Virus record (IMG/VR): IMGVR_UViG_3300020391_000004
Coordinates: 32,001 to 96,000 of that record
Direction: 5' to 3' (one strand)
DNA length: 64,000 nucleotides
DNA from: a virus
Below are positions 1 through 64,000 of this stretch, in pieces. The translations under genes and the position numbers were made by a program. The notes beneath the pieces were generated by a model. It was not told the DNA's origin, made no database searches, and saw only the letters and a list, made by a program, of their open reading frames with translations. Position 1 is the stretch's first letter. The number at the start of each line of letters is the position of its first letter.

Positions 1-183
1 ATTACTGTCAGGTTGGTTAGTTGCATTTCTAGCACTAGAAGTAATACCTACATGACCATTAGCAGTTGCTTTAGTTAAGGCTACAAGTTCTTTGGTACCT
101 GGAGTTAATCCAGTACCATCATTAAGTACACCTACTGCCATTGTACCTAAATAACTTAATTGACTGCTTGAACCGTATGCCAT
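1..183 (-). CDS. Partial hypothetical protein (runs off window), possibly tail/baseplate
   Basis: Hand translation MAYGSSSQLSYLGTMAVG... is open to the window edge; its ATG overlaps the PAAR stop (TAATG). Confidence 0.55.
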   Translation of the reverse strand, partial: MAYGSSSQLSYLGTMAVGVLNDGTGLTPGTKELVALTKATANGHVGITSSARNATNQPDSN

Positions 184-530
184 TATGTACTAAAACTTAC
201 TGTGCCTAATCCTGTTTGATTTGCAGGTGCACTATCACGTGAGCTACCTCCAACTAGCACTTTAAAATCGCCTGTCGTCCTAGGATGACCACAAGTATCA
301 ATATCCATAACTTTATGCACAGGTAGTCCTTCAGCAAATACTGTTGCACTTCCTCCAGTAACTACTGCTACACAATGAATACTACAACCCGGAACTCCAC
401 AACACGGATGTGGTGTGACAGGACTTGCAAACGCGGCTATAGGTACCATACTGCTTAGTACTGTAGGTCTGGGTGCAGTTGCTATTCCACCCGCGGCGTT
501 TATGTCGCCTATTCTTACTATTGGGAACAT
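183..530 (-). CDS. PAAR-domain spike tip protein (T4 gp5.4-like)
   Basis: PIVRIGD..GG, TVFAEGLPV..VMD..TCGHP repeats and a His/Cys metal-binding segment HPCCGVPGCSIHC. Confidence 0.85.
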   Translation of the reverse strand: MFPIVRIGDINAAGGIATAPRPTVLSSMVPIAAFASPVTPHPCCGVPGCSIHCVAVVTGGSATVFAEGLPVHKVMDIDTCGHPRTTGDFKVLVGGSSRDSAPANQTGLGTVSFST

Positions 531-559
531 AAAGTATTTACCTAAATCATTATATGCTA

Positions 560-850
560 TTATAATTTACAGCTAATATCAAAATCAAAATTGTCTAAAT
601 TAAAAGACTGTATTCTGTCATCTATTTTTTCTTTGGATAATGTAAGTAATCCGTTACAACCACCTTCGACGAGTAAGTTATTACGATAGTAAATTTGCGG
701 GCAAGTTTTATGCCCTGCATTTTTAAGAAATTCTCTAGCTTCTGGATTATAATCAATATTAATCTCCTCGAATTCGAAATTGTTTTCTTTTAAATAGTTC
801 ATTGCCATATGACAATAGCCACATAGGTTTTTTGTATATACTGTTATCAT
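560..850 (-). CDS. Glutaredoxin (NrdH/Grx-like)
   Basis: CGYC active site, TCPQI cis-Pro motif; start moved to MITVY at 850 (ATGA overlap with upstream ORF). Confidence 0.85.
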   Translation of the reverse strand: MITVYTKNLCGYCHMAMNYLKENNFEFEEINIDYNPEAREFLKNAGHKTCPQIYYRNNLLVEGGCNGLLTLSKEKIDDRIQSFNLDNFDFDISCKL

Positions 851-1023
851 CTTAAATAATCCTCTACACATGCATATGATACACCTGGAGGAGAAATACT
901 TTTACGATTTAATCCTTCTAGCATACATTCTTCATAAGTTTTAAAATAGTCTAGTCCTTCTCCGTTGACTTCTCCGCTAACATCTATACTGACTACAACT
1001 AATATATATCCTAAAATTAACAT
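847..1023 (-). CDS. Small hypothetical protein (58 aa) with hydrophobic N-terminus
   Basis: Hand translation MLILGYILVVVSIDVSGE...YACVEDYLR fills the gap exactly, with an ATGA overlap. Confidence 0.6.
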   Translation of the reverse strand: MLILGYILVVVSIDVSGEVNGEGLDYFKTYEECMLEGLNRKSISPPGVSYACVEDYLR

Positions 1024-1025
1024 TA

Positions 1026-2186
1026 CTACTCTCCGAAATAATCTTGTTGTACACCTTCTCTATTAAGATCTAGTGTAATACAATGTAATCCACCATCCCA
1101 AAAAAATCTATGTCTCCATGGCACATATACAGGTTCAACTTTATGCTTCTTCAAAAATGTATTTACTTGCTCATTATTTTCTTGACTTACGCAACAATGA
1201 TGTTCATCTAACATAATTACGTTTACATCAAAGACAGTTTCCTCGACATAACCAACCCAATCCTGTAACCAAGTTTCTACAAAACCTGTAAACTCATTAT
1301 TAGCTTCTTCTCCGGCAAGCCACCATTTTCCTTTATTTTTTAGTTTTAGTTTTACAAATGGACTTACTTTGTTCCAGCTCTGATTTGGTAGATAACAGAC
1401 ATCCCATCCAGGAAAAGTCTCAGAATATGTTTGTACATTGTGTAAACTTAATATTGCTCCAGGTTTAATTGGATGAAAGTTCCCATCAGAGTGGCCGTCC
1501 ATAGGTGAAAATTGTATGTCAAACTTACTAAATTCTGGAATAACTTTCATTTCATTTGGGTCAATATATGACATATAATTTTCGGGTAATTTTTTAGCAT
1601 CATATCCTACATATAATCTTTTTCCTATCATAAAAGTTCTTGCACTTGATACTCCTTCAAACCCATCTGAATATTCTAATAATTCCTGCCATACAAATGG
1701 CAAAAAATATTCCTTATTTGTCCTGTTTTCCTTAAATAATTCCCAACTAGGAAAATCTTTACCCTTAATTATATTATACTTGTCACTACTTTTAAAAAAA
1801 GGAAATTGTCTGTTAACTTTTTTTGTGAATACAGGACTATATTGCTCTAGACTATCTATTATTGACGGATGATCAAATCCTTTATGTGCAAAACAGGTGT
1901 TACCCAAAACTAATTGATAGTCTCTTACTTGTAATGGACCACGCGGATATCTACTAGGATTATCTATAAAACGTTCTGACCTATCCATTTCAGGCTGAAT
2001 TACTGTAACTCCAAAGTCTTGCAGTATATTTTTAAAACCTTGTAAATCTTCAAGGGTTTCTTCGCATATACGTTTTAATGGATCTCCAGCTTTGTCAGGT
2101 ATTCCATTGAAGAATTCAGGTGCATAGTTATTGCCCAACATACACACTTTAAGTGGATCCCACTTATTCCATATATTATATTTCAT
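1026..2186 (-). CDS. Amidinotransferase family protein (glycine/inosamine amidinotransferase-like)
   Basis: WDPLK..MLG N-terminus, QVRD, GHSDG, and C-terminal DGGLHCITLD with the catalytic Cys. Confidence 0.8.
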   Translation of the reverse strand: MKYNIWNKWDPLKVCMLGNNYAPEFFNGIPDKAGDPLKRICEETLEDLQGFKNILQDFGVTVIQPEMDRSERFIDNPSRYPRGPLQVRDYQLVLGNTCFAHKGFDHPSIIDSLEQYSPVFTKKVNRQFPFFKSSDKYNIIKGKDFPSWELFKENRTNKEYFLPFVWQELLEYSDGFEGVSSARTFMIGKRLYVGYDAKKLPENYMSYIDPNEMKVIPEFSKFDIQFSPMDGHSDGNFHPIKPGAILSLHNVQTYSETFPGWDVCYLPNQSWNKVSPFVKLKLKNKGKWWLAGEEANNEFTGFVETWLQDWVGYVEETVFDVNVIMLDEHHCCVSQENNEQVNTFLKKHKVEPVYVPWRHRFFWDGGLHCITLDLNREGVQQDYFGE

Positions 2187-2496
2187 CAGGGTAATCCCTA
2201 TATAGAAAATGATCTAAACTGTTTGCGTCAACAAGTTTACTAAAGCCTATATGTGTATTCATAGTATCTTTTTTATATAACACATGGTTCATTGCATCGT
2301 CTAAATCCTGCATAGTTTTAAACTCCATGTCAATGCGCCATTCACCTAAATTCTTACTCCTAAATCCTAGTTTCATTCTTGTAATTCTAAAATTTTGCAG
2401 TGTAGGAAGTGTAGCAAAATATTCTGTTATACGTTCTACAAACTCATTTGGCTTCACGCCTTGTGCTAGTTCTGCGTATATTGTGTAGATATTCAT
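2176..2496 (-). CDS. Small ferredoxin-like/dimeric barrel protein (DUF6614-like)
   Basis: MNIYTIYAEL..GV...FRITRMKLGFR...LGEWRIDMEF..MQDLD.A resembles DUF6614 as recalled; ATGA overlap at 2496. Confidence 0.5.
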   Translation of the reverse strand: MNIYTIYAELAQGVKPNEFVERITEYFATLPTLQNFRITRMKLGFRSKNLGEWRIDMEFKTMQDLDDAMNHVLYKKDTMNTHIGFSKLVDANSLDHFLYRDYPDEI

Positions 2497-3203
2497 TTGT
2501 ACCAAAATCCTAGTCTTGGATCATCTATATAACTAAATCCATGATCATAATCTTCTTTATATTTCCAGCCGTCTTTTTTACGTTGTTCAGCTTCTAATCT
2601 ATACTTGCTCTCCCAGGCGGGAATAAGGGTTGTAGCATTGTCTGTACCTGACCAGTCACCAAACAAATTTCCTAGACGCAAGTGTATCTCTACTATTTTA
2701 CTATCTATAAACTCTATATTCAATATATTATTATCTTTTAAATCATCTAGAAAGTCTGGTAATTGAACTGTAGGCGGATCTACTTTATGCCAACTTTCAA
2801 ACTTTAATAAGTTATCATCGTTGTTAACACCTATCGCCGCATGAATTGGTCTCCATTTATCTTTCCAAATATAGTCTACACTATAGTGATCGCCTGTCCA
2901 CCATTCAGTCCAGAATTCACTAGGATGTAAATCGAATAAAACATCTTTATCTTCTATATCAATATACATTTTACGTGCATACAACCCTAATCCTGTTAGA
3001 TTATATATAGGTCTTATACAATAATAACCACTTGTTTTTGGTAGTAAAGGAACTGGACCTACGTTATATCCTAATTTATAACTTAATTCTAATTTATTAA
3101 AAGTCCATCTATACTCAGGCTTAATATTCCACATTTCATGATTATGTTGATCAAACTGTATTTGTTGATCCAAGATTTTCTTTTCCAAAGATTTTAAATC
3201 CAT
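2493..3203 (-). CDS. Phage ATP-grasp-like protein
   Basis: KL.LS.KLGYNVGP, YCIRPIYNLTGLG, GDHYSVDY, KIVEIHLRLGN (E-x-x-x-R motif); start uncertain (3233/3203/3134). Confidence 0.45.
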   Translation of the reverse strand: MDLKSLEKKILDQQIQFDQHNHEMWNIKPEYRWTFNKLELSYKLGYNVGPVPLLPKTSGYYCIRPIYNLTGLGLYARKMYIDIEDKDVLFDLHPSEFWTEWWTGDHYSVDYIWKDKWRPIHAAIGVNNDDNLLKFESWHKVDPPTVQLPDFLDDLKDNNILNIEFIDSKIVEIHLRLGNLFGDWSGTDNATTLIPAWESKYRLEAEQRKKDGWKYKEDYDHGFSYIDDPRLGFWYK

Positions 3204-3612
3204 CGATACTTCTCTTATAATTATGTGACTCACCTAATATAATAATTTTATAACCTAATTCTTTATATATTGCACACTCTGTTTTCATGCTTTCAATACC
3301 TAATCTTAGTTTAGGATTCTCATAGTCCCAGGCAAATTGTTCACATTCTACTGCATGTTTGCTTACACAGTAAATTAAACTCCAAGCCACTAATCTATTT
3401 TTATCATAATACCCGATAAGATTATTATGTTTTGCAGTAAACTCTTCTGGATATATAGGCCACACGCTTTCCCATTTATGATGTTTTGTATATGCATCAT
3501 AAATATCCATTAACCTGTCAATCGGAGGTTTTTCATGTTTAGCAAAAACTTTGTGATCTGTAAGTGATGCTTTATAATTTGTATCCTGTAAATCAATATA
3601 ACAATAGCTCAT
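3151..3612 (-). CDS. GNAT-fold protein resembling the C-terminal domain of Arg/Leu-tRNA-protein transferase (ATE/Bpt)
   Basis: LIGYYD..RLVAWSL...FAWDY..PKLRLGI.SM..E...Y.ELGY..IILG...YK pattern. Confidence 0.5.
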   Translation of the reverse strand: MSYCYIDLQDTNYKASLTDHKVFAKHEKPPIDRLMDIYDAYTKHHKWESVWPIYPEEFTAKHNNLIGYYDKNRLVAWSLIYCVSKHAVECEQFAWDYENPKLRLGIESMKTECAIYKELGYKIIILGESHNYKRSIDGFKIFGKENLGSTNTV

Positions 3613-4091
3613 CTTGATTGCACTGCCTCTTTATATTCTTTAGTCCAATTTTTATAGTATTTTTTTGAATCAAGATATTCTCTTGCTTCTTCTAATTTAC
3701 TTCTAGATTGTATTAATAATAGACAACACTTTCCAAAGTTTAGTTTAAATCCGTCTACTTCTTCTAAATCATCTGGATGATCTTCTAATACCACTATATC
3801 ATCTTTCCCCCAAGTAGACAATGCTTTATCAAGCATACTAGATAACTGATAAGGTGTTATATTATCAGACGGAAATGCAAATATAATAACATCATTTTTA
3901 ATTAAGTCAAACTCTTCTGTCAATAATGCACCATATGCATCTACCCAACTTTTAAATTCTTTTACTTTTACTTTGTCATCCATCCATGCTTTTTTTGCAT
4001 AAGGACAAGCAGGTAAGTTGTTAAAAGTTGAACTAGGAATACTTAAAGTTTTTTGTACCCAAACTGTTAAATTGTAATAAAGATCATTCAT
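3609..4091 (-). CDS. Hypothetical protein, DUF1415-like N-terminus
   Basis: WV...L......NNLPACPYAKKAW motif; LEDHP later in the sequence. Confidence 0.4.
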   Translation of the reverse strand: MNDLYYNLTVWVQKTLSIPSSTFNNLPACPYAKKAWMDDKVKVKEFKSWVDAYGALLTEEFDLIKNDVIIFAFPSDNITPYQLSSMLDKALSTWGKDDIVVLEDHPDDLEEVDGFKLNFGKCCLLLIQSRSKLEEAREYLDSKKYYKNWTKEYKEAVQSR

Positions 4092-5262
4092 GTAAATTAT
4101 TTACCATGCCCCAATAAGGTTCTAAAAGTTTATATGTGTTTGGAAATGCTTTACTGTAATCTTGATTACGAAATATATCTTGTCGCTTTGTCCAAACTAT
4201 CATACGTTCTAAATCTTTCAAATTAGCAGTCTCAATCATTAGATAATTTTTAATGTCCTCATCTTCTATTGTATGGACTATTTTATCTTTTAAAAAATCA
4301 GGCAAGTTTGTCATTCTGTAATGATTAGGATGATCTACTATGTTAAAATGGACAGTTTTCAACTTACTACGTAACCAATTAGAAGTTTTTTGATAGTCCG
4401 CTATGTTAATTAGGCTAACACATTGACTACCTTGAAAGAACCAGTCTACTTTCGGATAACGATTTGGTAAATCTAAGAACCAATCTATATTTTTTACAGT
4501 TTTATTCCAATCTCCTGGCCAACGTAAATATGTAAACTGTTCCTCAATTCCGTCAATGCTAAAAAAAAGTTCTATACGTTTAAATTGACTCCATAACTTT
4601 TCATAGTGCTTTGCAATCTGTTGTCCATTAGTGCTGTAAAATAATGTTGTATGCTTTGCTCTATCAGCTTCTATAAGTTTTTTTAAAAGCACTGCATGAG
4701 TTTTATCCAGTAATGGTTCTCCACCAAAAAAACTTATTTTTTCCACATTGACTAAATCTTCGAGTTGGTAACTACTACTGTTATGATATGTTTTATCCCT
4801 ACGTTGTATAAAGTCATTATCTTTTGCACCATATACTTCTTCATAGTGTTTACCTTCGGGCCAATATAAACTTGTATCCCACCCTCCGCATGTCCTACAT
4901 GCAAGGTTACATACATTAGTGGTTTTAATTACAAGTTCTCTAGGACCCTTTTCCCAACCAATATTATTAGTACCATATTGATCATTAGTTCTAAGACGTA
5001 AACTATGTATACCAGCATCCTCTTCATCCCAACAACGTTTACATTCGCTAGGACGTTCTCCTTTTAAAAATTTATATCTTAAAGAATTAAGTGCAGGATG
5101 ATTCCATCTATCCTTTTGTGATGTATCGTGATTTACTTGAACTTCAATAGGACCAAAAGCACATGGACTAATCTTATCCCAGGCGGTCTGTCTTGTTGAT
5201 ACAAACGGACTACTGCAAAAATTTTTAGAGGGTGAATCCACTAAATGTGTCTTTTTCAACAT
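4084..5262 (-). CDS. Radical SAM protein with auxiliary Cys (twitch/SPASM-like) domain
   Basis: CNLACRTC (CxxxCxxC), FFGGEPLL, STNG, and N-terminal FC..PF...PC...C.RC. Confidence 0.85.
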   Translation of the reverse strand: MLKKTHLVDSPSKNFCSSPFVSTRQTAWDKISPCAFGPIEVQVNHDTSQKDRWNHPALNSLRYKFLKGERPSECKRCWDEEDAGIHSLRLRTNDQYGTNNIGWEKGPRELVIKTTNVCNLACRTCGGWDTSLYWPEGKHYEEVYGAKDNDFIQRRDKTYHNSSSYQLEDLVNVEKISFFGGEPLLDKTHAVLLKKLIEADRAKHTTLFYSTNGQQIAKHYEKLWSQFKRIELFFSIDGIEEQFTYLRWPGDWNKTVKNIDWFLDLPNRYPKVDWFFQGSQCVSLINIADYQKTSNWLRSKLKTVHFNIVDHPNHYRMTNLPDFLKDKIVHTIEDEDIKNYLMIETANLKDLERMIVWTKRQDIFRNQDYSKAFPNTYKLLEPYWGMVNNLHE

Positions 5263-6346
5263 CCTGTTTTGTACCACCAATTATGTAACTTGAGATTTCT
5301 GTTTCTTGTGGTGCAACCTGTACTTCACCACCTGCAATCCATTTACTAGTCCAAGGTAAAGGATTTGCTTGTGGAACACTATATGGACTTTTTAATCCTA
5401 CTGCATTCATACGTTTGTTTGCAATCCATTCAATATATTGATCTAATAATTGTTTGTTTAATCCTATCATTGAACCATCTTTAAACAAATAGTCCGCCCA
5501 TTGTTTTTCTTGGTCTACTGCATCAACAAACATCTGTATACAATCTTCTCTTGTTTCTTCTGCAATCTTTGCAAAATCTTTATCATCCTTAGGAAGTATT
5601 TTTAATAATTGTTGTGTCGAACCTAAGTGTACATTCTCATCACGAGCAATAAATTTAATAATTTTAGCATTGCCTTCCATCTTTTTAAGTTCTGCGAATG
5701 CCCAACTACATGCAAATGATACATAAAAACGTACACCTTCTAAAATGTTTACACTCATAAGTGTTTTATATAATAATGTTTTCAATTCATACAAATCAAT
5801 TACAATCTTCTTACCATTTACTGTATGTGTGCCTGCTCCTAATAAATTATAATATGCAGACTTTTCAATTAGTTCATCATAGCATAATGTAATACTATCT
5901 GCACAGTCTACAATCTCCTGTACGTCCATCATTTCATCAAATATTTTACTTGGATCACTGTACACGTTACGGATTATATGTGTGTAACTACGGCTATGAA
6001 TTGTTTCACTAAATGTCCATGTTGTAATCCAGTTCTCAAGTTCTGGTAAACTAGTAATAGGATTAAATGCTTCCGCAGGTGCACGACCTTGAACACTATC
6101 TAATAATATTTGTCTTTTTAAATTACTTGTAAACACATGACGTTCATTGTCAGTAAGTTCTTTAAAGTCTTTACTGTCTTTCAATATATCTACTTCCTCA
6201 GGTCTCCAAAAGAATCCTAATTGCTTGTCTGTAAGTTTATCAAAGGCACGATACTTTAGTGTATCATATCTTTGCATTCCTAGTTCTCCATCAAAGAAAC
6301 ACATTTTCTCTGTGTGGTCATGTTTACTTGTGTTTAATACGCTCAT
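5225..6346 (-). CDS. nrdB: Ribonucleotide reductase class Ia beta subunit
   Basis: FFWRPEEV, QILLDSVQGR, ETIHSRSY, LEGVRFYVSF, IARDENVH, VAPQETEISSY; start at MSVLN. Confidence 0.96.
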   Translation of the reverse strand: MSVLNTSKHDHTEKMCFFDGELGMQRYDTLKYRAFDKLTDKQLGFFWRPEEVDILKDSKDFKELTDNERHVFTSNLKRQILLDSVQGRAPAEAFNPITSLPELENWITTWTFSETIHSRSYTHIIRNVYSDPSKIFDEMMDVQEIVDCADSITLCYDELIEKSAYYNLLGAGTHTVNGKKIVIDLYELKTLLYKTLMSVNILEGVRFYVSFACSWAFAELKKMEGNAKIIKFIARDENVHLGSTQQLLKILPKDDKDFAKIAEETREDCIQMFVDAVDQEKQWADYLFKDGSMIGLNKQLLDQYIEWIANKRMNAVGLKSPYSVPQANPLPWTSKWIAGGEVQVAPQETEISSYIIGGTKQDVEKDTFSGFTL

Positions 6347-6356
6347 GGTTAGTCCT

Positions 6357-7046
6357 TTACTTTTGCGTTTTATCAAATACTAAACGAATATTTCCGTTTA
6401 GAAATGCATTGTATACTGAAAAATCTATATCTATACAAACAAAGTTTAGTTTAGAATTATATAGCTCTGCTCTAATGTAACTGTCAATAATTTGTAGATA
6501 TTTAGTATCAGGACTAAATTTTTTAAAATCATAAATTCCAAGGAAATCTAAATGTTCTGTTCTTTCCATCATCCTTGCTAAATTAAAAGTTACAAATGCT
6601 CTGCCTTTGTCTGACAAAACAAGATTTATTTGATACAATCTTTCATTTATTTGAGTGATTGGAATAAAGTGTATTGCATTAATAGAAATCAATGATTGTA
6701 TAGCATTCTCATATTTGTTAATAAAATTGTAATTAAAAGTATCACATAAATCAGCCTTATCATTTTCTGGATCAATACCAATTATTTCAGGATAGTATTT
6801 TTTTAATAAATTACTTCCGCAACCAATATCGTAAATAGTGCCTGTATTTTTTTCAGTTAATAAATTTGTATAATAAAAAGATGCAATTGAAAAACAACTA
6901 GTCATGCAATCTTCACGTGGTGATGAAAACGCTTGACTTACTTCATTATCTATAATTAGATCGTAATCGTTTTTGATTTGCTTTCCAATATCTGTAAGTA
7001 AAAAACTTTCTTTAAATCCAGATGGCATTTGATTTATATTTTCCAT
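6357..7046 (-). CDS. Class I SAM-dependent methyltransferase-like protein inserted between nrdA and nrdB
   Basis: IYDIGCGSN glycine motif, GIDP, INAIHF. Confidence 0.6.
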   Translation of the reverse strand: MENINQMPSGFKESFLLTDIGKQIKNDYDLIIDNEVSQAFSSPREDCMTSCFSIASFYYTNLLTEKNTGTIYDIGCGSNLLKKYYPEIIGIDPENDKADLCDTFNYNFINKYENAIQSLISINAIHFIPITQINERLYQINLVLSDKGRAFVTFNLARMMERTEHLDFLGIYDFKKFSPDTKYLQIIDSYIRAELYNSKLNFVCIDIDFSVYNAFLNGNIRLVFDKTQK

Positions 7047-7048
7047 TT

Positions 7049-9349
7049 TTATATCGTACATGCCTCACAGTCTTCCTCAATTATTTCGTCCTCTGGAATT
7101 TGCAAGTTTACAGTATCAACAAGTTCACTCATATTGTCTCCACTGCCGTCAAATGTGTTAAAATAATATAATTGTTTAGTACCATATTTATATGCCATTA
7201 ATAAATGTTGCAACATAGTACTCATTGGTATTTTTTCTTCTTCGAAGTGTTGCGGATTATAACTAGTGTTTACACTTATTCCTTGGTCAATATATTTTTG
7301 TAATACTGCCATTATTTTTATATAACCTTCAGGACTTTTTTGATCCCATAATAATTCATACTTATTTTTATATCTATAAAATCCAGGAACAACTTGTTTC
7401 AGAACACCATCTTTACTTTGTTTTACACTTACAAATGCTCTAGGTGGTTCAATACCGTTTGTAGCATTTGATATTTGTGCAGATGTTTCGCTAGGCATTA
7501 GTGCCATTAATGTGCTATTACGTATTCCTGTTTCACTTAATTGTTTACGTAAGCCTGTCCAATCCATACGTTCCTTATGTACTATAAGATCATCAACATC
7601 TTTTTTATATGTTTGATTAGGCGTTATGCCATCACTATACTTCGTTTCATTGTTTCCAGGACAAGCACCTTCCTCGGTTGCTAGATCTGCACTTGCTTTT
7701 ATTAAGTAATAACTCCATGCTTCTGCATATTCATCTACTAAATCTAAATTAGGATTACTATAGTTTGTATCATTTTTTGCTAAAAAATATGCAAGATTAA
7801 TTATACCAATGCCTAAAGGTCTGCGTTTTATTGTGCTTGCCTGTGCAGCCTTTACAGGATAGTCTTGATATGTAAGTAGTGCATCAAGTCCACGCACTGC
7901 AAGTTCGCATGGCTTTTTAAAATCTTCTGGTTTACGAATATTACCCCAATTTACTGCACTTAAAGTACAAAGTGCAATTTCTCCTTCTTCATCATTAAAG
8001 TCGTTTAATGGTTTAGTAGGCAAATCAATTTCACAACATAAATTACTTTGTCTTATAGGAGCGACTTCTGTTTTAAAACTACTATGTTCATTTGCATGGT
8101 CAACATTCTGTAAATATATTCTTCCTGTGTTTTTACGTTCTTCCATAAAACTTGCAAATAAAGCACTAGCAGGAATAGATTTTTTACGTATACTAGTTTT
8201 ACGTTCTGCTTGTTCGTATAATTTTTTAAATTTATCTTGGTCTGCAAAAAAGGATTCATATAATCCAGGCACATCATGCGGAGAGAACAATGTAATGTTT
8301 CCACCAGATATCAAACGTTCATAGAATAATTTACTAAACTGTACGCCATAATCCATATGTCTTACTCTATTATCCTCTGTTCCTTTATTGTTCTTTAGCA
8401 CTAACAATTCTTCAATTTCATAATGCCAAATAGGATAGTAAAGTGTTGCAGCACCATTACGAACTCCACCTTGACTACAACTTCTAGTAGCACTTTGAAA
8501 CATTTTATAAAATGGTATTACACCTGTGTGGTAAGCGTCTCCGTTTCTAATTGGTGAACCCAATGCACGAATACTTCCTGCTCCAATCCCAATGCCTGCT
8601 TTCTGGGATACGTACTTAACGATACTGCTAGTAGTAGCATTAATACTGTCCAAGCTATCTGCAGTTTCAATGAGTACACAGGACGAAAACTGCCTTTGCG
8701 GCGTTCGTACGCCAGCCATAACAGGAGTAGGCAAACTAATATCAAAGGTAGATATTGCATCATAATAATCCTTTACATATTGCATACGTATGTTTTTTGG
8801 ATAATGTGCAAACAAAGTTGCCGCAATCAATACATATGCCATTTGTGGTGTTTCATATATTGTATTTGTTACACGATTTTTGACAAGGTATTTACCCCTA
8901 AACTGTTCCATAGCCGCATAGGTTAGTTCTTCATCTCTATCATGTTTAATAAAGTTATTAATTACACTCCATTCATCTTCATCGTAACTTGTTATTAATT
9001 CTTTATCATAAAATCCAATGTCAACATTACGTTGTACTAGTTTCTTAATATGCCATGGTTCGAATTGTCCATATACCATTTTACGTAAATGATAATTAAT
9101 TAATCTTCCTCCAACATATTGATAACCTGGTGTTTCTTCGCTTATCAAATCTGCCGCACTTTTTATTAGTGTTTCCTGAATATCTACGCTAGGTATACCA
9201 TCATAAAATTGTACATTGCTACGTAATTCAACTTCGCTTTCACTTACACCTGTAACACCTTCACAGGCATAAAAAACGACCTTGTGGAGTTTTTCCAAGT
9301 CAAGGTCTTCTGTAGTTCCATCTCTTTTTTTAACTTGTATATTGTTCAT
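7049..9349 (-). CDS. nrdA: Ribonucleotide reductase class Ia alpha subunit
   Basis: N-terminal ATP cone (VKKRDG), FSSCVLI, SNLCCEI, PSETSAQI, C-terminal CEACTI. Confidence 0.97.
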   Translation of the reverse strand: MNNIQVKKRDGTTEDLDLEKLHKVVFYACEGVTGVSESEVELRSNVQFYDGIPSVDIQETLIKSAADLISEETPGYQYVGGRLINYHLRKMVYGQFEPWHIKKLVQRNVDIGFYDKELITSYDEDEWSVINNFIKHDRDEELTYAAMEQFRGKYLVKNRVTNTIYETPQMAYVLIAATLFAHYPKNIRMQYVKDYYDAISTFDISLPTPVMAGVRTPQRQFSSCVLIETADSLDSINATTSSIVKYVSQKAGIGIGAGSIRALGSPIRNGDAYHTGVIPFYKMFQSATRSCSQGGVRNGAATLYYPIWHYEIEELLVLKNNKGTEDNRVRHMDYGVQFSKLFYERLISGGNITLFSPHDVPGLYESFFADQDKFKKLYEQAERKTSIRKKSIPASALFASFMEERKNTGRIYLQNVDHANEHSSFKTEVAPIRQSNLCCEIDLPTKPLNDFNDEEGEIALCTLSAVNWGNIRKPEDFKKPCELAVRGLDALLTYQDYPVKAAQASTIKRRPLGIGIINLAYFLAKNDTNYSNPNLDLVDEYAEAWSYYLIKASADLATEEGACPGNNETKYSDGITPNQTYKKDVDDLIVHKERMDWTGLRKQLSETGIRNSTLMALMPSETSAQISNATNGIEPPRAFVSVKQSKDGVLKQVVPGFYRYKNKYELLWDQKSPEGYIKIMAVLQKYIDQGISVNTSYNPQHFEEEKIPMSTMLQHLLMAYKYGTKQLYYFNTFDGSGDNMSELVDTVNLQIPEDEIIEEDCEACTI

Positions 9350-9439
9350 CTTGAACCCTCTTGATTTGCCTTTTTGTTATTTACAGACAACGAGCTTCCA
9401 TAAACAACATCTTATAATCGAAGTGCCGATTAGACTAAA

Positions 9440-11014
9440 TTATTTTATTATTCTTATAGAGTATTTAAAACTAGCACTGCTACCTGTACTTGTAGTAACA
9501 TAATTAAGTGTAGTTATATTTGAGCTATTTGTCAAGGAAAAAGTAACACCGACGCTACCATTATTTTCTTGAAAGTTATCATTTATCACTTGCCCATTTG
9601 CATCATGTGTAATAGATAACACACCTTGACGCTTTGCAGTGCCTCTTGTAAGTAGATACTCAATCTCAACTGCATTTTCTAAACTATTGTTGTCACTAAA
9701 TGTAATACCACTTGACTTTGAACTGTTATCGTCTAAAGTAATAGTAGCACCATACTGTCTTGCATAGTGTCCAATTTCCACTTGTGTAGTATCAATAGCA
9801 GTGCCTTTGTGATTAACTCTTTTCTTTGTTGTTGTAACATCAGTTAGTGGACGTTCAAAGTCATCACTTATACTGTTATTTCCTGTTGTAGCAAAATTTA
9901 TAACATGAGTATTAGCATTTCCAATGCCTAAGTTATTATTTGCACAGTCTTTAAATGTATTGAATGCACTTGTAAAGCCAGGGCCTGCAAATACATGTAT
10001 TGCATGGTTGTATATGTCATCAAATAAACTATTTGTAACTTTTATCCCACGTGGTCCATCTACACTAGGAGCACTTCCTGTTATGTTTTCACCAATTTTA
10101 AATCCTTTAAATGCTGTATTAAATTCGCATCCACTAAATGTTATACTACTCATATCATGGTCTGCATTTACTAGTAAATTGGACTTTGTAAAAGTACAAC
10201 CAACAAAGTGAACATGTTCAGTTTCTCTCGAATTAGAACTTTCTAATTTTAAAGTAGTTGCACTGTTTCCAATTGCAGTAGGCACAGTAGTTTGAAATCC
10301 TTGAAAACGACAATGACTAAATGTAACATTTTGTCCTTGATTAACAACAAAACTATCTACTGTATCAACACTTGCAAAAAAAGTTAATCCAGCAATGTTT
10401 ACTTCTCCAGGTAGGCTTGCACTACTTGCTCCAACACTTCCGTCAATTTGTTGTAATGCATCTGCAGTCATTGCTATACAATCTGGTGTTGTACTTGTTG
10501 CTTTAATTATACTACTATCATGTCCTTCACCTATTAATGTTGCATAGGTAGGTATTTTTAGTATATCAGTCACTATATATGTTCCTGCAGGAAAAAATAA
10601 TGCTCTACGTATTTCTGTGTTTAAAGCTCTACTATATAACTGAAATAAAGCACGGTTAATTGCTACAGTATCATCTGTTGTTCCGTCACCTTTAGCACCA
10701 AAATCTTTTACACTTGCATGATCATCAAACTTTTGTAGCATAGTACGTGTAATAGGATTGTTTGCAGTAGTGCCAGTAGTAGCATTATATCCACTTGCGG
10801 CTCCTTTATATGTGTATGTATCTGCACTATCTAACAAATCACTATTAGCAGTAAGTAATTCTATATTTTCTATTTTAGGAGCGTCAGTACCACCATTTCC
10901 TATATAAAGTCTTCTTGTATCGACTGCAAGTCCTAACTCGCCTACTGCAAGTTGTGGTAAATTATCTGCAACACCTCTTCTATGTTGAATGCGTGAAATT
11001 TGTACTATAGCCAC
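9440..11014 (-). CDS. Tail fibre/spike protein with Mtd_N-like anchor and pectate-lyase-like beta-helix
   Basis: IQHRRG...LAVGELGLAVDTRRLYIGNG; SVKDFGAKGDGTTDDTVAINRA; FFPAGTY. Confidence 0.7.
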   Translation of the reverse strand: MAIVQISRIQHRRGVADNLPQLAVGELGLAVDTRRLYIGNGGTDAPKIENIELLTANSDLLDSADTYTYKGAASGYNATTGTTANNPITRTMLQKFDDHASVKDFGAKGDGTTDDTVAINRALFQLYSRALNTEIRRALFFPAGTYIVTDILKIPTYATLIGEGHDSSIIKATSTTPDCIAMTADALQQIDGSVGASSASLPGEVNIAGLTFFASVDTVDSFVVNQGQNVTFSHCRFQGFQTTVPTAIGNSATTLKLESSNSRETEHVHFVGCTFTKSNLLVNADHDMSSITFSGCEFNTAFKGFKIGENITGSAPSVDGPRGIKVTNSLFDDIYNHAIHVFAGPGFTSAFNTFKDCANNNLGIGNANTHVINFATTGNNSISDDFERPLTDVTTTKKRVNHKGTAIDTTQVEIGHYARQYGATITLDDNSSKSSGITFSDNNSLENAVEIEYLLTRGTAKRQGVLSITHDANGQVINDNFQENNGSVGVTFSLTNSSNITTLNYVTTSTGSSASFKYSIRIIK

Positions 11015-11042
11015 GTTCTATACTCCTAATTGTATAGTGTAT

Positions 11043-11717
11043 TTATCCGTAATAGAGAGCAACTCTGTCAAACCAAATATCGCTATAATAATTAAATGCT
11101 TTATCTTCTAGTATCCATTCCTGATACTGATAGTCTTTACTACACATTAATATTACACCTTTGCTAATATTAGTGTCAAACATATTATTATGTGCATGAG
11201 CATATGCACAGAGTTGTAAAAAATAATCTTCAACCCATTCTGTTTTCTTAGGTTTATTCGTTTGTTTAAAATCCATTATACTAGGAATGCCTTTATGTAA
11301 ACCAACTAAGTCTGTTGTGCCTGCATAAAGTCCGCTATGATATAAAGGTACTTCAGTACCCCACAGTTCGTCAGCATGTGAAAGTCCATGTTCTAGTATA
11401 ATACTTGCCATTCTATGACTTTGCTGACTATATGGATTACTACCAGGCTCCCCAATTACTCCAGTTTCTACGTAGTCTTCTAACCATTTATGCATACGTG
11501 TACCTCTGCCGGCGGCTTCAGTAACAATCTGTTGTGCTTTTACTTGACCTACACGTTTCTTCCAATTTCTTAGTGCTTGACGTTTCTCTTCCGATTTTGT
11601 TTTGTCTAGTATAGTAGTCACACTAGGAACCGCTGAACCATCTGGAGTAAGATAATGTCTCTTTCCATCAACCGTTTTTCTTTTGATAGGAGAATAATTA
11701 TATTTGTTTGTAATCAT
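11043..11717 (-). CDS. PD-(D/E)XK exonuclease (lambda-exo/Cas4-like phage nuclease)
   Basis: PSVTTIL, RGTRMH, YAGTTD, IMDFKQT, QLCAYA. Confidence 0.8.
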   Translation of the reverse strand: MITNKYNYSPIKRKTVDGKRHYLTPDGSAVPSVTTILDKTKSEEKRQALRNWKKRVGQVKAQQIVTEAAGRGTRMHKWLEDYVETGVIGEPGSNPYSQQSHRMASIILEHGLSHADELWGTEVPLYHSGLYAGTTDLVGLHKGIPSIMDFKQTNKPKKTEWVEDYFLQLCAYAHAHNNMFDTNISKGVILMCSKDYQYQEWILEDKAFNYYSDIWFDRVALYYG

Positions 11718-11722
11718 CATTT

Positions 11723-11751
11723 ATTATAACATTTTATATTTCTGTTGTCAA
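11723..11751 (-). promoter_or_regulatory. Consensus sigma70 promoter, probably giving a leaderless exonuclease mRNA
   Basis: TTGACA-N17-TATAAT with TG extension; predicted +1 falls at the ATG at 11717. Confidence 0.75.
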
Positions 11752-12786
11752 AGGATCAATTAATGCTCGTGCATTCCTAGTAAGCCACAGTTTGTCTCTC
11801 ATACGGTTTTGATTATAGTCCAAAACCTCTTTTAGTTCTTGCCTTACTATAATAGGATCTAGTTTTTGTAATTGCATAAAACTCTCAAATGCACTTTTTG
11901 TTCTTTGAGTTGTATCATCAATGTTATCGTAACTTTCATCTATCACAGGATGAAATGTTTTAAATCCTATGTGTTTTAACATCTTTAAGTAATGTTTCCC
12001 ACTTAAAACAATAAATGGTTTATTACATAACATAGGTTTTCCTACTTTTTCGGTTGGGAAAAATATACGATCAGTACTTAATGTTTCTGCAACTAGACTG
12101 ATCCATGTAGCGTCCTCTATGTGCTTACTAATATAGTGACTTGTAAATGTAGGAACTCCATCCAAATCATTTATAGCAGTGTTTGTATATTCAGTATGTG
12201 TAATATTTGTAAAAAAATTATCTATTTTAGAATCACCTTCGTCTATAAAAGGACTTTTATAAACCTTAAATAAATTTACAAGATTATTATCTAGTTGATT
12301 ATTATCCTTTAACAAGTCAAAAAAACAGCTTCGCATCGGCTTTCCGTTACCTAATAACACATTAGCAAAGTAAGGTCTTGTTGTATTGTGTTCTAGCACT
12401 ACGTCTTTATTACTCATACTAGTGTTAACTAAATGCCAACTACTAAAGGCATACTTACAGGGCCAGTTATGATCTTTATATGTGATACTGCTTGTGATTA
12501 AATAATCTTTTTCCGTACAGGGTGGTGTACCTGTTGCTTCCCATATAAATTGTTCTCCGGGTATAACATATTCAAGATCTTCAAATACAATAGTTCGATT
12601 TGATTTTTCTCTTTTCTGCCATTTGTTATGATCAAAACTTCGAAGTTTACTAAATGCTACTTGTTTGGGATTAAAATATGGATGCGGTATATCATTATCG
12701 TAAATTGAATTAAGCACTCCATATGGATCCTCGTTCATAAACGCATATTTCATTCTACGATTAAATTCAGAAGTCTGCAAATCCAC
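11734..12786 (-). CDS. Glycosyltransferase-like protein (GT10-type C-terminal motif), paralog 1
   Basis: ISLVAET...FFPTEKVGKP....PFIV.SG...L..IGFKTF...DESYD. Confidence 0.5.
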   Translation of the reverse strand: MDLQTSEFNRRMKYAFMNEDPYGVLNSIYDNDIPHPYFNPKQVAFSKLRSFDHNKWQKREKSNRTIVFEDLEYVIPGEQFIWEATGTPPCTEKDYLITSSITYKDHNWPCKYAFSSWHLVNTSMSNKDVVLEHNTTRPYFANVLLGNGKPMRSCFFDLLKDNNQLDNNLVNLFKVYKSPFIDEGDSKIDNFFTNITHTEYTNTAINDLDGVPTFTSHYISKHIEDATWISLVAETLSTDRIFFPTEKVGKPMLCNKPFIVLSGKHYLKMLKHIGFKTFHPVIDESYDNIDDTTQRTKSAFESFMQLQKLDPIIVRQELKEVLDYNQNRMRDKLWLTRNARALIDPLTTEI

Positions 12787-13303
12787 TCACCTGTAGTGTA
12801 TACTTGTCTTTCATTCCTGCATTAGCACTTAAATGTAAATGATTACTATCCCATATCCAGCCTTCGCCAGCAGTCCAATGAGTGCTATTGTGCCATACGT
12901 TATCTTTTTCATACTGTAAGTATTCGCCAACATGCCAATCTTCTAAGTACATGTTTGCTCTTACTTTAAGTCTAGTATCATTAGGGTGTGCTTTCTTAAT
13001 TTGAAAGAATGTATCTCTGTGTACAGGGATCATATTTCCAGGTGGTTGTAATATACTACTTACTGTAACAACTTGTATACCTAGTTGCGAACCTAGTTTA
13101 TCAAAGTCTACTTGTTCCCTAGTCCACCATAGTTGGCGTATAAGTGTATTACCCATGTCGTAGCTATCCGGGAAGCCTCCGAACTTTTCATGTATATCTT
13201 TTAGTTCGTGTACTTGGTGACTAATACAACTTCCGCTATGCACAGAATAGTCTGCATCCACAAACTGTTTTAAATTATAATCTAATTTTGCTTTTTTTAA
13301 CAT
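12767..13303 (-). CDS. Cupin/2OG-Fe(II) oxygenase-like protein
   Basis: QPPG.MIPVHRD (HxD) and distal HLSANAG His. Confidence 0.55.
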   Translation of the reverse strand: MLKKAKLDYNLKQFVDADYSVHSGSCISHQVHELKDIHEKFGGFPDSYDMGNTLIRQLWWTREQVDFDKLGSQLGIQVVTVSSILQPPGNMIPVHRDTFFQIKKAHPNDTRLKVRANMYLEDWHVGEYLQYEKDNVWHNSTHWTAGEGWIWDSNHLHLSANAGMKDKYTLQVSGFADF

Positions 13304-13308
13304 TTTTT

Positions 13309-14145
13309 TTACTCTATATATTGCATTAAATATTCAGCCCAAGCAACATGTCCATTTTCTAATGGATGTCTTGTTCCTTGGTCACTTTGCATAGGATTAT
13401 TTCTCATCCATATTTCTGCTAACTGTGAAGAAGCCATTTGTTCCATCATTGTATACTTTAATTTATTATACACACCTTTATTCTTTAATGTTGCAATTAT
13501 AGGAGTGTATGACATATCAGTTAGGACTCTTAAATCTTTTGGATATTTATTTTCTTGTGGTAGAATTTCCTCTAGTAAATCCATCCACGTCTTATCAACA
13601 TGGTCTTTCTGTATATTTTCATTATATGTATATGTAAAGTTACGGCTTACCACAAACTTAACAATAGGATATACGTCGATCAGTTCACTTTTAAAGGATT
13701 CAAACATTTTGTTCTCATAGTCTTTTAAAAAATTATCAACATCTATGTAATGATCAAATTTATTAGGCACCCAAATATTATCTTTAATCATTTCTCTACC
13801 GATTTCTGTCATACATATAATTACATATATTTTACTATATTTGTCTATTAGATATGGCATTGCATAAATTAGATTATCTTGTATGCTTATATTTGATCCT
13901 GCAGGTTTCGATATATTTAAAAAATCACTATTTAATTTGTTAGCAATAATAGAACCATATACATGATTCATTCTATAATCTCTGTCTTCACCTAATGAAG
14001 GACCCAAACTATCACCCCATGTCCAACTATCTCCTGCAGTGACTACAATAGATTCCTTGCCTTTACTAATTTCATCAAACCATCTTTTACGTGGATTAGG
14101 TTCTAAAGAAATTGGAAGAATGTCCATTAGTTGGTTATCTTCCAT
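13309..14145 (-). CDS. SGNH/GDSL hydrolase-like protein, paralog 1
   Basis: GDSWTWG block I, N.SKPAGSN block II, C-terminal HPLENGH. Confidence 0.6.
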   Translation of the reverse strand: MEDNQLMDILPISLEPNPRKRWFDEISKGKESIVVTAGDSWTWGDSLGPSLGEDRDYRMNHVYGSIIANKLNSDFLNISKPAGSNISIQDNLIYAMPYLIDKYSKIYVIICMTEIGREMIKDNIWVPNKFDHYIDVDNFLKDYENKMFESFKSELIDVYPIVKFVVSRNFTYTYNENIQKDHVDKTWMDLLEEILPQENKYPKDLRVLTDMSYTPIIATLKNKGVYNKLKYTMMEQMASSQLAEIWMRNNPMQSDQGTRHPLENGHVAWAEYLMQYIE

Positions 14146-14153
14146 AATTTATG

Positions 14154-14513
14154 CTACCAATTAATTTCCCAATAGAAATATGTTCCAGATGTACTTTTTC
14201 TTGCAATAGTATATCCTTTGTTTTGAAAATGTGCTATAACCTCATTCATCTGCTCTGTTTTCACAGTGTCTGTGATTGTTCCTTGATATGCCTTGTAATA
14301 ATTTTGACCGTCTGTATCATTGTCAGTCATTGGTGAACCTGTGATAGTTGCACCTTGTATTGTTACTGTGCTTGTATTTGAGATTGACGTAGTAAATGCT
14401 CCAGCAGTAATTGCATTTAATACAGCTACTTCCATTATAGCAATCTGTTGTACAAGTGTATTGTTACCTTGTGCCCTTTCTCTGGCTTGAGAGCCTGTTG
14501 GAAACACTGCCAT
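14154..14513 (-). CDS. Hypothetical, probable virion protein
   Basis: Thr/Ala-rich 119-aa ORF translationally coupled to the head module. Confidence 0.5.
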   Translation of the reverse strand: MAVFPTGSQARERAQGNNTLVQQIAIMEVAVLNAITAGAFTTSISNTSTVTIQGATITGSPMTDNDTDGQNYYKAYQGTITDTVKTEQMNEVIAHFQNKGYTIARKSTSGTYFYWEINW

Positions 14514-16024
14514 TACTTTTTGCCTTTTAAGAAGTTTCTAAATTTAGATTGCATTGATTCCGTCTTAACATCTTTAGGCTTAGGACCCTTACCAGATATC
14601 ATTCTTCCAAAGTCTATATTTTTTGTTTTAGTTTCAGTTTTTTTCTTTTTACCTGTTGGCTTATAACCACTTGCGAATGCTGCCTTGCGTTGTGCATCAC
14701 TTGCAAATCCTTCGTCTGTGTTTGCAGCTCTTGTACGATCTCTTTGTTCTTCATCTGGGCCGTCTGAGTCTGCTGGGTTTCGGCGATTAGCATCTTTTTC
14801 TGCCTGGTAGTAATACTTGGTACTAATTTTATCTCTTAACTTTTGTGCTTCTGGACCAATACTTCCTTCATTAGAATGCATTGCATTTATACCATTTATA
14901 ATCATTAATTCTGGACCTGTACCATACAATTGTGTCACCATCTTAGCAACTTTGCCATGCTGATTTTCATCTTCAAGTTCTTTTACTTTAGCAAAAAACT
15001 TTTTTATATCATATCCAAATTCACTTGTTGGTATTGCTTCTGAGATTCCTTCATATACAGGAACAATTTTTTGTGCTCTAGAAGCTACTGCATATAAACC
15101 TTGAATATGCTTATACATTGTTGCTAATTGGTCTGTTAAGTCACCGTTGTCCATGTCGCTTATTTCATTAATTTTTTCATTGAGGGTGGCAATATCTCTT
15201 ATAAACATACGTAACTGATTTTGCATCTGTCTTGCTTTTACTTTTTCGTAATCAGCAGGTTCTTGTTCATTTATATCAGCAGTCACTTTTTTCTTTTTAT
15301 TGTATTTGTCTTTTATTTTGCCAATCTCTTCAGCACTTGCACCACTACCAGCTGCACTTTGTATCTTGGTCATGCCTTCTTTACCATATTTTCTTACACC
15401 ACCTTTGTATAAGACACCACTTTCACCTACTGCTTTATCTTCCATCTTTACTTGGCCCATTGCAAAGTTTTGAACTTTCATCATACCTGCTTTTGTTTGC
15501 AACATGCGTTCTAGTTTGGCTTTGTTTGCATCATTTACTGCATCATAAACTTTTGTAATAGCACTAGCAGTAAACAAATCTACTTTCATAGTTCCATCTT
15601 GAAACTTTACTGGCATATTTTGTTTGTTTGTTACAATTTTTTTAAGTGTATCTATTGCGCCTTCGTTGATTTCTATATGTTCTCTTGTTCTCACTGCACT
15701 TCTCGCCATTTGTGTTATACGTTCATCCGGAGATGGTTGGTTACTTGGTTTTGTGTTATCTACTGCTTTGTTATCACCATCTGCACTCATAAACGTTACA
15801 GTATCTTTATCAAATTTTGCAATAACATTTGCTAGTTGTGGATTTGTATCATAAACTGTTTTAAATCCTTCATAGTCCATAACTACGCCTGCGTTCTTTA
15901 GCATTTGTAAAAAGCCGTTCATGCTAAGTTGGCCTTGCTGGTTTCTAGAACCTGCTTTGGTCTGAGCCAGCATGGCTGCACTCATTATGGCATCAACTGC
16001 ACTATCTACTTCAAAGAATCGCAT
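14513..16024 (-). CDS. Prohead core/internal head protein-like multidomain protein
   Basis: MRFFE N-terminus; repeated [ILV]xE sites; KIV..KQ..VKF.DG..KVDLFTASA and EGFASDAQRKAAFASG segments typical of T4-like core proteins as recalled. Confidence 0.55.
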   Translation of the reverse strand: MRFFEVDSAVDAIMSAAMLAQTKAGSRNQQGQLSMNGFLQMLKNAGVVMDYEGFKTVYDTNPQLANVIAKFDKDTVTFMSADGDNKAVDNTKPSNQPSPDERITQMARSAVRTREHIEINEGAIDTLKKIVTNKQNMPVKFQDGTMKVDLFTASAITKVYDAVNDANKAKLERMLQTKAGMMKVQNFAMGQVKMEDKAVGESGVLYKGGVRKYGKEGMTKIQSAAGSGASAEEIGKIKDKYNKKKKVTADINEQEPADYEKVKARQMQNQLRMFIRDIATLNEKINEISDMDNGDLTDQLATMYKHIQGLYAVASRAQKIVPVYEGISEAIPTSEFGYDIKKFFAKVKELEDENQHGKVAKMVTQLYGTGPELMIINGINAMHSNEGSIGPEAQKLRDKISTKYYYQAEKDANRRNPADSDGPDEEQRDRTRAANTDEGFASDAQRKAAFASGYKPTGKKKKTETKTKNIDFGRMISGKGPKPKDVKTESMQSKFRNFLKGKK

Positions 16025-16722
16025 TAATTACTTAATCCCATTACTCCACTACGACCTAGCATTCCTTTTAATTCATCTAATTCAGCATCGCCTTCTTGTG
16101 CTACTTTTTCTGTAGCGCCTGCAGACTCACCTATATCATACATAAACAATTTGTCATATACTTCTGGATGATCTTGTTTAATTGCGGCTTTCATATCACG
16201 CATAAGTTCTTCTCTTGGCACTGTATCACCGACACCAAATTCTGCAGTCGATACAATGTCATTACCATCAGCATCACCTTGTTTCATAAGTCTTTCAATT
16301 GCTTCAATCTTATCTTCTAGATCATCAATATTTACATAACTTACAATATCATCATCCATATCATAAATCTTCATTTGTATTGCATTTGGATCTGTCATAC
16401 CTTGTTGTTTTAAACCTTTTTCAAGGTTATTATATCTGTCATGCCATTCATCAGCATCCTTTTCATATTCGGCTAAAAGTTTTTCAATTGCTGGCTTAAC
16501 ATCATCTAATTTGACATTGTCTCTATCTAATCTTCCGGCTCGTGTTGCTTCATCTTCTTCACGACCACTATTAGTAACTTCTTCTGGGGAGGCTTCTTCT
16601 ACTTCTTGTTCTTCAACAGGTAGTTCCAATTCAGTAATCTCATCTGAGTCAACAACTTCGGTCTTGTTAGTTATTTCGTCTATCCTATCTTGTAATTTTC
16701 TTAGATCTAATGGTGTATACAT
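16024..16722 (-). CDS. Acidic head-module protein
   Basis: Very D/E-rich ORF within the head cluster. Confidence 0.5.
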   Translation of the reverse strand: MYTPLDLRKLQDRIDEITNKTEVVDSDEITELELPVEEQEVEEASPEEVTNSGREEDEATRAGRLDRDNVKLDDVKPAIEKLLAEYEKDADEWHDRYNNLEKGLKQQGMTDPNAIQMKIYDMDDDIVSYVNIDDLEDKIEAIERLMKQGDADGNDIVSTAEFGVGDTVPREELMRDMKAAIKQDHPEVYDKLFMYDIGESAGATEKVAQEGDAELDELKGMLGRSGVMGLSN

Positions 16723-16724
16723 TA

Positions 16725-17561
16725 TTAGTCCCTCTTTTCTCTGCCGACTTCAGCTTCTGGTCCGCCCATTGCCGCATCTGCCGCAGCAAAGTCATCGTCA
16801 GCATCTTGGTCTACTGTTGGTTCCATATCTGGTTCGTCAGCTATAATAGGATCATCGCCCATTGGTTCTGCAGGTTGATCACCTACTAACACTCTAGTTG
16901 CAGTTTCTGCAGTCGCTCTATCAGCTTTCATAACTGCTAGTGTGCTTTCTAATGCTTGTGTCATCTGTTGTGTAAAATTATCTGCTACGTCACTACCCAT
17001 TTCGTCACGTACTTTATCTGCTACAGGTGCTAAGTCTTCGTTAGCCATTTCACTAAGGTCTTTAATCATTTGGTCGTACTTGTCAACCATGCTTTTAGCA
17101 GCCATTACTAATTCACTAGTTTCAACTGCACCTTCGTTTACTTGTATATCTTCTGACTCACCAAATCTTTTCTTTGCACGTTCTTCATCATCCTTACCTT
17201 TATCAGTAATAGGATAAGTTTTTCCGTTAAAACTAAAACTATTTTTACCATCTGCTATTGCTTTTTCTCTAGCAGTATTGAATGCATTCTCTTCTACTTC
17301 CTCTTCGTCAACCATACGTTCGTTAATATGTTTTGATAGTGCTTCTAGTGCTAGTTTAATTTCGTAATATTTTGTACGCTTTTGTGCTTCACTACCAAGT
17401 TGACTTTCATATAAAATCATCTGTGATTGTAAATTACTATGTAATTTTTTTGCTTTAGTTTCTGAAATATTTTCTAAGTCTAATGAATATCCAAACACAC
17501 GCTTTGCTATTTTGTTTACTTTTTGTGCATTAGGCGCTGGAACAAGTTCGTCTAGGTTCAT
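16725..17561 (-). CDS. Acidic scaffold/core-like protein
   Basis: MNLDEL N-terminus, VNEGA site, acidic coiled coil. Confidence 0.5.
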   Translation of the reverse strand: MNLDELVPAPNAQKVNKIAKRVFGYSLDLENISETKAKKLHSNLQSQMILYESQLGSEAQKRTKYYEIKLALEALSKHINERMVDEEEVEENAFNTAREKAIADGKNSFSFNGKTYPITDKGKDDEERAKKRFGESEDIQVNEGAVETSELVMAAKSMVDKYDQMIKDLSEMANEDLAPVADKVRDEMGSDVADNFTQQMTQALESTLAVMKADRATAETATRVLVGDQPAEPMGDDPIIADEPDMEPTVDQDADDDFAAADAAMGGPEAEVGREKRD

Positions 17562-17597
17562 GGGTCTATCCTTGTAAATTCTATTATAGTGTATTTA

Positions 17598-18026
17598 TTA
17601 AACTGAAATAGTTTTAAGAAGTTGTGTGAGTTGTGCATCAGCATGATATAGTCTAGGCATATCACTACTAATTCTATTACTCATAGTAATTTGTCTACCG
17701 TTTTTTGCTTTACGCATATGATAATAATACACATCAATGTCTGTTTTCATTTTTAGAAGATGTTGATCTAACTCTTTTATTTTACGTGCTTTACTTCTGT
17801 CTTCACGTAATAAGCAAAGTGCATATCCTACCGCACTTTTACGTCTATAGAATTTACATCCGCTACAGTTCCATTCCCCATGTATATTTTTTATATGGTA
17901 ATTGTTAACTTGTACGGAACCATTATCAAGTTTTCGTATCTTTACTTCAGGTACGAAGTCTAGTACACGACTAATTCTATTGTGGAGTTCCTGTTTGTTT
18001 TGATATTTTGTAGTAGATTTTTTCAT
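17598..18026 (-). CDS. Hypothetical basic protein
   Basis: Clean 142-aa ORF; TAAATA-type promoter for the downstream gene overlaps its 3' end. Confidence 0.55.
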   Translation of the reverse strand: MKKSTTKYQNKQELHNRISRVLDFVPEVKIRKLDNGSVQVNNYHIKNIHGEWNCSGCKFYRRKSAVGYALCLLREDRSKARKIKELDQHLLKMKTDIDVYYYHMRKAKNGRQITMSNRISSDMPRLYHADAQLTQLLKTISV

Positions 18027-18201
18027 CAGTCCTTTGCCTAATTAAGATAGATTTATTTGCAAGATTACTTGCAACTTTTTGTTCTCTCTCACTCAATTCT
18101 TTTTTAAGCACTTGACCTTTTTCCTTAATGGCTTCAATCAAGTCTTGCTCTTCTCCTGATACAAAGGTACTAAAACCTTTTGTAAATTCTACATATCTCA
18201 T
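17977..18201 (-). CDS. Small hypothetical protein (MRYVEF N-terminus)
   Basis: ATGA coupling to the upstream ORF; possible winged-helix-like LSEREQ.VA..L..K. Confidence 0.55.
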   Translation of the reverse strand: MRYVEFTKGFSTFVSGEEQDLIEAIKEKGQVLKKELSEREQKVASNLANKSILIRQRTDEKIYYKISKQTGTPQ

Positions 18202-18482
18202 CTAATACTACTAACATTTATATCTATCATTTGACCTGTTGCCTGCCTTATTAAGTTTGCTCTTTCTGCAGGAGTCAGTTCATCTGTAATAGTAATCATA
18301 TTGTTAGGGCCTGTTAGGTCTATTTTTTTATCTGCTAATGGCATTGTAAATTGTATACGTTGATCATTTGGATCAGCGAATGTTGCCGTGAAACCTTGTG
18401 TCTTAACAAGTATATACTGTGCTTCATTTATCTGCACAGTTTTTCCTGCTATCATTCCATATTGTGCTTCTAATAATTTCAT
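18198..18482 (-). CDS. Small hypothetical protein (MKLLE N-terminus)
   Basis: ATGA coupling; INEA site. Confidence 0.55.
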   Translation of the reverse strand: MKLLEAQYGMIAGKTVQINEAQYILVKTQGFTATFADPNDQRIQFTMPLADKKIDLTGPNNMITITDELTPAERANLIRQATGQMIDINVSSIR

Positions 18483-18748
18483 CTACTAGACCTATTTAAT
18501 GCCGCTACTCGTTTACTTGCAGGATTGACTCTTTTTGTTTTCTTAGCTTTACGTGCCATTTTTTTACCAAGTTTTAATTTGGTCATTTTTAATTTAATTC
18601 TTTTTTTAATATCTGGTGCGGCAAAACATTGTGCCGGTGAACTGACAATACGACTTTTCCTATTGCCACTTGTGCAACGAAACTTACGGACAACTTTGTT
18701 GCCACGTTTGGCCCAAGCCATACCTTCTGTAATCTCACTTAACAACAT
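18479..18748 (-). CDS. Small, highly basic protein, possible DNA-binding internal protein
   Basis: MLLSEITE|GMAW followed by a K/R-rich body. Confidence 0.6.
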   Translation of the reverse strand: MLLSEITEGMAWAKRGNKVVRKFRCTSGNRKSRIVSSPAQCFAAPDIKKRIKLKMTKLKLGKKMARKAKKTKRVNPASKRVAALNRSSR

Positions 18749-18752
18749 ACTG

Positions 18753-18760
18753 TATTTATA
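18753..18760 (-). promoter_or_regulatory. T4-type late promoter TATAAATA
   Basis: TATAAATA-CAGT-ATG, only 4 nt from the start codon. Confidence 0.7.
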
Positions 18761-18771
18761 CTATAGAATTA

Positions 18772-19026
18772 TTAGCTATTTAAAACCATAAACAGTAGAG
18801 CACCACAACTAGCAACTAATGCACTAATTATACCTATACCCCAACCAATCAATTGCTGATTGCGTTCTGTTTTTTGTTTTATAATCATGTCTCGCATTTC
18901 CATTAACATTTTTTCAAATTTATCCATGCGACTGCCCAAGTTCTTCAATTCTCTATGCAACCCATTATACCTTTCAGAACACAAATCTACATGTGCTTCT
19001 AAAGATTCTTTTTCTAAATCGGACAT
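18772..19026 (-). CDS. Coiled-coil protein with C-terminal TM helix (XhlA/holin-like)
   Basis: LEAHVDLCSERY coiled coil then LIGWGIGIISALVASCGALLFMV. Confidence 0.5.
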   Translation of the reverse strand: MSDLEKESLEAHVDLCSERYNGLHRELKNLGSRMDKFEKMLMEMRDMIIKQKTERNQQLIGWGIGIISALVASCGALLFMVLNS

Positions 19027-19032
19027 TTTCTA

Positions 19033-19132
19033 ATCACCTTCCTTGGGGTGATGTCTAGATATTTCTTTAATTTAGTTTGTGCCTGTTTTATTTTTATGTG
19101 TGCCTATTTTTCTAGCATCAGTTTTATTTATG
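19033..19132 (-). promoter_or_regulatory. Late promoter plus leader with two AGGCACA boxes and an RBS-sequestering hairpin
   Basis: CATAAATAAAAC 19121-19132; AGGCACA at 19099-19105 and 19078-19084; ATCACC/GGTGAT stem 19033-19052. Confidence 0.55.
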
Positions 19133-19607
19133 CTACAGTAACGGCTTCAAAAAACTGTATGTTAATATGTTCACTATCTTTTGTATGAAATACACTAGGT
19201 AAAAGATCAATTGTATTATTTAAATTTGGAACAACAGGGATCATATCAAAAACGTCATGCAATCTTTCAAGTTTTTTTCCAAAAACTCCTTGATGTTCGC
19301 TACCAATAGCAAATGTCCAAAAGTTTAGACTAGGCTTTAGCATTTCAAATTCAAATTTATATCTAGTCCCTAGTATCTTATATAGCACACTGCCTTTCAT
19401 AATATCCTTATTTGTAAATGTATCATGCAAAGGCGATTCTAATACAATAGGTTGTGTCAAAATACCTATAGTTTGCAATATTGTGTCCCAATTACGTTGT
19501 TGATTACGTTCAATACTGTCACCTCTTGTAACTCCAGTAGGTGTACAATCTACTAGTGTGATTCCCCATACTGCAGTTGGTACATCAAACATTATATGGA
19601 TCCTCAT
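19128..19607 (-). CDS. Hypothetical protein
   Basis: TLVDCT.TGV...RNQQRNW.T..Q.IG..TQP segment; start uncertain. Confidence 0.55.
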   Translation of the reverse strand: MRIHIMFDVPTAVWGITLVDCTPTGVTRGDSIERNQQRNWDTILQTIGILTQPIVLESPLHDTFTNKDIMKGSVLYKILGTRYKFEFEMLKPSLNFWTFAIGSEHQGVFGKKLERLHDVFDMIPVVPNLNNTIDLLPSVFHTKDSEHINIQFFEAVTVA

Positions 19608-19992
19608 CTCTAAGCCACTGACCAACTTTAATTAGTTCATTACTATCCTCAAAACAAATTGCATCCACACTAGTGTAACCCATAAACTTTATTGCTTGTA
19701 ATCTATTAGTACCCATTTTAAGTGCCCATATCATTCCATCATCACACACTATCGGAGGATTAATTTTATCCCACATATCTTTATACATTTTCCAACTAGC
19801 AAATTTTGTATTCCACCATTCAGGTGTAACTTTATAATATAGTAAAGGGTACCATAAACCGTTGTCAATAATTTTTGGTAAATCTCTCCATGCCCAACGA
19901 TTATCATCTTTCCATGTCATTGGACTAAAATTACTTACAGGTACACTATGAATATTTTGTAGGTCTCTATATTTGGCAGTACAGTGTTTCAT
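19585..19992 (-). CDS. ParB/sulfiredoxin-like domain protein
   Basis: GTNRLQAIKFMGYTSVDAI resembles the G-x-H/N-R-x-x-A ParB/Srx motif. Confidence 0.4.
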   Translation of the reverse strand: MKHCTAKYRDLQNIHSVPVSNFSPMTWKDDNRWAWRDLPKIIDNGLWYPLLYYKVTPEWWNTKFASWKMYKDMWDKINPPIVCDDGMIWALKMGTNRLQAIKFMGYTSVDAICFEDSNELIKVGQWLRDEDPYNV

Positions 19993-20011
19993 TATAACTG
20001 TATTTAATCAT

Positions 20012-20041
20012 AAAAAAAGCGGTGCTAAAAAACACCGCTTT
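20012..20041 (-). terminator. Intrinsic terminator
   Basis: AGCGGTG/CACCGCT stem followed by a T run on the minus strand. Confidence 0.8.
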
Positions 20042-20064
20042 AAATTTACGTATGTAATTACTAA

Positions 20065-20457
20065 TTAAGCAATAGCATCCTGCTTGTTCTCGGATGGTCC
20101 ACCACGTATTACTGTTGCTGAACTAAAGTTTAGTCCATCAACTGTACCTAATGCTCTTAGTGCTGTTTGCATTACTGTCATAGTAGCGAAGTCTGCAACA
20201 TCTTCATCGTCACCAACAATACCTTCAATACCAATTATTTGCTTTGTGTTACTGTCAAATAATGGTCCGAGGTAAATGATTGTTCCGAATCTACCTATTG
20301 TTTTAAAACATGCATCTAATGCTGACGCTGGACCAGTTTTTGCATTTACTGCTGCCAAGTAGTCAACTTCAATGTATGTTATTTCTTCTGCACTACCGCC
20401 CAATGACACCGGAAAAGTTGGTGTTGATACTGGGTGTATTCTTGTTAATTCTGCCAT
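20065..20457 (-). CDS. Small virion protein, paralog A
   Basis: MAELTRIH start; MQTALRALGT shared with 20800..21207. Confidence 0.55.
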   Translation of the reverse strand: MAELTRIHPVSTPTFPVSLGGSAEEITYIEVDYLAAVNAKTGPASALDACFKTIGRFGTIIYLGPLFDSNTKQIIGIEGIVGDDEDVADFATMTVMQTALRALGTVDGLNFSSATVIRGGPSENKQDAIA

Positions 20458-20474
20458 TTTTTTATTCCTTTATA

Positions 20475-20774
20475 TTATTCAAAATGTGCTACAACAGATG
20501 ATGTAATACCTGTCGCGCCTATACCAAAATTTGATCCTGCCGCTGGTGCAACGCCTTCAGAAAGTACGTGTACTGCATCAGATGCACCTGCGTTAAATCC
20601 ACCTGTCGTATCATCAGCTATTGCAACGACTGTAGCAGTCTGCTGAATAAATCTTATTGCGGCATCAAGTTCATCTTGTGTGATATTTGATTTGGCTAAC
20701 TTTGTTATGTGAAGTGCTTTACCATGTGAGTTAAACACTTTTACGTTTCCTGTGAAATCTGTATTTACAGCCAT
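20475..20774 (-). CDS. Small virion protein, paralog B
   Basis: Ala/Thr/Gly-rich, in tandem with A and C. Confidence 0.5.
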   Translation of the reverse strand: MAVNTDFTGNVKVFNSHGKALHITKLAKSNITQDELDAAIRFIQQTATVVAIADDTTGGFNAGASDAVHVLSEGVAPAAGSNFGIGATGITSSVVAHFE

Positions 20775-20799
20775 TTGTTAGTCTCCTATATTATAACTA

Positions 20800-21207
20800 T
20801 TATACAAATTCTAAGCCGCTAGAGGATACACTTGATCCTGATACGTCTACACTGTTACCACCTACTGAAGTACCTAGAGCACGTATTGCTGCTTGTAATG
20901 TTGTTGTTGTCCATGCACCTTTAGGGTATACTGCAACTGATATCTGACCAGTTGTATCACCTTCTACTTGATACATTTCAATATTTGCTTTGGTTGTAAT
21001 TTCCTGAAACATTTTCTCTACTGACTCACCAGCATCTAATTCGTTACGAATATCGTTTACGTCACCAGATACATCTTGTTGGATGATTTTAAAGAAATCC
21101 AGGTCTGGACCTGTCAGTATGACTAATTCGTCACCACTAATAGCACCGGTGGTTCCACCGGATCCTTGTCCTTTTACGTTACCATTTGTACGGGTAATTT
21201 CCGCCAT
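20800..21207 (-). CDS. Small virion protein, paralog C
   Basis: MAEITRTNG start; LQAAIRALGT. Confidence 0.55.
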   Translation of the reverse strand: MAEITRTNGNVKGQGSGGTTGAISGDELVILTGPDLDFFKIIQQDVSGDVNDIRNELDAGESVEKMFQEITTKANIEMYQVEGDTTGQISVAVYPKGAWTTTTLQAAIRALGTSVGGNSVDVSGSSVSSSGLEFV

Positions 21208-21251
21208 TTAGTTTCTCCTAGTTGTTTTTGTAAGTATAACTTACATGCATA

Positions 21252-21259
21252 TATTTATA
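21252..21259 (-). promoter_or_regulatory. T4-type late promoter TATAAATA
   Basis: Exact match upstream of the three small virion genes. Confidence 0.7.
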
Positions 21260-21274
21260 TAAAACTAAGAAAAT

Positions 21275-22000
21275 CTAATCTATCATTTTTCCTATGGCTA
21301 CACCTGTAGCAAACCCTGCGGCTGCTTTAGCCCATAACGGAAGTTTTTTATCTTGAGGAATAAGTTTTTTATTTTTAATCGTGCCCATGTATTGTCTACT
21401 AATATCACTGCGGAACTTTCCATCTACACGTTGACTATTAACCATTCTAGCACTTAATCCTGCACGTTCGCCTTGTCCTGTGCGTCCATAGTCAGCACTA
21501 ACACGCCTTGCTTGTTTTAGAAAACTACTGTTTATTCCTAAATCCTTTTGTGTTTTAATTAAAAATGATCTGTCCATTGCCATGTTATCTCTACCAGATG
21601 CAATATCTCTGAGATATCTTTTGAATTGTATTTCGTTAAAGTTTACACTGCCTGAACTAGTCACACCTTTATATTTGTTGGGATTATTAATTATACTTGC
21701 TAAGTTATGTAAATCTGTACCACCTGGCTTAATTCCTGAGAAGTTCATAAATTTTAGTGTATCTTTTGCATACTTTTTTGCAAACGCAGGATTTTCAAAA
21801 CGCATCTGTTGTAGCATTAATAGTTGTTCGAAATAACTTTCTGCTACATCAGTCATATCTCTCCCTAAAGCATCACTTCCTGTACGTATGTAGCGAGCTT
21901 CAGTAATTTCATCTCTAATAAAACTATATTTCTTTTTCTTCTCTACTGTATGACCACCATACATAGTAGCCCATTCATTTGCTGTATATTTTTCTGACAT
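21275..22000 (-). CDS. Hypothetical head-module protein
   Basis: ITE|ARY site; hydrophobic C-terminus. Confidence 0.55.
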   Translation of the reverse strand: MSEKYTANEWATMYGGHTVEKKKKYSFIRDEITEARYIRTGSDALGRDMTDVAESYFEQLLMLQQMRFENPAFAKKYAKDTLKFMNFSGIKPGGTDLHNLASIINNPNKYKGVTSSGSVNFNEIQFKRYLRDIASGRDNMAMDRSFLIKTQKDLGINSSFLKQARRVSADYGRTGQGERAGLSARMVNSQRVDGKFRSDISRQYMGTIKNKKLIPQDKKLPLWAKAAAGFATGVAIGKMID

Positions 22001-23368
22001 TTATTTTGCTCTCAATTTATCGAAGTATCCACTTCCAGGCCCACTCTTAATTGGTTTAAAATCTAAAACTTTATCAGGTGCTTTTCTGCCTTTGTAAATT
22101 ATATCTGTATCTTTTTTTGGATCATAAGGTCTGTATTTTGGACCAGGCACTACAGAAACTGGTGTAATCGGTCTTTGTCTTAGTGGTGTTGTGTTTTTTT
22201 GCACTCTATTTTTATTTTGTACTCTATTTTTTGGATCTACCTTAGGACTTAGTTTTGGATCTAATTTTGGATCTAACTTAGGATCAAGTTTAGGATCTAA
22301 CTTAGGACTTAGTTTAGGATCTAACTTAGGACTTAGTTTAGGATCTAGCTTAGGCAATGTTTTTATTTTTACTTTTGGTTGAACTTTAGGTTTAGTAATT
22401 ACTTTGTCAAAATCCGGATCAAAATCTTGTTTAATTTTTTTCTCTAGGTCTTTTTTAATTTTATTTTGTACTTTTGGTGTGACAATAGTTGTTGAACCGT
22501 CATTGTTATTAATTGTTGTTCCTATTTTTGGTAACTTCTTGACATCTACTTTAGGTGCTTTACTTTTATCTATAACAGGACCAGTAGGCTCTTTTACTTT
22601 AGGTTCACTACTACTTCCTCCGAAACCAAATAATCCTTTAATACCGTCAATTACTTTATCTACTATGTTTTTATCTTTATTTTTAATTACATTATCGATA
22701 CGTTTATTGACTTTATCAATTGTTTTCTTAGTATCACGGACATCTTTTCCGCCACCCTGAAATTTTTTAGGAGTTTTATCGCCACCCGACACATTACTTC
22801 CACCTGGTGGTTTATTGCTTCCGCCTCCGCCAAATTTATTTCCACTTCCGATACCGGAATCTTTTCTCTTTTTAGCAATGTCTTTTAATTTATCGCCAAC
22901 CTTTTTTGCAATCTCTTCTTTTTCTTTATTTGTAAGTTTACGTTTTAATCCTTGAGGTCTAAATCTACCTGGTATATCAAATTTTTGACCTTTTTTAGGT
23001 CCTGATGTATAAGTGCCCGTAATATTAGGTTCTTTCTTAGGTTTTAAACTAGGACCAAACAGATCCCTATCGCCTTTTTTTACATTGTTTGGTTTAAACT
23101 GATTAGGCTTAACTTTGTTACCTTTTTGTAGTTCTTTAGCTACCTTATTAACACTATTAGGATTATTTTTTAACCACTGTGATACTCTACCAGCATTTTT
23201 ACGTGTTAAATTAAGACCTAGTGAACGTAGTATTTGAAACAATGCACCACCTATTGCAATTGTTCCTGGATTAATTACAAATTCATTAAGATGATCCCTC
23301 TGTGAACAATATATACCTATTGAGTCTTCTCTTAGTGTTGTTTTATTTTCAAACTCACGTAATCTCAC
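22001..23368 (-). CDS. Lys/Pro-rich low-complexity internal-protein-like polypeptide
   Basis: MRLREF start, LNE|FV site, GGG linkers, PKLD/PKLS repeats. Confidence 0.6.
   Translation of the reverse strand: MRLREFENKTTLREDSIGIYCSQRDHLNEFVINPGTIAIGGALFQILRSLGLNLTRKNAGRVSQWLKNNPNSVNKVAKELQKGNKVKPNQFKPNNVKKGDRDLFGPSLKPKKEPNITGTYTSGPKKGQKFDIPGRFRPQGLKRKLTNKEKEEIAKKVGDKLKDIAKKRKDSGIGSGNKFGGGGSNKPPGGSNVSGGDKTPKKFQGGGKDVRDTKKTIDKVNKRIDNVIKNKDKNIVDKVIDGIKGLFGFGGSSSEPKVKEPTGPVIDKSKAPKVDVKKLPKIGTTINNNDGSTTIVTPKVQNKIKKDLEKKIKQDFDPDFDKVITKPKVQPKVKIKTLPKLDPKLSPKLDPKLSPKLDPKLDPKLDPKLDPKLSPKVDPKNRVQNKNRVQKNTTPLRQRPITPVSVVPGPKYRPYDPKKDTDIIYKGRKAPDKVLDFKPIKSGPGSGYFDKLRAK
22229..22354 (-). repeat. Coding 12-nt tandem repeat (P-K-L/V-D/S) x ~10
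   Basis: PKLDPKLSPKLDPKLSPKLDPKLDPKLDPKLDPKLSPKVDPK; synonymous variation between units. Confidence 0.9.
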
Positions 23369-24795
23369 TACTTGCTCCAGTTCTTGACTGCATTAAAGTT
23401 GTTCTTTGAAAACTCCATACGATCTACTAGTTTTACTGCACCATTTTCTGTGCCTATAGCTACAAACCCTTCAGGGTTAACTACTTGATAGCCTTTGTCT
23501 GTTCTTAACAATGTCTGTATAGTGTCTACTTTATTCAATTTATTTATTAGCATATTCTTAAGTGCAATTATGTCTTTGTAAACTGCTAGTGCGCCTGATA
23601 TTCCCTTCATGTTTTTAGTTACATATTCATTTTGGGCATTAATTTTATCTGTGCGTCTTTTTACTGCAGGACTGGCTGGATCTTGATTCTTAAGTTTTGA
23701 TATCTCTTTTTGCACTTTACCATTATACCAATTACTAAAATCTTGTACAAAAACATCTGGCTCAGTAGTCTGCGTATCACCCCTACGTATTCTTGCATTT
23801 ATATATTGCATGAATAATTCTTGATATTCTTTATTATTTACTGTTTCGAAGTTAGCAGTTTTCATTGCTTTAGCAGTATCGTTTACTCCAATTAGTATTT
23901 GTTTATTTTCTTCTGGAGTAAGACTTGCTTGTCCACTTAGGTCTTTATAAGTAGCATCATCAAACCATACGTCTTTAGTTTTATTATATCCACTTATGTC
24001 TACACCAAAACTTGCCTTCATATCTTCCATGTTATCGCCTGTATAGGTTGTGTGAAATATCATACCCATTTGACTTTGTGCTATACGTTTACCTAAATTA
24101 CTGTCCTTAGGTACTGCATAAGCAATTGTATTAGGCTGAAATATAAAACTTTCTTTTCCGTCTATTTCTCCGTCTTCTAAGTCTGCCTTAGTATACATCA
24201 TGTCACCTTGTACAACTCCTTGTATACCTAATTTTGAAAGTAATTGTAATGCTAGTGCAAGTTTTGCACGTAGGTTGCCTTCGTATCCATAGCGATCTAA
24301 GTCTTCCATACTTTTTACAAGTTTACCTGTTTGACTAAAAACACCTTTAGTTCCTACAAAAAACTTTCCGTCTGCAGGATCTATACCTGTAAATATTGCT
24401 GGTGCACCATCCCACTTTACTGTAAGACCTTTACCTACACTACCACCTTCTTCTAGCATATCTCTAACACTATTGATATACTGTAGTGCTTCCTTGGCAC
24501 CACTAGCACCTTTAAGAAATACTAAATCCTCAATATGTTCTAAGTGTAGATTCTTGCCTTCTTTATCTTCTAAAGTAATATCGTCTGTAATTTGTGCAAG
24601 TTTTTTACCCATGTCAACTGCTGATGTAGTATTTGAATTGTCACTACTACTACCACTAGACGCCAGAGTACCAGCCGCTGCTCCTATAGTCCTAATTGCG
24701 GCTGCACCTACTCTTGCCGCACCTGCGACAACGGCTGCTACTACAGGAGCAATTTCGTTTATTTGTTTCCTATTTTTAAATTCTCTTAGACGCAT
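23368..24795 (-). CDS. DUF6267-like protein with ligase/nucleotidyltransferase motifs
   Basis: KNLHLEHIED, TVKWDGAPAIF, QGDMMY, EGFVA, VKLVDR. Confidence 0.65.
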   Translation of the reverse strand: MRLREFKNRKQINEIAPVVAAVVAGAARVGAAAIRTIGAAAGTLASSGSSSDNSNTTSAVDMGKKLAQITDDITLEDKEGKNLHLEHIEDLVFLKGASGAKEALQYINSVRDMLEEGGSVGKGLTVKWDGAPAIFTGIDPADGKFFVGTKGVFSQTGKLVKSMEDLDRYGYEGNLRAKLALALQLLSKLGIQGVVQGDMMYTKADLEDGEIDGKESFIFQPNTIAYAVPKDSNLGKRIAQSQMGMIFHTTYTGDNMEDMKASFGVDISGYNKTKDVWFDDATYKDLSGQASLTPEENKQILIGVNDTAKAMKTANFETVNNKEYQELFMQYINARIRRGDTQTTEPDVFVQDFSNWYNGKVQKEISKLKNQDPASPAVKRRTDKINAQNEYVTKNMKGISGALAVYKDIIALKNMLINKLNKVDTIQTLLRTDKGYQVVNPEGFVAIGTENGAVKLVDRMEFSKNNFNAVKNWSK

Positions 24796-25039
24796 TGCTT
24801 TCGTTTACTTTTCTAATTCCACGTACAAATCTTGTTTTATCTTGATGTTTAATACTATTCAATAATCTTCTTTCCAAGTCACCTGCGACTGTGCTGTCAT
24901 AGTGCTTGTGCATTTCGTTAATAAGATTGATGGCGCTCTCTATCACGTTAGTTGCTCGACTTTCTAAAACATGTTGCCTATCTTTTTCTACAATCATGCT
25001 GTTTAGTTCGTGTAAAATACTACGAGTCTTTTTACGCAT
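24776..25039 (-). CDS. Hypothetical protein
   Basis: TRSILHEL...LESRA.NVIESAINL; TAAATA promoter about 25 nt upstream. Confidence 0.6.
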   Translation of the reverse strand: MRKKTRSILHELNSMIVEKDRQHVLESRATNVIESAINLINEMHKHYDSTVAGDLERRLLNSIKHQDKTRFVRGIRKVNESNASKRI

Positions 25040-25122
25040 TTTTATATCCTATTCATTTTATGTATTTATCGTATCAAATTAGTATAGCACACTACTAAAT
25101 ACATTGCAAGGAGAGAATTCAA

Positions 25123-25608
25123 ATGGGACAATTCAACAATAAAATTATGGCTGAGTTTAATCCACCTCGTAAGTGGACACTTGGTAGGGATTTATCTTAC
25201 ACAACAAAAGATCTTACTGTAGATGAAATTAAAGCACTAAAAGGTGTAGGTGTAAAAGTTGTTAGAGAAACTAATAAGACAGAAACAATTACAGTGCCAA
25301 CAGGATTTGTAACTGACTTAGCATCAGTTCCCAGAGCAATGTGGTGGTTAATAGCACCATTTGATGTTGCAAGAGCGGCCATTATACATGACTTGTTATA
25401 TAAATCAATAAGACAATACCGTTGGAAGAAAAAAGACAAACAAGATAGCGAACTTGTTAAGGCGGCAAAAATTGCATCAGATAAAGTTTTCTTATTAGGT
25501 ATGAGAGATGCTGATCCAAAGATTCCTAGATACAAGATTTACTTGTCTTGGAAAGCAGTAGATTTATTTGGTAATGGTTCTATAGTTCCAAACGAAAATA
25601 ATATATAA
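25123..25608 (+). CDS. DUF1353 domain protein
   Basis: VPTGFVTDLASVP...AAIIHDLLY; AGGAGAGA RBS and TAAATA upstream. Confidence 0.8.
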   Translation: MGQFNNKIMAEFNPPRKWTLGRDLSYTTKDLTVDEIKALKGVGVKVVRETNKTETITVPTGFVTDLASVPRAMWWLIAPFDVARAAIIHDLLYKSIRQYRWKKKDKQDSELVKAAKIASDKVFLLGMRDADPKIPRYKIYLSWKAVDLFGNGSIVPNENNI

Positions 25609-26607
25609 TTACCACTTCCTAATATTATTAGGTAGCTTAAAATTTGTAATATTATCAAATTGAGATATAAATTTATCTAAATTATCTCTTACTAGTGATA
25701 AATTTTTTAAATGCCTATCCATAAAATCTAACTTTTTAACATTGCTATTTTCTAAAAGTTTGCGATTGTGTTCTAAAGCATTACAAACTCTTAGTGCCGG
25801 ATGTAGTTCATACTGATAACTATGATCTACAACGTCATTAAAAACATCAAATCCTATACTAGTAAGTTTTTCTGGCAGTTTGTATCCTCCACAGAATATA
25901 GGAAAACAACATCCATAAATTGACATCAAATATTTTTCTGTAATACTACATGCTTTTTCCCAAAATACTGGTTCAGTTATAATTGCAAAAGTACTAGAAC
26001 AAAACTTTTCTTTAAAAACATCATTCCACATTGAAGCATTTCCTAAGCCTATATTACGATAATATTTTTGTGCTTTTTGATTTTTATAAGGGATAAATTT
26101 TTTTGTCAAAAAGTCGTCAAAAGAATAATTTGTTAGCCGTGTATATTCTTGCACTTTACTAAAGTCATTATCTGTTATCTCCCATCCTTGAGTATAATCA
26201 AAATCTATATTCTTGTTTTGTTTAAACCATGCACTGACAAGAAGTCTATTTTCTCTAAGTTTATTCATCATTACAAAACAGTTTTGTTTATCTGAATATT
26301 CTGTTGTGTTAGAGTGCTCCAAGAAATCAAGACATTCGGCAAAAAATGCACGATGAGGTACACATGTATGAGGGTATGGAAAATCTGTGTATTCTAAGTA
26401 GTGATTCATATATACATGTTCTACATCTATATTGTTATCTTTAATAATCTGCTCTATACTATTGTAAGATTGATCATAGTAAATGCTACCTGTTTCTAAG
26501 TCTGCTTCTATTGAGTGAATGTGAGAAAGAGGCTGATGATCAATAACTAGAACAATACCTTTATTTTGTGGTAGACATGTTGTATAAGTTGGAGTTATTA
26601 CTAACAT
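25609..26607 (-). CDS. GT10-like protein, paralog 2
   Basis: FAIITEP...ITEKY......FPIF.GG...L.SIGFDVF.DVVDHSY. Confidence 0.5.
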   Translation of the reverse strand: MLVITPTYTTCLPQNKGIVLVIDHQPLSHIHSIEADLETGSIYYDQSYNSIEQIIKDNNIDVEHVYMNHYLEYTDFPYPHTCVPHRAFFAECLDFLEHSNTTEYSDKQNCFVMMNKLRENRLLVSAWFKQNKNIDFDYTQGWEITDNDFSKVQEYTRLTNYSFDDFLTKKFIPYKNQKAQKYYRNIGLGNASMWNDVFKEKFCSSTFAIITEPVFWEKACSITEKYLMSIYGCCFPIFCGGYKLPEKLTSIGFDVFNDVVDHSYQYELHPALRVCNALEHNRKLLENSNVKKLDFMDRHLKNLSLVRDNLDKFISQFDNITNFKLPNNIRKW

Positions 26608-26616
26608 TTTATTATC

Positions 26617-27333
26617 TTAATAATCATGTAAACTTCTCCAATGCTTCCATATTTCAATAGACTCTGACCAATCGTGCTTACCAATATTCATTTGTTTTTG
26701 TATCTTTTGTAATATTTTGAAAAAACTATCTTGATGTAGCATATCGCTTAAATTTACGCTAACACCTTGTAACGCATTATTGTTAAGATAATCTACAATT
26801 GAGTAGTCTATTATATTCTCTTTTATAAATCTATATAGATTATTAGTCTTAATCTTATATTGATTGTTAAAGTTTCCAACCGCATAACTTGGTCTATGTT
26901 GATGTTGTGTTATAATATAAGTGTTGTTATTTTTTTCTACGCTAAATTGTTTTTTCCAGCGACTCTTACGATACCATTTAAGACTATTTTTATCAACATT
27001 AATGTTCACACAAAAATAGTTTTGCATAAAGCGAGCAGTGTAAGTTTTCTGCCACAATGTGGGTATCCATAAGTTAGGAAAATTAATATCTAGTTGGTCT
27101 ATATCGTCTCCTCGAGGATACATAGCACTTACATATTTTTGGAAGTTCCATGGATTTGTTGGCTCTGCATCTAACCAGTTATCAAAGTTTCCTGTATATC
27201 TTGACTTTGCATAATCTAATTCGCTAAAATTAGTTGTATTCCAACTTGCTATTTCTGAATGGGTGCCTAAACATGTTACAAGCATCTTTCCTGCCGCACC
27301 AGGAGGAAATTTTATTAACAAGAATCTATTCAT
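26617..27333 (-). CDS. P-loop/sulfotransferase-like protein, paralog 1
   Basis: FPPGAAGKMLVTCL N-terminal loop. Confidence 0.35.
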   Translation of the reverse strand: MNRFLLIKFPPGAAGKMLVTCLGTHSEIASWNTTNFSELDYAKSRYTGNFDNWLDAEPTNPWNFQKYVSAMYPRGDDIDQLDINFPNLWIPTLWQKTYTARFMQNYFCVNINVDKNSLKWYRKSRWKKQFSVEKNNNTYIITQHQHRPSYAVGNFNNQYKIKTNNLYRFIKENIIDYSIVDYLNNNALQGVSVNLSDMLHQDSFFKILQKIQKQMNIGKHDWSESIEIWKHWRSLHDY

Positions 27334-27339
27334 TACATT

Positions 27340-27368
27340 ATTATATATTCACTTTTTTTCTAAATCAA
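27340..27368 (-). promoter_or_regulatory. sigma70-type promoter
   Basis: TTGATT-N17-TATAAT, divergent from the dnaE-like gene. Confidence 0.55.
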
Positions 27369-27379
27369 TCTTTAACTGG

Positions 27380-27445
27380 TATAAATAAAACGTTGCAACT
27401 TGCAACACTAGGCACATAAAGAATTTAGACAAACTAGAGGCACAA
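27380..27445 (+). promoter_or_regulatory. Late promoter, hairpin and two AGGCACA boxes ahead of the dnaE-like gene
   Basis: TATAAATAAAAC 27380-27391; GTTGCA-ACT-TGCAAC 27392-27406; AGGCACA 27410-27416 and 27438-27444. Confidence 0.6.
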
Positions 27446-29143
27446 ATGAAGATACCCAAAGATGCGAAGGCTCAATTAGAACGATTACTCGGCAGATTCA
27501 TAAGGCATATTCCGAACAATACTGAATATCATAACAGGCTTATCGAAGAACTAGAGATCATACTCAGACTTCGTTTCGTCGATTACTTCCTAACAATTTG
27601 CGATGTACTGGCGCTAACCAAAGACATAACACATATGACTCGTGGTTCAGCAGGGTCTAGTCTCGTCTGCTACCTACTTGGTATAACAGACGTGGATCCC
27701 ATAAGATGGCAAATACCGGTAGCACGTTTCCTAAATCCTTTAAGGGATGACTTACCAGATGTAGATATAGACTTTCCACACTGGCAACAGGATGCCGTTA
27801 TGCAAAAAATATTTGCTAAATGGCCCGGAAAAAGTGCTCGTATCAGCAACTATGTAACTTATAAAGAAAAGAGTGCAAGGCGTGAAGCCGCACGACGTCT
27901 AGGTGCATCTGGTAAACTTCCCCGTGGCTTTAAATACGAAGATTTAGATATAGACAAGGAAGAAGCAATGAGAATCGAACGAAAATTATTAGGCAAAAAA
28001 AGAGCAATATCAAAACACTGTGGAGGAGTTCTTATATTCAAACACAACATGCCAAAAAGCCTAATAAATGCAGACAATCAAATATTATTAGACAAACGTG
28101 AAGTAGAAGACTTGGAGCATCTTAAAATAGATATCCTTGCTAACCGAGGACTTAGTCAACTGTTAGAAATAGATGCAGACACACCTCTAGAAGCATACCC
28201 AGAAGAAGATTACGAAACAAGTAAATTATTGTGTAGCGGAAATGTAATAGGAGTAACACAAGCAGAATCTCCTGCTATGAGAAGATTATTCCAAGCAATA
28301 CAACCAAAAGGAAAAAGCGACTGTGTATTTGCTACGGCACTAATAAGACCAGTAGCAACTACAGGTAGACAGAAAGCCAGTTTCTTTCAAGACTGGACAG
28401 AACAAAAATTAGAAGATACTATTGTATACGAAGATGATGCAATTAAAAAAATATCAAAACTTATAGGTTGCGACATGTACGAAGCAGACATGTACCGTCG
28501 TGCTTTTGCAAGTCGTGACGAAGAGAAAGTTATGCAGTTCATGGAGAAGATGGGCGACAGTGAAAACAAAGAAGAGATTATAAAAGAACTTTATGGACTA
28601 GGAAACTTTGGACTATGCAGAGCTCATGCAGTAAATTTAGGCAGACTAATTTGGGCATTAGCATATCAGAAAGCACACAATCCAAAACAGTTTTGGAAGG
28701 CGGCACTTAAACATTGTCAAGGAAGTTATAGACGTTGGGTACATAAAACAGAAGCAAAGAATGTAGGATGGGATTTACGTGAACTAGGATATCCAAATGG
28801 TATCACAGAGTCACCACAACAACAATATAAACGTTATGGTTATTGGACACAACCAGAGTTTATGCCAAATATGTTTATACAAGAAACCTGGGGAGATAGA
28901 GTAAACTTTGCAGGACTTGTTGCTAACGGAAGAGTATTCAAAGGCGAACAAGGGAGATACGTTACATTCTTAACATTAGGTATTGCTAACGGTGAATACG
29001 TTGACGTAACTGTTAAGAAACCTTTTGGACATAGAGACCACGATGTTGTAGTAGGCAGTGGGAAGGTGCGTTATAGTAACGGTGCTCGTTATATAGATTG
29101 TTATGATGCTAAAGGTCATAGGCTACATCAGTATCTAAATTAG
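27446..29143 (+). CDS. dnaE: PHP-less DNA polymerase III alpha-like protein (565 aa)
   Basis: RGSAGSSLVCYLLGIT.VDP, PDVDIDF, HCGG, LKIDIL, ALIRP, HA, C-terminal OB-like fold; no N-terminal PHP domain. Confidence 0.85.
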   Translation: MKIPKDAKAQLERLLGRFIRHIPNNTEYHNRLIEELEIILRLRFVDYFLTICDVLALTKDITHMTRGSAGSSLVCYLLGITDVDPIRWQIPVARFLNPLRDDLPDVDIDFPHWQQDAVMQKIFAKWPGKSARISNYVTYKEKSARREAARRLGASGKLPRGFKYEDLDIDKEEAMRIERKLLGKKRAISKHCGGVLIFKHNMPKSLINADNQILLDKREVEDLEHLKIDILANRGLSQLLEIDADTPLEAYPEEDYETSKLLCSGNVIGVTQAESPAMRRLFQAIQPKGKSDCVFATALIRPVATTGRQKASFFQDWTEQKLEDTIVYEDDAIKKISKLIGCDMYEADMYRRAFASRDEEKVMQFMEKMGDSENKEEIIKELYGLGNFGLCRAHAVNLGRLIWALAYQKAHNPKQFWKAALKHCQGSYRRWVHKTEAKNVGWDLRELGYPNGITESPQQQYKRYGYWTQPEFMPNMFIQETWGDRVNFAGLVANGRVFKGEQGRYVTFLTLGIANGEYVDVTVKKPFGHRDHDVVVGSGKVRYSNGARYIDCYDAKGHRLHQYLN

Positions 29144-30541
29144 TTATTCGCTTTTTAATCCTGCTAACATATCTTTTAATTTACTACTTTGTACACTTGC
29201 AGTAATTTTTTGTGTTTCACCTTGTGGTGCTTCAACAACTCCAGTATTAGTTTTATTTTTTAGTTGATCATAGATACTACTAGTTTGTTTCTTAAACTGT
29301 TGATATTCTTGATCTTCGCCCAAGTCACGGATACGTAAACTTTCTACATCAAACTCTAAGTCTATCTTTTGTCCGACTCCACTACTACTTCTAGTCTTCA
29401 TAAGTTGTAACTGATACCTGCCACGTTCTCTCATTGCACGACTTGTAAATATACCAAACACATTGTCTGCAGTATTAATCTTACTAAGTCCTCCGCTGAT
29501 ATGCGAATGATCAAACTCTATCTCATCTACTGCACCTCTATTCAACTGCGATGCAGTAACAAATACACAGTTTAATTCTTTTGCTAGGTTACGTAATTCT
29601 TCCGATACATACTTGTCCTTAACAAATAAATCACTTGGCGATACTTTTGCACTAACTGGCATAAGCAGATCTAAATAATCTATAAGCAGGAAGTCTATAG
29701 TCCAACCATTCTTTATTTGTAACTCTTTCAAATATGCTCTAATATCATTTACGTTACTTTGTGCAGGCATATATTTTATTTGTAAGTTGCCTGCCTTTTT
29801 ACCAGCCATCTTAACTTTCATTTCTACTGTATCTAAGTCTTTGAATACTTCTTTAGTAGATACATTTGTAAGCATACTATCTATTCTCATAGCACTTAGT
29901 CCTTCACTAAGTTCTAGTGTCAAGTACACTCCGTTTAATCCGTTTGTTACCCAATTCACTGCTAAGTTCTGCATAAACAAACTTTTACCACTGCCGGATC
30001 CACCAGCAAATATATTCAGTTCACCTTTATTCATACCACCAAACAGTTTACGATCCATTGCGGGCCAACCTGTAGTAATTTGTCCATTATTATCTTTCAA
30101 TGCCATAAGTCTGCCTTTAGGATCTAAGAAATAATCTGTTCCCATATCTTTTGTTAGACTAATTTGTACTGCATCTTTTATAAGTTTCTCAACCGGATCA
30201 TATGTTCCTTTTTCTAATAAGTCTGCCGCCTTAAGTATTGCACGTTCTAGTTCTTGTCGCTTTGTAAATCCCTCAAACTCTGCTAGGAACCAATCATTAT
30301 GACTTTCATGTATATCTGGTACAGGCTTTAGTTCTACACCTGTCACTGCCTTTACTTGTTCATACGTAGGCAATGCACCATGTTCGTCACTATGTGTCTT
30401 TATAAACTCTGCAGTATCATACAAACTCCTATCAAAGTTATCAATGTTGTAAATGTTCTGCACACGAACATAATTCTGTGCATCATTCATCATCATTTCT
30501 AAAAATAGTTTTTGTAAATCTTTTGTATATTCTTTAGCCAT
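29144..30541 (-). CDS. Replicative DnaB/T4 gp41-like helicase
   Basis: GELNIFAGGSGSGKS, LTLELSE, IDYLDL, TASQLNR, KTRSS; start MAKEY (TAATG overlap). Confidence 0.92.
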   Translation of the reverse strand: MAKEYTKDLQKLFLEMMMNDAQNYVRVQNIYNIDNFDRSLYDTAEFIKTHSDEHGALPTYEQVKAVTGVELKPVPDIHESHNDWFLAEFEGFTKRQELERAILKAADLLEKGTYDPVEKLIKDAVQISLTKDMGTDYFLDPKGRLMALKDNNGQITTGWPAMDRKLFGGMNKGELNIFAGGSGSGKSLFMQNLAVNWVTNGLNGVYLTLELSEGLSAMRIDSMLTNVSTKEVFKDLDTVEMKVKMAGKKAGNLQIKYMPAQSNVNDIRAYLKELQIKNGWTIDFLLIDYLDLLMPVSAKVSPSDLFVKDKYVSEELRNLAKELNCVFVTASQLNRGAVDEIEFDHSHISGGLSKINTADNVFGIFTSRAMRERGRYQLQLMKTRSSSGVGQKIDLEFDVESLRIRDLGEDQEYQQFKKQTSSIYDQLKNKTNTGVVEAPQGETQKITASVQSSKLKDMLAGLKSE

Positions 30542-31422
30542 TAACACTTCCCACAATTAAACACACAATAGTCTGGCTTACTATCTTGTATTGTAGCATA
30601 AAAATTATGAAAACGCCTAATACAATCTGTAAGACTGTTGTCCTTTATTGTTAATTTATTCTTCCACCATTCACTTTTATACCAAAAAGAATAATTTTTA
30701 GTATAACAACAAGGTGCATAAAATCCATCTGCACTAATGTAATGACTTTTGCCATCAGCACATTCTGGATCTATTTCAAAGTTTTTAATATTACTTGTCA
30801 TATATTTTTGTTGTACTTCGTCTCTAGGACCTATATAATTTTCTTTTGGTCGTAGATAGTCGTCTATCTCATATCTGTCACTCGGATCTAATTTAAAATT
30901 ATCAATACCTAACTTTTTACTTAAACTTTTCGCTTCTTCTATGTCATTCTCATTAAAGGAAAAAGGAATATATTTCCATGTTGTTTCAACTTTACTTTTC
31001 ACACAAATATCTATACCTGTTTTAATACTGTCCCAATCGCCATTTATTCTATACTTTGTAAAATTATCAGGTGTACCATCAATACTAAAGTCTATTTTAT
31101 CATTATCATCTAATATAGAAACAAGTTTTTCCCACCATATTTTATTTTTTCTACTTGCATTTGTAGTAATAGTCACTGATTTGCATAATCCTTTAGATAC
31201 CTCTACTAATGCTAAAAAGTTTTTATGATATATTGGATCTCCTAAGTTTCCACAGAAGTTTATATGATCGACTTTATCATCAATAAAATTTTTAAAATCG
31301 TTTATGTTTAAATCATTAATTGAAAAATTATTTTTTCCAAACTTATCTATAAAAGTTGTTCGTTCGCATCTTGGACATGCCAGTGTGCATCTACTAGTAG
31401 CCTCAACATGTAAGCCTACCAT
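30541..31422 (-). CDS. Radical SAM protein with auxiliary Cys domain, between primase and helicase
   Basis: CTLACPRC, FCGNLGDP, TTN, PCCY...C..NCG. Confidence 0.85.
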   Translation of the reverse strand: MVGLHVEATSRCTLACPRCERTTFIDKFGKNNFSINDLNINDFKNFIDDKVDHINFCGNLGDPIYHKNFLALVEVSKGLCKSVTITTNASRKNKIWWEKLVSILDDNDKIDFSIDGTPDNFTKYRINGDWDSIKTGIDICVKSKVETTWKYIPFSFNENDIEEAKSLSKKLGIDNFKLDPSDRYEIDDYLRPKENYIGPRDEVQQKYMTSNIKNFEIDPECADGKSHYISADGFYAPCCYTKNYSFWYKSEWWKNKLTIKDNSLTDCIRRFHNFYATIQDSKPDYCVFNCGKC

Positions 31423-32369
31423 CTTTTTCTCTGCAAATTTATTTTAAGACTCATAGTCTGTTTTGCATCTAAAATACTTTTAAGTGTGAACAGTTTACCA
31501 TATCTTACTACTGCATCATTTACATCTTTAACATCTGGCTCCCACTCAGGAAAACTTACACTCCAACCAAACTCTAATGCATCATCAATAAGTCTTTGTC
31601 CAGCCTTATCTTTATCTGGAACTAGTATCACTTCTCTACCTAGTGTATCTATAATCTGTGCTTGTGTCTCACTACAACGGTTGTTCATTATTCCTATGCC
31701 ACCTATACATATAGCATCTAATAATCCTTCAGTTACAATTATAAACCTACTGTTAGGCAACTGATTATCAATGCCATAAACGAAACCACTATCATGACTA
31801 GTAAAATATTTGGGTTTGGTGTCATTATCTACACTCCTTGCACTAAATCCTATTGTACGTCTACCCCACTTGAATGGAATAATTATTCTTTTATGCATGC
31901 CAGCTGCTTTACTATCACTGTACATAATTTTTTCTAATGGCAATGCCCTACTTTCTGCATATAGTCTTATATGTTCAGGCAATTCGTTTGTACTATTATC
32001 AGGCAACTTTCTACTTTTAAAATCTACTTCAAACTTTTCTTCTTCTACTTGTTCCTGTACTGTATCTTTTATTCTTAATGCTTCTATATTCAGCATCTGT
32101 CTAGTATTCTCATCAACACCTAACCAAGTTAATAACTTACGTAACTTGAAACTAATATGTCTGCCTGGTTGCCACCCTGTTTTAAAATTACAATTAAAAC
32201 AATGATAACTTACTGCTTCACCATTTGTAATTACTCCGCCTCTACTGCGTTTGTCCTGACTCTCACCATTATGATGACAACAGACGGCGTTAAAACTAAC
32301 CCATCCATTAGTAGTTCTCTTTTGTTTGCCAGGCAAACTATCTATTATTGTTTGTTGAATACTATTCAA
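31416..32369 (-). CDS. DNA primase (T4 gp61-like)
   Basis: Zn ribbon CC.H...HCFNC; TOPRIM TEGLLDA and PDKDKAG. Confidence 0.9.
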   Translation of the reverse strand: MNSIQQTIIDSLPGKQKRTTNGWVSFNAVCCHHNGESQDKRSRGGVITNGEAVSYHCFNCNFKTGWQPGRHISFKLRKLLTWLGVDENTRQMLNIEALRIKDTVQEQVEEEKFEVDFKSRKLPDNSTNELPEHIRLYAESRALPLEKIMYSDSKAAGMHKRIIIPFKWGRRTIGFSARSVDNDTKPKYFTSHDSGFVYGIDNQLPNSRFIIVTEGLLDAICIGGIGIMNNRCSETQAQIIDTLGREVILVPDKDKAGQRLIDDALEFGWSVSFPEWEPDVKDVNDAVVRYGKLFTLKSILDAKQTMSLKINLQRKRW

Positions 32370-32653
32370 AAGTCAACATCTCTGCCGTTTATATTGTATG
32401 TTCCATGTGTAAATCCTGCATCCATCTTTTCAACTTCAGTCATGTCATCACTATCAATCCTACGATGTGGATCTTTCTTCATTTGTTCAAGCCTACTTGG
32501 CTTTTTTGCATTGTCTTTGCCACATACAGAGCAAACGCCTGTAACACCACCGCAACTGCCGCTTACACGTCGGCCTCTCAGGAGGCCTATAGCCATGATA
32601 GCCGTAATTGCCAGAAATAATACCAAGCATAATCCAAATACCCCCAAATCCAT
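32366..32653 (-). CDS. NqrM/DUF539-like small membrane protein
   Basis: TM helix then MAIGLL.GR..SGSCGG...CSVCG. Confidence 0.7.
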   Translation of the reverse strand: MDLGVFGLCLVLFLAITAIMAIGLLRGRRVSGSCGGVTGVCSVCGKDNAKKPSRLEQMKKDPHRRIDSDDMTEVEKMDAGFTHGTYNINGRDVDF

Positions 32654-32905
32654 TTATTTCATTCTTTGTATATCTTTGTAAGTACATTCATCTTCAATAG
32701 TAATATCGCTATCTGTTTCTATCCACAGTTTAGCACCACAACTTAATGGCTTTTCAGGTCTGTAAACCATCTTGCTAGGTCCATGTATTTCTACTGCACT
32801 ACCATATCTAGCTTTGCTACCTTCTTGTACTCTACATACAGGCAAATCACGGTCGTGTTTTTCATTTTGTTGTATTATATTTCTATTAATATGAATGTAC
32901 TTCAA
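32654..32905 (-). CDS. Conserved-type small phage protein
   Basis: IHINRN.I..N.K...YG..VEI.GPS..VY.P.KPLSCGA.LWIET. Confidence 0.65.
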   Translation of the reverse strand: MKYIHINRNIIQQNEKHDRDLPVCRVQEGSKARYGSAVEIHGPSKMVYRPEKPLSCGAKLWIETDSDITIEDECTYKDIQRMK

Positions 32906-32909
32906 CTTT

Positions 32910-33683
32910 TTATCCTTTGAACATATTGTCCATATTGTGGCTTAGATACTGAAATTTTTCTGCGAACCTATTGTCTGTACCACCACCTCTTACTGCTGCA
33001 ATATGCTGCATAGTATTTACTACTTCCAAGTATTTTATTTTTTTATCACGCTTTGTGTTATCCAAAAAACTTTTACACCATTCATTTTTTGAATTTTGAA
33101 AAATATCAATACCAAGATAAGAATTAGGTGAAAATGTTTTTTTGTCATAACACCAGTTACTATTTGTGTATCTAGGAGATTCATAAAGGACTATACTATT
33201 TTTATAAGATCTTAATGCTGATAAACATGCCTGATTTACAAGTTTATGATCTCCATGATAATCGCTACTAGGCACTAGCACCATATCATAGTGTTTATTA
33301 GGTTCATTTTTAGGTGCATGAACTTCTTCAACTATCCTTTTTATTATGTCTTGTATTTGAGTATCGCCTCTGCTTGAAAGTCTTCTTATATAAGTTGGAC
33401 TATAGTCTTTACTAATATTTTCATTAAGCCAATTTGTATTGTAGAATTTTCCATCTGGGCATTGTAAAAACTTGTAATTGTATCCGTATTTTTTTGAATT
33501 AGCGTCAATTACCTCATGATTTTCTTTAACACAATAAAGTATATCTACACGCCATTGATTAGCCAATAACTTTAATATTAAGCCGCCGGCTCCTTCATTA
33601 ATATCATCGCAGTGAGGACTTATTGCCAGTATCCTACCACGTTTGTTATGTTTCCTACCACAACAATTTTCTGTTTCAATCAT
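32910..33683 (-). CDS. PIG-L/LmbE family N-acetylsugar deacetylase
   Basis: AISPHCDDINEGAGG and DYHGDH metal motifs, AEKF near the C-terminus; start probably MIETEN. Confidence 0.8.
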   Translation of the reverse strand: MIETENCCGRKHNKRGRILAISPHCDDINEGAGGLILKLLANQWRVDILYCVKENHEVIDANSKKYGYNYKFLQCPDGKFYNTNWLNENISKDYSPTYIRRLSSRGDTQIQDIIKRIVEEVHAPKNEPNKHYDMVLVPSSDYHGDHKLVNQACLSALRSYKNSIVLYESPRYTNSNWCYDKKTFSPNSYLGIDIFQNSKNEWCKSFLDNTKRDKKIKYLEVVNTMQHIAAVRGGGTDNRFAEKFQYLSHNMDNMFKG

Positions 33684-33741
33684 TTTGTTAATCCCCTTTT
33701 CATAAAACAGTTGCATTTCTACCACAGAAATGTTTTTATAA

Positions 33742-34401
33742 TTAATCTATTATATGACTTTTTGCAAATTCTGTCAACCTAATTGTAAAGTATTCATGTC
33801 CTTGTTCATTTGGATGTCCACCAGATTTCATAAAATTTTTACGATTATCCTCTCTGACTGCTTGTTCTAACATATCTCGCATTGTACTACCATCTATAAA
33901 ATAATTAGGATAATTTGTAGTTTCATGATTTCCTAGTGAATTAAATTGCAGGATAGGAATATTTTTTGCTTTACATATACTATTAACTATTAATTTTGCA
34001 TTATCAGTATACATATCAAAACTTTCAGTTGTTGAATTTACAGTCCATTCTTTTGCACTTTTTGTCCACCCAGTTTGTGAGTTAACAAATCCATTATGAA
34101 TCCATGAAGATCCATACCAACTCATTCTTGTTTTTGCAGTCCAACCAATACAAATTATTATCTTTTCAGATTCATTATAATTTTTTAAAAAATATTGGGA
34201 AACTTGTTGTGCAATTGCAAAATTACTATTAGCAGGTTCACCACGATTATCGAATCCACAACCCAAACTATCTGCGAGGCGACCTAACCAAACATGCTTT
34301 TCTCTGTAAGGATCATTTAGTTTATTGTGTTCATTGCCAATTTCAGGATCTACAAGTTCACTTCCATAGGTAAAACTACACCCAAAACCTACTACACGCA
34401 T
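33742..34401 (-). CDS. SGNH hydrolase-like protein, paralog 2
   Basis: FGCSFTYG, NRG.PANSN, GGHPNEQGH. Confidence 0.6.
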   Translation of the reverse strand: MRVVGFGCSFTYGSELVDPEIGNEHNKLNDPYREKHVWLGRLADSLGCGFDNRGEPANSNFAIAQQVSQYFLKNYNESEKIIICIGWTAKTRMSWYGSSWIHNGFVNSQTGWTKSAKEWTVNSTTESFDMYTDNAKLIVNSICKAKNIPILQFNSLGNHETTNYPNYFIDGSTMRDMLEQAVREDNRKNFMKSGGHPNEQGHEYFTIRLTEFAKSHIID

Positions 34402-35156
34402 TATGGTCTATATAATACTTGACTCAATGTTCCTGAAGTAGTAGTACGAACAAAACGGACTGCACTATACACACCAGTAAAATTTATAAAAGCATTTTCT
34501 GTCTGCGATGTGTAATTTGTTGTAGATATAGTTGTAAAATCAGCGTTTTGAATACTATTGCTTGGATTAATCGAACCTTGTATTGCCAGGCTACCTGTAA
34601 ATGCACTACTGAAAAATACTTGTGCAGTATGCTGAGCAGTATTACGATTTATGTAAGGTGTAATTGCTATTGAACTGCCAGTATCTCCACCAGCAAATGA
34701 CTCTGTTGTACTTTCGATAAAAGCCGGATAGATTCCTTCTACTACTTCTAATGTACCATTTGCACCAAAATTATCATCAGCATATGCAGGACTTATTCTG
34801 CCTTCTGGTCCTGTAACTTTTAGACTATAATTGTAAAATTTGGCATCTAAATTAAGTAAGTCACCTTGTGTAATACTTGCTTCGAACAAGCCTTTACGAG
34901 GATCTAATGGAGTCAAAGCTCGCTCTGTATATGCCACACTATTTTCTTTGTCCATTAGGATAATTGTTGCAGTATGGTTGGTCATTACTATACGTTTTTG
35001 ATCTCTATTTTTAAACTCTATGCGTATAAAATTGTCTATACCTCTATAGACTTTAATATTAGGTGTGTAAAACATGCTCATCTGATTATTAACTCCAGTA
35101 TCAGTTACAACCGCAGTGTGTTTTTGTGCATATAAATATCCAGTAGTAACAGTCAT
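34401..35156 (-). CDS. Virion structural protein (BppU-like N-terminal domain)
   Basis: VYRGIDN.I..EFKN.DQK; beta-rich; late promoter directly upstream. Confidence 0.55.
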   Translation of the reverse strand: MTVTTGYLYAQKHTAVVTDTGVNNQMSMFYTPNIKVYRGIDNFIRIEFKNRDQKRIVMTNHTATIILMDKENSVAYTERALTPLDPRKGLFEASITQGDLLNLDAKFYNYSLKVTGPEGRISPAYADDNFGANGTLEVVEGIYPAFIESTTESFAGGDTGSSIAITPYINRNTAQHTAQVFFSSAFTGSLAIQGSINPSNSIQNADFTTISTTNYTSQTENAFINFTGVYSAVRFVRTTTSGTLSQVLYRP

Positions 35157-35160
35157 ACTG

Positions 35161-35168
35161 TATTTATA
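35161..35168 (-). promoter_or_regulatory. T4-type late promoter TATAAATA
   Basis: TATAAATA-CAGT-ATG, identical to the 18753 element. Confidence 0.75.
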
Positions 35169-35177
35169 AAGGTTCGT

Positions 35178-35549
35178 ATGCCACCATTAGCAGAAGAAAT
35201 ATTTGAAAAATATCCGTTTTTAAGTCTAGTGACCTACGGTGGGCAAGAATATGTAGGAATCATACAAAATCAGGATGACGCTTTTTTAAGTATGTATGAT
35301 TATAGTAGACTAGATACTATATTGAAACCAAAATTTTTAGAACTAGGTGAAAGTTGGTGGTGGGAATCGAATAGGACAATTCCTATAAATTTGTTTTTAA
35401 AGAAAGATTTTAACGAATTTAGTAAATACTTAATAACATTTAACATAAAAGATACCGAAGTTGTAAAGGGTCCTAGTGTCAGTATTGCTGACCTAGCGAA
35501 AAAAAGAAGTAAGCGTCGAAATATTCAACTGGTAAAAAAAGTAAAGTAG
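35178..35549 (+). CDS. Hypothetical protein
   Basis: YPFLSLVTYG..EYVGII...WWWESNR.IPINLFL. Confidence 0.65.
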   Translation: MPPLAEEIFEKYPFLSLVTYGGQEYVGIIQNQDDAFLSMYDYSRLDTILKPKFLELGESWWWESNRTIPINLFLKKDFNEFSKYLITFNIKDTEVVKGPSVSIADLAKKRSKRRNIQLVKKVK

Positions 35550-35552
35550 ATT

Positions 35553-35921
35553 ATGGACTTCTTTTTATTGCTTCTAATAAAGCATGCCTTAGTGGATCTT
35601 GGTATTCAATCACAACTTAAAGGTATTAATAAAAGTAATTATTTTGGTAATGGACATGTACATTACATTCATCATGGTATAGGCACTATTGTCGTAGCTG
35701 GATTGTTTTTACCTGCAGTACCTGCCATATTTTGTGCGATTGTAGATTATTTGATACATTGGCATATAGACTTTACTAAACATAAAGTAAATAAAATTTT
35801 AAAGATTGAAAGTAGAACTAGAGCTTGGTGGTGGACTAATGTTATGGATCAAATATTACACTTCACTACATATTATTATATTGTAATATACTTTAGTGCA
35901 ATGTCTTTTTGGTTGTCGTAG
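35553..35921 (+). CDS. DUF3307-like membrane protein
   Basis: KHALVD...Q, HY..HG.GT, HWHIDF.K, DQ.LH. Confidence 0.75.
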   Translation: MDFFLLLLIKHALVDLGIQSQLKGINKSNYFGNGHVHYIHHGIGTIVVAGLFLPAVPAIFCAIVDYLIHWHIDFTKHKVNKILKIESRTRAWWWTNVMDQILHFTTYYYIVIYFSAMSFWLS

Positions 35922-36141
35922 TAATTTCAAAGCCAGGATATTCTTCATCTAAGGTATCAATTACATGACCTAACATATTTTGAATTTCTTCATCTGTCAT
36001 CATTTTTTTATATAAAACTATTGAATGTTTTAATAACATTGTTGCCATATACAAAGGATCATCAGAATCTTTTATTTGCGAATCAATATGTTTCACTAGA
36101 CCTTCTTGTATCTGTGACATCCTTTTAAGATTACTTTTCAT
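35893..36141 (-). CDS. Hypothetical protein
   Basis: 82-aa ORF coupled to the mini-DnaE. Confidence 0.5.
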   Translation of the reverse strand: MKSNLKRMSQIQEGLVKHIDSQIKDSDDPLYMATMLLKHSIVLYKKMMTDEEIQNMLGHVIDTLDEEYPGFEITTTTKKTLH

Positions 36142-36703
36142 TTTGTTTCCTTAGTATGTTCATATGCACTACAACCAATTGTGCATAAGCTACTGCGTGT
36201 GCTTTCTTAAAACTATAACTATCTAATCCTGCTTTATCCCAAATAGTTTCTGCAACTTCACGCCATGTTTTTCCTATTAAGTGTCTTTTTGCAGGACGTA
36301 TGACTGCTAAAAACATCGCCATCCTTGGTATACTTGTTATATCTTCTGGCATTCTTGCCATAGTTTCAAAGTGTTTACCAACATGAATTAGTTGTTCAAA
36401 AAAATCTCTATCATGTAGCGTTGTCCAATCGGGCTCAGCCATCATTTCTATCAGATGTATTTCATTTTTTATGTGTTGATACACACCTACATTAAGTAAG
36501 TCTAGTTTAAAATATCCTAGTTGTTCTGCAGTCTTATGATCAATTGTTGCAAGTCCATCGTGTGCTATAGGAACTTTATTGAAGTAAACACCAGTATTAT
36601 GTTTGTTCCCATTTTCTAGTCTAGCACCTACACCTTTAATATGTCTTAGTAAATGTGTTCTATCAGCAAAGTCTATATCTACGTCCGGCATACTAAATGT
36701 CAT
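36131..36703 (-). CDS. Minimal DnaE-like (C-family polymerase palm) protein, 190 aa
   Basis: PDVDIDF, KHNTGVYF, GYFKLDLL, AVIRPA, FKKAHAVAY in canonical DnaE order. Confidence 0.8.
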   Translation of the reverse strand: MTFSMPDVDIDFADRTHLLRHIKGVGARLENGNKHNTGVYFNKVPIAHDGLATIDHKTAEQLGYFKLDLLNVGVYQHIKNEIHLIEMMAEPDWTTLHDRDFFEQLIHVGKHFETMARMPEDITSIPRMAMFLAVIRPAKRHLIGKTWREVAETIWDKAGLDSYSFKKAHAVAYAQLVVVHMNILRKQNEK

Positions 36704-37538
36704 AGCGTTTTCCCGCCCATGCTTGTGTAGGTTTGTAGTCTGCTATGTTTGTTGGGTAATACTGCCAATTTTCTATCTCATATCCTAAATATTTTTCAAT
36801 TAAATTGTCTAAGTATCCTTGCTGATACACACAAAAATTACTAATGTTAAGAGGTATATTATTAATATAACATATAAATGCATACTGTACAAGTTCTTTT
36901 GATTGCAATATTTTCTTTTTATTTTTTATAAAGTCTTCCCACTTTTTGTCTAAGCCAACACTGTATTCATATCCTAGATTCTTTAAACACAATTTACATT
37001 CTAGTAAGAATTTTTCTTTATTGTAAAACCATCCAAATTTAAAAATTCTTTGTATATCTTTATTTTTTGCATGTTCATTATGTTTCATTAAAAGACCGTT
37101 ATTTGGTCTGTGCATAAGTTTAAAAAATTCACGCATACCAGTCAGACCATCATTTTGAAAAACTTCTGCTTGTTTAAATATATTGCCAAGTGGTTTACTA
37201 TCACTACTTTCCCCTTTGAAGCTAATTTTATCTTTGAAGTCCCATAAATTTTTAAAACTATTAATTTTTAACAAATCTAAACCAAACTCGCCACCAGCAT
37301 AAAATAAGTGCCACATCAAAATATGTAGATCGTCTACATTAGCTTCAATATTACACCATATATCATTTTCTTCGCAACTATGAACATGATCTACAATTTT
37401 GTTGAAATTTCCATTAGCATGAGCACCTTTTTTATCCGCATAAAAATTAAAGTCTTGTTGTACTCCAGATGCTACACTAAGACTTCTAGACAAAAAATTT
37501 CCATGTGACCCAGCTGGAAATAACAACTTAGGTAACAT
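36693..37538 (-). CDS. P-loop/sulfotransferase-like protein, paralog 2
   Basis: FPAGSHGNFLSRSL; start probably MLPKL. Confidence 0.35.
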   Translation of the reverse strand: MLPKLLFPAGSHGNFLSRSLSVASGVQQDFNFYADKKGAHANGNFNKIVDHVHSCEENDIWCNIEANVDDLHILMWHLFYAGGEFGLDLLKINSFKNLWDFKDKISFKGESSDSKPLGNIFKQAEVFQNDGLTGMREFFKLMHRPNNGLLMKHNEHAKNKDIQRIFKFGWFYNKEKFLLECKLCLKNLGYEYSVGLDKKWEDFIKNKKKILQSKELVQYAFICYINNIPLNISNFCVYQQGYLDNLIEKYLGYEIENWQYYPTNIADYKPTQAWAGKRYDI

Positions 37539-38217
37539 TACTAATTGCCTCCCGTAATTTATTCTTAGGCACATTAATATGGCGTTTATCGCAAACTTTT
37601 TCTATAACACACGTGTCACATTTAGGATTTCTACTTTTACAAATCCTTTTTGCATGTGTAATTAGTTGCATATGAGCCGCATACTTATATCTATCAGGAG
37701 TAGAATTATTTACAAGCACTGCACTTTTGCCTTCGTCTAAAGTGTCAGTCCAACCTAGTCTCCATAATAATCTGAACACATGAGTATCAACTGCAATGTG
37801 AGGCTGATTAAAAACAAAACGCATTACAATATCACTACTTTTTCTGCCTACGCCAGGAAGTTTCATTAGTTCTTTTTGTGTTTGAGGCACAACGCCATTG
37901 TATTGTTCAATTAATATTTTACTAGTCGCTAATATATTTTTTGACTTTGCGTTATATAAACCTGCAGGCTTTATTGCTTCTATAATATCTTCCTGTGTCA
38001 ATTTAATCATATCCCAAGCATTATCTGCTAAAGAAAATAGTTGTCTACACGCTACTGCAGTTCTTGCATCTTGACTTTGTGCTGATAACATTACACCAAT
38101 AAGACTAGTGTATGCATGTTTATGTATTTTAGCATCTGGTTTTTTATTCCTATACTTAGGCCAATAACTACTTAATTGTTCATATATGAAATCAATTTGT
38201 TCTTTATTTTTCATCAT
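37528..38217 (-). CDS. nth: Endonuclease III (HhH-GPD DNA glycosylase with 4Fe-4S)
   Basis: LSAQSQD, LPGVGRKS, AVDTHVFR, C-x6-C-x2-C-x5-C. Confidence 0.92.
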   Translation of the reverse strand: MMKNKEQIDFIYEQLSSYWPKYRNKKPDAKIHKHAYTSLIGVMLSAQSQDARTAVACRQLFSLADNAWDMIKLTQEDIIEAIKPAGLYNAKSKNILATSKILIEQYNGVVPQTQKELMKLPGVGRKSSDIVMRFVFNQPHIAVDTHVFRLLWRLGWTDTLDEGKSAVLVNNSTPDRYKYAAHMQLITHAKRICKSRNPKCDTCVIEKVCDKRHINVPKNKLREAISNVT

Positions 38218-38224
38218 AGTCCCG

Positions 38225-39112
38225 TCATTTAACTTTCCCTAAAATTTGTAAATCATTTATTGCTAGTTTGTCTACATTTTGAGGCGATACTGCTAGTACC
38301 ATACCATAGCCACCATTAAAAATAGTTAAAAATTCTCGCATATTCATTTTATCTTGGCACTTAAAATATAAGTCAGACCACCATCCCTCTCTTTTAAAAT
38401 TAAGTCCATTGTCCAAAGTTACTTCTAAAGTGTGTTCTCTACCTTTTAACATTCTTGGAATATTCTCAATAAGACCACCACCAGTAATATGTGATACACC
38501 GTTAATGAACTGGTGGTTATTTAATATTTCATTTGTGTAAATTCTTGTGGGCGTAAGTGGTATTTCATTGAGTGGTAATATTTTTCTTAACATACTGAAC
38601 CCATTTGAATGTGGGCCACTTGAGGGGATACCGACAAGAATATCACCTTCTTGTACAATTCTAGGAAAATGTCTATCCACTACAGTACCTACCACGAACC
38701 CAGCAAGATCAAACTTTGATCCTTCATAAACTCCAGGCATCTCGGCAGTTTCACCACCCATAAGAGTACAACCAGCAAGTTCACAACCTTTTAATATTCC
38801 ATTAAGTATTTCTTTTGATTTATCTAGACATATTTCTCCTGTTGCATAATAATCAAGAAATCCTATAGGTTGTGCAAATTTACATAGGATATCGTTTACA
38901 CACATTGCTACAAGATCAATACCTATAGTATCAAACTTATCATGACCTTCTGCTACTAAAATCTTTGTACCAACTCCGTCTGTGGATATTACAACTTCCT
39001 CTCCACCAATCATTATAGAAGCACCGAAATCTTTGAATCCAAGATATTTTGCTATCTTATTTCCTTTTTCAATATTCACTCCAGCATCAGAATATGCGTT
39101 CGTTTTCATCAT
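38225..39112 (-). CDS. purM: Phosphoribosylformylglycinamidine cyclo-ligase (AIR synthase)
   Basis: Y..AGVNI, TDGVGTK, AMCVND, GGETAEMPG, HSNGFS, HITGGGL; start MMKTN. Confidence 0.93.
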   Translation of the reverse strand: MMKTNAYSDAGVNIEKGNKIAKYLGFKDFGASIMIGGEEVVISTDGVGTKILVAEGHDKFDTIGIDLVAMCVNDILCKFAQPIGFLDYYATGEICLDKSKEILNGILKGCELAGCTLMGGETAEMPGVYEGSKFDLAGFVVGTVVDRHFPRIVQEGDILVGIPSSGPHSNGFSMLRKILPLNEIPLTPTRIYTNEILNNHQFINGVSHITGGGLIENIPRMLKGREHTLEVTLDNGLNFKREGWWSDLYFKCQDKMNMREFLTIFNGGYGMVLAVSPQNVDKLAINDLQILGKVK

Positions 39113-39792
39113 AGCCCTGCTTCTTTTAAAATGTGTTTTACCCATTCAGTATCTGCAAAGTAATCTACAAATTTACGTTTCCAAAAATCTGGATCAATAT
39201 ATGGAAATACCATTTCTATTTGTTCAGTACTTAGTTTGTTCAATGCATCTTGTCCGCTAGTACAATTATAAATTATCCAACTACTAATACGACCTGTAGT
39301 GATATCTTTAACAAGAACATTGCTACTAACATAATAAAAATAATGATTAAATATACTTTCCTTTTGTTCCGCCCATGCTTCCATAGTTTTTATACTGCGT
39401 TCTAATGCATCTTGTGTTGCTTCTGTACGTAAATGTTCAAACAAGTATTCTTGATATACAATATCTTTTGTCCAATAGTCTAGTTTCTTATTTTTTGCTA
39501 TAACCCAGTCAATAAATTTTTGTGTATTGATAGCACGAATGTTTACCATATGTCTGCCAAACTTTACAAATGCATTGTAGTATGGACTTGTACTAAAGTC
39601 AGTATATGTTTTAAACTTAGCACTGCCTTGTGTAAGTTCATAAAATCGGAGATAAGCAGTCATGCCTAATTTGACCCCGGGCTCATGTTCTTGCTGAGCA
39701 CGACGCTTAGGTTCGCAAAGGTGGGCAGCAAGTGTAGACTCCTTGCGAAACTCCTTGCCACAGTATTGGCATTTGTAATCTTTTGTTTCCAT
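39109..39792 (-). CDS. Hypothetical protein with N-terminal Zn-finger
   Basis: C-x2-C...H.C (CQYCGKEFRKESTLAAHLC). Confidence 0.6.
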   Translation of the reverse strand: METKDYKCQYCGKEFRKESTLAAHLCEPKRRAQQEHEPGVKLGMTAYLRFYELTQGSAKFKTYTDFSTSPYYNAFVKFGRHMVNIRAINTQKFIDWVIAKNKKLDYWTKDIVYQEYLFEHLRTEATQDALERSIKTMEAWAEQKESIFNHYFYYVSSNVLVKDITTGRISSWIIYNCTSGQDALNKLSTEQIEMVFPYIDPDFWKRKFVDYFADTEWVKHILKEAGL

Positions 39793-39839
39793 TTTACGAT
39801 TTATTATAGCATCTTTTATTATTTCTGTAAACTGTTGAT

Positions 39840-40478
39840 TCATCTTATTTCATTTATCCACAGCTCGTAATATTTTTTAATCCATTCGGATACACTATCA
39901 AAGTCAGTGTATCCTAAACAATTGTAAAATGATCTTAGCCCGTTAACGGTAGTTGATATATCTTCATACCAATTTGTATTCCAAACTAAGTCTGTTTGGC
40001 TCCACCATTTTTCTTCTTTATGCATACTGTGACTAAATCTTTTACTTAAAAAAGTTTCACAATTTACAAAAATAATTTCTTTCGCATTAGGAAATACTTT
40101 TAAATTGGAATATCTAGTATGTTCATCATGACACACATAAAAGAAGTCATAATTTATTTGTTTTGTTAATTGTATAGCAGTATCATTAAATGGCAACCCT
40201 ACTTCTAACTCGCCTAATATTGCTCCATGTTCAAGTGTGCCACTTAATTTTAGATCACCAAATAATTCATTACATCCTAATCCTAAATCATTCCAAGGGC
40301 CACTATGTCCTTTTATTTTGTTAATAAGGAATGTCTTTTTTTGTTCCTGTGTATAATGGATTAAGTCCTGATGTTGTAAAACTGCATGATTACTAACTCC
40401 TAAACAATTAATAAGAAACTTACCTCCAGCACCTGGCGGATAACATACAAAAATAATTTTGTTAGTTTCGTAATTCAA
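39840..40478 (-). CDS. P-loop/sulfotransferase-like protein, paralog 3
   Basis: YPPGAGGKFLINCL. Confidence 0.35.
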   Translation of the reverse strand: MNYETNKIIFVCYPPGAGGKFLINCLGVSNHAVLQHQDLIHYTQEQKKTFLINKIKGHSGPWNDLGLGCNELFGDLKLSGTLEHGAILGELEVGLPFNDTAIQLTKQINYDFFYVCHDEHTRYSNLKVFPNAKEIIFVNCETFLSKRFSHSMHKEEKWWSQTDLVWNTNWYEDISTTVNGLRSFYNCLGYTDFDSVSEWIKKYYELWINEIR

Positions 40479-41529
40479 AGTAATCCTCTTGTTTTGTATT
40501 CCTGCGTAAGTCTAATGTTATACAATGTAATCCACCATCCCAGAAGTATCTATGACGCCATTGAATGTAAACTGGTTCTATATTATGTTTACGTAAAAAC
40601 TTATTTACTTGCATGTTGTTATTTTGACTGACGCAACAATGATTGCTATCCAACATTAGCACATTTACATCAAAGACAGTTTCCTCTACATAACCTACCC
40701 AGTCAGTTAGCCAGGTCTCTACAAATTCTGTAAAAGCATTGTTTTCTTCTTCACCAGGTAACCACCATTTACCATCATTCTTATGTTTCAATTGCAAAAA
40801 AGGACTCAATTTATTCCAACTTTGTTCAGGTAAATAACAAACCTCCCAGTCTGGAAAACTATCTTTATATTTTTGTACACCTTCTAAACTTATTATCGCT
40901 CCGGGTTTGACTGTATGAAATGAAGCATCATTGTGTCCACCTATGTCTAAAAAATAATTTCTAAACTTGTAATTAGTTGCACGATCTATACAATCACTTG
41001 CATACTGCCATTTATCTTTTTCGAGGTTAAAAATATCTACATAAATGTCTTTACCTACTACAGTAATATTTGGAGCATCAATAGGAAAGATATCATTATT
41101 ATTATTTTTAAAATATAATTTATTCAGGTCTACAATATTTTCATTATCGTATTTTTCTAGTGCCTGTATAATACTAAAATGATCTCCATTGCAATAAATT
41201 AATTTATCACTTGCTACAAACTGTCCGTCCCTAGGTTGTAACGGTGCTCTAGGTACACCTTGTTCTCCTTGTATACTGCCATCCTGTTCTAAAAAATCCG
41301 TAATCTTATCGCGAGGATTTACTATTGGTCTAATTACTTCACAACCAAATTGCTTAAGGACAGTTTCAAAATTTTGTAAATCTTCTTGTGTTTCATCAGC
41401 TATCTTTTGTAGATTAGATTTTACACTACTATTTGGCATACTTGAAAAAAAGTCTGCACTGTAACAATCACCTAGCATGACTGCTTCTAATTTATCCCAT
41501 TTATTATAATTAAGATACTTACTCACCAT
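40462..41529 (-). CDS. Amidinotransferase family protein, paralog 2
   Basis: WDKLEAVMLG, QPRD, GGHND, WDGGLHCITLD; C-terminal half closely similar to 1026..2186. Confidence 0.8.
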   Translation of the reverse strand: MVSKYLNYNKWDKLEAVMLGDCYSADFFSSMPNSSVKSNLQKIADETQEDLQNFETVLKQFGCEVIRPIVNPRDKITDFLEQDGSIQGEQGVPRAPLQPRDGQFVASDKLIYCNGDHFSIIQALEKYDNENIVDLNKLYFKNNNNDIFPIDAPNITVVGKDIYVDIFNLEKDKWQYASDCIDRATNYKFRNYFLDIGGHNDASFHTVKPGAIISLEGVQKYKDSFPDWEVCYLPEQSWNKLSPFLQLKHKNDGKWWLPGEEENNAFTEFVETWLTDWVGYVEETVFDVNVLMLDSNHCCVSQNNNMQVNKFLRKHNIEPVYIQWRHRYFWDGGLHCITLDLRRNTKQEDYFELRN

Positions 41530-41959
41530 ACAACTTTGCTATCTCTTTTAAATCTTTGTCTGTATACATTTCTGCCAACATATCTATTTCATCGCTTTTA
41601 ACACGAGGATGTAAACGTTCTACTTCTTTACGTCTTTTACTACTATTATTTTTATCTTTCTTTTTGTGTCCTACCCATTGATGAAACTGTGTACCCATGC
41701 CTGGACTAACTGTGCATAACAACTGCCATACTAGTTTAGGATGTTTTGCTAGTTCAAAGTATGTACAATTTACACGTTGGTTACCTGCCATAAGATAATA
41801 TGTTTGTAATTCATTCGTGCCTTTTACTAAACTTACATATCGATTTAGTAAGAAAGGTGATAATTGCTTTTGATGCTCAGGCGTAAGCCGATCATAAAAA
41901 GTATAATCTTTTTTATCTATAGCCGATAGTACTGTATTAAGTTGTAGTTTATTAGACAT
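41519..41959 (-). CDS. Clamp loader small subunit-like (T4 gp62-like)
   Basis: PFLLNRYVS...N.RVN....KHPKL.W.LL...FHQW pattern; located in the replication module. Confidence 0.5.
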   Translation of the reverse strand: MSNKLQLNTVLSAIDKKDYTFYDRLTPEHQKQLSPFLLNRYVSLVKGTNELQTYYLMAGNQRVNCTYFELAKHPKLVWQLLCTVSPGMGTQFHQWVGHKKKDKNNSSKRRKEVERLHPRVKSDEIDMLAEMYTDKDLKEIAKLYGE

Positions 41960-42614
41960 TTATATGTTCCATTAAAAAGTCTGCGTACACAGAATGTCCT
42001 TGTGTATCGGCATGCCCATGCCAACCGAAATGTTCGTAATCCCATGGTTTTAAATTAGCATCTTTTATTATACTATGCAAACTGTTTTTATAAAAGTTTA
42101 ATATTTTAGGTCTTGCATTTATCTGTTCCGCAACACCTTTGCCAAATTCAAAGTTAGAATCATAATGATAATCATTTCCAAGATTATGTAATAAAAAATT
42201 TATATTATTAGATTCTAAATAATCGTGTAATAGTATAATATTAAATAGTGCTTTGGTTTCACAATACTGCCATTCTGTTAGGTCCGCATAACGTAGTAAG
42301 TCTTCACCTTGTAATGGTATAACACAATGCTCTTCAGAAAAGGATTTATAAGGAAACTTAACAAAGTCACCTGGGTCATCTGTGTGTACTTCTAATACTT
42401 GGCTAGATCCAAATCCAATAAGCATAAATGCATCTTTGTTTATAAAACTGTAACGCATTGCACTTCTAATAATTTTTTCTACGCCCTTGCCATTATGTCC
42501 GTAGTGATCTAATTCTAATCCTAATTTTTCTGCAACATAATGTCCTGTATTTTTATTTTGCCCTGTTGGAAGTAAATGACTGAAACTACTACCATCGTAA
42601 TATAACTTATCCAT
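41952..42614 (-). CDS. SGNH hydrolase-like protein, paralog 3
   Basis: DGSSFS, GHNGKG, GHADTQGH. Confidence 0.5.
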   Translation of the reverse strand: MDKLYYDGSSFSHLLPTGQNKNTGHYVAEKLGLELDHYGHNGKGVEKIIRSAMRYSFINKDAFMLIGFGSSQVLEVHTDDPGDFVKFPYKSFSEEHCVIPLQGEDLLRYADLTEWQYCETKALFNIILLHDYLESNNINFLLHNLGNDYHYDSNFEFGKGVAEQINARPKILNFYKNSLHSIIKDANLKPWDYEHFGWHGHADTQGHSVYADFLMEHINV

Positions 42615-42879
42615 ACCAATAACCTCCTGTTTCTAATACATCACTAAATGCTAACATAAACATACGTGCATCGTCAAGTTTTGCAAACTTTATAATTACA
42701 TGTGAACCTTCTTTTTGATAATCATATTTTAAACCACTACGGATTTTTAAATAATTGTTTACTCTATCTATAAGATCTGCAATAAGTGTTCCGCTATTCA
42801 CTCTTAAATAAAAATCAAGTTCTACAGTAAATTCAAAAGCACGATAATCAATTTGATATATTTTACCAGGCTCTATCAA
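42607..42879 (-). CDS. Hypothetical protein
   Basis: Track ORF 42607..43011 overlaps the upstream gene; TTG at 42879 is a more plausible start. Confidence 0.45.
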   Translation of the reverse strand: MIEPGKIYQIDYRAFEFTVELDFYLRVNSGTLIADLIDRVNNYLKIRSGLKYDYQKEGSHVIIKFAKLDDARMFMLAFSDVLETGGYWYG

Positions 42880-43366
42880 TGCTAACGATTTCGTTTTGCT
42901 TGTTGATTTCTTTGGCGCAGTAAACGCATTTTGGGTTCTCAACACCAGTTTCAATGGGTATTGCAAGTATCTGTCCTTGTTTAAGTTTGGGAAAGAACCA
43001 TTTAACATCACTATAAATATCCACTATATTTACAGGTAAGTAATCATGCCTAAAATCTCCAAGTGGATTGAATAAAAACGCATCAAATCCTCTATCGTTT
43101 AGACTACTAAACGCCAACATTTCTAAGTCTCCGCAATGTTTATCACCTATTAGTATTTTCCAATCAACAGGCATACGTATTTTATGTTTGCCTATTTCTA
43201 AAACTACTGCCGGACTGTTAAAACTTTCTAAAAATATAAGCGGAATAAAAAAGTAATCAGGATCTGCTGGATTGCTATTATCTAAAATAGCAAATCTAAG
43301 ATCATCAACCTCATCAGGTATATCATTCATTTCATATGCAGTATTTTCTAAAGTTAAAATCCGCAT
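42863..43366 (-). CDS. Hypothetical protein
   Basis: MRILTLEN...PLIFLESFNSPAVVL; coupled to the ClpP-like gene (TAATG). Confidence 0.6.
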   Translation of the reverse strand: MRILTLENTAYEMNDIPDEVDDLRFAILDNSNPADPDYFFIPLIFLESFNSPAVVLEIGKHKIRMPVDWKILIGDKHCGDLEMLAFSSLNDRGFDAFLFNPLGDFRHDYLPVNIVDIYSDVKWFFPKLKQGQILAIPIETGVENPKCVYCAKEINKQNEIVSIDRAW

Positions 43367-43935
43367 TAATAAACTGCTTTTATCTTATCAGCAATACCAT
43401 ATTTTACTGCCTCTTTTGCACTCAACCATACATCTTCTGCAGGTAATAAAAGTTCTCTAATTTTCTTTTCCGTCATTCCTGTGCATTTTTTATAGTGTGC
43501 AATCATACGTTCTGTTGATAGTTCAAACTCTCTTACTCGGGCAAAAAGTTCATGCTCCTTACCACTGCTACCCCAACTATATTGGTGAGATAAGATACTT
43601 GTATTAGGCGTTAGTATACGTCTACCTTTTTCACCTGCCATAAATGTAAGTATACCACAACTTGCTATCAGTCCTAGTCCAACAGTTTTAATTGGAATTG
43701 CACTACCTTTCATTGTATCTATTAAAGCAAAGGCTGCATGAACACTACCACCTGGGCTATTAATAATTAGTGTTAGTTCTTTTGGTCGTTGCACAGATGG
43801 TAAAAGATTCTTTTCTATTATCCATTGTACAATAGGCTTAGTAGATTCAAATGTAAATCCATCAGCCATGTAATAAATTCCTGTTTCCCACATCATCATT
43901 CCTGGATCGGGAGTTCCTTGTTTTTTCTCAGCCAT
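43366..43935 (-). CDS. ClpP-like serine protease
   Basis: INSPGGSV, IASCG (nucleophile Ser), SHQYS (His), WLSA.EA..YGIAD. Confidence 0.85.
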   Translation of the reverse strand: MAEKKQGTPDPGMMMWETGIYYMADGFTFESTKPIVQWIIEKNLLPSVQRPKELTLIINSPGGSVHAAFALIDTMKGSAIPIKTVGLGLIASCGILTFMAGEKGRRILTPNTSILSHQYSWGSSGKEHELFARVREFELSTERMIAHYKKCTGMTEKKIRELLLPAEDVWLSAKEAVKYGIADKIKAVY

Positions 43936-44317
43936 TTTCTTCAACCTTATCTTTCTTTTTTAAATTTAAAATATAAACTGCGAGTGCTAGTATCAGTATT
44001 GCACCTGCACTACTCACCAGTACCCACGGCTCGCTTTCTTTTCCTTGAAGTATTAATAATCTACACAATGCAGTAATTGCAATTACAATAGGAAACGTAA
44101 CTGGTATTACATGTGTACTATAGTATGCGCCTACCATACCAATTATTTCTACGTATATAAACAACAAAAATAAATCAGCAAGATTAACGGACAATGACAA
44201 GTACATATTATAAACATCTAAAGATGCTGCGACAATTGTTAAACAACCTATTACACCCAACATAAACTTTTCAGTTATAAGTGTAGTCCAATGTAATTGT
44301 TTGGAAAAATCATCCAT
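43928..44317 (-). CDS. psiE: Phosphate-starvation-inducible PsiE family membrane protein
   Basis: LADL.LLFIY.EII.MV..Y...IP..F...IAITAL.R.LI. Confidence 0.8.
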   Translation of the reverse strand: MDDFSKQLHWTTLITEKFMLGVIGCLTIVAASLDVYNMYLSLSVNLADLFLLFIYVEIIGMVGAYYSTHVIPVTFPIVIAITALCRLLILQGKESEPWVLVSSAGAILILALAVYILNLKKKDKVEENG

Positions 44318-44457
44318 TATTTCTTACCTTGTCCTCTATACATTTTCCATGATCTTTTTTTATGCTTGTTCATTTTACAAATAGAAGGCTTTCTGCCTAT
44401 ACTTGTCTTTACTTTTGTTGCTTCATGAACGGCAACCGTTCTATACATTTTTGCCAT
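44317..44457 (-). CDS. Small basic phage protein (46 aa)
   Basis: Hand translation MAKMYRT...KTSIG...MNKHKKRSWKMYRGQGKK; GGAG RBS and TAATG coupling. Confidence 0.7.
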   Translation of the reverse strand: MAKMYRTVAVHEATKVKTSIGRKPSICKMNKHKKRSWKMYRGQGKK

Positions 44458-44466
44458 ATTTACTCC

Positions 44467-45927
44467 TTAAATATTCCAATCAGCTTTTTCGACCGTGAAT
44501 GGATAGTTTGCTTCTTTATAGAATGCTTTACGTTTTGTTAAATGTCTTTTTGCAAATTTACAAGTGCTGGTTATGTCCCAGATTTGTACGAAGTCTTTGT
44601 CTTCTGCTTTTCTGATCCCTCTTCCAATACTTTGGATAACCCTAACAAAAGACTTGCCAGGCTCAACAAGCACAAGATTAAAAATACGAGGAATGTTAAT
44701 ACCCACCGCCGCCACCCCGTAGGTTGCAATGATAACCTTTCCTGTAGCAGTTGATATCTCGTCATATTCTGTTTTTCTATCTGCACCTTTTGTACTCCCC
44801 GATACAAAGACACTATCTGGTATACGACTTTCTAGTTCATTACCAGCCGCAATTCTATCAACTAAGATAAGTGTATTGCCTGTATCTTTTATACTATCAC
44901 ATAAACTACTTATATAATCTAATCGACCTTTATCTTCTAATAAGTATTTAAGTTCACTCTGATAGTTAGTATGGATAGCGGTATCGATCATTTGTACTAC
45001 GTTCACATGACACTCTGCAAGTACGCCTTTATCTTGTAATTCTTTTGCACTTATTTGATTTATTACAGGGCCAATACTACAAACTATTCCTACACTTTCA
45101 AACTTTTCTTTTGGCACTGTGCCTGTTAGTCCCCAACGGATAGGAATATGTGACATGACTCCGGTAAGTAGAGCAGTAAGTGCATCTGCTTTTGCCATGT
45201 GTACCTCATCAACCATAATACAAACTACATCTTCAATAAATTCGCCTATAGTAATTGGTGCTACACTATTTTTTGTATTCTTTAACAATATATTAAGACT
45301 TTGCCATGTACAGATTGTATGTGTTCTGCCAAACTCTTTACGGTCTCCAAAGTAAACACCAACATCTAATCCCATGTTTACATAATCTTCTTCTGTCTGT
45401 GTAACAAGACTTTTGTTTGGAACTATTACAATACTTCTACCATATTGTTCTACACTCTTACTGAGAGCCGCCGTCATTAAAGTTTTACCTGCACCTGTAG
45501 CAATTTCCTGTAGACTTTGTTGATTATTTAGAAAGCCATTAATAGTTTCTACTTGATAGTCTCTTAGTTTTATAGGAGTTCCTGCAACTGGGTGTCCTTC
45601 GGGCCATAGTATATCTGAAAATGTATCTTCGTCAACAGGTTCTAGTCTAAAGTCTGTTTCATATTCACGTAAGTCATTCAATGTAACGTCATACCCTTGG
45701 CTTTCTAATACAGGCAATATGTCAGGTAATAAATTTATATATGTGCTACCACCTAATTGAAAGAATGCTTTCTTGCCATCCCAACGTCCTAGTTTTACTG
45801 CTGGCAAATATCTGGCATAAGGTATCTCATACTTGAACATATTACTTAACTTACGTCTAGTGTCCAAGTCTAGTCCTTCTATCTTTACATTTACTTCATC
45901 TTTAACATGTAGCACTGCTGGCTTCAT
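44467..45927 (-). CDS. UvsW-like superfamily 2 helicase
   Basis: IATGAGKT, DEVH, GLTGT, QSIGRG.R. Confidence 0.9.
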   Translation of the reverse strand: MKPAVLHVKDEVNVKIEGLDLDTRRKLSNMFKYEIPYARYLPAVKLGRWDGKKAFFQLGGSTYINLLPDILPVLESQGYDVTLNDLREYETDFRLEPVDEDTFSDILWPEGHPVAGTPIKLRDYQVETINGFLNNQQSLQEIATGAGKTLMTAALSKSVEQYGRSIVIVPNKSLVTQTEEDYVNMGLDVGVYFGDRKEFGRTHTICTWQSLNILLKNTKNSVAPITIGEFIEDVVCIMVDEVHMAKADALTALLTGVMSHIPIRWGLTGTVPKEKFESVGIVCSIGPVINQISAKELQDKGVLAECHVNVVQMIDTAIHTNYQSELKYLLEDKGRLDYISSLCDSIKDTGNTLILVDRIAAGNELESRIPDSVFVSGSTKGADRKTEYDEISTATGKVIIATYGVAAVGINIPRIFNLVLVEPGKSFVRVIQSIGRGIRKAEDKDFVQIWDITSTCKFAKRHLTKRKAFYKEANYPFTVEKADWNI

Positions 45928-46913
45928 ACTATCAGTCCTTTACTAATAGTTTTATTATACACAAGTTCGTCTAATTTATCAATCATTTTAGGTGTGTTTA
46001 ATTTTTTAATTGCAATCTCTCTTATATTACGTTTTAGTAACAAAGATCTGTTGAACTCTAGGCGTTTTATAATATCATTTGTTAAAATTTCATGTGCATT
46101 TTTAAGTATATCTTTATTATCATTCAATAATCTAAAGGTTCGATCAAAAGGATTGGTTATAAATTCACTGGTATAATCTACTACGTCAGTAAACATATCA
46201 AATCCAATTCGTTCCATACTTGTAGCCATTCCGTAACCACTAATAATTGGAATATTATATGCTAAGAATGACCAAAATGTTTTTTCACTAAGATGACATC
46301 CATATTCCCAAAAACTTACATCATTAACAATGTTAAATACTGCGTCACTCGCGTGAGGATAAAATACATTTAAAAATGTATCAGCAGTTGGTGACTCAAA
46401 TGGATCTGAACCAATTAATTTCTTTGGTAATCCGGGATAAAGTTCATTTATAAAAAGTAAATGTTCTCCTATACCTTCGTCTTCTACATTAAATCCGGCA
46501 GTATAAAAATATTCTTTTGGTTCAAAATTTTGATTTATCCAACTACTAGCAATAATTCTATGAAATCTTGCTTTATTATTAAATGTAACAAATTTGTACT
46601 TGCGGGATAGTTTAGGTTTATCATCATTGTTGAATTGTTTTATATTAAGATCCATAATAGGTATATAAATTTTGTTAAAATTATCTTCAACATATATGTA
46701 ACTATCATACAACCAAATTGTATGCTCTGGATCTATACAGTTATCAATTAATTTATTTTGTCCAATATTTTGTAATAAAAGTTCCTGTTTAGTCTTTGAA
46801 TAGTCTATATCATAATAGGAAAAATGATCAACAACTAATACAAAATTACTGTCAATAGTTTCATTATTATAATCTGAGCCTTCTATTTCTTTAAATGTAC
46901 TTCGCAATTTCAC
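45924..46913 (-). CDS. GT10-like protein, paralog 3
   Basis: VFNIVND..FWE...LSEKTF......PII.GY....E.IGFDMF.DVVD. Confidence 0.5.
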   Translation of the reverse strand: MKLRSTFKEIEGSDYNNETIDSNFVLVVDHFSYYDIDYSKTKQELLLQNIGQNKLIDNCIDPEHTIWLYDSYIYVEDNFNKIYIPIMDLNIKQFNNDDKPKLSRKYKFVTFNNKARFHRIIASSWINQNFEPKEYFYTAGFNVEDEGIGEHLLFINELYPGLPKKLIGSDPFESPTADTFLNVFYPHASDAVFNIVNDVSFWEYGCHLSEKTFWSFLAYNIPIISGYGMATSMERIGFDMFTDVVDYTSEFITNPFDRTFRLLNDNKDILKNAHEILTNDIIKRLEFNRSLLLKRNIREIAIKKLNTPKMIDKLDELVYNKTISKGLIV

Positions 46914-47379
46914 TCGCTATCATTTGGTGTCCTTGTTCAAGAGGATGTCCATTAGGTCCTTTTGGTGCTTCGTAGCACCATTCTACTAGTCTACCTATAT
47001 AGCAATTTAAATTTATAGGCTCGTCCCAGGTTGTACAAAAATAATGTGGTATATCCAAAAATTTATCTAATGCAATCATTTGTGTAGCAAGTTTTTGTCT
47101 TGCCCATTCTTCGTCCCATTCAGTAAATAAGCCTGGACTAGTATTAGGAGTATGTTGATACCCATTTATTTCTATTCTGTTAGGAGTAGTCCATGCTACA
47201 ATAACTGTGTCAACAGTATGTTTATGCAGATAACCTATTGTATTTCTAAATATATAATCATTACTAGCTCCAGGCACTGCTAAGTTTACTACATCTTTAC
47301 CAAGCAAATAGGGCCAAGACAGTTTAGGATCGCTTAGTTCACTTCCATAAGTAAAACTATCACCTATAGTTAATATCAT
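46891..47379 (-). CDS. SGNH hydrolase-like protein, paralog 4
   Basis: IGDSFTYG, NLAVPGASN, GHPLEQGH. Confidence 0.65.
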   Translation of the reverse strand: MILTIGDSFTYGSELSDPKLSWPYLLGKDVVNLAVPGASNDYIFRNTIGYLHKHTVDTVIVAWTTPNRIEINGYQHTPNTSPGLFTEWDEEWARQKLATQMIALDKFLDIPHYFCTTWDEPINLNCYIGRLVEWCYEAPKGPNGHPLEQGHQMIASEIAKYI

Positions 47380-47561
47380 TATCCTATCTCATCATTAAGC
47401 GGAAGTATTGTAATGATAACTTGCCAGTTATTTGGATCATCAAACTCAAACTTGTTAACTCCTGCTTCATCAGCACGTTCTTTTGAATCATATACTCCAA
47501 CTAACTTAGTATAACCTGATTTTTTGTTCTGTTTTTCCACCAAATAAATGCTAGTTGTCAT
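47379..47561 (-). CDS. Small hypothetical protein
   Basis: 60-aa ORF coupled on both sides. Confidence 0.55.
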   Translation of the reverse strand: MTTSIYLVEKQNKKSGYTKLVGVYDSKERADEAGVNKFEFDDPNNWQVIITILPLNDEIG

Positions 47562-47953
47562 AATATTGCTATTCTTTTTTGAATATTATCTACAAGACTA
47601 CTTAGCCCGTTTCTCCGTTGTGCAGTAAGTAATTGTCTTATTCCTAGTAACTCTATATCCTGTTTTGTAATTGTTTTAGCTTCTTCTAAATTAATATCAG
47701 TAAAACAATCACAAATGATACTAGTGATACCTTTTGTGATCATTGCATCACTATCGTAATAAACTTTTACAAGATTGTCTACAACTCCAACATCAATCCA
47801 TATTTTACTCATACAACCTCTAACCAGTCTATCATCAGTTCTTAATTCTTTTGGCAATGATGTGATGTGTTTGGCTAAATCTATTATATAAAATAACCTA
47901 TCATTCTCATCTAAATATTCGAACTCTTCTTTCCACTTTTGTATCTTATTCAT
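47558..47953 (-). CDS. sufE: SufE family sulfur acceptor protein
   Basis: V.GCMS.IW (acceptor Cys), DSDA.I.KG, QRRNGL. Confidence 0.85.
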
Positions 47954-48312
47954 TCTTCTGGGCCTGGGTTAGGACTAAAATCTTTTGTCTTATCTTTATC
48001 ATATCCGTTTGCAGGATTAAGTGCGTCTGCATTAGGCAATGGCTCTAACTTTTTAGTAATGTTGGGCCAAGCATCAGGCCCTGTACTATGTTTTGTATTG
48101 ATGTCTAACCAATATTGTAATTCGCTTGTCATAACAGTGTCAGGCACTATTGCATCTGCAGGGCATTCAGGTTCACAAACTCCGCAATCTATACATTCGT
48201 CTGGATTAATCACAACTGTATTTTCGCCTACATAGAAACAATCTACGGGACAAACTTCAACACAGTCAGTGAATCTGCAATTAATGCATTTATCGTTTAC
48301 AATATATGTCAT
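47950..48312 (-). CDS. fdxA: FdxA-type 7Fe/8Fe ferredoxin
   Basis: [16 protein letters not shown] and [12 protein letters not shown]; WPNIT.K tail. Confidence 0.9.
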
Positions 48313-48330
48313 GAAATACTTTTCTATAGT

Positions 48331-48368
48331 AAAAAGAGCGAGTAACTATATTTATAATTACCCGCTCT
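48331..48368 (-). terminator. Intrinsic terminator with TATAAATA in its loop
   Basis: AGAGCGGGTAA/TTACTCGCTCT 11-bp stem (one G-U), T run, TATAAATA at 48349-48356. Confidence 0.75.
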
Positions 48369-48377
48369 AGTAAATGA

Positions 48378-48418
48378 ATCGCGATCGGAGGAGAGAGAGG
48401 AGAGAGAGTCACGCGATC
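48378..48418. repeat. Purine/pyrimidine tract (AGGAGAGAG x2) bracketed by CGCGATC direct repeats
   Basis: GGAGGAGAGAGAGGAGAGAGAG at 48387-48408; ATCGCG/CGCGAT can form a closing stem. Confidence 0.8.
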
Positions 48419-48426
48419 CAAACTGT

Positions 48427-49473
48427 TTACACTCGCTTCATACAAGTGCTTTCTGCTAGTACCTTCCAATTGCTAGGACTAATCTTAGCAAGGTCGGCTA
48501 CTTTCAAAGCCATTCTTAAACTTACTTCCCTGAACTTGTTACAGTTATCAGCGATAAAGTCTATAACTTCTGTTTCTAATTCTTTACTCATATCGTAACC
48601 TTTAAATAGATCACCTTTATCTGCAATTTGTTTAACTCTAAGAATTTTATCTCTCATAGTATCTAATGTAAGATCCAAATAATGACATCTACTTTGTAGA
48701 GCTTCAAGATGATCTTGTAACTTCTTACTCCTAACATTCTCAAATTTAATGTTAGTAATAAAACAAGCACTGCCTTTAAATTCAAACTTATCTGGTATAC
48801 CTTCACTTCTTAATTTGTTACTTTCGGCATTCCAATATATCATTCTCTTCTTACCACTATCAAGTGCAGCCTTAAGAATGTTAAGTGCAAGATCATCCAT
48901 TAATACACTATCACAGTCATCAAACACTAAAACATTGCCTTTGTCTGAAAACTCATATAACTTTGCATAAAGTCCTAGTGCAGTCATTGCACCTTTAACA
49001 ACTTCGTACTTACGTCTGCTACCTGCCATATCACCAAACAAACTACTTTTGTTTAGTTCTTCTTCAACACCATAACTTTTACCAACCCCCGGAGGACCAG
49101 TAACAATTAATGCTCTTATATCACTGTTTACAAGAGACTTAGTCATCTGATCTAATATCTCAAATCTAGTGCCAATTTCTGCAATTCTTTTTGCATCTTG
49201 TTCTGCAGTAAACTTAGGCTCTGCTTTTGCAACTACATCTGCTTTTGCACCTTCTTGCACATTAAAACTATCTTGCTCAACAAACTTAATATCTTCAGGT
49301 GTGTTTACTGCAACACGAATTTTTGTAGCCATATCACCAAATCTACAACTACCGTTGACAGTAACAAAACCTCCACCATCTTTTTTACTTTGAAAATTCT
49401 TAATTAAAGGAAATACAGTATTCTGTACTGCTTGATTCCTGTAACTACCGTTCTTGACTAATACATATGACAT
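48427..49473 (-). CDS. AAA+/P-loop ATPase
   Basis: GPPGVGKS Walker A, VFDDCD Walker B, ITN sensor, SRC. Confidence 0.8.
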   Translation of the reverse strand: MSYVLVKNGSYRNQAVQNTVFPLIKNFQSKKDGGGFVTVNGSCRFGDMATKIRVAVNTPEDIKFVEQDSFNVQEGAKADVVAKAEPKFTAEQDAKRIAEIGTRFEILDQMTKSLVNSDIRALIVTGPPGVGKSYGVEEELNKSSLFGDMAGSRRKYEVVKGAMTALGLYAKLYEFSDKGNVLVFDDCDSVLMDDLALNILKAALDSGKKRMIYWNAESNKLRSEGIPDKFEFKGSACFITNIKFENVRSKKLQDHLEALQSRCHYLDLTLDTMRDKILRVKQIADKGDLFKGYDMSKELETEVIDFIADNCNKFREVSLRMALKVADLAKISPSNWKVLAESTCMKRV

Positions 49474-49499
49474 TCATCTCTCCATTTATGTCTTTGTTT

Positions 49500-49781
49500 T
49501 TAACTATAATTAATAATAACATCTTTATTATCTGTGTCAACCTTAAAACCTAAATATTCTGCAGTTTCATAAATTAACTTTAATCTTTTTACACCTATAC
49601 CAGGGATTTTAAGTAATTCTTTTTGAGTAATAGTTAAATCATTATAATTACATTCAAACTGACTGGCAAAAAAATCCATCTTTCTAAGTTCACCTGGAGT
49701 TTTACCTAATACTGCAAAATCAGACTTTAATTTATTATAAGGTATACTTTCATATTTACGAGCAAAATCACCAAATGTCAT
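49500..49781 (-). CDS. Small HhH protein resembling the RNA polymerase alpha C-terminal domain
   Basis: TQKELLKIPGIGVKRLKLI versus the alpha-CTD pattern [19 protein letters not shown]. Confidence 0.5.
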   Translation of the reverse strand: MTFGDFARKYESIPYNKLKSDFAVLGKTPGELRKMDFFASQFECNYNDLTITQKELLKIPGIGVKRLKLIYETAEYLGFKVDTDNKDVIINYS

Positions 49782-50020
49782 TATATCATCTCATCTTGTG
49801 AATATTTGTAAGTATTATATTGATCTTTGTAACATTCTACAAAATTGTAAATAGTTTTAACAAGTTTTATATCCTTAACACCACCAGTTGATTGGGCAAT
49901 ATCCATCATACTTAGTAGATCTTTTTCTGCACTACTTATTGAATCATGCTTACCAGTTTCATATTCAACTGTAACACTATCTTCTTTAACTACACCTGTT
50001 AATTGTATTTTCTTTTTCAT
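49781..50020 (-). CDS. Hypothetical early protein
   Basis: AGGAGAGA RBS; first gene after a promoter. Confidence 0.6.
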   Translation of the reverse strand: MKKKIQLTGVVKEDSVTVEYETGKHDSISSAEKDLLSMMDIAQSTGGVKDIKLVKTIYNFVECYKDQYNTYKYSQDEMI

Positions 50021-50052
50021 AAAGTTCTCTCCTAATTTCTAACTATGCTGTT

Positions 50053-50080
50053 ATAATAACATCGTTAGGATAGTTGTCAA
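50053..50080 (-). promoter_or_regulatory. Early sigma70-type promoter cassette
   Basis: GGTTGACA-N13-TGT-TATTAT; 27 nt identical to 56025-56051. Confidence 0.75.
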
Positions 50081-50081
50081 C

Positions 50082-50516
50082 CTATGTACTGAACTTTTTA
50101 ATTCTTTTTTCATGTCTACCACCATCAAATTTTGTTTGTAAAAATGTATCTACAATATCTATTGTATCTGGTTCCAATGTTTGTAATGATCCGCCTAAAC
50201 ATAAAATATTACAATTACCATGTGATCTAGCCTGTTCTGCTAATTCAATATTAAAACATAATGCTGCTCTTATATTTCTATGTTTATTTGCAGTAATAGC
50301 CATTCCTTGTCCAGTTCCACAAACTAATATTCCATAATCATATCCATTATGTAGTACGTAGTGTACTACTTTTTCAGCATAGTCCGGATAATCAACACTG
50401 TCCTCACTATGAGTGCCTAAATCAACATAGGCATGTTCTGTACTATCTAAATGTTCTTTTATCCATTCTTTTAATTTATAACCACCGTGATCACTTGCTA
50501 TTGCTATTCTCATTGT
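50082..50516 (-). CDS. rpiB: Ribose-5-phosphate isomerase B
   Basis: ASDHGG, VDYPD, CGTGQG, HGNCNIL, GGRH; start MRIAI. Confidence 0.92.
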   Translation of the reverse strand, partial: TMRIAIASDHGGYKLKEWIKEHLDSTEHAYVDLGTHSEDSVDYPDYAEKVVHYVLHNGYDYGILVCGTGQGMAITANKHRNIRAALCFNIELAEQARSHGNCNILCLGGSLQTLEPDTIDIVDTFLQTKFDGGRHEKRIKKFST

Positions 50517-51595
50517 AAATACCTTTTTGTACAAAGCCAACCAATTAATCTTTTATTTAAACCTGTAAATTTTTTATTATAAAGCAAAGGTCTCCATTGT
50601 TCTACTAAGTCATTATAAGACTCCGAACCTTCCCAATTGGGCCATTCTTTTGCCCACTTATAATGAGTCACTTCATCATTCCATTTATGAGATCCAAAAT
50701 AATTATCTACTATATAGTTTAAATCTCTCATATTAGGTTTTATCAAAAATCTTTCATGCATAAAGATTCTACCTAAACTTTCATTTAAACTTTTAAATGC
50801 TCCGTTATTATTAGTTTTGTATACTATATCTGTGCCTGTAAATTGTTTATTTTTTATTAGCCATTTTTTTGCAAGATGTGATTGTTTAATAATTAACGGA
50901 GCACTTCCAATATAAAACATTTCTAAGTTTGATTCGCCCCAAGACTCATCATCTTGGTCATAAAAAAGAGAATGGTATCCTTTTTCATCTTTGTAAATAA
51001 AAGGTTTGTTTCCTCCTGTTAGGATACAACCATTTTTTAATATCTTTTGATATAAAGCAGGATGCCTAATTTGCACTGTTGATTCATACCCTATATGATG
51101 CATTACTAATAGATAATTTGTTTTAGAAATATCATTGCCTGGCTTATGATTAAAAATACTATTCCCTTCATAATTATCTAATTTACGATCGTATAAAACT
51201 TTTGCTCCCATAAGTTTATCTTTATTTTCATTTAAATATTTTATAGAAAGTTGTGTATCTAAATTCCATTTTGTATCTGGATTACGCCCAACATACCATA
51301 CACAAATATAATCTAATGGTATTTTATATTTTATAAAAGTTTGTAATAATGTATGACAATCAGTTCCGCCACCATAACACAACACAATTGTATCATATTT
51401 TTCCCGTAATTGTATTGCACGTTGTCTTTGTAATTCTTCAACAGTTTCATCTGGTTCAATTGTCCAATCATATCCATCTAAGTATTCATCTAAAAGATAA
51501 GCATTAAATGATAATAATGGATTATCAATTGCATATTTAACTGCTATAAATTTATTATTAAAATATTGATCGCCTACTCTCCATCCCCACTGCAT
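50510..51595 (-). CDS. Adenine nucleotide alpha-hydrolase (PP-loop)-like protein
   Basis: LCYGGGTDC, a variant of SGGxDS. Confidence 0.4.
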   Translation of the reverse strand: MQWGWRVGDQYFNNKFIAVKYAIDNPLLSFNAYLLDEYLDGYDWTIEPDETVEELQRQRAIQLREKYDTIVLCYGGGTDCHTLLQTFIKYKIPLDYICVWYVGRNPDTKWNLDTQLSIKYLNENKDKLMGAKVLYDRKLDNYEGNSIFNHKPGNDISKTNYLLVMHHIGYESTVQIRHPALYQKILKNGCILTGGNKPFIYKDEKGYHSLFYDQDDESWGESNLEMFYIGSAPLIIKQSHLAKKWLIKNKQFTGTDIVYKTNNNGAFKSLNESLGRIFMHERFLIKPNMRDLNYIVDNYFGSHKWNDEVTHYKWAKEWPNWEGSESYNDLVEQWRPLLYNKKFTGLNKRLIGWLCTKRYLQ

Positions 51596-52918
51596 TTAGT
51601 TCGCTCCTGCATAATATTCATTTATCATTAAAAATGTATAAAAGTGATCTAAAAGGATATGTCCTACTACCATCCAAAATATAAAAGGAATATAATTAAC
51701 TTGAGGAGTTTTCCAGGCAATAAATGTTGCAATACAAAATAAGACCATATTGAATAGTCCTTGTCCTTGTGTTGTTTCCCCTACCAAATAAGTTGTAAAA
51801 CAAAGAATAAAAAATACTACAATTTTAAGTATAGTATTATTATTAGGAACAATTTTTACAAAATGTTTTGCAAATTTAATTGCTAATGTTAGTGCTATTA
51901 GGTTTACAAGTAATAATAAATGCCACTGATTTGAAAGTAATCCTAATACTTCATTAGCACTATTTTCCCAACCTTTAATATCAAGCATTGCATAAATTAT
52001 TGCTTCACTGCCTGTTATAGGTATTCCAAACATCAATAATGGAAATAATTGTGTAATACTTCCTGCATTATTTGCAGTTTCACTGCTTGTTAAACAATAA
52101 GTATTACCAGGCTTATAATTATTTTGAATTCTTTTTTCTGCAAGATAAGATAAATGTGATGCACTAATAGTTGTTAGTCCGGGCAATAGCCCTCCTAAAC
52201 TACCTATTAAAGACCCTCTTAGTATACACCATTTATGTGCAAATAACGACTTTATTCTTAGAAACTTTTCGCGACTTAATAGTTCTTTTTGGGAATGATC
52301 TTCAGCTGAAAGCACCTCCTTCATACTTAAAAGACCTGCACATAAAGGAAAAAAATGAATACCTTGACTAAAAATTAAAATATCAAAATATGTTAATGGA
52401 ATATTTGTATTCCCACTATATCCAATATGGCATAATCCTATTGCTAAAATTATTAAAAAAACATCTAACATAAGTTTATTTTTAGTAGTCCATATTAAAC
52501 TAATTCCTACAATGGCAAACAAAACAGACTTTTCAAAACTTGTCAATGATAAACTTATAGTAGCTAATGCCATCAAACCAATAGCAATTAATCCAAATGT
52601 TGTACCTATAAAACTACCTACACCTGTCAAAAAAATTGCTTTTTGACCTTGGCCTTGTTTAGATAAATTATAACCTTCAACCACTGCAGGAAAGCTACTT
52701 GCTTCTCCTGCTATGCCGAGATATATAGCAGTTACACTTCCAAAGTATTGGGCACTACATACCATACATGTGTAGAACATTAATAGTTCAACAGGTTGTA
52801 AATCAAGCAGAAGAGGATATAGAATAGCACATGCCACAAACATTCCTACTCCAGGAACACAACCGCATATAATTCCTACTGTGCTTCCTATTAAGGCTGC
52901 TTGTAAAATTTCATACAT
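51596..52918 (-). CDS. TctA-family tripartite tricarboxylate transporter membrane subunit
   Basis: G.VPGVG, YFGS..AI..GI.GEASS, GLLPGL, ETANNAG, L.FGIP.TG. Confidence 0.8.
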   Translation of the reverse strand: MYEILQAALIGSTVGIICGCVPGVGMFVACAILYPLLLDLQPVELLMFYTCMVCSAQYFGSVTAIYLGIAGEASSFPAVVEGYNLSKQGQGQKAIFLTGVGSFIGTTFGLIAIGLMALATISLSLTSFEKSVLFAIVGISLIWTTKNKLMLDVFLIILAIGLCHIGYSGNTNIPLTYFDILIFSQGIHFFPLCAGLLSMKEVLSAEDHSQKELLSREKFLRIKSLFAHKWCILRGSLIGSLGGLLPGLTTISASHLSYLAEKRIQNNYKPGNTYCLTSSETANNAGSITQLFPLLMFGIPITGSEAIIYAMLDIKGWENSANEVLGLLSNQWHLLLLVNLIALTLAIKFAKHFVKIVPNNNTILKIVVFFILCFTTYLVGETTQGQGLFNMVLFCIATFIAWKTPQVNYIPFIFWMVVGHILLDHFYTFLMINEYYAGAN

Positions 52919-52929
52919 TTAATTGTATA

Positions 52930-53817
52930 TTAGTACTGATCCCAGCCTAATTCTTTTTCCATTGTAATTTGTGTACTTTTATCAAAAGTTAATCTTAGTT
53001 TCTTTTTGTTAGTGTACACTCCGATATTGCCTGTGTTATTTTTTACATCTTCTTTCATAGAATTAGATATAGTTTTAGCAATATCATTTTTATCGTTAAA
53101 AACAAACCATGTACTTAACCATGCCCTTGTCAACTTAGAATTATTAAAATAATCTGCTAACTTAGGAATACCTTTAACTTTATCTTGTTCAATAGTTTTT
53201 AATATAATGGTATATTCATTTTTAATTTTTTGTAATCTTAAAAAGTGTCTATATGATGTCCAAACTGCATCAATTTCTTCCGATGCCATTCCTGCCCTCA
53301 TTTTTGAACTACCATTGTAACCAACGAATACATGATCAGAACCCCATGAATTATTCATTTGATTATGCCATTCTCTTTCTACAGAGCTACTGCCTGAGTA
53401 ACCAATCTTTAATCTTTTATTTTTAAAATCTTCTATTGATAATCCTTTGGTCTTTATTACCAAATATAATCCACCTACTTTACTAACTATAGGAGTTGCA
53501 CCTTTAAAACTTACATATGGACAAGCTGGATCATTTTTTAATTTACTTACCAACTGATAATAGTTTTCATAATGTGTTAAAAATGTACTGCCTTTGGCTT
53601 GTTTACTAACGACTGCAAAGCCTTTACATGCACTGCCAGGAACAATCGCATCAAGTGTAATTTTGCCATACTTACCTTGCTTACTGTCCTTAGCCATTAG
53701 TTGTGCAAAAGCATTAGTACCACCACCTGTGGATCCTGTAACAATCATTGGAATAGTTTCAGAAAAAACTTTAGTTGTAAACATAAACAAAAAAATTGCA
53801 AAAAATATTTTTTTCAT
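52930..53817 (-). CDS. TctC/Bug-like periplasmic substrate-binding protein (divergent)
   Basis: Signal peptide, IV.G..GGGTNAFA, PG..C.G, VGYNGS...AGM...E.D; adjacent to tctA. Confidence 0.6.
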   Translation of the reverse strand: MKKIFFAIFLFMFTTKVFSETIPMIVTGSTGGGTNAFAQLMAKDSKQGKYGKITLDAIVPGSACKGFAVVSKQAKGSTFLTHYENYYQLVSKLKNDPACPYVSFKGATPIVSKVGGLYLVIKTKGLSIEDFKNKRLKIGYSGSSSVEREWHNQMNNSWGSDHVFVGYNGSSKMRAGMASEEIDAVWTSYRHFLRLQKIKNEYTIILKTIEQDKVKGIPKLADYFNNSKLTRAWLSTWFVFNDKNDIAKTISNSMKEDVKNNTGNIGVYTNKKKLRLTFDKSTQITMEKELGWDQY

Positions 53818-53852
53818 AGATTAATCCTTTACCTTAAAATATTATTATGTTG

Positions 53853-53882
53853 ATTATACATAAAATTATAATGCACTGTCAA
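53853..53882 (-). promoter_or_regulatory. sigma70-type promoter for the tctC-tctA operon
   Basis: TTGACA-N18-TATAAT. Confidence 0.6.
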
Positions 53883-54003
53883 CTTTAAAATTTGTTTGAA
53901 TATCGACTTATTAATTAGGATAGGGCGTTCTTGTAAGTAAAGAGTATAACTCAGGCGTCCATTTTTGTATCCACGTCTAAGAAAGGCGTTGTCGACTATA
54001 TAT

Positions 54004-54633
54004 TTATTTTGCTAAACTAAGCACTCTATTTGCTTTTGGTTTTCCTCTGACGTTTGCTAACCATCTTTCAGTTGGTCCACAATTCACTGCACCGTGAGGA
54101 GTTACAGTGCCAGTTATTTTATAGCAATCGCCACTTTTCCAATTAGTAATTGCATCTTCACCCCATAGCACAACCTGACCTAATCCCCAATCATTTAAGA
54201 AAACAAAATATCTTTCCCAATCGTCGTCAGCAGTAAAGTCATAGTGCATCCATAACATATCACCTGGCAACTGCTTGTTAATTTTTACAGGACTATATAT
54301 TGAATCATTAGGCATTTCAAGCCCTAAGTCATCCATAATTTTTTTAAAAGGAGAATAGTTAATACAATACTTACTAGGAGATTCTCTGTACATGTATTGT
54401 GATTTGTTTACATATCTTGTACTATCTGTTGTAGGAAAAATACCTTCGTCACGTTCTTGTTTTACTCTCCAGTTCCATGCAAACCAGTCAGTGTTAGTCC
54501 AATCAATATCTTTGAAATCATTATGAATTTCTGTAAAGTTTACATTTAATCTACCTATGTATTCATATTCAGTTCTTATAGGTTGATTATCTAACCCTCT
54601 TAGTTTACGAGCACGATCCCATCTATTGTCCAT
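54004..54633 (-). CDS. Cupin/2OG-Fe(II) oxygenase-like protein, paralog 2
   Basis: QLPGD.LWMHYD, W.SGD, PHGAVN.G. Confidence 0.5.
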   Translation of the reverse strand: MDNRWDRARKLRGLDNQPIRTEYEYIGRLNVNFTEIHNDFKDIDWTNTDWFAWNWRVKQERDEGIFPTTDSTRYVNKSQYMYRESPSKYCINYSPFKKIMDDLGLEMPNDSIYSPVKINKQLPGDMLWMHYDFTADDDWERYFVFLNDWGLGQVVLWGEDAITNWKSGDCYKITGTVTPHGAVNCGPTERWLANVRGKPKANRVLSLAK

Positions 54634-54636
54634 AAA

Positions 54637-54849
54637 TTATTTGGCTTCTTTTTGACTTATTGCAAGTTTAGTACAAACGTAACTTTTTCCGTTTGGTGAG
54701 TCAATTGTAATAGCAGGTAATCCAGGTGTAGCTTCTCTACAAGGAACACTATACCACCAGTTACCTTCTTTAATTTGTTTACTGCTTGTATCTATAAATT
54801 CTTTATTGTCAATTCCAAACAATGCTAAAATTGCTATTGCTAGTGCCAT
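54637..54849 (-). CDS. Small exported/membrane hypothetical protein
   Basis: Hydrophobic N-terminus, two Cys, GGAG RBS. Confidence 0.55.
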   Translation of the reverse strand: MALAIAILALFGIDNKEFIDTSSKQIKEGNWWYSVPCREATPGLPAITIDSPNGKSYVCTKLAISQKEAK

Positions 54850-54880
54850 TTTTAATCTCCTATTTAATAACTATTTACAA

Positions 54881-55054
54881 TTAATCTTCTTTTTTATTTG
54901 AAGCCTTAGGTCTACCTGGACCTTTTTTCCAAACACTAAGAACTGCACCTTCGGTTACTGCACCAGTGTCACACTTTTTTATTTCGCCACCTTTTTCAAG
55001 GAATTCAGTAATTTGTCTTTCATGTTCTTCAGCTTCACGTCTTGTCATTGCCAT
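54881..55054 (-). CDS. SutA-like putative RNA polymerase-binding protein (57 aa)
   Basis: Hand translation MAMTRREAEEHERQITEFLEKGGEIKKC...GPGRPK; EFL..GG.I motif; GGAG RBS. Confidence 0.55.
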   Translation of the reverse strand: MAMTRREAEEHERQITEFLEKGGEIKKCDTGAVTEGAVLSVWKKGPGRPKASNKKED

Positions 55055-55082
55055 TTATATACTCCTAATTTACTAACAATTC

Positions 55083-55141
55083 AAAAAAAAATCCATAAGC
55101 CTTCTAATACGGAGTTATTAGTTGACTTATGGATTATCCAT
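55083..55141 (-). terminator. Leader terminator with a competing upstream hairpin
   Basis: ATCCATAAG/CTTATGGAT stem plus 8-9 T; overlapping ATGGA-TAA-TCCAT alternative. Confidence 0.65.
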
Positions 55142-55182
55142 TTCGTATCCCCGAATACTTAATGAATTCTAATTATAAAAAC

Positions 55183-55211
55183 ATTATAGTGTATTTAGAG
55201 GATAAAGTCAA
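55183..55211 (-). promoter_or_regulatory. sigma70 promoter
   Basis: TTGACT-N17-TATAAT. Confidence 0.7.
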
Positions 55212-55246
55212 CCTTTATGTAAAGATAATTTACATATTACCTTACA

Positions 55247-55459
55247 TTAGATAAGCATAGGTAACTTGGGCCATGGCGTATTGATGCCGTTCTTATGATC
55301 CAAGTAAGTCATAACTAATTCTAATTCAAATGACTCATTCATTGCTAAAAAATCAATTAAAGCATCAAAGCCAATTGCACCTTCAAAAATAAAGTCATCT
55401 ACAGGATTATCCTGTATAAACATTTCAGCCGCTGTGCGGTAAGTTTCATTTGAAAACAT
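55247..55459 (-). CDS. Hypothetical early protein
   Basis: AGGAGAGA RBS. Confidence 0.6.
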   Translation of the reverse strand: MFSNETYRTAAEMFIQDNPVDDFIFEGAIGFDALIDFLAMNESFELELVMTYLDHKNGINTPWPKLPMLI

Positions 55460-55467
55460 ATTCTCTC

Positions 55468-55707
55468 CTATCTTAATTCTATACCTTCATCAAATAGTTT
55501 CCAGGCATCACCATCTTTTTGAAATCCATATTCACTGGCAAAATCCATTGAACTACTATGACATAAATGTGGACCTATACCTTTTGTTTTTAATATGTAA
55601 GCAACCATTTTAGGTGTCTTAGCAAATCCAACACAATTACCAGCCCTTCCAGCAAAAAACTTTATACCTGATTCATCCGCTGCAATAAAATTAATTTTAT
55701 TTTTCAT
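55468..55707 (-). CDS. Hypothetical early protein
   Basis: AGGAGAGA RBS; SSSMDFA.EYGF. Confidence 0.6.
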   Translation of the reverse strand: MKNKINFIAADESGIKFFAGRAGNCVGFAKTPKMVAYILKTKGIGPHLCHSSSMDFASEYGFQKDGDAWKLFDEGIELR

Positions 55708-55718
55708 TTACTTCTCTC

Positions 55719-56006
55719 CTAGTTTCCGCCTAAGTTAAATTCATAATTAATATCTTTATAAAGTTTATCCATTATGTAATTACATTGTCCTGCAGTTTTA
55801 GCATTTAATAAAATAGTTTTGCTTCTTTTAAGATTAGCAAGACATTCTTGGTGAATCTCGTTGTAAGGATCTCTTCTTACTCTCTGTGCTACTTTATTAA
55901 TTTCATTTGGAAGATAGTAGTAAGCATAAGTTGCTTTATACTTTGCAGTTGAATAATCTAAACCTTCTTTAACGAACTTATCTCTGGATCTACTTGAACA
56001 AATCAT
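55719..56006 (-). CDS. Hypothetical early protein
   Basis: First gene after a promoter cassette. Confidence 0.55.
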   Translation of the reverse strand: MICSSRSRDKFVKEGLDYSTAKYKATYAYYYLPNEINKVAQRVRRDPYNEIHQECLANLKRSKTILLNAKTAGQCNYIMDKLYKDINYEFNLGGN

Positions 56007-56041
56007 TTATTTTCTCTCTCTTGTTTTCTAACTATGCTGTT

Positions 56042-56069
56042 ATAATAACATAATAATATGACTTGTCAA
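56042..56069 (-). promoter_or_regulatory. Early sigma70-type promoter cassette
   Basis: GGTTGACA-N13-TGT-TATTAT. Confidence 0.75.
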
Positions 56070-56293
56070 CCCCCATTGCTCATTACTTTTAATAATTGTA
56101 ATTCTTTTCCTGTAATCTCCCTAAGGGTCAATCCTTTGCCTCCTGGGTCCATACTTTCATATTTTATAAGACAAGCACGGGCATGAATATCTTTCCAAAT
56201 TTCTTTTTTACCATCTGGCCAGGCAATCTCATAAGTACGTGGTGTTTTATCCCAACTTTTAGGAGCACCTTCTTTCATATAAGTTACAGTCAT
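56066..56293 (-). CDS. Hypothetical protein
   Basis: 75-aa ORF coupled to the DoxX gene. Confidence 0.55.
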   Translation of the reverse strand: MTVTYMKEGAPKSWDKTPRTYEIAWPDGKKEIWKDIHARACLIKYESMDPGGKGLTLREITGKELQLLKVMSNGG

Positions 56294-56715
56294 TATTTAA
56301 GATATATCCTGTTGCCTCTTAGTGCAAAAAATAAGCCTCCACAGTATAGCATTACATGGAAGTTATCATATAATAACACATCTACAAAACTTTCAGGCTC
56401 ACCAATAAGAATTACCCCTGTCATTATTCCACAAATAGTTACTCCACTAAAACGTGTAAGTAGGTCTCCTAATGTAGGTAATAATTTAGGAAAAATTAAT
56501 ATTGCACCAATAATTAATCCTATGCCTGCAAATAATTCTCCCCAAACTACAAAGAACCATACTGTCATTGGTAATCCATAGCCTTCTGCATCTTCTATGT
56601 TTACCGGTAGCTTTGCTAGTCCTTGTAAAATAAAGACTATTGCTAATGGCATTCTTATTAATAAATTACTTCCTTTAAATTCAGGAATTTTATCTAAATA
56701 GTTTGAAATAGTCAT
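56293..56715 (-). CDS. DoxX family membrane protein
   Basis: R..LA.VFI.QG..K, WGEL.AG.GL..G, TRF.G. Confidence 0.8.
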   Translation of the reverse strand: MTISNYLDKIPEFKGSNLLIRMPLAIVFILQGLAKLPVNIEDAEGYGLPMTVWFFVVWGELFAGIGLIIGAILIFPKLLPTLGDLLTRFSGVTICGIMTGVILIGEPESFVDVLLYDNFHVMLYCGGLFFALRGNRIYLK

Positions 56716-57044
56716 GAAATAAACCTATATAAAATTAAAAATAAAATACTTGTTAAACCTGCACTGCCTATTAGTGCAATCCAGAAATTAAAATAAAGAA
56801 AACCTGTAGCAAATAAAGGGAAGAATATTAAACTAAGTCCAACAAAATAAACTGTTTGGTAACTAAATGTTTTAAATGTTTGATAATCAACTCCTGTATA
56901 ATACATAATAATTAATGTGACAAAACTTACCATAGGTATGCCCATTACAACTGCACCAAATGTTGCATTTTTTTGTGCTACGGTGCTAACTATTCCAATA
57001 ATTAATCCGCCTAGCAATGCTTTCCAGATTATATCAAGATACAT
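56712..57044 (-). CDS. DUF3147-like four-TM membrane protein
   Basis: KAL.GG..I..VS.VA.K...GA.....P.VS. Confidence 0.6.
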   Translation of the reverse strand: MYLDIIWKALLGGLIIGIVSTVAQKNATFGAVVMGIPMVSFVTLIIMYYTGVDYQTFKTFSYQTVYFVGLSLIFFPLFATGFLYFNFWIALIGSAGLTSILFLILYRFIS

Positions 57045-57201
57045 TATAATTTTCCTTTACTACTAATATTTGCCAATTAGGATGTTGCTCCTGAAGTAAT
57101 TCTGCTTTGTAGTCTAATTGTGCTTTACTTTCATTCCATTCAAGAATTTCCATCTTATCCTGTGCTGATTTTCTAACAACTAATTTATATTCTATTTTCA
57201 T
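57034..57201 (-). CDS. Small hypothetical protein (55 aa)
   Basis: Hand translation MKIEYKLVVRK...HPNWQILVVKENYNVS fills the gap. Confidence 0.5.
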   Translation of the reverse strand: MKIEYKLVVRKSAQDKMEILEWNESKAQLDYKAELLQEQHPNWQILVVKENYNVS

Positions 57202-57918
57202 TTAACTTTCCTTAATAAAATTTAGTATTTTTTTACACCAAATTGCATAACAACTATGATTAGGATGAGCATCATCTCTTGCTATTTTAAAATTATTATT
57301 ACTATCTACTAAATCCTGAATACCATGCATGGGTTGAAAATAATTAACGTAATTAATTTGATCTTTAATACATAGTAATTCTTTTAATTTTGTTTTATAT
57401 TGCATTTGTCCATATACACTATTATATATCACAAATTTTAAATTTAATTCTCGTAATCTTTTTTGAATTAATAGTATATTGAACCAACTATTATAAATTA
57501 ATGTCTCTTCTAAATTAATTGCTTTTAATCTTCCACTTAAATAATTATGTGTGCGGAACCAGTCCTCTTCTATTACAGGCCCATTCATAAATGCTTTAGC
57601 TTTATGTTCCGTGCCCTTGTAGTAACTTCTATCTCTATGCTGGTCTCTTGGTCTTTCTCCTATAGTTTGAAATCTATTTTCAGGAGGTATTCCAATTAAT
57701 AAAAAACTATCCACTTCCTCAAAGTTAGTAGTATATAATCTCCTTAATACACCATCAGGGGATAATCCTGGACTTGCTAGATTTATGTGTTCATAACCTA
57801 ATTCATCTGAAATAATATCTCCTGGACCTAAGTGCTTGTAGTTATCTGCAAAGTTTTCATAACTTTGTACACAATTACCATAACTAAAACTATCGCCAAT
57901 ATTATATAATTTAGGCAT
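57202..57918 (-). CDS. SGNH hydrolase-like protein, paralog 5
   Basis: IGDSFSYG, NLASPGLS, DAHPN. Confidence 0.6.
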   Translation of the reverse strand: MPKLYNIGDSFSYGNCVQSYENFADNYKHLGPGDIISDELGYEHINLASPGLSPDGVLRRLYTTNFEEVDSFLLIGIPPENRFQTIGERPRDQHRDRSYYKGTEHKAKAFMNGPVIEEDWFRTHNYLSGRLKAINLEETLIYNSWFNILLIQKRLRELNLKFVIYNSVYGQMQYKTKLKELLCIKDQINYVNYFQPMHGIQDLVDSNNNFKIARDDAHPNHSCYAIWCKKILNFIKES

Positions 57919-58615
57919 TTATTATCTTTTTTATTTTCCAAGGTGTAAAACATATACTGCCTAAACTAATATGATCTGCACCAGCACCTTTATATATTTT
58001 TACATCTTTAGTTGTTGTTACTCCACCACCAGCAATTACTTCTACATGAGGATGTTTACGTTTAATATAACGTATAATACCTAGTGTATGTGGCATTAAT
58101 ATTTTCCCACTAAGTCCACCTTGCGGTGTTGGCAGTGTATTACTTGCATGTATTTGTTTATAGCCCATATCAACTATATTATCTATAAATTGTTCAGTTG
58201 CATTAGGTGGGATTTTGACTATACACCATCTTTGTCTCATCTTACGTGGAAACTTATCAAAGTTTTGCCAAGTTGTAGTATCATTATGCGAGTCTAAATT
58301 AGGACAACTTACATTTAATTCTATGTTACGATCCATACTAATTGAATTAAATATACTTGTCCAATCTGTTTCGTGTATTGCGGCAAGACTAAGTATTTTA
58401 TCAAAGTTTACGGTTCTTTGTGCAACACTTAATCCAGGATTTCGTAATCCTAATTTATTTCTCCAGCTCCAGCCCGCATCAGTTTTTATATACCGTAGTG
58501 TTTTTAATATTTGTTTAAGTCTGCCTTTACGTGGCAATACAGTAAAAGTTCCTGCAACACTTATAGCATTATTAAAATTTAAATAATTTCCAAATGGTGC
58601 AGCAATAAAATACAT
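57911..58615 (-). CDS. Dihydroorotate dehydrogenase-like FMN enzyme (compact)
   Basis: IAAPFGN, LGLRNPG, ELNVSCPN, VKIPP, SNT, GGLSG, AGGGV, GAD. Confidence 0.75.
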   Translation of the reverse strand: MYFIAAPFGNYLNFNNAISVAGTFTVLPRKGRLKQILKTLRYIKTDAGWSWRNKLGLRNPGLSVAQRTVNFDKILSLAAIHETDWTSIFNSISMDRNIELNVSCPNLDSHNDTTTWQNFDKFPRKMRQRWCIVKIPPNATEQFIDNIVDMGYKQIHASNTLPTPQGGLSGKILMPHTLGIIRYIKRKHPHVEVIAGGGVTTTKDVKIYKGAGADHISLGSICFTPWKIKKIINA

Positions 58616-58741
58616 TAGAAAAACTTTGCATTATCATTATTTAAAAATGCTAAAACACCAGCCATAATTAGAAATCCCCAAATAATACAATTAATTTTAA
58701 TTAAATATCCAAAGTGAGAATATCTAATTAAATAATAAATT

Positions 58742-58930
58742 TTAGTCATGATACCCATCATCTTCATCCAATACTTTTATTACAGGTTTTTTGGCATGAC
58801 TTATTTCATTATCTACGTCTTTAGTAACACTTATTTCATTATCTACAAAAGGAAGCATTAATTGCTCTTCATTAATACCATATTTGTCTTCCATTTGTTT
58901 AGCCCATTCAAATAAATCTTCTTGTGTCAT
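58742..58930 (-). CDS. Small acidic hypothetical protein
   Basis: GGAG RBS; internal VDNEIS duplication. Confidence 0.5.
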   Translation of the reverse strand: MTQEDLFEWAKQMEDKYGINEEQLMLPFVDNEISVTKDVDNEISHAKKPVIKVLDEDDGYHD

Positions 58931-58956
58931 ATTTACTCCATTTAATTAAAATTAAT

Positions 58957-59110
58957 GGGAAGATTGCGACAGTTCCTAATTTCATTATCCATTAGTTGTT
59001 GTAGAATCTTCCCTTACTTGGTTGTATGAGTACATGCCCTCGATAAGTTTTTATATATCGTTTCAATCCACTTATCTTATGCTTCAATCATTAGGTACTA
59101 CTCTAACTAG
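58957..59110 (+). ncRNA. Candidate structured RNA, antisense to the local gene direction
   Basis: GGGAAGATT/AATCTTCCC stem and further stems with G-U pairs that work only on the plus strand. Confidence 0.35.
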
Positions 59111-59131
59111 TCTTTCGACGTGTTTAATAAA

Positions 59132-59206
59132 TTAATAATAATAGACCATTTCAATAAAAAAAATACAAATTATGGCTACAACTGCTAAAAAGATTGCATT
59201 ATTCAT
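59132..59206 (-). CDS. 24-aa hydrophobic peptide
   Basis: MNNAIFLAVVAIICIFFIEMVYYY with a TAGGAG RBS. Confidence 0.5.
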   Translation of the reverse strand: MNNAIFLAVVAIICIFFIEMVYYY

Positions 59207-59207
59207 A

Positions 59208-59726
59208 TTATACTCCTAGTTGTTTATAACACCATTGTAAACATCGTGCTTGGTGATGAGCATCTGCTAATGCATTATGTGCCGCCACTTTGGGTATTGC
59301 ATTTACTGGATCTGTTGGCATCATTTTAAATACTGTTCTACTGTCACGTAAGTTCCAAAAGTTCCACGGCTTATTAACACCAGATTGTAGATAAAGATTT
59401 TCTATAATAGTCATATCAAAACCATATCCTTGTCCCCATATTTGTTCGCACCCAACAATAAATTTATTTAATTTATTAATTGCGTCTGCAACAGGAGTCC
59501 TATTGTGTTCTCCCATTGCTTCATCCTGTATCTTTTGGGGTTGTGTTGCCCACCATGCAACTGTTCCGTCATCTACAGTTCTACCTAGAGCGATTTGTTC
59601 ATCCACATCTAGTCTAATATATAATTCATCAACTATGCTTGTTCTGTTAAACTTAACCGCACCTACTGTTAGCACTACTGCACTAGGACTAGTATCTAAT
59701 GTTTCTAAATCTATCATACAATCCAT
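59208..59726 (-). CDS. DEDDh 3'-5' exonuclease (DexA/Rv2179c-like)
   Basis: MIDLET, GYGFD, RDSRT, HNALADA. Confidence 0.85.
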   Translation of the reverse strand: MDCMIDLETLDTSPSAVVLTVGAVKFNRTSIVDELYIRLDVDEQIALGRTVDDGTVAWWATQPQKIQDEAMGEHNRTPVADAINKLNKFIVGCEQIWGQGYGFDMTIIENLYLQSGVNKPWNFWNLRDSRTVFKMMPTDPVNAIPKVAAHNALADAHHQARCLQWCYKQLGV

Positions 59727-59727
59727 A

Positions 59728-60759
59728 TTAACGTCCCCATATATCTAATAAATCCATTCTTAATTCACTAATTAATTGGTCACCAAATTGATTAAAAAAA
59801 TAATCTCTATTATAATCTGTAATACCTTGACAGTCTTCTGCTAACCGCTGCATTTCAGTTCTAGTTAATGGCTCTTTTATATAACTACTGTTACTTTCAA
59901 TCATATCTTTTATTCTTATTTGATTATCCAATTCATCATATGTTTCATCAAACACACTACCCCAACGGTTATCACCATCACTGACACCACCAAAAGTTTT
60001 AAATCCATATTGTTGCACATGTTGTACTGCTCCTTGATGAGCAACTAATAAAAATGGTATCCCCGCCACTATGCTATTAAATGTCTTTTCTGTTATTATA
60101 CCGTACTGTTCATGATATTGACTTTCACTTACAATACTAAATGCCGCAGTATTATAATTCTTTTTCATTGCTAATAAATTTACTAAGTTATCATATTGTT
60201 GTTCATATTCATCAAACGATAAATTACTGTAAGCCAACTCTATGCCTTTACTTTGTAAACTTATATTTGCATGTCGATACTGTTTTAATACACTGTGTAA
60301 TGCTGCTCTATGTGGTTTATATATTCTCTGCGGACAAACAAAATTATATTTAAAATCTTTTTTATCTGCACTAAATGCATCACGTAGTACGTCTTCATTA
60401 TCTTTATAACTGCACCAAGTTTCATATTGATGACTACTAAACTGTATAATATTAAATGAACGTTCAGGTAATATTTGTTGTATACCACGAGGCCATACTA
60501 GAACACTAATACGATGCATGGGAAATCCATTCGCTCGAAAATGATCGTGTAGACGAATTAATTCTTTTCCGTCTAGCATATCCTGTAAATTAACAAATAA
60601 ATGATAATCAGGATCATCAAAATTGCATTCTATAACTGTTTGCGGCGATGTAATATCCCAACCTGTGCTAGTAATTGGATATTCTAAAGCACTGTCTAAT
60701 ATATCTGCACGAGGAAATATTTCTCGTACTACGGTTGTCCACAGTTTATGACCAGGCAT
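59728..60759 (-). CDS. GT10-like protein, paralog 4
   Basis: FSIVSES...ITEKTF.SI..G.PFL.VA........YGFKTF...DETYD. Confidence 0.5.
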   Translation of the reverse strand: MPGHKLWTTVVREIFPRADILDSALEYPITSTGWDITSPQTVIECNFDDPDYHLFVNLQDMLDGKELIRLHDHFRANGFPMHRISVLVWPRGIQQILPERSFNIIQFSSHQYETWCSYKDNEDVLRDAFSADKKDFKYNFVCPQRIYKPHRAALHSVLKQYRHANISLQSKGIELAYSNLSFDEYEQQYDNLVNLLAMKKNYNTAAFSIVSESQYHEQYGIITEKTFNSIVAGIPFLLVAHQGAVQHVQQYGFKTFGGVSDGDNRWGSVFDETYDELDNQIRIKDMIESNSSYIKEPLTRTEMQRLAEDCQGITDYNRDYFFNQFGDQLISELRMDLLDIWGR

Positions 60760-60868
60760 TATATAATATAGCTCCTGCAGTTACTAATAGTGTGCAATAA
60801 ATTATTGCAAAGGCTATTTGACCTAAAAAATTTCTAAACTCTTGTCTTTCACGTTGCCAACGTTTCAT
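60746..60868 (-). CDS. 40-aa membrane peptide
   Basis: Hand translation MKRWQRERQEFRNFLGQIAFAIIYCTLLVTAGAILYNAWS; TAATG coupling. Confidence 0.45.
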   Translation of the reverse strand: MKRWQRERQEFRNFLGQIAFAIIYCTLLVTAGAILYNAWS

Positions 60869-60966
60869 TAAAAAGGATTATGTGCTATCGCAATAATTGC
60901 AAATAATGCAACTATGCCCACCACACCCCATAAGCACGATTTAATTAATTCATTAATGTAAAACAT
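60868..60966 (-). CDS. 32-aa membrane peptide
   Basis: Hand translation MFYINELIKSCLWGVVGIVALFAIIAIAHNPF. Confidence 0.4.
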   Translation of the reverse strand: MFYINELIKSCLWGVVGIVALFAIIAIAHNPF

Positions 60967-60971
60967 TACTT

Positions 60972-61529
60972 CTAATCTCCGGATTTAGTGTTAATTTTAT
61001 TGCCATTTTTATCTAATGGAGTATATTCATATCTATAATCAGGATGTATATCTGATAATTCTCTTACTAATTGATGAGCTCTAAACAAACTTTTATCCAT
61101 TAAGTCATAAAAAAATCTTGAATATTTACACATTTCACTAATTAATAAACTTGTACCACTATAAGTCTTTTCTCTGCCACGAATTTCAACTAATTTAATC
61201 CAATTATTTTCTAAACAATCTTGTACTATACCGTGAATTGCTTGCCTACTAGTTAATAATTTATGTGCTAGTTGTGTAATCGATATAGGCTTACCTTGTA
61301 GTCGACTAATAACCATTACACGAGCAAAAGCATTTTTTAGTGGCGATGAATTAAAATATACTTGTGTAGATGTATCCATACGTAATAGTCTACTTTTATA
61401 TATTTTAAGTTCTGATTCACATAGTGTAACTAAGTAATCTTCCATTACACGGTCAAACATAGCATTTTCTAAAGTACCGCAGTCAGGACACGTACAATCA
61501 AATTCGTGTTCTGTATTATCCACAGACAT
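60972..61529 (-). CDS. MarR-like winged-helix protein
   Basis: ISITQLAHKL..SRQAIHGIV..C....WI. Confidence 0.6.
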   Translation of the reverse strand: MSVDNTEHEFDCTCPDCGTLENAMFDRVMEDYLVTLCESELKIYKSRLLRMDTSTQVYFNSSPLKNAFARVMVISRLQGKPISITQLAHKLLTSRQAIHGIVQDCLENNWIKLVEIRGREKTYSGTSLLISEMCKYSRFFYDLMDKSLFRAHQLVRELSDIHPDYRYEYTPLDKNGNKINTKSGD

Positions 61530-61611
61530 TAAACAACGCCTGAGGCTATAGTTACAGTAATTACACCTAAACTAACAATAATAATATTACTAAACCAAGT
61601 TAAATCATCCA

Positions 61612-61764
61612 TTATTTCGCTCCTGTATAGATTTTATATGCTTCAATAGTACGATTAGGAAAAGCATAAGGATTTCTTTTAATCATAATAAACAATGAAC
61701 TCATACTTAATCCTAAAAATTCACATTCTTTTTTTAATACTGTTAATGATGCTCGAATACCCAT
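61612..61764 (-). CDS. Small hypothetical protein (50 aa)
   Basis: Hand translation MGIRASLTVLKKECEFLG...RNPYAFP; TAATG coupling. Confidence 0.55.
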   Translation of the reverse strand: MGIRASLTVLKKECEFLGLSMSSLFIMIKRNPYAFPNRTIEAYKIYTGAK

Positions 61765-62060
61765 TATGCAGCCACCTTACCAGTAATTAAACTTTTATCT
61801 ACTTTAGTTCTTGTTGCACCAAATGGTGTTGCACCTGTATTAACTACTTCAACACTTACTCTATTTACTTTAACTACACGACCAGTCTTTTCTAAACCAC
61901 CATAACGCCATACAATAGTATCGCCTAATACAACACTTCGACCTTTAGACTTTCTTAAAAAATTAACATGACGATTATATTCTGAAGCTAATACATGCAT
62001 ATCTTCTGTATCCATAATAGCCCTCATTGCATCTATTGCAGTTTGTAATTTATTATTCAT
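61764..62060 (-). CDS. Hypothetical early protein with KOW/SH3-like C-terminus
   Basis: LGD.IVW....G.VVKVN; AGGAGAGA RBS. Confidence 0.6.
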   Translation of the reverse strand: MNNKLQTAIDAMRAIMDTEDMHVLASEYNRHVNFLRKSKGRSVVLGDTIVWRYGGLEKTGRVVKVNRVSVEVVNTGATPFGATRTKVDKSLITGKVAA

Positions 62061-62091
62061 TTAATCTCTCCTTAAACTTTAATTATTACTA

Positions 62092-62119
62092 ATAATAACA
62101 TGTATATACACAGTGTCAA
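62092..62119 (-). promoter_or_regulatory. Early sigma70-type promoter cassette
   Basis: GGTTGACA-N13-TGT-TATTAT. Confidence 0.75.
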
Positions 62120-62120
62120 C

Positions 62121-62342
62121 CTATACAGCGATGTGCTCAAAATTATTATCATACCAAGCATCACAAACCATATCTTCTACTGCAGTATAACCACCTAAAT
62201 AGGATAATAAATTCATATCCTGTGCTAATACTATTACACGATTAACTGCTTCAGCTTCAAATTCCGAGGATTTAACTATAGCATCTGCACGAGTATAAAA
62301 TAAATCTTCCTGAGCTAGTACATAATCTTTAAACTTATTCAT
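62121..62342 (-). CDS. Hypothetical early protein
   Basis: AGGAGAGA RBS. Confidence 0.6.
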   Translation of the reverse strand: MNKFKDYVLAQEDLFYTRADAIVKSSEFEAEAVNRVIVLAQDMNLLSYLGGYTAVEDMVCDAWYDNNFEHIAV

Positions 62343-62437
62343 TTAATCTCTCCTTGTTGTCTAATATCATCAACTACGATAATAGCTACTAGTACGACTA
62401 CAGCTATTAAACTATAATAAAATAATTCAAAAGTCAT
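62339..62437 (-). CDS. 32-aa membrane peptide
   Basis: Hand translation MTFELFYYSLIAVVVLVAIIVVDDIRQQGEIK; AGGAG RBS. Confidence 0.5.
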   Translation of the reverse strand: MTFELFYYSLIAVVVLVAIIVVDDIRQQGEIK

Positions 62438-62468
62438 TTTGTCTCCTATTACGTTTTAATTATTATTA

Positions 62469-62496
62469 ATAATAACATGTATATAATAAGTGTCAA
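62469..62496 (-). promoter_or_regulatory. Early sigma70-type promoter cassette
   Basis: GGTTGACA-N13-TGT-TATTAT; near-duplicate of the 62092 cassette. Confidence 0.75.
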
Positions 62497-62639
62497 CCCC
62501 GATAATAAAAAAGAACTGTTAATTCACGTTAAATAGACTATTAAAATAATACCTTAATATTTTTCTAAACCATGTCTCCGACACTCCGCGGAAAAAAAAT
62601 CATGCAATACGATTCATATTGCCCAGTTTACACTACCGT

Positions 62640-62834
62640 TTATAACCTAGTTTTTTGTGGTAAATCTTTATATACACGAGCGACACGTTCTAAATAATCA
62701 GTTTCTGTACGTGCTAATGCAATAAGTTTATGTTCATATATACGACGAAAATCTGGATCTATGCCAGGTTCTAGTATAGCAGTACCTAATGCCGCTGCTC
62801 GACGGTACTGACGGTCTTCACTATAAGGTCCCAT
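62640..62834 (-). CDS. Hypothetical protein
   Basis: 64-aa ORF, TAATG coupled. Confidence 0.55.
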   Translation of the reverse strand: MGPYSEDRQYRRAAALGTAILEPGIDPDFRRIYEHKLIALARTETDYLERVARVYKDLPQKTRL

Positions 62835-62995
62835 TATAACTCCTCTACTATGCCTAAGCCTTCGGCTGCTATTAAAAAGAAACCAGCTAATACTACATTA
62901 CCCATGCATAACATTATACCGGCTACTATACGTACAGCACTCTTTGCTAGACTAACATAAAAATGTTTACGTGAATTGCTTGCCACAGGTTCCAT
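62834..62995 (-). CDS. Small membrane protein (53 aa)
   Basis: Hand translation ...HFYVSLAKSAVRI...AAEGLGIVEEL; coupled on both sides. Confidence 0.6.
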   Translation of the reverse strand: MEPVASNSRKHFYVSLAKSAVRIVAGIMLCMGNVVLAGFFLIAAEGLGIVEEL

Positions 62996-63162
62996 TATGT
63001 ATACCTCGGATTTGGATTCTTCAAGCAGATCTTTGCTGCTAGAAGTCTTCTTTTTTCTTGGGGAGTATGAATAGCCGTAAACATACTCAGTGCTTTTACC
63101 ATATTCTTAATTGCCCAGCTAGGCTGATTACCTATGATCTTCCATGCTTGAATAACTGACAT
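62995..63162 (-). CDS. Small hypothetical protein (55 aa)
   Basis: Hand translation MSVIQAWKIIGNQPSWAIKNMVKALSM...RLLAAK; coupled on both sides. Confidence 0.6.
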   Translation of the reverse strand: MSVIQAWKIIGNQPSWAIKNMVKALSMFTAIHTPQEKRRLLAAKICLKNPNPRYT

Positions 63163-63524
63163 TATGCTATCTCCTGATCTTTACGCCATAAAACTTCTTT
63201 ATAACCGATTCTATCCACGAACCATAAACCTTCATTATCCTGTAGTACATCCCCAACGGATACACTGTGCATCTTTGTGCCTTCAACAGGAATGACTCTA
63301 TCACTAGGACCAATGTTACCTGCTTCAAAAGCATGGTCAATATCGTCTGCAACTATGTCAGCGACATGTGTATAACACTCATTAGCAATAGCTAAACGCG
63401 GATCACCATTCATAGCAGCCAATTTACTTTTGGCGGTTGAATGACAATCCCAACCTTCTGAATTAATTAAATCACTTAGGTGACGGTCAATAACAATCTG
63501 GTAAAGTTTAATCATTTGCGGCAT
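63162..63524 (-). CDS. YodL-like domain protein
   Basis: HSVSVGDV motif; start at 63524 with an AGGAGAGA RBS. Confidence 0.55.
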   Translation of the reverse strand: MPQMIKLYQIVIDRHLSDLINSEGWDCHSTAKSKLAAMNGDPRLAIANECYTHVADIVADDIDHAFEAGNIGPSDRVIPVEGTKMHSVSVGDVLQDNEGLWFVDRIGYKEVLWRKDQEIA

Positions 63525-63553
63525 ACATCTCTCCTTTGCTGTATTGTGCTTAC

Positions 63554-63581
63554 AGCATAACACATATATAGGATGTGTCAA
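63554..63581 (-). promoter_or_regulatory. Early sigma70-type promoter cassette
   Basis: GGTTGACA-N13-TGT-TATGCT. Confidence 0.7.
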
Positions 63582-63599
63582 CCTGGTTGCGAATCTTTT

Positions 63600-63780
63600 T
63601 AAACAATCAGTACCGCTTTCGCCTACGGTACCGGGAACAATCTAGTTTTCGGTCTATGGGTTCCCTGAGTAGTTCCTCACTTGTAAACCCCATACAGCTT
63701 CTCCCGCAGGTCCGTCACTGTATCCTAACCGTTACATTATCGCCGCATTGTATAATCCTTTAACATTGTTAACTACCATT
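63600..63780 (-). ncRNA. Candidate structured non-coding RNA (unassigned)
   Basis: GC-enriched intergenic stretch with several perfect stems (GTACCG/CGGTAC, GGGAAC/GTTCCC, ATACAG/CTGTAT) and GAAA loops on the minus strand. Confidence 0.5.
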
Positions 63781-63781
63781 T

Positions 63782-64000
63782 TTAAGCCGCCGCCTTAAAC
63801 GCTGTCTGCACATAAGGCTTATTCCATTTACCTATATTAATATCATTATAGTAAGCAGTATGAAAGTAATCACTTTGATAATCTGATTTATCAAACCATT
63901 TAGTACCTTTCATAGCTGTAATTAATTCTAATAAAAACTGTCTAGCATCTCCTGAATACCAACTGTCTATATGATATACATTAACCTGTGTATAACCATC
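63782..64000 (-). CDS. Partial conserved-type phage protein (C-terminus)
   Basis: Hand translation ...DKSDYQSDYFHTAYYNDINIGKWNKPYVQTAFKAAA*. Confidence 0.7.
   Translation of the reverse strand, partial: DGYTQVNVYHIDSWYSGDARQFLLELITAMKGTKWFDKSDYQSDYFHTAYYNDINIGKWNKPYVQTAFKAAA

Follow-up and report, generated by a model that had tools for sequence, protein, structure and literature searches.

In Pseudomonas syringae and Erwinia, the hsv operon directs the synthesis of phevamine A, where an arginine-dependent amidinotransferase and ATP-grasp amide ligases give rise to an aminoacylated guanidino compound (PMC6187163). The argolaphos cluster encodes an ATP-grasp ligase alongside a YqcI/YcgG protein, and its GNAT-type ligases have been proposed to draw on aminoacyl-tRNA (PMC8976061). 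AglA, a protein of the YqcI/YcgG type, is a heme-thiolate guanidine N-hydroxylase (PMC12866846), and DUF6875 has been described as a family of thiolate-heme hydroxylases, cytochrome P422, that have a four-strand sandwich fold and carry the heme motif RxGxVCP (bioRxiv 10.64898/2025.12.11.692455).

We analysed a window of 64,000 nucleotides (positions 32,001 to 96,000 of IMG/VR record IMGVR_UViG_3300020391_000004) from an uncultured marine jumbo-type phage. Here, six minus-strand genes encoding a radical SAM (rSAM) enzyme, p160, p153, p246, a DUF6614 protein and an amidinotransferase are flanked by nrdB and a glutaredoxin gene (Table 1). Like hsvABC, this cassette has an amidinotransferase and an ATP-grasp gene, and the profile of the phage amidinotransferase has HsvA (5wpi) among its top PDB matches (6.2e-13). 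However, hsv has two ATP-grasp enzymes, whereas the phage ATP-grasp gene is a rare accessory, and hsv lacks counterparts of the putative oxygenase, the tRNA-type transferase, DUF6614 and the rSAM enzyme of the phage. In addition, the hsv acceptor is spermidine, and hsv is a bacterial operon rather than a phage cassette. The argolaphos cluster brings together the same three enzyme kinds (AglA/AlpD, the ATP-grasp ligase AlpC and the GNAT-type ligases AlpF/AlpO), but the phage cassette has no phosphonate genes, and only the phage cassette has an amidinotransferase. The earlier note knew of no described phage system with this composition, and we likewise found none.

Arrangement of the six genes

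Table 1. Features discussed in the text, with their positions in the window.
Feature	Coordinates	Strand	Basis
58-aa ORF, hydrophobic N-terminus	847..1023	-	outside conserved set
Amidinotransferase, AGAT/StrB1/SxtG/HsvA family	1026..2186	-	profile A1 vs PDB
DUF6614 protein, 106 aa from ATG at 2496	2176..2496	-	Pfam DUF6614
p246, minimal ATP-grasp-fold ligase, 236 aa from ATG at 3203	2493..3203	-	phrog_3577 2e-23
p153, stand-alone ATE_C-like GNAT domain, ATE1/Bpt type	3151..3612	-	Pfam ATE_C
p160, putative compact thiolate-heme oxygenase	3609..4091	-	family matches, AF2 model, fusions
Radical SAM, N-terminal twitch (4-Cys) domain, CX3CX2C	4084..5262	-	NF033640 N_Twi_rSAM
Second amidinotransferase paralog	40462..41529	-	phrog_25854 9.6e-18; A1 profile 1.5e-130

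Direct reading of the sequence confirmed at every junction that the six genes have overlapping stop and start codons, as had been claimed. The rSAM gene, with its ATG at 5262, overlaps nrdB by 38 nt, and its stop overlaps the p160 start by 8 nt (ATGAATGA). The p160/p153 and p246/DUF6614 junctions are both ATGA, p153 and p246 overlap by 53 nt, and DUF6614 and the amidinotransferase by 11 nt. These overlaps would couple the translation of all six genes, and we count this in favour of a joint pathway. The earlier note placed the six genes at 847-5262; they are all present there, but the start at 847 takes in a seventh ORF, which matches no family and, among 20 related loci, occurs in one only (L001).

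In the lineage of the window phage, the cassette sits between nrdB and the glutaredoxin gene. This location could mean that the cassette works within a ribonucleotide reductase operon to modify nucleotides or phage DNA with guanidino or aminoacyl groups. Campylobacter phages carry modified guanine, and radical SAM enzymes participate in known thymidine hypermodification. Some genes of Campylobacter phages have an amidinotransferase-like annotation, but these matches span no more than the C-terminal 18% of the cassette enzyme. Moreover, most other loci have the cassette away from nucleotide-metabolism genes, and neither a thymidylate-synthase-like hydroxymethylase nor TGT/DpdA was found in the 131.6-kb fragment of the phage record. 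We therefore consider hypermodification very unlikely.

p160 and its partners

The small unnamed protein p160 is the hub of this gene set, a role that is reported here for the first time. Its family forms 1013 clusters at 50% identity and has members in cultured cyanophages and in SAR116 and roseobacter phages, where they are annotated as ‘hypothetical protein’. Across 66 aligned sequences, Cys29-Pro30 is invariant within the motif PPCP[YF]A, and the other conserved polar residues are D104-H105-P106, Q128 and Y145-Y146. The window copy had no match in Pfam. Among the 66 family members, 36 matched DUF6875 (best 3e-5) and 18 matched DUF1415 (best 1.3e-4), all below the curated cut-offs and, for DUF6875, where seen, over the N-terminal third only, around the Cys motif; every other Pfam family was matched by at most two members. 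The AF2 model of p160 (pLDDT 86.6) found AglA (9ub3) as its best structural match, with 149 of 160 residues aligned at a Z of 6.6, a value that chance arrangements can reach; the next match had a Z of 4.4. The p160 Cys was aligned with the HPC motif of YqcI/YcgG by hhalign at a probability of just 12%, and p160 fails the YqcI_YcgG profile.

Because of the invariant Cys-Pro, the DUF6875 and DUF1415 matches and AglA as the best structural match, we infer that p160 binds heme and may be a miniature thiolate-ligated heme oxygenase. It resembles P422 and DUF1415 proteins in its N-terminal-proximal Cys-Pro heme motif and helix-sandwiched four-stranded sheet. However, P422 enzymes are 180-300 aa long and use tryptophan as substrate, whereas p160 is much shorter and has no substrate loops; it also lacks the C-terminal substrate loop of AglA, with 160 aa against 274 aa in AglA as deposited (the chain used for the comparison has 243 residues). 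The earlier label ‘DUF1415-like’ agrees with the 18 matching relatives, but it missed both the hub role and the probable oxygenase identity.

Alternatively, p160 might not be an enzyme but serve as an adaptor, carrier or substrate, with p153, the amidinotransferase and the rSAM enzyme all acting on its invariant Cys or on some other residue. This would suit a small protein that is the single constant partner of several different enzymes and whose link to heme enzymes comes from weak scores. We regard it as improbable, however, because the conserved polar residues form an active-site-like set with C29-P30, and because the family signal is specific to two families, one of them a demonstrated thiolate-heme enzyme. 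Additionally, many phages carry p160 by itself, including 28 of 80 p160-centred viral loci and cultured cyanophages; thus, p160 does not need the other enzymes.

In 52 of these 80 loci, p160 is accompanied by p153, the amidinotransferase or both. The architecture seen most often is the p160-p153 pair (p153 adjoins p160 in 44 loci), which makes up the whole cassette in 17-18 loci. DUF6614 was present in 19 loci, all of which also have p153. Neighbouring genes vary and include a helicase, baseplate genes, a 2OG oxygenase, other rSAM enzymes and RNR, so the association is not just the result of common descent of one region. p160 with p153, DUF6614 and/or the amidinotransferase is a mobile core that occurs in many genomic contexts. 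Two fusion proteins were also found: one joins p160 to an amidinotransferase (P0303; A1 profile 1.1e-117, A3 profile 3.2e-33) and one joins an N-twitch rSAM to p160 (P0244). Both the fusions and the recurrence of these genes in unrelated settings support a functional core.

The ATP-grasp and rSAM genes are sporadic add-ons to the cassette. The fold of p246 was recovered with an AF2 model of pLDDT 88.9, by Foldseek (best 7.7e-6; top matches PylC, an ATP-grasp peptide ligase, L-amino-acid ligases and PurK) and by VIA (260 chains with a Z of at least 8 and a maximum of 12.3; the alignments spanned about 210-220 of the 236 residues). Its gene was present in three of the 20 loci found with the amidinotransferase and in two of the 80 p160-centred loci. 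The rSAM enzyme matched NF033640 at 2.7e-74 (250.7 bits, well over the 170-bit cut-off) and Pfam Radical_SAM at 1.7e-8, and C16/C34/C74/C77 and C118/C122/C125 are invariant in an alignment (A8) that takes in the rSAM-p160 fusion. An rSAM of this type adjoins p160 in just two cases, here and in L108. As both genes are rare, a fixed six-step pathway is unsupported. The earlier pathway interpretation is therefore borne out in part: all six family or fold labels held, and of the proposed co-conservation only the recurrence of p160, p153, DUF6614 and the amidinotransferase did.

It could also be that the six genes have no joint function: accessory modules independent of one another may have piled up by chance at an nrdB-grx hot spot, their apparent coupling reflecting compact packing. 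Overlapping starts are the rule throughout the nrdA-to-grx array, and several of the genes occur apart: p160 by itself as described above, the ATP-grasp gene without other cassette genes in Synechococcus phage ACG-2014f, the rSAM gene likewise in L109-L111, and the amidinotransferase alone in 7 of 20 loci (L005, L014-L017, L019, L020); in L011 and L012, too, it lacks p160 and p153 as partners. The two fusions and the recurring neighbourhood in unrelated contexts speak against a chance stack, which we judge to have a low probability.

p153, DUF6614 and a possible role in protein tagging

The ATE_C domain is the sole family signal of p153. The window copy scored 0.0031, under the Pfam cut-off, but ATE_C was matched by 8 of 11 relatives (best 2e-9), which upholds the aminoacyl-tRNA transferase-like label. 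The p153 profile aligned with the motif region of yeast-type ATE1 structures (0.054), and its atlas neighbours carry ATE_C/Acetyltransf_6 domains. Unlike ATE1/Bpt enzymes, p153 has no ATE_N domain and is just 153 aa long; it found no match among 50,697 cultured-phage records. The DUF6614 protein matched its Pfam family at 5.4e-16 (59.1 bits, with the cut-off at 25) and no PDB sequence. R40, R43, K45, G47-F-R-S50, H85, H99 and R103-D104 are invariant, and its nearest families in the language model are DUF4286 and DUF6974.

The main rival to a small-molecule pathway is N-terminal protein tagging of the N-degron type. In the Cys branch of the eukaryotic Arg/N-degron pathway, an oxygenase oxidizes N-terminal Cys, and ATE1 then arginylates it. 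By analogy, p160 might oxidize an N-terminal residue, to which p153 would then attach an amino acid taken from aminoacyl-tRNA; the amidinotransferase might remodel N-terminal Lys- or Arg-type residues, and phage ClpS and ClpP might read and degrade the tagged host or phage proteins. We think this reading unlikely, but it has support. The p160-p153 pair is the most frequent arrangement, and both ClpS (1.8e-19) and ClpP (3.1e-33) are encoded in the record of the window phage. Of 10 viral records with p153, 7 also had ClpS, against none of five lacking p153, all of the records being fragments. An amidinotransferase relative has also been reported from the virion proteome of a cyanophage (PMC12801897). 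However, the window phage has its ClpS gene about 16 kb from p153, and all ClpS-positive records share a ClpS-cassette spacing of 8-16 kb. They therefore probably belong to a single lineage, so that shared ancestry may account for the correlation. In addition, the missing ATE_N domain and sub-cut-off score of p153 count against tagging, no candidate substrate protein is evident, neither p160 nor DUF6614 has a conserved Asp, Glu or Cys at its N-terminus, and the fusions of p160 to an amidinotransferase and an rSAM enzyme fit consecutive metabolic steps better.

A possible pathway to a guanidino compound

Besides HsvA, the A1 profile of the amidinotransferase matched AGAT (9.7e-17), SxtG (2.6e-13) and StrB1 (1.7e-8) in the PDB, over two stretches (positions 5-240 and 308-372). 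The catalytic Cys369 (GGLHC) and His232-Ser-Asp234, which the earlier note had recognized, do not vary in 14 relatives. D89, H232, D234 and C369 are invariant and correspond to AGAT D170, H303, D305 and C407. Putatively, the amidino group of arginine is transferred to Cys369 of the enzyme and from there to an amine.

The explanation that we prefer, though tentatively and with less than even confidence, is that a modular phage pathway oxygenates, amidinates and aminoacylates an arginine- or guanidino-type small molecule, with a logic like that of phevamine and argolaphos. In its favour are the overlaps, the co-occurrence of the core genes, the fusions, the oxygenase-like features of p160, the invariant catalytic residues of the amidinotransferase and the presence of the same enzyme families together in the hsv and argolaphos pathways. 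Against it are the weak scores and short length of p160, the loci that have p160 by itself, the rarity of the ATP-grasp and rSAM genes, and p153 being below the cut-off without ATE_N.

We propose that the horizontally mobile cassette tailors an amino-acid-derived compound of this type, most likely a small molecule; the substrates and the order of steps are inferred. p160 would introduce a hydroxyl group at an N-H (or C-H) position of the substrate with reductants of the host ferredoxin type; no ferredoxin, polyamine or arginine-metabolism genes were found in 131.6 kb of the phage record, which counts against the pathway. The amidinotransferase, through a thiouronium intermediate on Cys369, would either make the guanidino group for p160 or transfer one that is already oxygenated. 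p153, perhaps helped by DUF6614, would move an amino acid from aminoacyl-tRNA to an amine on the same scaffold. In the window phage, the ATP-grasp ligase may form one more amide bond and the twitch radical SAM enzyme may carry out a radical step.

The window also encodes a second amidinotransferase, which is 45% identical to the first (BLASTP 6e-110) and lies three genes downstream of the ClpP gene. At the place of the AGAT triad residue Asp254, the first copy has Ser in the profile alignment and the paralog has Asp.

Linkage of the cassette genes

Related loci were collected through two proteins of the cassette: 20 viral loci via the amidinotransferase and 80 via p160, all of the viral records being fragments. 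p160 stood alone at 28 of the 80 p160 loci, adjoined p153 at 44, and occurred with the amidinotransferase and without p153 at eight. The amidinotransferase was present at 27 of these loci and DUF6614 at 19, always together with p153. p246 was found at two, and a radical SAM (rSAM) gene of the window type adjoins p160 only in the window and in L108, where the order is nrdA-nrdB-rSAM-p160-p153-grx. Two natural fusion proteins were also recovered: one (P0303) consists of p160 followed by a full amidinotransferase, and the other (P0244) of an N-twitch rSAM with the architecture of the window rSAM followed by p160. The flanks of p160 loci vary widely (helicase, baseplate, 2OG oxygenase, another rSAM, nucleotidase), and lone p160 genes often lie beside the clamp-loader gene gp62 and regA. 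As the flanks differ so widely, the p160 association does not reflect one inherited neighbourhood. Elsewhere the amidinotransferase occurs without the other cassette genes, as in loci where it separates baseplate genes from gp46/gp47, and an ATP-grasp gene is found alone in Synechococcus phage ACG-2014f. A search of 50,697 records of cultured phages gave no match for p153.

We conclude that the functional core is p160 with p153 (and DUF6614) and/or the amidinotransferase. The radical SAM and ATP-grasp enzymes are optional additions, and the cassette is not a fixed six-step operon. The co-conservation across genomes that the earlier note expected is thus partial: p160, p153, DUF6614 and the amidinotransferase recur together in many contexts, and p246 and the rSAM are sporadic. 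The varied contexts do not support a role of the cassette in DNA modification, and no hydroxymethylase or TGT genes were found in the 131.6-kb fragment. Genes for ferredoxin, S-adenosylmethionine decarboxylase, spermidine synthase and a thymidylate-synthase-like protein were likewise sought in this fragment and not found.

In other phages the p160-p153 pair is directly adjoined by genes for other tailoring enzymes: a different radical SAM protein, of 302 aa, at L078:4467-5375, and a 2OG-Fe(II) oxygenase at L104:5372-5977. Two contigs binned as a Haliscomenobacter MAG (L021, 183 kb; L022, 148 kb) both carry the p160-p153-DUF6614 set, and in L021 an amidinotransferase and rSAM pair lies 6 kb from this set on the opposite strand. 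Both resemble large phage contigs that were binned with a bacterium.

In the window, the cassette is part of a single tightly packed array running from nrdA through a PAAR-like spike protein. Every junction was read directly from the sequence, which bears out the report of six genes with overlapping stop and start codons: from rSAM to amidinotransferase the overlaps are ATGAATGA, ATGA, 53 nt, ATGA and 11 nt, and nrdB overlaps rSAM by 38 nt. The span of 847-5262 proposed for the operon was correct for the six-gene set, but its lower end takes in an additional 58-aa ORF outside the conserved set. This ORF overlaps the glutaredoxin start at 850 by ATGA and is conserved only in L001. Scans of the cassette interior for sigma-70-type promoters, terminators and the T4 late-promoter motif TATAAATA gave nothing above chance, and the window contains no tRNA genes.

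Positions of the cassette, its flanking genes and the second amidinotransferase array in the window
Feature	Position	Strand	Remark
PAAR-like spike-tip protein	183-530	-	
glutaredoxin	560-850	-	
58-aa ORF	847-1023	-	hydrophobic N-terminus
amidinotransferase	1026-2186	-	
DUF6614	2176-2496	-	
p246	2493-3203	-	
p153	3151-3612	-	
p160	3609-4091	-	
radical SAM	4084-5262	-	
nrdB	5225-6376	-	
234-aa ORF	6357-7061	-	between nrdA and nrdB
nrdA	7049-9349	-	
524-aa protein	9440-11014	-	directly upstream of nrdA
endonuclease III-like protein	37528-38217		second paralog array
PurM-like AIR-synthase-related protein	38225-39145		second paralog array
C2H2 zinc-finger protein	39109-39843		second paralog array
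second amidinotransferase paralog	40462-41529	-	45% identical to first; Asp at AGAT Asp254 position
ClpP-family protease	43366-43944	-	three genes upstream of second paralog

Pfam, PHROGs and NCBIfam gave no match for the 234-aa ORF, which overlaps the nrdA stop by 13 nt and is missing between nrdA and nrdB in related loci. The 524-aa protein gave weak matches to tail-spike or pre-neck-appendage proteins; with this gene upstream and the PAAR-like gene downstream, virion genes flank the nucleotide-metabolism array. The window covers bases 32001-96000 of a linear IMG/VR virus record of 131.6 kb. Nearly all genes lie on the minus strand, and the GC content is ~0.33. CheckV puts the completeness of the record at 38%, implying a genome of roughly 350 kb. 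A DNA-level search of cultured phages gave matches for nrdB only, and the nearest came from GAP32, XaC1 and K64-1, jumbo phages of 350 kb. The record may therefore belong to a marine relative of this jumbo myovirus group.

The p160 family

The hub protein p160 belongs to a family with 1568 matches in a 90%-identity collection (1013 clusters at 50% identity). Homologues annotated as 'hypothetical protein' occur in roseobacter phages, Puniceispirillum phage HMO-2011 and the cultured cyanomyoviruses Syn1, S-RIM44, S-RIM32 and S-PM2. When 66 diverse members were aligned, Cys29-Pro30, inside the motif PPCP[YF]A, were the only invariant columns, and Asp104-His105-Pro106, Gln128 and Tyr145-Tyr146 are nearly invariant.

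The window copy of p160 matched no Pfam family, including DUF6875 (PF21780). When the 66 members were scanned one by one, DUF6875 appeared in 36, all below the cut-off (best 3e-5), and where shown these matches cover the N-terminal ~60 profile positions. DUF1415 was matched by 18 members (best 1.3e-4) and every other Pfam family by two at most. DUF6875 proteins were shown in a recent preprint to be 'cytochrome P422', thiolate-ligated b-heme hydroxylases with the motif RxGxVCP and a four-stranded sheet sandwiched by helices (bioRxiv 10.64898/2025.12.11.692455). The AF2 model of p160 (pLDDT 86.6) has four strands flanked by helices. The p160 family shares with P422 the Cys-Pro motif and, in its model, the sandwich layout with four strands, but stays below the cut-off of the curated profile. 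A search of 401 Bacteroidota genomes for DUF6875 sequences gave none, and the control genomes were likewise without a match.

A second line of evidence comes from structure comparison. Against 48,161 PDB representatives, the best match of the p160 model was AglA, with an rmsd of 4.3 over 149 of 160 residues and a Z score of 6.6, too low to exclude a chance match; the next match had a Z score of 4.4. AglA is a YqcI/YcgG heme-thiolate guanidine N-hydroxylase with Cys44 as heme ligand (PMC12866846), and in the aligned ranges Cys29 of p160 falls close to this residue. When the p160-side alignment was compared with that of YqcI/YcgG by hhalign, the match was weak (probability 12%, E 0.0024) and aligned exactly the two Cys motifs and nothing else. 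The YqcI/YcgG profile (PF08892) had no match at E<=1 anywhere in the phage record, and the p160 profile gave only noise against PDB sequences.

Each of these lines is weak singly. Taken jointly, the sub-threshold profile matches, the Z score below 8 and the partial alignment are best explained if p160 is a compact thiolate-heme oxygenase, and we believe that it probably is one. Its family would appear to be a small branch of the heme-thiolate oxygenases that has so far gone undescribed. A different possibility, that p160 supplies the ATE_N half of a Bpt enzyme split in two, was rejected because p160 shows no sign of ATE_N and its model does not match ATE1 structures.

The partner enzymes and possible protein tagging

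A profile of 14 phage relatives of the amidinotransferase matched human AGAT at 9.7e-17 over most of the protein (profile positions 5-240 and 308-372), and also matched SxtG, HsvA and StrB1. As a single sequence, the window protein had no Pfam match, and its C-terminal 65 aa alone matched solved structures (4.9e-5). The earlier note was right that the catalytic Cys (GGLHC) and His-x-Asp are kept: C369, H232, D234 and D89 are invariant in the 14 sequences and align with C407, H303, D305 and D170 of AGAT. The position of the AGAT triad residue Asp254 is Ser here and in most relatives, in a low-confidence alignment, and Asp in L015, L017 and the second paralog. The virion structural protein gp65 of HMO-2011, which adjoins the p160 homologue, was considered as a further amidinotransferase and rejected because the profile did not match it.

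p153 resembles the C-terminal domain of ATE-type transferases. The window copy scored 18.5 bits against ATE_C (cut-off 25), eight of 11 close relatives matched this family (best E 2e-9), the p153 profile aligned the motif region of ATE1 structures at 0.054, and its language-model neighbours bear ATE_C/Acetyltransf_6. None of the 11 members matched ATE_N, and only ~35 residues lie ahead of the ATE_C region.

On its predicted structure (AF2, pLDDT 88.9), p246 has an ATP-grasp fold of minimal size and appears to lack the N-terminal domain usual in such proteins. Foldseek gave 52 matches at E<=1e-3 (7.7e-6 to PylC), all among the matches listed being ATP-grasp enzymes, and VIA gave a Z score of 12.3 with 210-220 of 236 residues aligned at an rmsd of 3.4-4.1; the original ATP-grasp-like label was therefore sound. 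The protein is ~130-180 residues shorter than typical members. Residues K37, E164, E172, H174 and R176 are invariant and belong to a block, 'NIEF..K.IE.HLR', that resembles the E-x-N-x-R region in sequence. Profile scores make the other two proteins clear family members: the DUF6614 product scored 59.1 bits against PF20319 (cut-off 25; 107 of 116 positions covered), with only noise against PDB sequences, and the rSAM scored 250.7 bits against the N-terminal-twitch family NF033640 (cut-off 170). C118/C122/C125 (CX3CX2C) and the N-terminal C16/C34/C74/C77 of the rSAM are invariant.

An ATE-like protein could also point to N-terminal tagging of proteins of the N-degron type, the main rival to a small-molecule pathway. 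The phage encodes ClpS (record position 18900-19133, 1.8e-19), ~13 kb before the window start, and a ClpP-family protease (3.1e-33). Of 10 viral records that carry p153, seven also encode ClpS, in each case at a distance of 8-16 kb from the cassette, and ClpS was found in none of five records that lack p153; this correlation may be a lineage effect because the ClpS-positive records share one genome layout. We consider tagging unlikely. If true, this reading would supply the first N-degron writer encoded by a phage, acting together with the phage's own ClpS and ClpP.

A proposed small-molecule pathway

All cassette enzymes belong to known superfamilies, and we class them together as a tailoring set of the secondary-metabolite type. 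We tentatively propose a modular pathway, for which we infer every substrate, in which an amine-bearing small molecule may be amidinated, aminoacylated and N-oxygenated. ATE-type enzymes use aminoacyl-tRNA, and ATE1 uses arginyl-tRNA. The amidinotransferase would use arginine as amidino donor. The two frequent partners of p160 would handle arginine-type chemistry or amino-acid transfer. The known relatives of the putative oxygenase act as hydroxylases on free amino acids or derivatives of these: P422 enzymes hydroxylate tryptophan at N1, C6 or C7 (bioRxiv 10.64898/2025.12.11.692455), and YqcI/YcgG enzymes act on guanidine N-H groups (PMC12866846). Two bacterial systems combine similar kinds of enzymes. 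The hsv operon, whose amidinotransferase and ATP-grasp ligases have counterparts in kind in the phage cassette, makes phevamine A from amidinospermidine (PMC6187163), and the argolaphos cluster, like the cassette, brings together hydroxylase (YqcI/YcgG), ATP-grasp ligase and GNAT kinds, the GNAT ligases being proposed aminoacyl-tRNA users (PMC8976061). The chemistry of the p160 relatives, the arginine and amino-acid-transfer partners and these clusters together favour the small-molecule pathway.

Our literature search found no paper describing such an enzyme combination in phages, in agreement with the earlier note, and no function for DUF6614 or DUF1415. If the proposal is true, phages carry secondary-metabolite-like assembly logic (amidino transfer, tRNA- and ATP-dependent amide formation, and radical chemistry). 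A family listed so far as 'hypothetical' in many marine phage genomes would then constitute very small heme-thiolate oxygenases of a new class, of interest for auxiliary metabolism in phages and for N-hydroxylation in biocatalysis. A bolder version, which we regard as improbable, is that p160 represents a third, miniaturised branch of thiolate-heme 'sandwich' oxygenases beside P422 and YqcI/YcgG, present in a large share of marine phages (cultured cyanophages, SAR116 and roseobacter phages among them), and that p160, the amidinotransferase and the tRNA-type transferase jointly turn arginine into N-hydroxyguanidine-type compounds. These might act by quenching the tyrosyl radical of ribonucleotide reductase, by donating nitric oxide or by entering N-N bond chemistry, and phages would thereby gain small-molecule control over host metabolism or competitors.

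The closest published work that we found concerns cyanophages: it lists amidinotransferase genes among 'antibiotic synthesis genes' and reports one such protein from a virion proteome (PMC12801897). In the window, the second paralog lies in its own array of overlapping genes, which holds four unknown ORFs besides the genes in the table. A 270-aa gene that matches no Pfam family and none of the profiles built here precedes lone amidinotransferases in L005, L014, L019 and L020. Paired paralogs also occur in related phages, in tandem in L009:8001-10270 and with a gp47-like phosphoesterase gene between them in L019:8001-11296.

Follow-up and report, generated by a model that had tools for sequence, protein, structure and literature searches.

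A split minimal Pol III alpha has been described, on the basis of sequence data, in the group 2.2 jumbo phages by Iyer, Anantharaman, Krishnan, Burroughs and Aravind (2021, Viruses 13:63; PMC7824862), who name PA5oct, RaK2/GAP32 and Atu_ph07 as phages carrying it. These authors propose that two proteins reconstitute an enzyme which acts beside a family B polymerase, and they state that other Pol III domains are lacking in the phages which carry the split form. The two proteins correspond to the PHROG families phrog_11778, here termed the C-unit, and phrog_11127, termed the N-unit. In the literature searched no biochemical data were found for any member of the split mini Pol III alpha, and the omics paper on PA5oct makes no statement on the split polymerase genes.

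The window, i.e. the whole stretch of 64,000 nucleotides that was analysed, represents bases 32001-96000 of a 131.6-kb virus contig (CheckV completeness 38%) from an uncultured marine jumbo-phage lineage with 33% GC. It carries a gene for a protein of 190 aa which, judging from sequence comparison and structure modelling, is very probably one half, namely the catalytic and metal-binding one, of a minimal Pol III alpha made of two chains. The initial annotation had presented this gene as new; this kind of enzyme was, as outlined above, already published in 2021, and its architecture is not new with the window.

The C-unit gene, its conservation and its fold

The gene under study is the following:

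36131..36703, minus strand: C-unit, 190 aa, with the catalytic residues D7, D9 and D68 and the finger motifs IRP (135-137) and FKKAH (165-169)

The translation contains, in the order in which they occur in DnaE, the motifs PDVDIDF (6-12), KHNTG (34-38) and GYFKLDLL (63-70), followed by the finger motifs AVIRP (133-137) and FKKAHAVAY (165-173). The presence of these motifs and of all three catalytic aspartates within 190 aa, on which the initial annotation was built, is confirmed. In an alignment of 39 homologs of 53-88% identity D7, D9, D11, R15, H35, G38, K66 and D68, as well as R136, P137, K139, F165, H169 and Y173, are invariant. The gap from the DxD to KHNTG measures only about 22 residues in the C-unit, in contrast to about 85 in a second, 565-aa DnaE encoded in the window, and the thumb position is occupied by only about 22 residues. 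The gene overlaps by 11 nt both with its upstream and with its downstream neighbour and is thus placed inside an operon-like run of minus-strand genes. No RNA holder is listed for the C-unit locus.

The C-unit gene is under strong purifying selection. All 80 C-unit homologs from IMG/VR are intact with a length of 169-201 aa (79 of them 185-201 aa), and dN/dS according to Nei-Gojobori is 0.065-0.08 against the eight nearest relatives, with a median of 0.12 over 535 pairs having a dS of 0.05-1.5. The gene is kept in phages of Pseudomonas, Enterobacteria, Agrobacterium and Sinorhizobium, and more than 7,900 metagenome protein clusters of about 190 aa, with 346 representatives at 50% identity, belong to it. 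A different view would make the ORF a decaying remnant of a full-length DnaE, redundant beside the 565-aa DnaE; its length of only one sixth of a cellular DnaE and the complete DnaE gene 7 kb away would fit this view, to which we nevertheless give practically no credence, since the intact homologs and the low dN/dS (about 0.07 for the nearest relatives) refute it and the conservation in phages of such different hosts speaks against it as well. The gene had been annotated as functional, with frameshifts, variable length or unconserved aspartates named as possible signs of decay, and with dN/dS across homologs proposed as a check; the homologs bear out the annotation on all these points.

Comparison with the PHROG families gives a match of the C-unit to phrog_11778 ('DNA polymerase', 197 positions) with an E value of 2.6e-50 and 180 of 190 residues covered. 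The long DnaE family phrog_405 is matched as well (E 1.4e-6), its positions 773-809 out of 1190 corresponding to the 36 C-terminal residues of the C-unit, and the N-unit matches the same family in a collinear manner at positions 365-429. The Pfam search with the C-unit gave no domain, its sole match being a spurious Myb (E 0.12), phmmer against PDB gave a chance match to fermitin only, and hhalign of the C-unit family against the single 565-aa DnaE sequence was uninformative (probability 3.6%, DxD motif misplaced). When the C-unit family profile is compared to PDB, Taq Pol III alpha ranks first with a non-significant whole-sequence E value of 1.2, the match being made of three collinear pieces at the catalytic and finger motifs, namely MPDIDTDF (461-468), residues 612-622 (K616-M-D618, with LLKMDFLGL ending at 622) and YGFNKSHAAAY (810-824). 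As the E value of the profile against Taq is only 1.2, the significance of the homology rests on PHROG, VIA-align and Foldseek.

The AlphaFold2 model of the C-unit, built on the alignment, has a pLDDT of 92.1 and a pTM of 0.82. The best eight Foldseek matches of this model in PDB are all Pol III alpha (top E 5.9e-3). In VIA-align 187 of the 190 residues are superimposed on residues 457-838 of Taq 3e0d_A (Z 9.4, rmsd 3.7), the twelve top ranks are all taken by C-family polymerases and the entry after them is unrelated (Z 3.6); the ranges matched in the other polymerases are 416-808 in DnaE1 of M. tuberculosis, 396-781 in E. coli and 966-1301 in PolC. The 190 residues cover a range of 382 residues of Taq Pol III alpha, from which it follows that the C-unit is the part of DnaE which begins with the DxD strand and ends with the FNKSH helix, minus the thumb and much of the fingers.

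Domains absent from the split pair as a whole are PHP, thumb, full fingers, HhH, beta-binding and OB, and Pfam shows the palm only. For the C-unit the absence of PHP, the RGS segment, HhH and OB had been recognised from the beginning, and the thumb has to be added to this list. Since the chain begins at the DxD strand, it is without the RGS-bearing first half of the Pol-beta-like nucleotidyltransferase fold. The designation of the gene as an intact catalytic core, or minimal polymerase, was overstated in this respect: it has the three aspartates and the finger motifs, without the nucleotide-binding half. In the Taq ternary complex the DnaE counterparts of K66, R136 and the RGS loop contact the incoming dNTP; the Taq residues are K616, R767 and G425/S426, for which we assume the roles in dNTP contact given in the structure papers of 2006-2008.

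The N-unit and its relation to the C-unit

Cultured jumbo phages, when queried with the larger DnaE of the window, show small ORFs which stop exactly where the C-unit begins. The N-unit of Paride (PA5oct-like) has 169 aa and the C-terminus ...WGVGRGSSVASYVLFLIGVHKVDSLKYNLDIKEFLK, that of Phosso has 177 aa, and GAP32 also has such a small ORF; the N-units of these cultured phages match PF07733 only at positions 19-94. Out of 120 IMG/VR loci picked by a WGVGRGSSV DNA pattern, 117 contain a separate gene for an N-unit, with a product of about 150-220 aa which in nearly all cases stops right after (D/E)(F/Y)(L/F/I/M)(K/R), and WGxGRGSSV is invariant in 37 N-units.

On the 131-kb contig itself there is no separate N-unit, neither tblastn nor an HMM of 5 sequences (filters off) having detected anything but the 565-aa DnaE, and there are no homologs of the immediate N-unit neighbours of the relatives. 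Synteny with the 260-kb relative G001 shows that the N-unit block of the latter (228-249 kb) is not represented on the contig, and one gene of this block has a homolog just past the contig start. None of the 120 IMG/VR loci matching the N-unit pattern comes from the source lineage (best flank identity 73%), and the exact look-up with a 383-aa protein from the contig end gave no match. The outward walk beyond the contig via exact-protein look-ups led to TARA scaffold_52, which overlaps contig bases 1-12393 (12.4 kb) at 99.96% nucleotide identity; at the opposite contig end TARA scaffold_2 of ERZ2779894, with a length of 292,868 nt, overlaps at 100% identity. The relevant genes of TARA scaffold_52 are:

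L267:19197-19715, same strand as the C-unit: N-unit, 172 aa (PF07733; phrog_11127, E 3.9e-46)
L267:19750-20391: proline-rich 213-aa protein (phrog_14844), the gene after the N-unit
L267:20401-20585: Cpn10/GroES, after the 213-aa gene

The N-unit lies 15.3 kb beyond the contig start and about 84 kb downstream of the C-unit, a linkage established by an overlapping near-identical scaffold, not by one assembled molecule. Its C-terminus is ...WGVGRGSSVASYVLYLIGIHKIDSLYYDLDIDEFLR (...DIDEFLR*; also given as ...VVWGVGRGSSVASYVLYLIGIHKIDSLYYDLDIDEFLR), while the C-unit begins MTFSMPDVDIDF. It is identified as the partner because of this C-terminal sequence, the phrog_11127 match and the 213-aa and Cpn10/GroES genes next to it; the trio is the same in Paride and Phosso. 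No split-intein halves are present at the junction of N-unit and C-unit, where the N-unit stops and the C-unit starts on DnaE-homologous residues; nearly all of the 117 other N-units end likewise. The initial annotation had suggested half of a split polymerase with an RGS-bearing partner outside the window, and a search for a separate ORF with the GRGS motif. Such an ORF does exist both beyond the contig and in relatives, and the true partner is indeed located outside the window; what had been overlooked is that the window holds an RGS-bearing protein too, the 565-aa DnaE.

The two units occur together. They are found in 96 (C-unit) and 103 (N-unit) phage records, with equal tallies for Escherichia (34 and 34), Pseudomonas (11 and 11), Erwinia (8 and 8) and Salmonella (8 and 8), both are carried by the long contigs G001 and G002, and the N-unit, like the C-unit, has more than 7,900 metagenome protein clusters. 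A natural fusion is also known from a metagenome:

L272:1066-2193: fusion P0286, 375 aa, on a single 2.4-kb metagenome contig

This protein consists of an N-unit, a linker of about 8 residues and a C-unit, with 35% identity to the N-unit of the source phage through residue 180 and 39% identity to its C-unit from residue 187. No other fusion is present among the family representatives listed (150 of the 346 at 50% identity), and looking for longer, fused proteins related to the C-unit, which is a weak test, gave none.

Docking of N-unit and C-unit gave an ipSAE of 0.91 in each of three runs, with at least 95% contact agreement and a partner pLDDT of at least 84, and 0.01 in the best control. 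In the benchmark the mark of 0.91 is attained by 58 of 80 solved complexes and by 2 of 110 mismatched pairs. The contacts bring residues 6-13 of the C-unit (DxD strand) against residues 133-146 of the N-unit (strand and RGS loop), and the pLDDT of the C-unit falls to 58-59 when it is co-folded with unrelated control partners. Co-folding with the predicted partner had been proposed at the outset, and its outcome agrees with the two-chain reading, but as contiguous DnaE structures are solved, the pass may reflect likeness to these and is not proof of binding. The GS motif and the three acidic metal ligands of a Pol-beta-like palm are present only in trans, the former in the RGS of the N-unit and the latter in the Asp triad of the C-unit. 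As there are no surplus residues at the junction in either chain, assembly, if any, would be non-covalent.

These data also bear on the earlier suggestion that the C-unit could be a stand-alone nucleotidyl or base-exchange enzyme, to which a terminal transferase may be added; it would then work with its three aspartates and finger motifs only. The residues in question, including the dNTP-contacting K66 and R136, are indeed all in one chain, and the C-unit model is confident by itself (pLDDT 92). The chain is, on the other side, without the GS-motif half which defines Pol-beta-like nucleotidyltransferases, a dedicated partner gene is present in the source phage and in every well-sampled relative, both halves occur fused in P0286, and the low pLDDT of the C-unit beside unrelated docking partners does not speak for an independent enzyme. 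A stand-alone activity is most unlikely in our opinion, and the suggestion finds no support.

Gene neighbourhood and the unsplit DnaE

The C-unit locus shows the replication setting of a T4-like jumbo phage, with DnaB, primase and a conserved gene order. The order C-unit, small opposite-strand gene, primase and DnaB is conserved. In the window the genes concerned, together with those discussed below, are:

35178..35549, plus strand: opposite-strand neighbour, function unassigned, 123 aa (phrog_11637, E 1.8e-33)
31416..32369, minus strand: DNA primase (phrog_47, E 4.5e-38; synteny)
29144..30556, minus strand: DnaB-like replicative helicase (phrog_19, E 4.6e-68; synteny)
27446..29143, plus strand: unsplit PHP-less DnaE, 565 aa, with the motifs RGS, PDVDIDF, KIDIL, IRP and RAHAV
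59208..59726, minus strand: Rv2179c-like DEDD 3'-5' exonuclease, 172 aa (PF16473, E 5.1e-38)
30541-31422, 32910-33725, 37528-38217 and 38225-39145, all minus strand: four genes interspersed among the replication genes

The 123-aa gene lies close downstream of the C-unit, a position which is kept in Paride (PA5oct-like), GAP32, Phosso and the G001 and P0043 contigs, and its product has 49% identity to that of G001 202991-203368. The four interspersed genes encode a radical SAM protein, a PIG-L-type deacetylase, an endonuclease III-like HhH-GPD glycosylase and a PurM-like AIR synthase.

The gene for the 565-aa DnaE adjoins the DnaB gene, with which it is convergent, at a distance of 7 kb from the C-unit. 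The protein matches PF07733 (6.4e-43) and the finger domain PF17657 (8.5e-14) and combines the RGS half, a thumb-length insert, the finger domain and a C-terminal extension in a single chain. As a partner for the C-unit it was considered and rejected, being a complete separate enzyme with its own motifs. The similarity of the two proteins is marginal (BLASTP E 0.02), which indicates that they are not recent duplicates. Across the marine clade the 565-aa DnaE is 87-97% identical and syntenic, and the C-units of this clade are 62-88% identical to that of the window. G001 and G002 contain the split pair and no 565-aa DnaE, and a 575-aa homolog of the latter is found in the 484-kb uncultured phage LR756508.1 (47379-49016), which has PolB and no split units; this separate occurrence shows that the unsplit DnaE and the split pair are independent, co-occurring modules.

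As the source phage already has a complete DnaE of 565 aa, it is not evident why it should need another C-family enzyme, and this counts against the two-chain reading. The split pair, or the C-unit, could instead be catalytically silent and serve as a structural or regulatory part of the replisome, e.g. as a partner of the 565-aa DnaE, DnaB or primase. Such a role would agree with the extreme domain loss (no thumb, PHP, OB or clamp-binding module), with the conserved order of C-unit, primase and DnaB and with the full polymerases which are co-resident, namely the 565-aa DnaE in the source phage and PolB in Paride and GAP32. It is very unlikely all the same: the residues which bind the metals or contact the dNTP do not vary in either half, even between very divergent phages, as one would not expect if the protein were purely structural, the similarity of the C-unit to the 565-aa DnaE does not exceed that to other DnaEs, and relatives without the 565-aa gene retain both units.

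On the marine or environmental contigs G000, G001 (260 kb) and G002, which are 38-74% complete, no match was found for family B (PF00136, PF03104) or family A polymerase; the same PolB searches succeed in Paride, GAP32 and LR756508.1, whose genomes are complete. At least 10 IMG/VR loci (e.g. L137, L169, L211, L241, L167) have a homolog of the DEDD exonuclease at a distance of about 1 kb from the N-unit, and in G001 one is found 0.9 kb upstream of the C-unit (L130:5927-6493). Since these homologs adjoin either half in relatives, the exonuclease is a candidate proofreader, and its possible action in trans on the split polymerase is to be taken as a lead only, drawn from gene position. From the failure to detect a family B or A polymerase on the 131-260 kb contigs one could go further and propose that the marine clade runs two family-C polymerases in one T4-like replisome, dividing the work between them, with the DEDD exonuclease proofreading in trans; we regard this as unlikely. 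In Firmicutes PolC and DnaE divide the work, either as leading versus lagging strand or by primer hand-off, and if the clade truly lacks PolB, the unsplit DnaE and the split pair could share work in the same way.

Proposed mechanism and comparison with known systems

In the two-chain reading, which we prefer, the C-unit would supply the beta-strands carrying the metal-binding D7, D9 and D68 together with a reduced finger module (IRP, FKKAH), the DnaE counterpart of which touches both the template and the incoming dNTP. The 172-aa N-unit would supply the missing first half of the Pol-beta-like nucleotidyltransferase fold. The chains would associate non-covalently, without an intein, and in the predicted complex the DxD strand would pair with the strand leading into the RGS loop, so that one active site would be rebuilt from two proteins. 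We infer the heterodimer, its polymerase activity and the role of the split pair from the conservation, gene content and models described above. If the two-chain reading holds, the assembled pair is probably an active template-dependent DNA polymerase; template-directed synthesis by the split enzyme, to judge from its residues, is plausible despite the missing thumb and clamp-binding module, though not assured. As there is no thumb, clamp-binding or proofreading domain, short-patch or accessory synthesis is favoured over a function as main replicase, and the assembled enzyme would most likely be an accessory polymerase of low processivity, active alongside other polymerases in gap filling, repair or the synthesis of one strand.

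With bacterial Pol III alpha/DnaE and PolC (Taq 2hpi/3e0d, E. coli 2hqa/5fku, M. tuberculosis DnaE1 5lew) the split pair shares the palm strands with DxD and K-x-D and, in the C-unit, the finger motifs RP and (F/Y)xKSH. The bacterial enzymes are single chains of about 1,100-1,400 aa, whereas the split pair is made of two chains of 172 and 190 aa, without PHP, thumb, distal fingers, HhH, beta-clamp-binding and OB, and the identity is 13-20%. The split mini Pol III alpha is the smallest known version of the bacterial replicative polymerase core, with an active site predicted to be formed from two chains; if active, it would define the minimum for family-C catalysis and offer a compact two-piece polymerase scaffold.

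The PHP-less phage DnaE of about 565-575 aa is likewise a reduced family-C polymerase of large phages with the same catalytic motifs, but it is, unlike the split pair, a single chain with the RGS half, a finger domain and a C-terminal extension. The cyanobacterial intein-split DnaE, in which DnaE-n and DnaE-c undergo trans-splicing, resembles the phage pair in that a DnaE derives from two distant genes; it differs in the split site, and there are no intein halves in the phage pair.

The closest system is the split Pol III alpha of the group 2.2 jumbo phages. In common with it, the present pair derives from two genes far apart which encode small proteins, one N-terminal and NTP-binding, the other C-terminal and binding Mg2+ and template. 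The split point is identical, PHP, beta-binding and OB domains are lacking in both cases, the C-unit is near primase and DnaB, and GroES follows the N-unit. The C-unit of the window has 39-45% identity to those of PA5oct, GAP32, Atu_ph07 and Phosso. Unlike the group 2.2 phages as published, the source phage belongs to an uncultured marine lineage of 33% GC. On its 131-kb contig, which covers only about 38% of the genome, no family B polymerase was found. At variance with the statement of Iyer et al., which describes the phages and does not define the protein family, it has in addition an unsplit, PHP-less DnaE of 565 aa with a finger domain. What the locus in the window adds to the published system is that the partner can sit about 84 kb away, off the contig, and that throughout a marine clade strong selection maintains the split enzyme although a complete small DnaE is also present, which argues for different jobs of the two enzymes.
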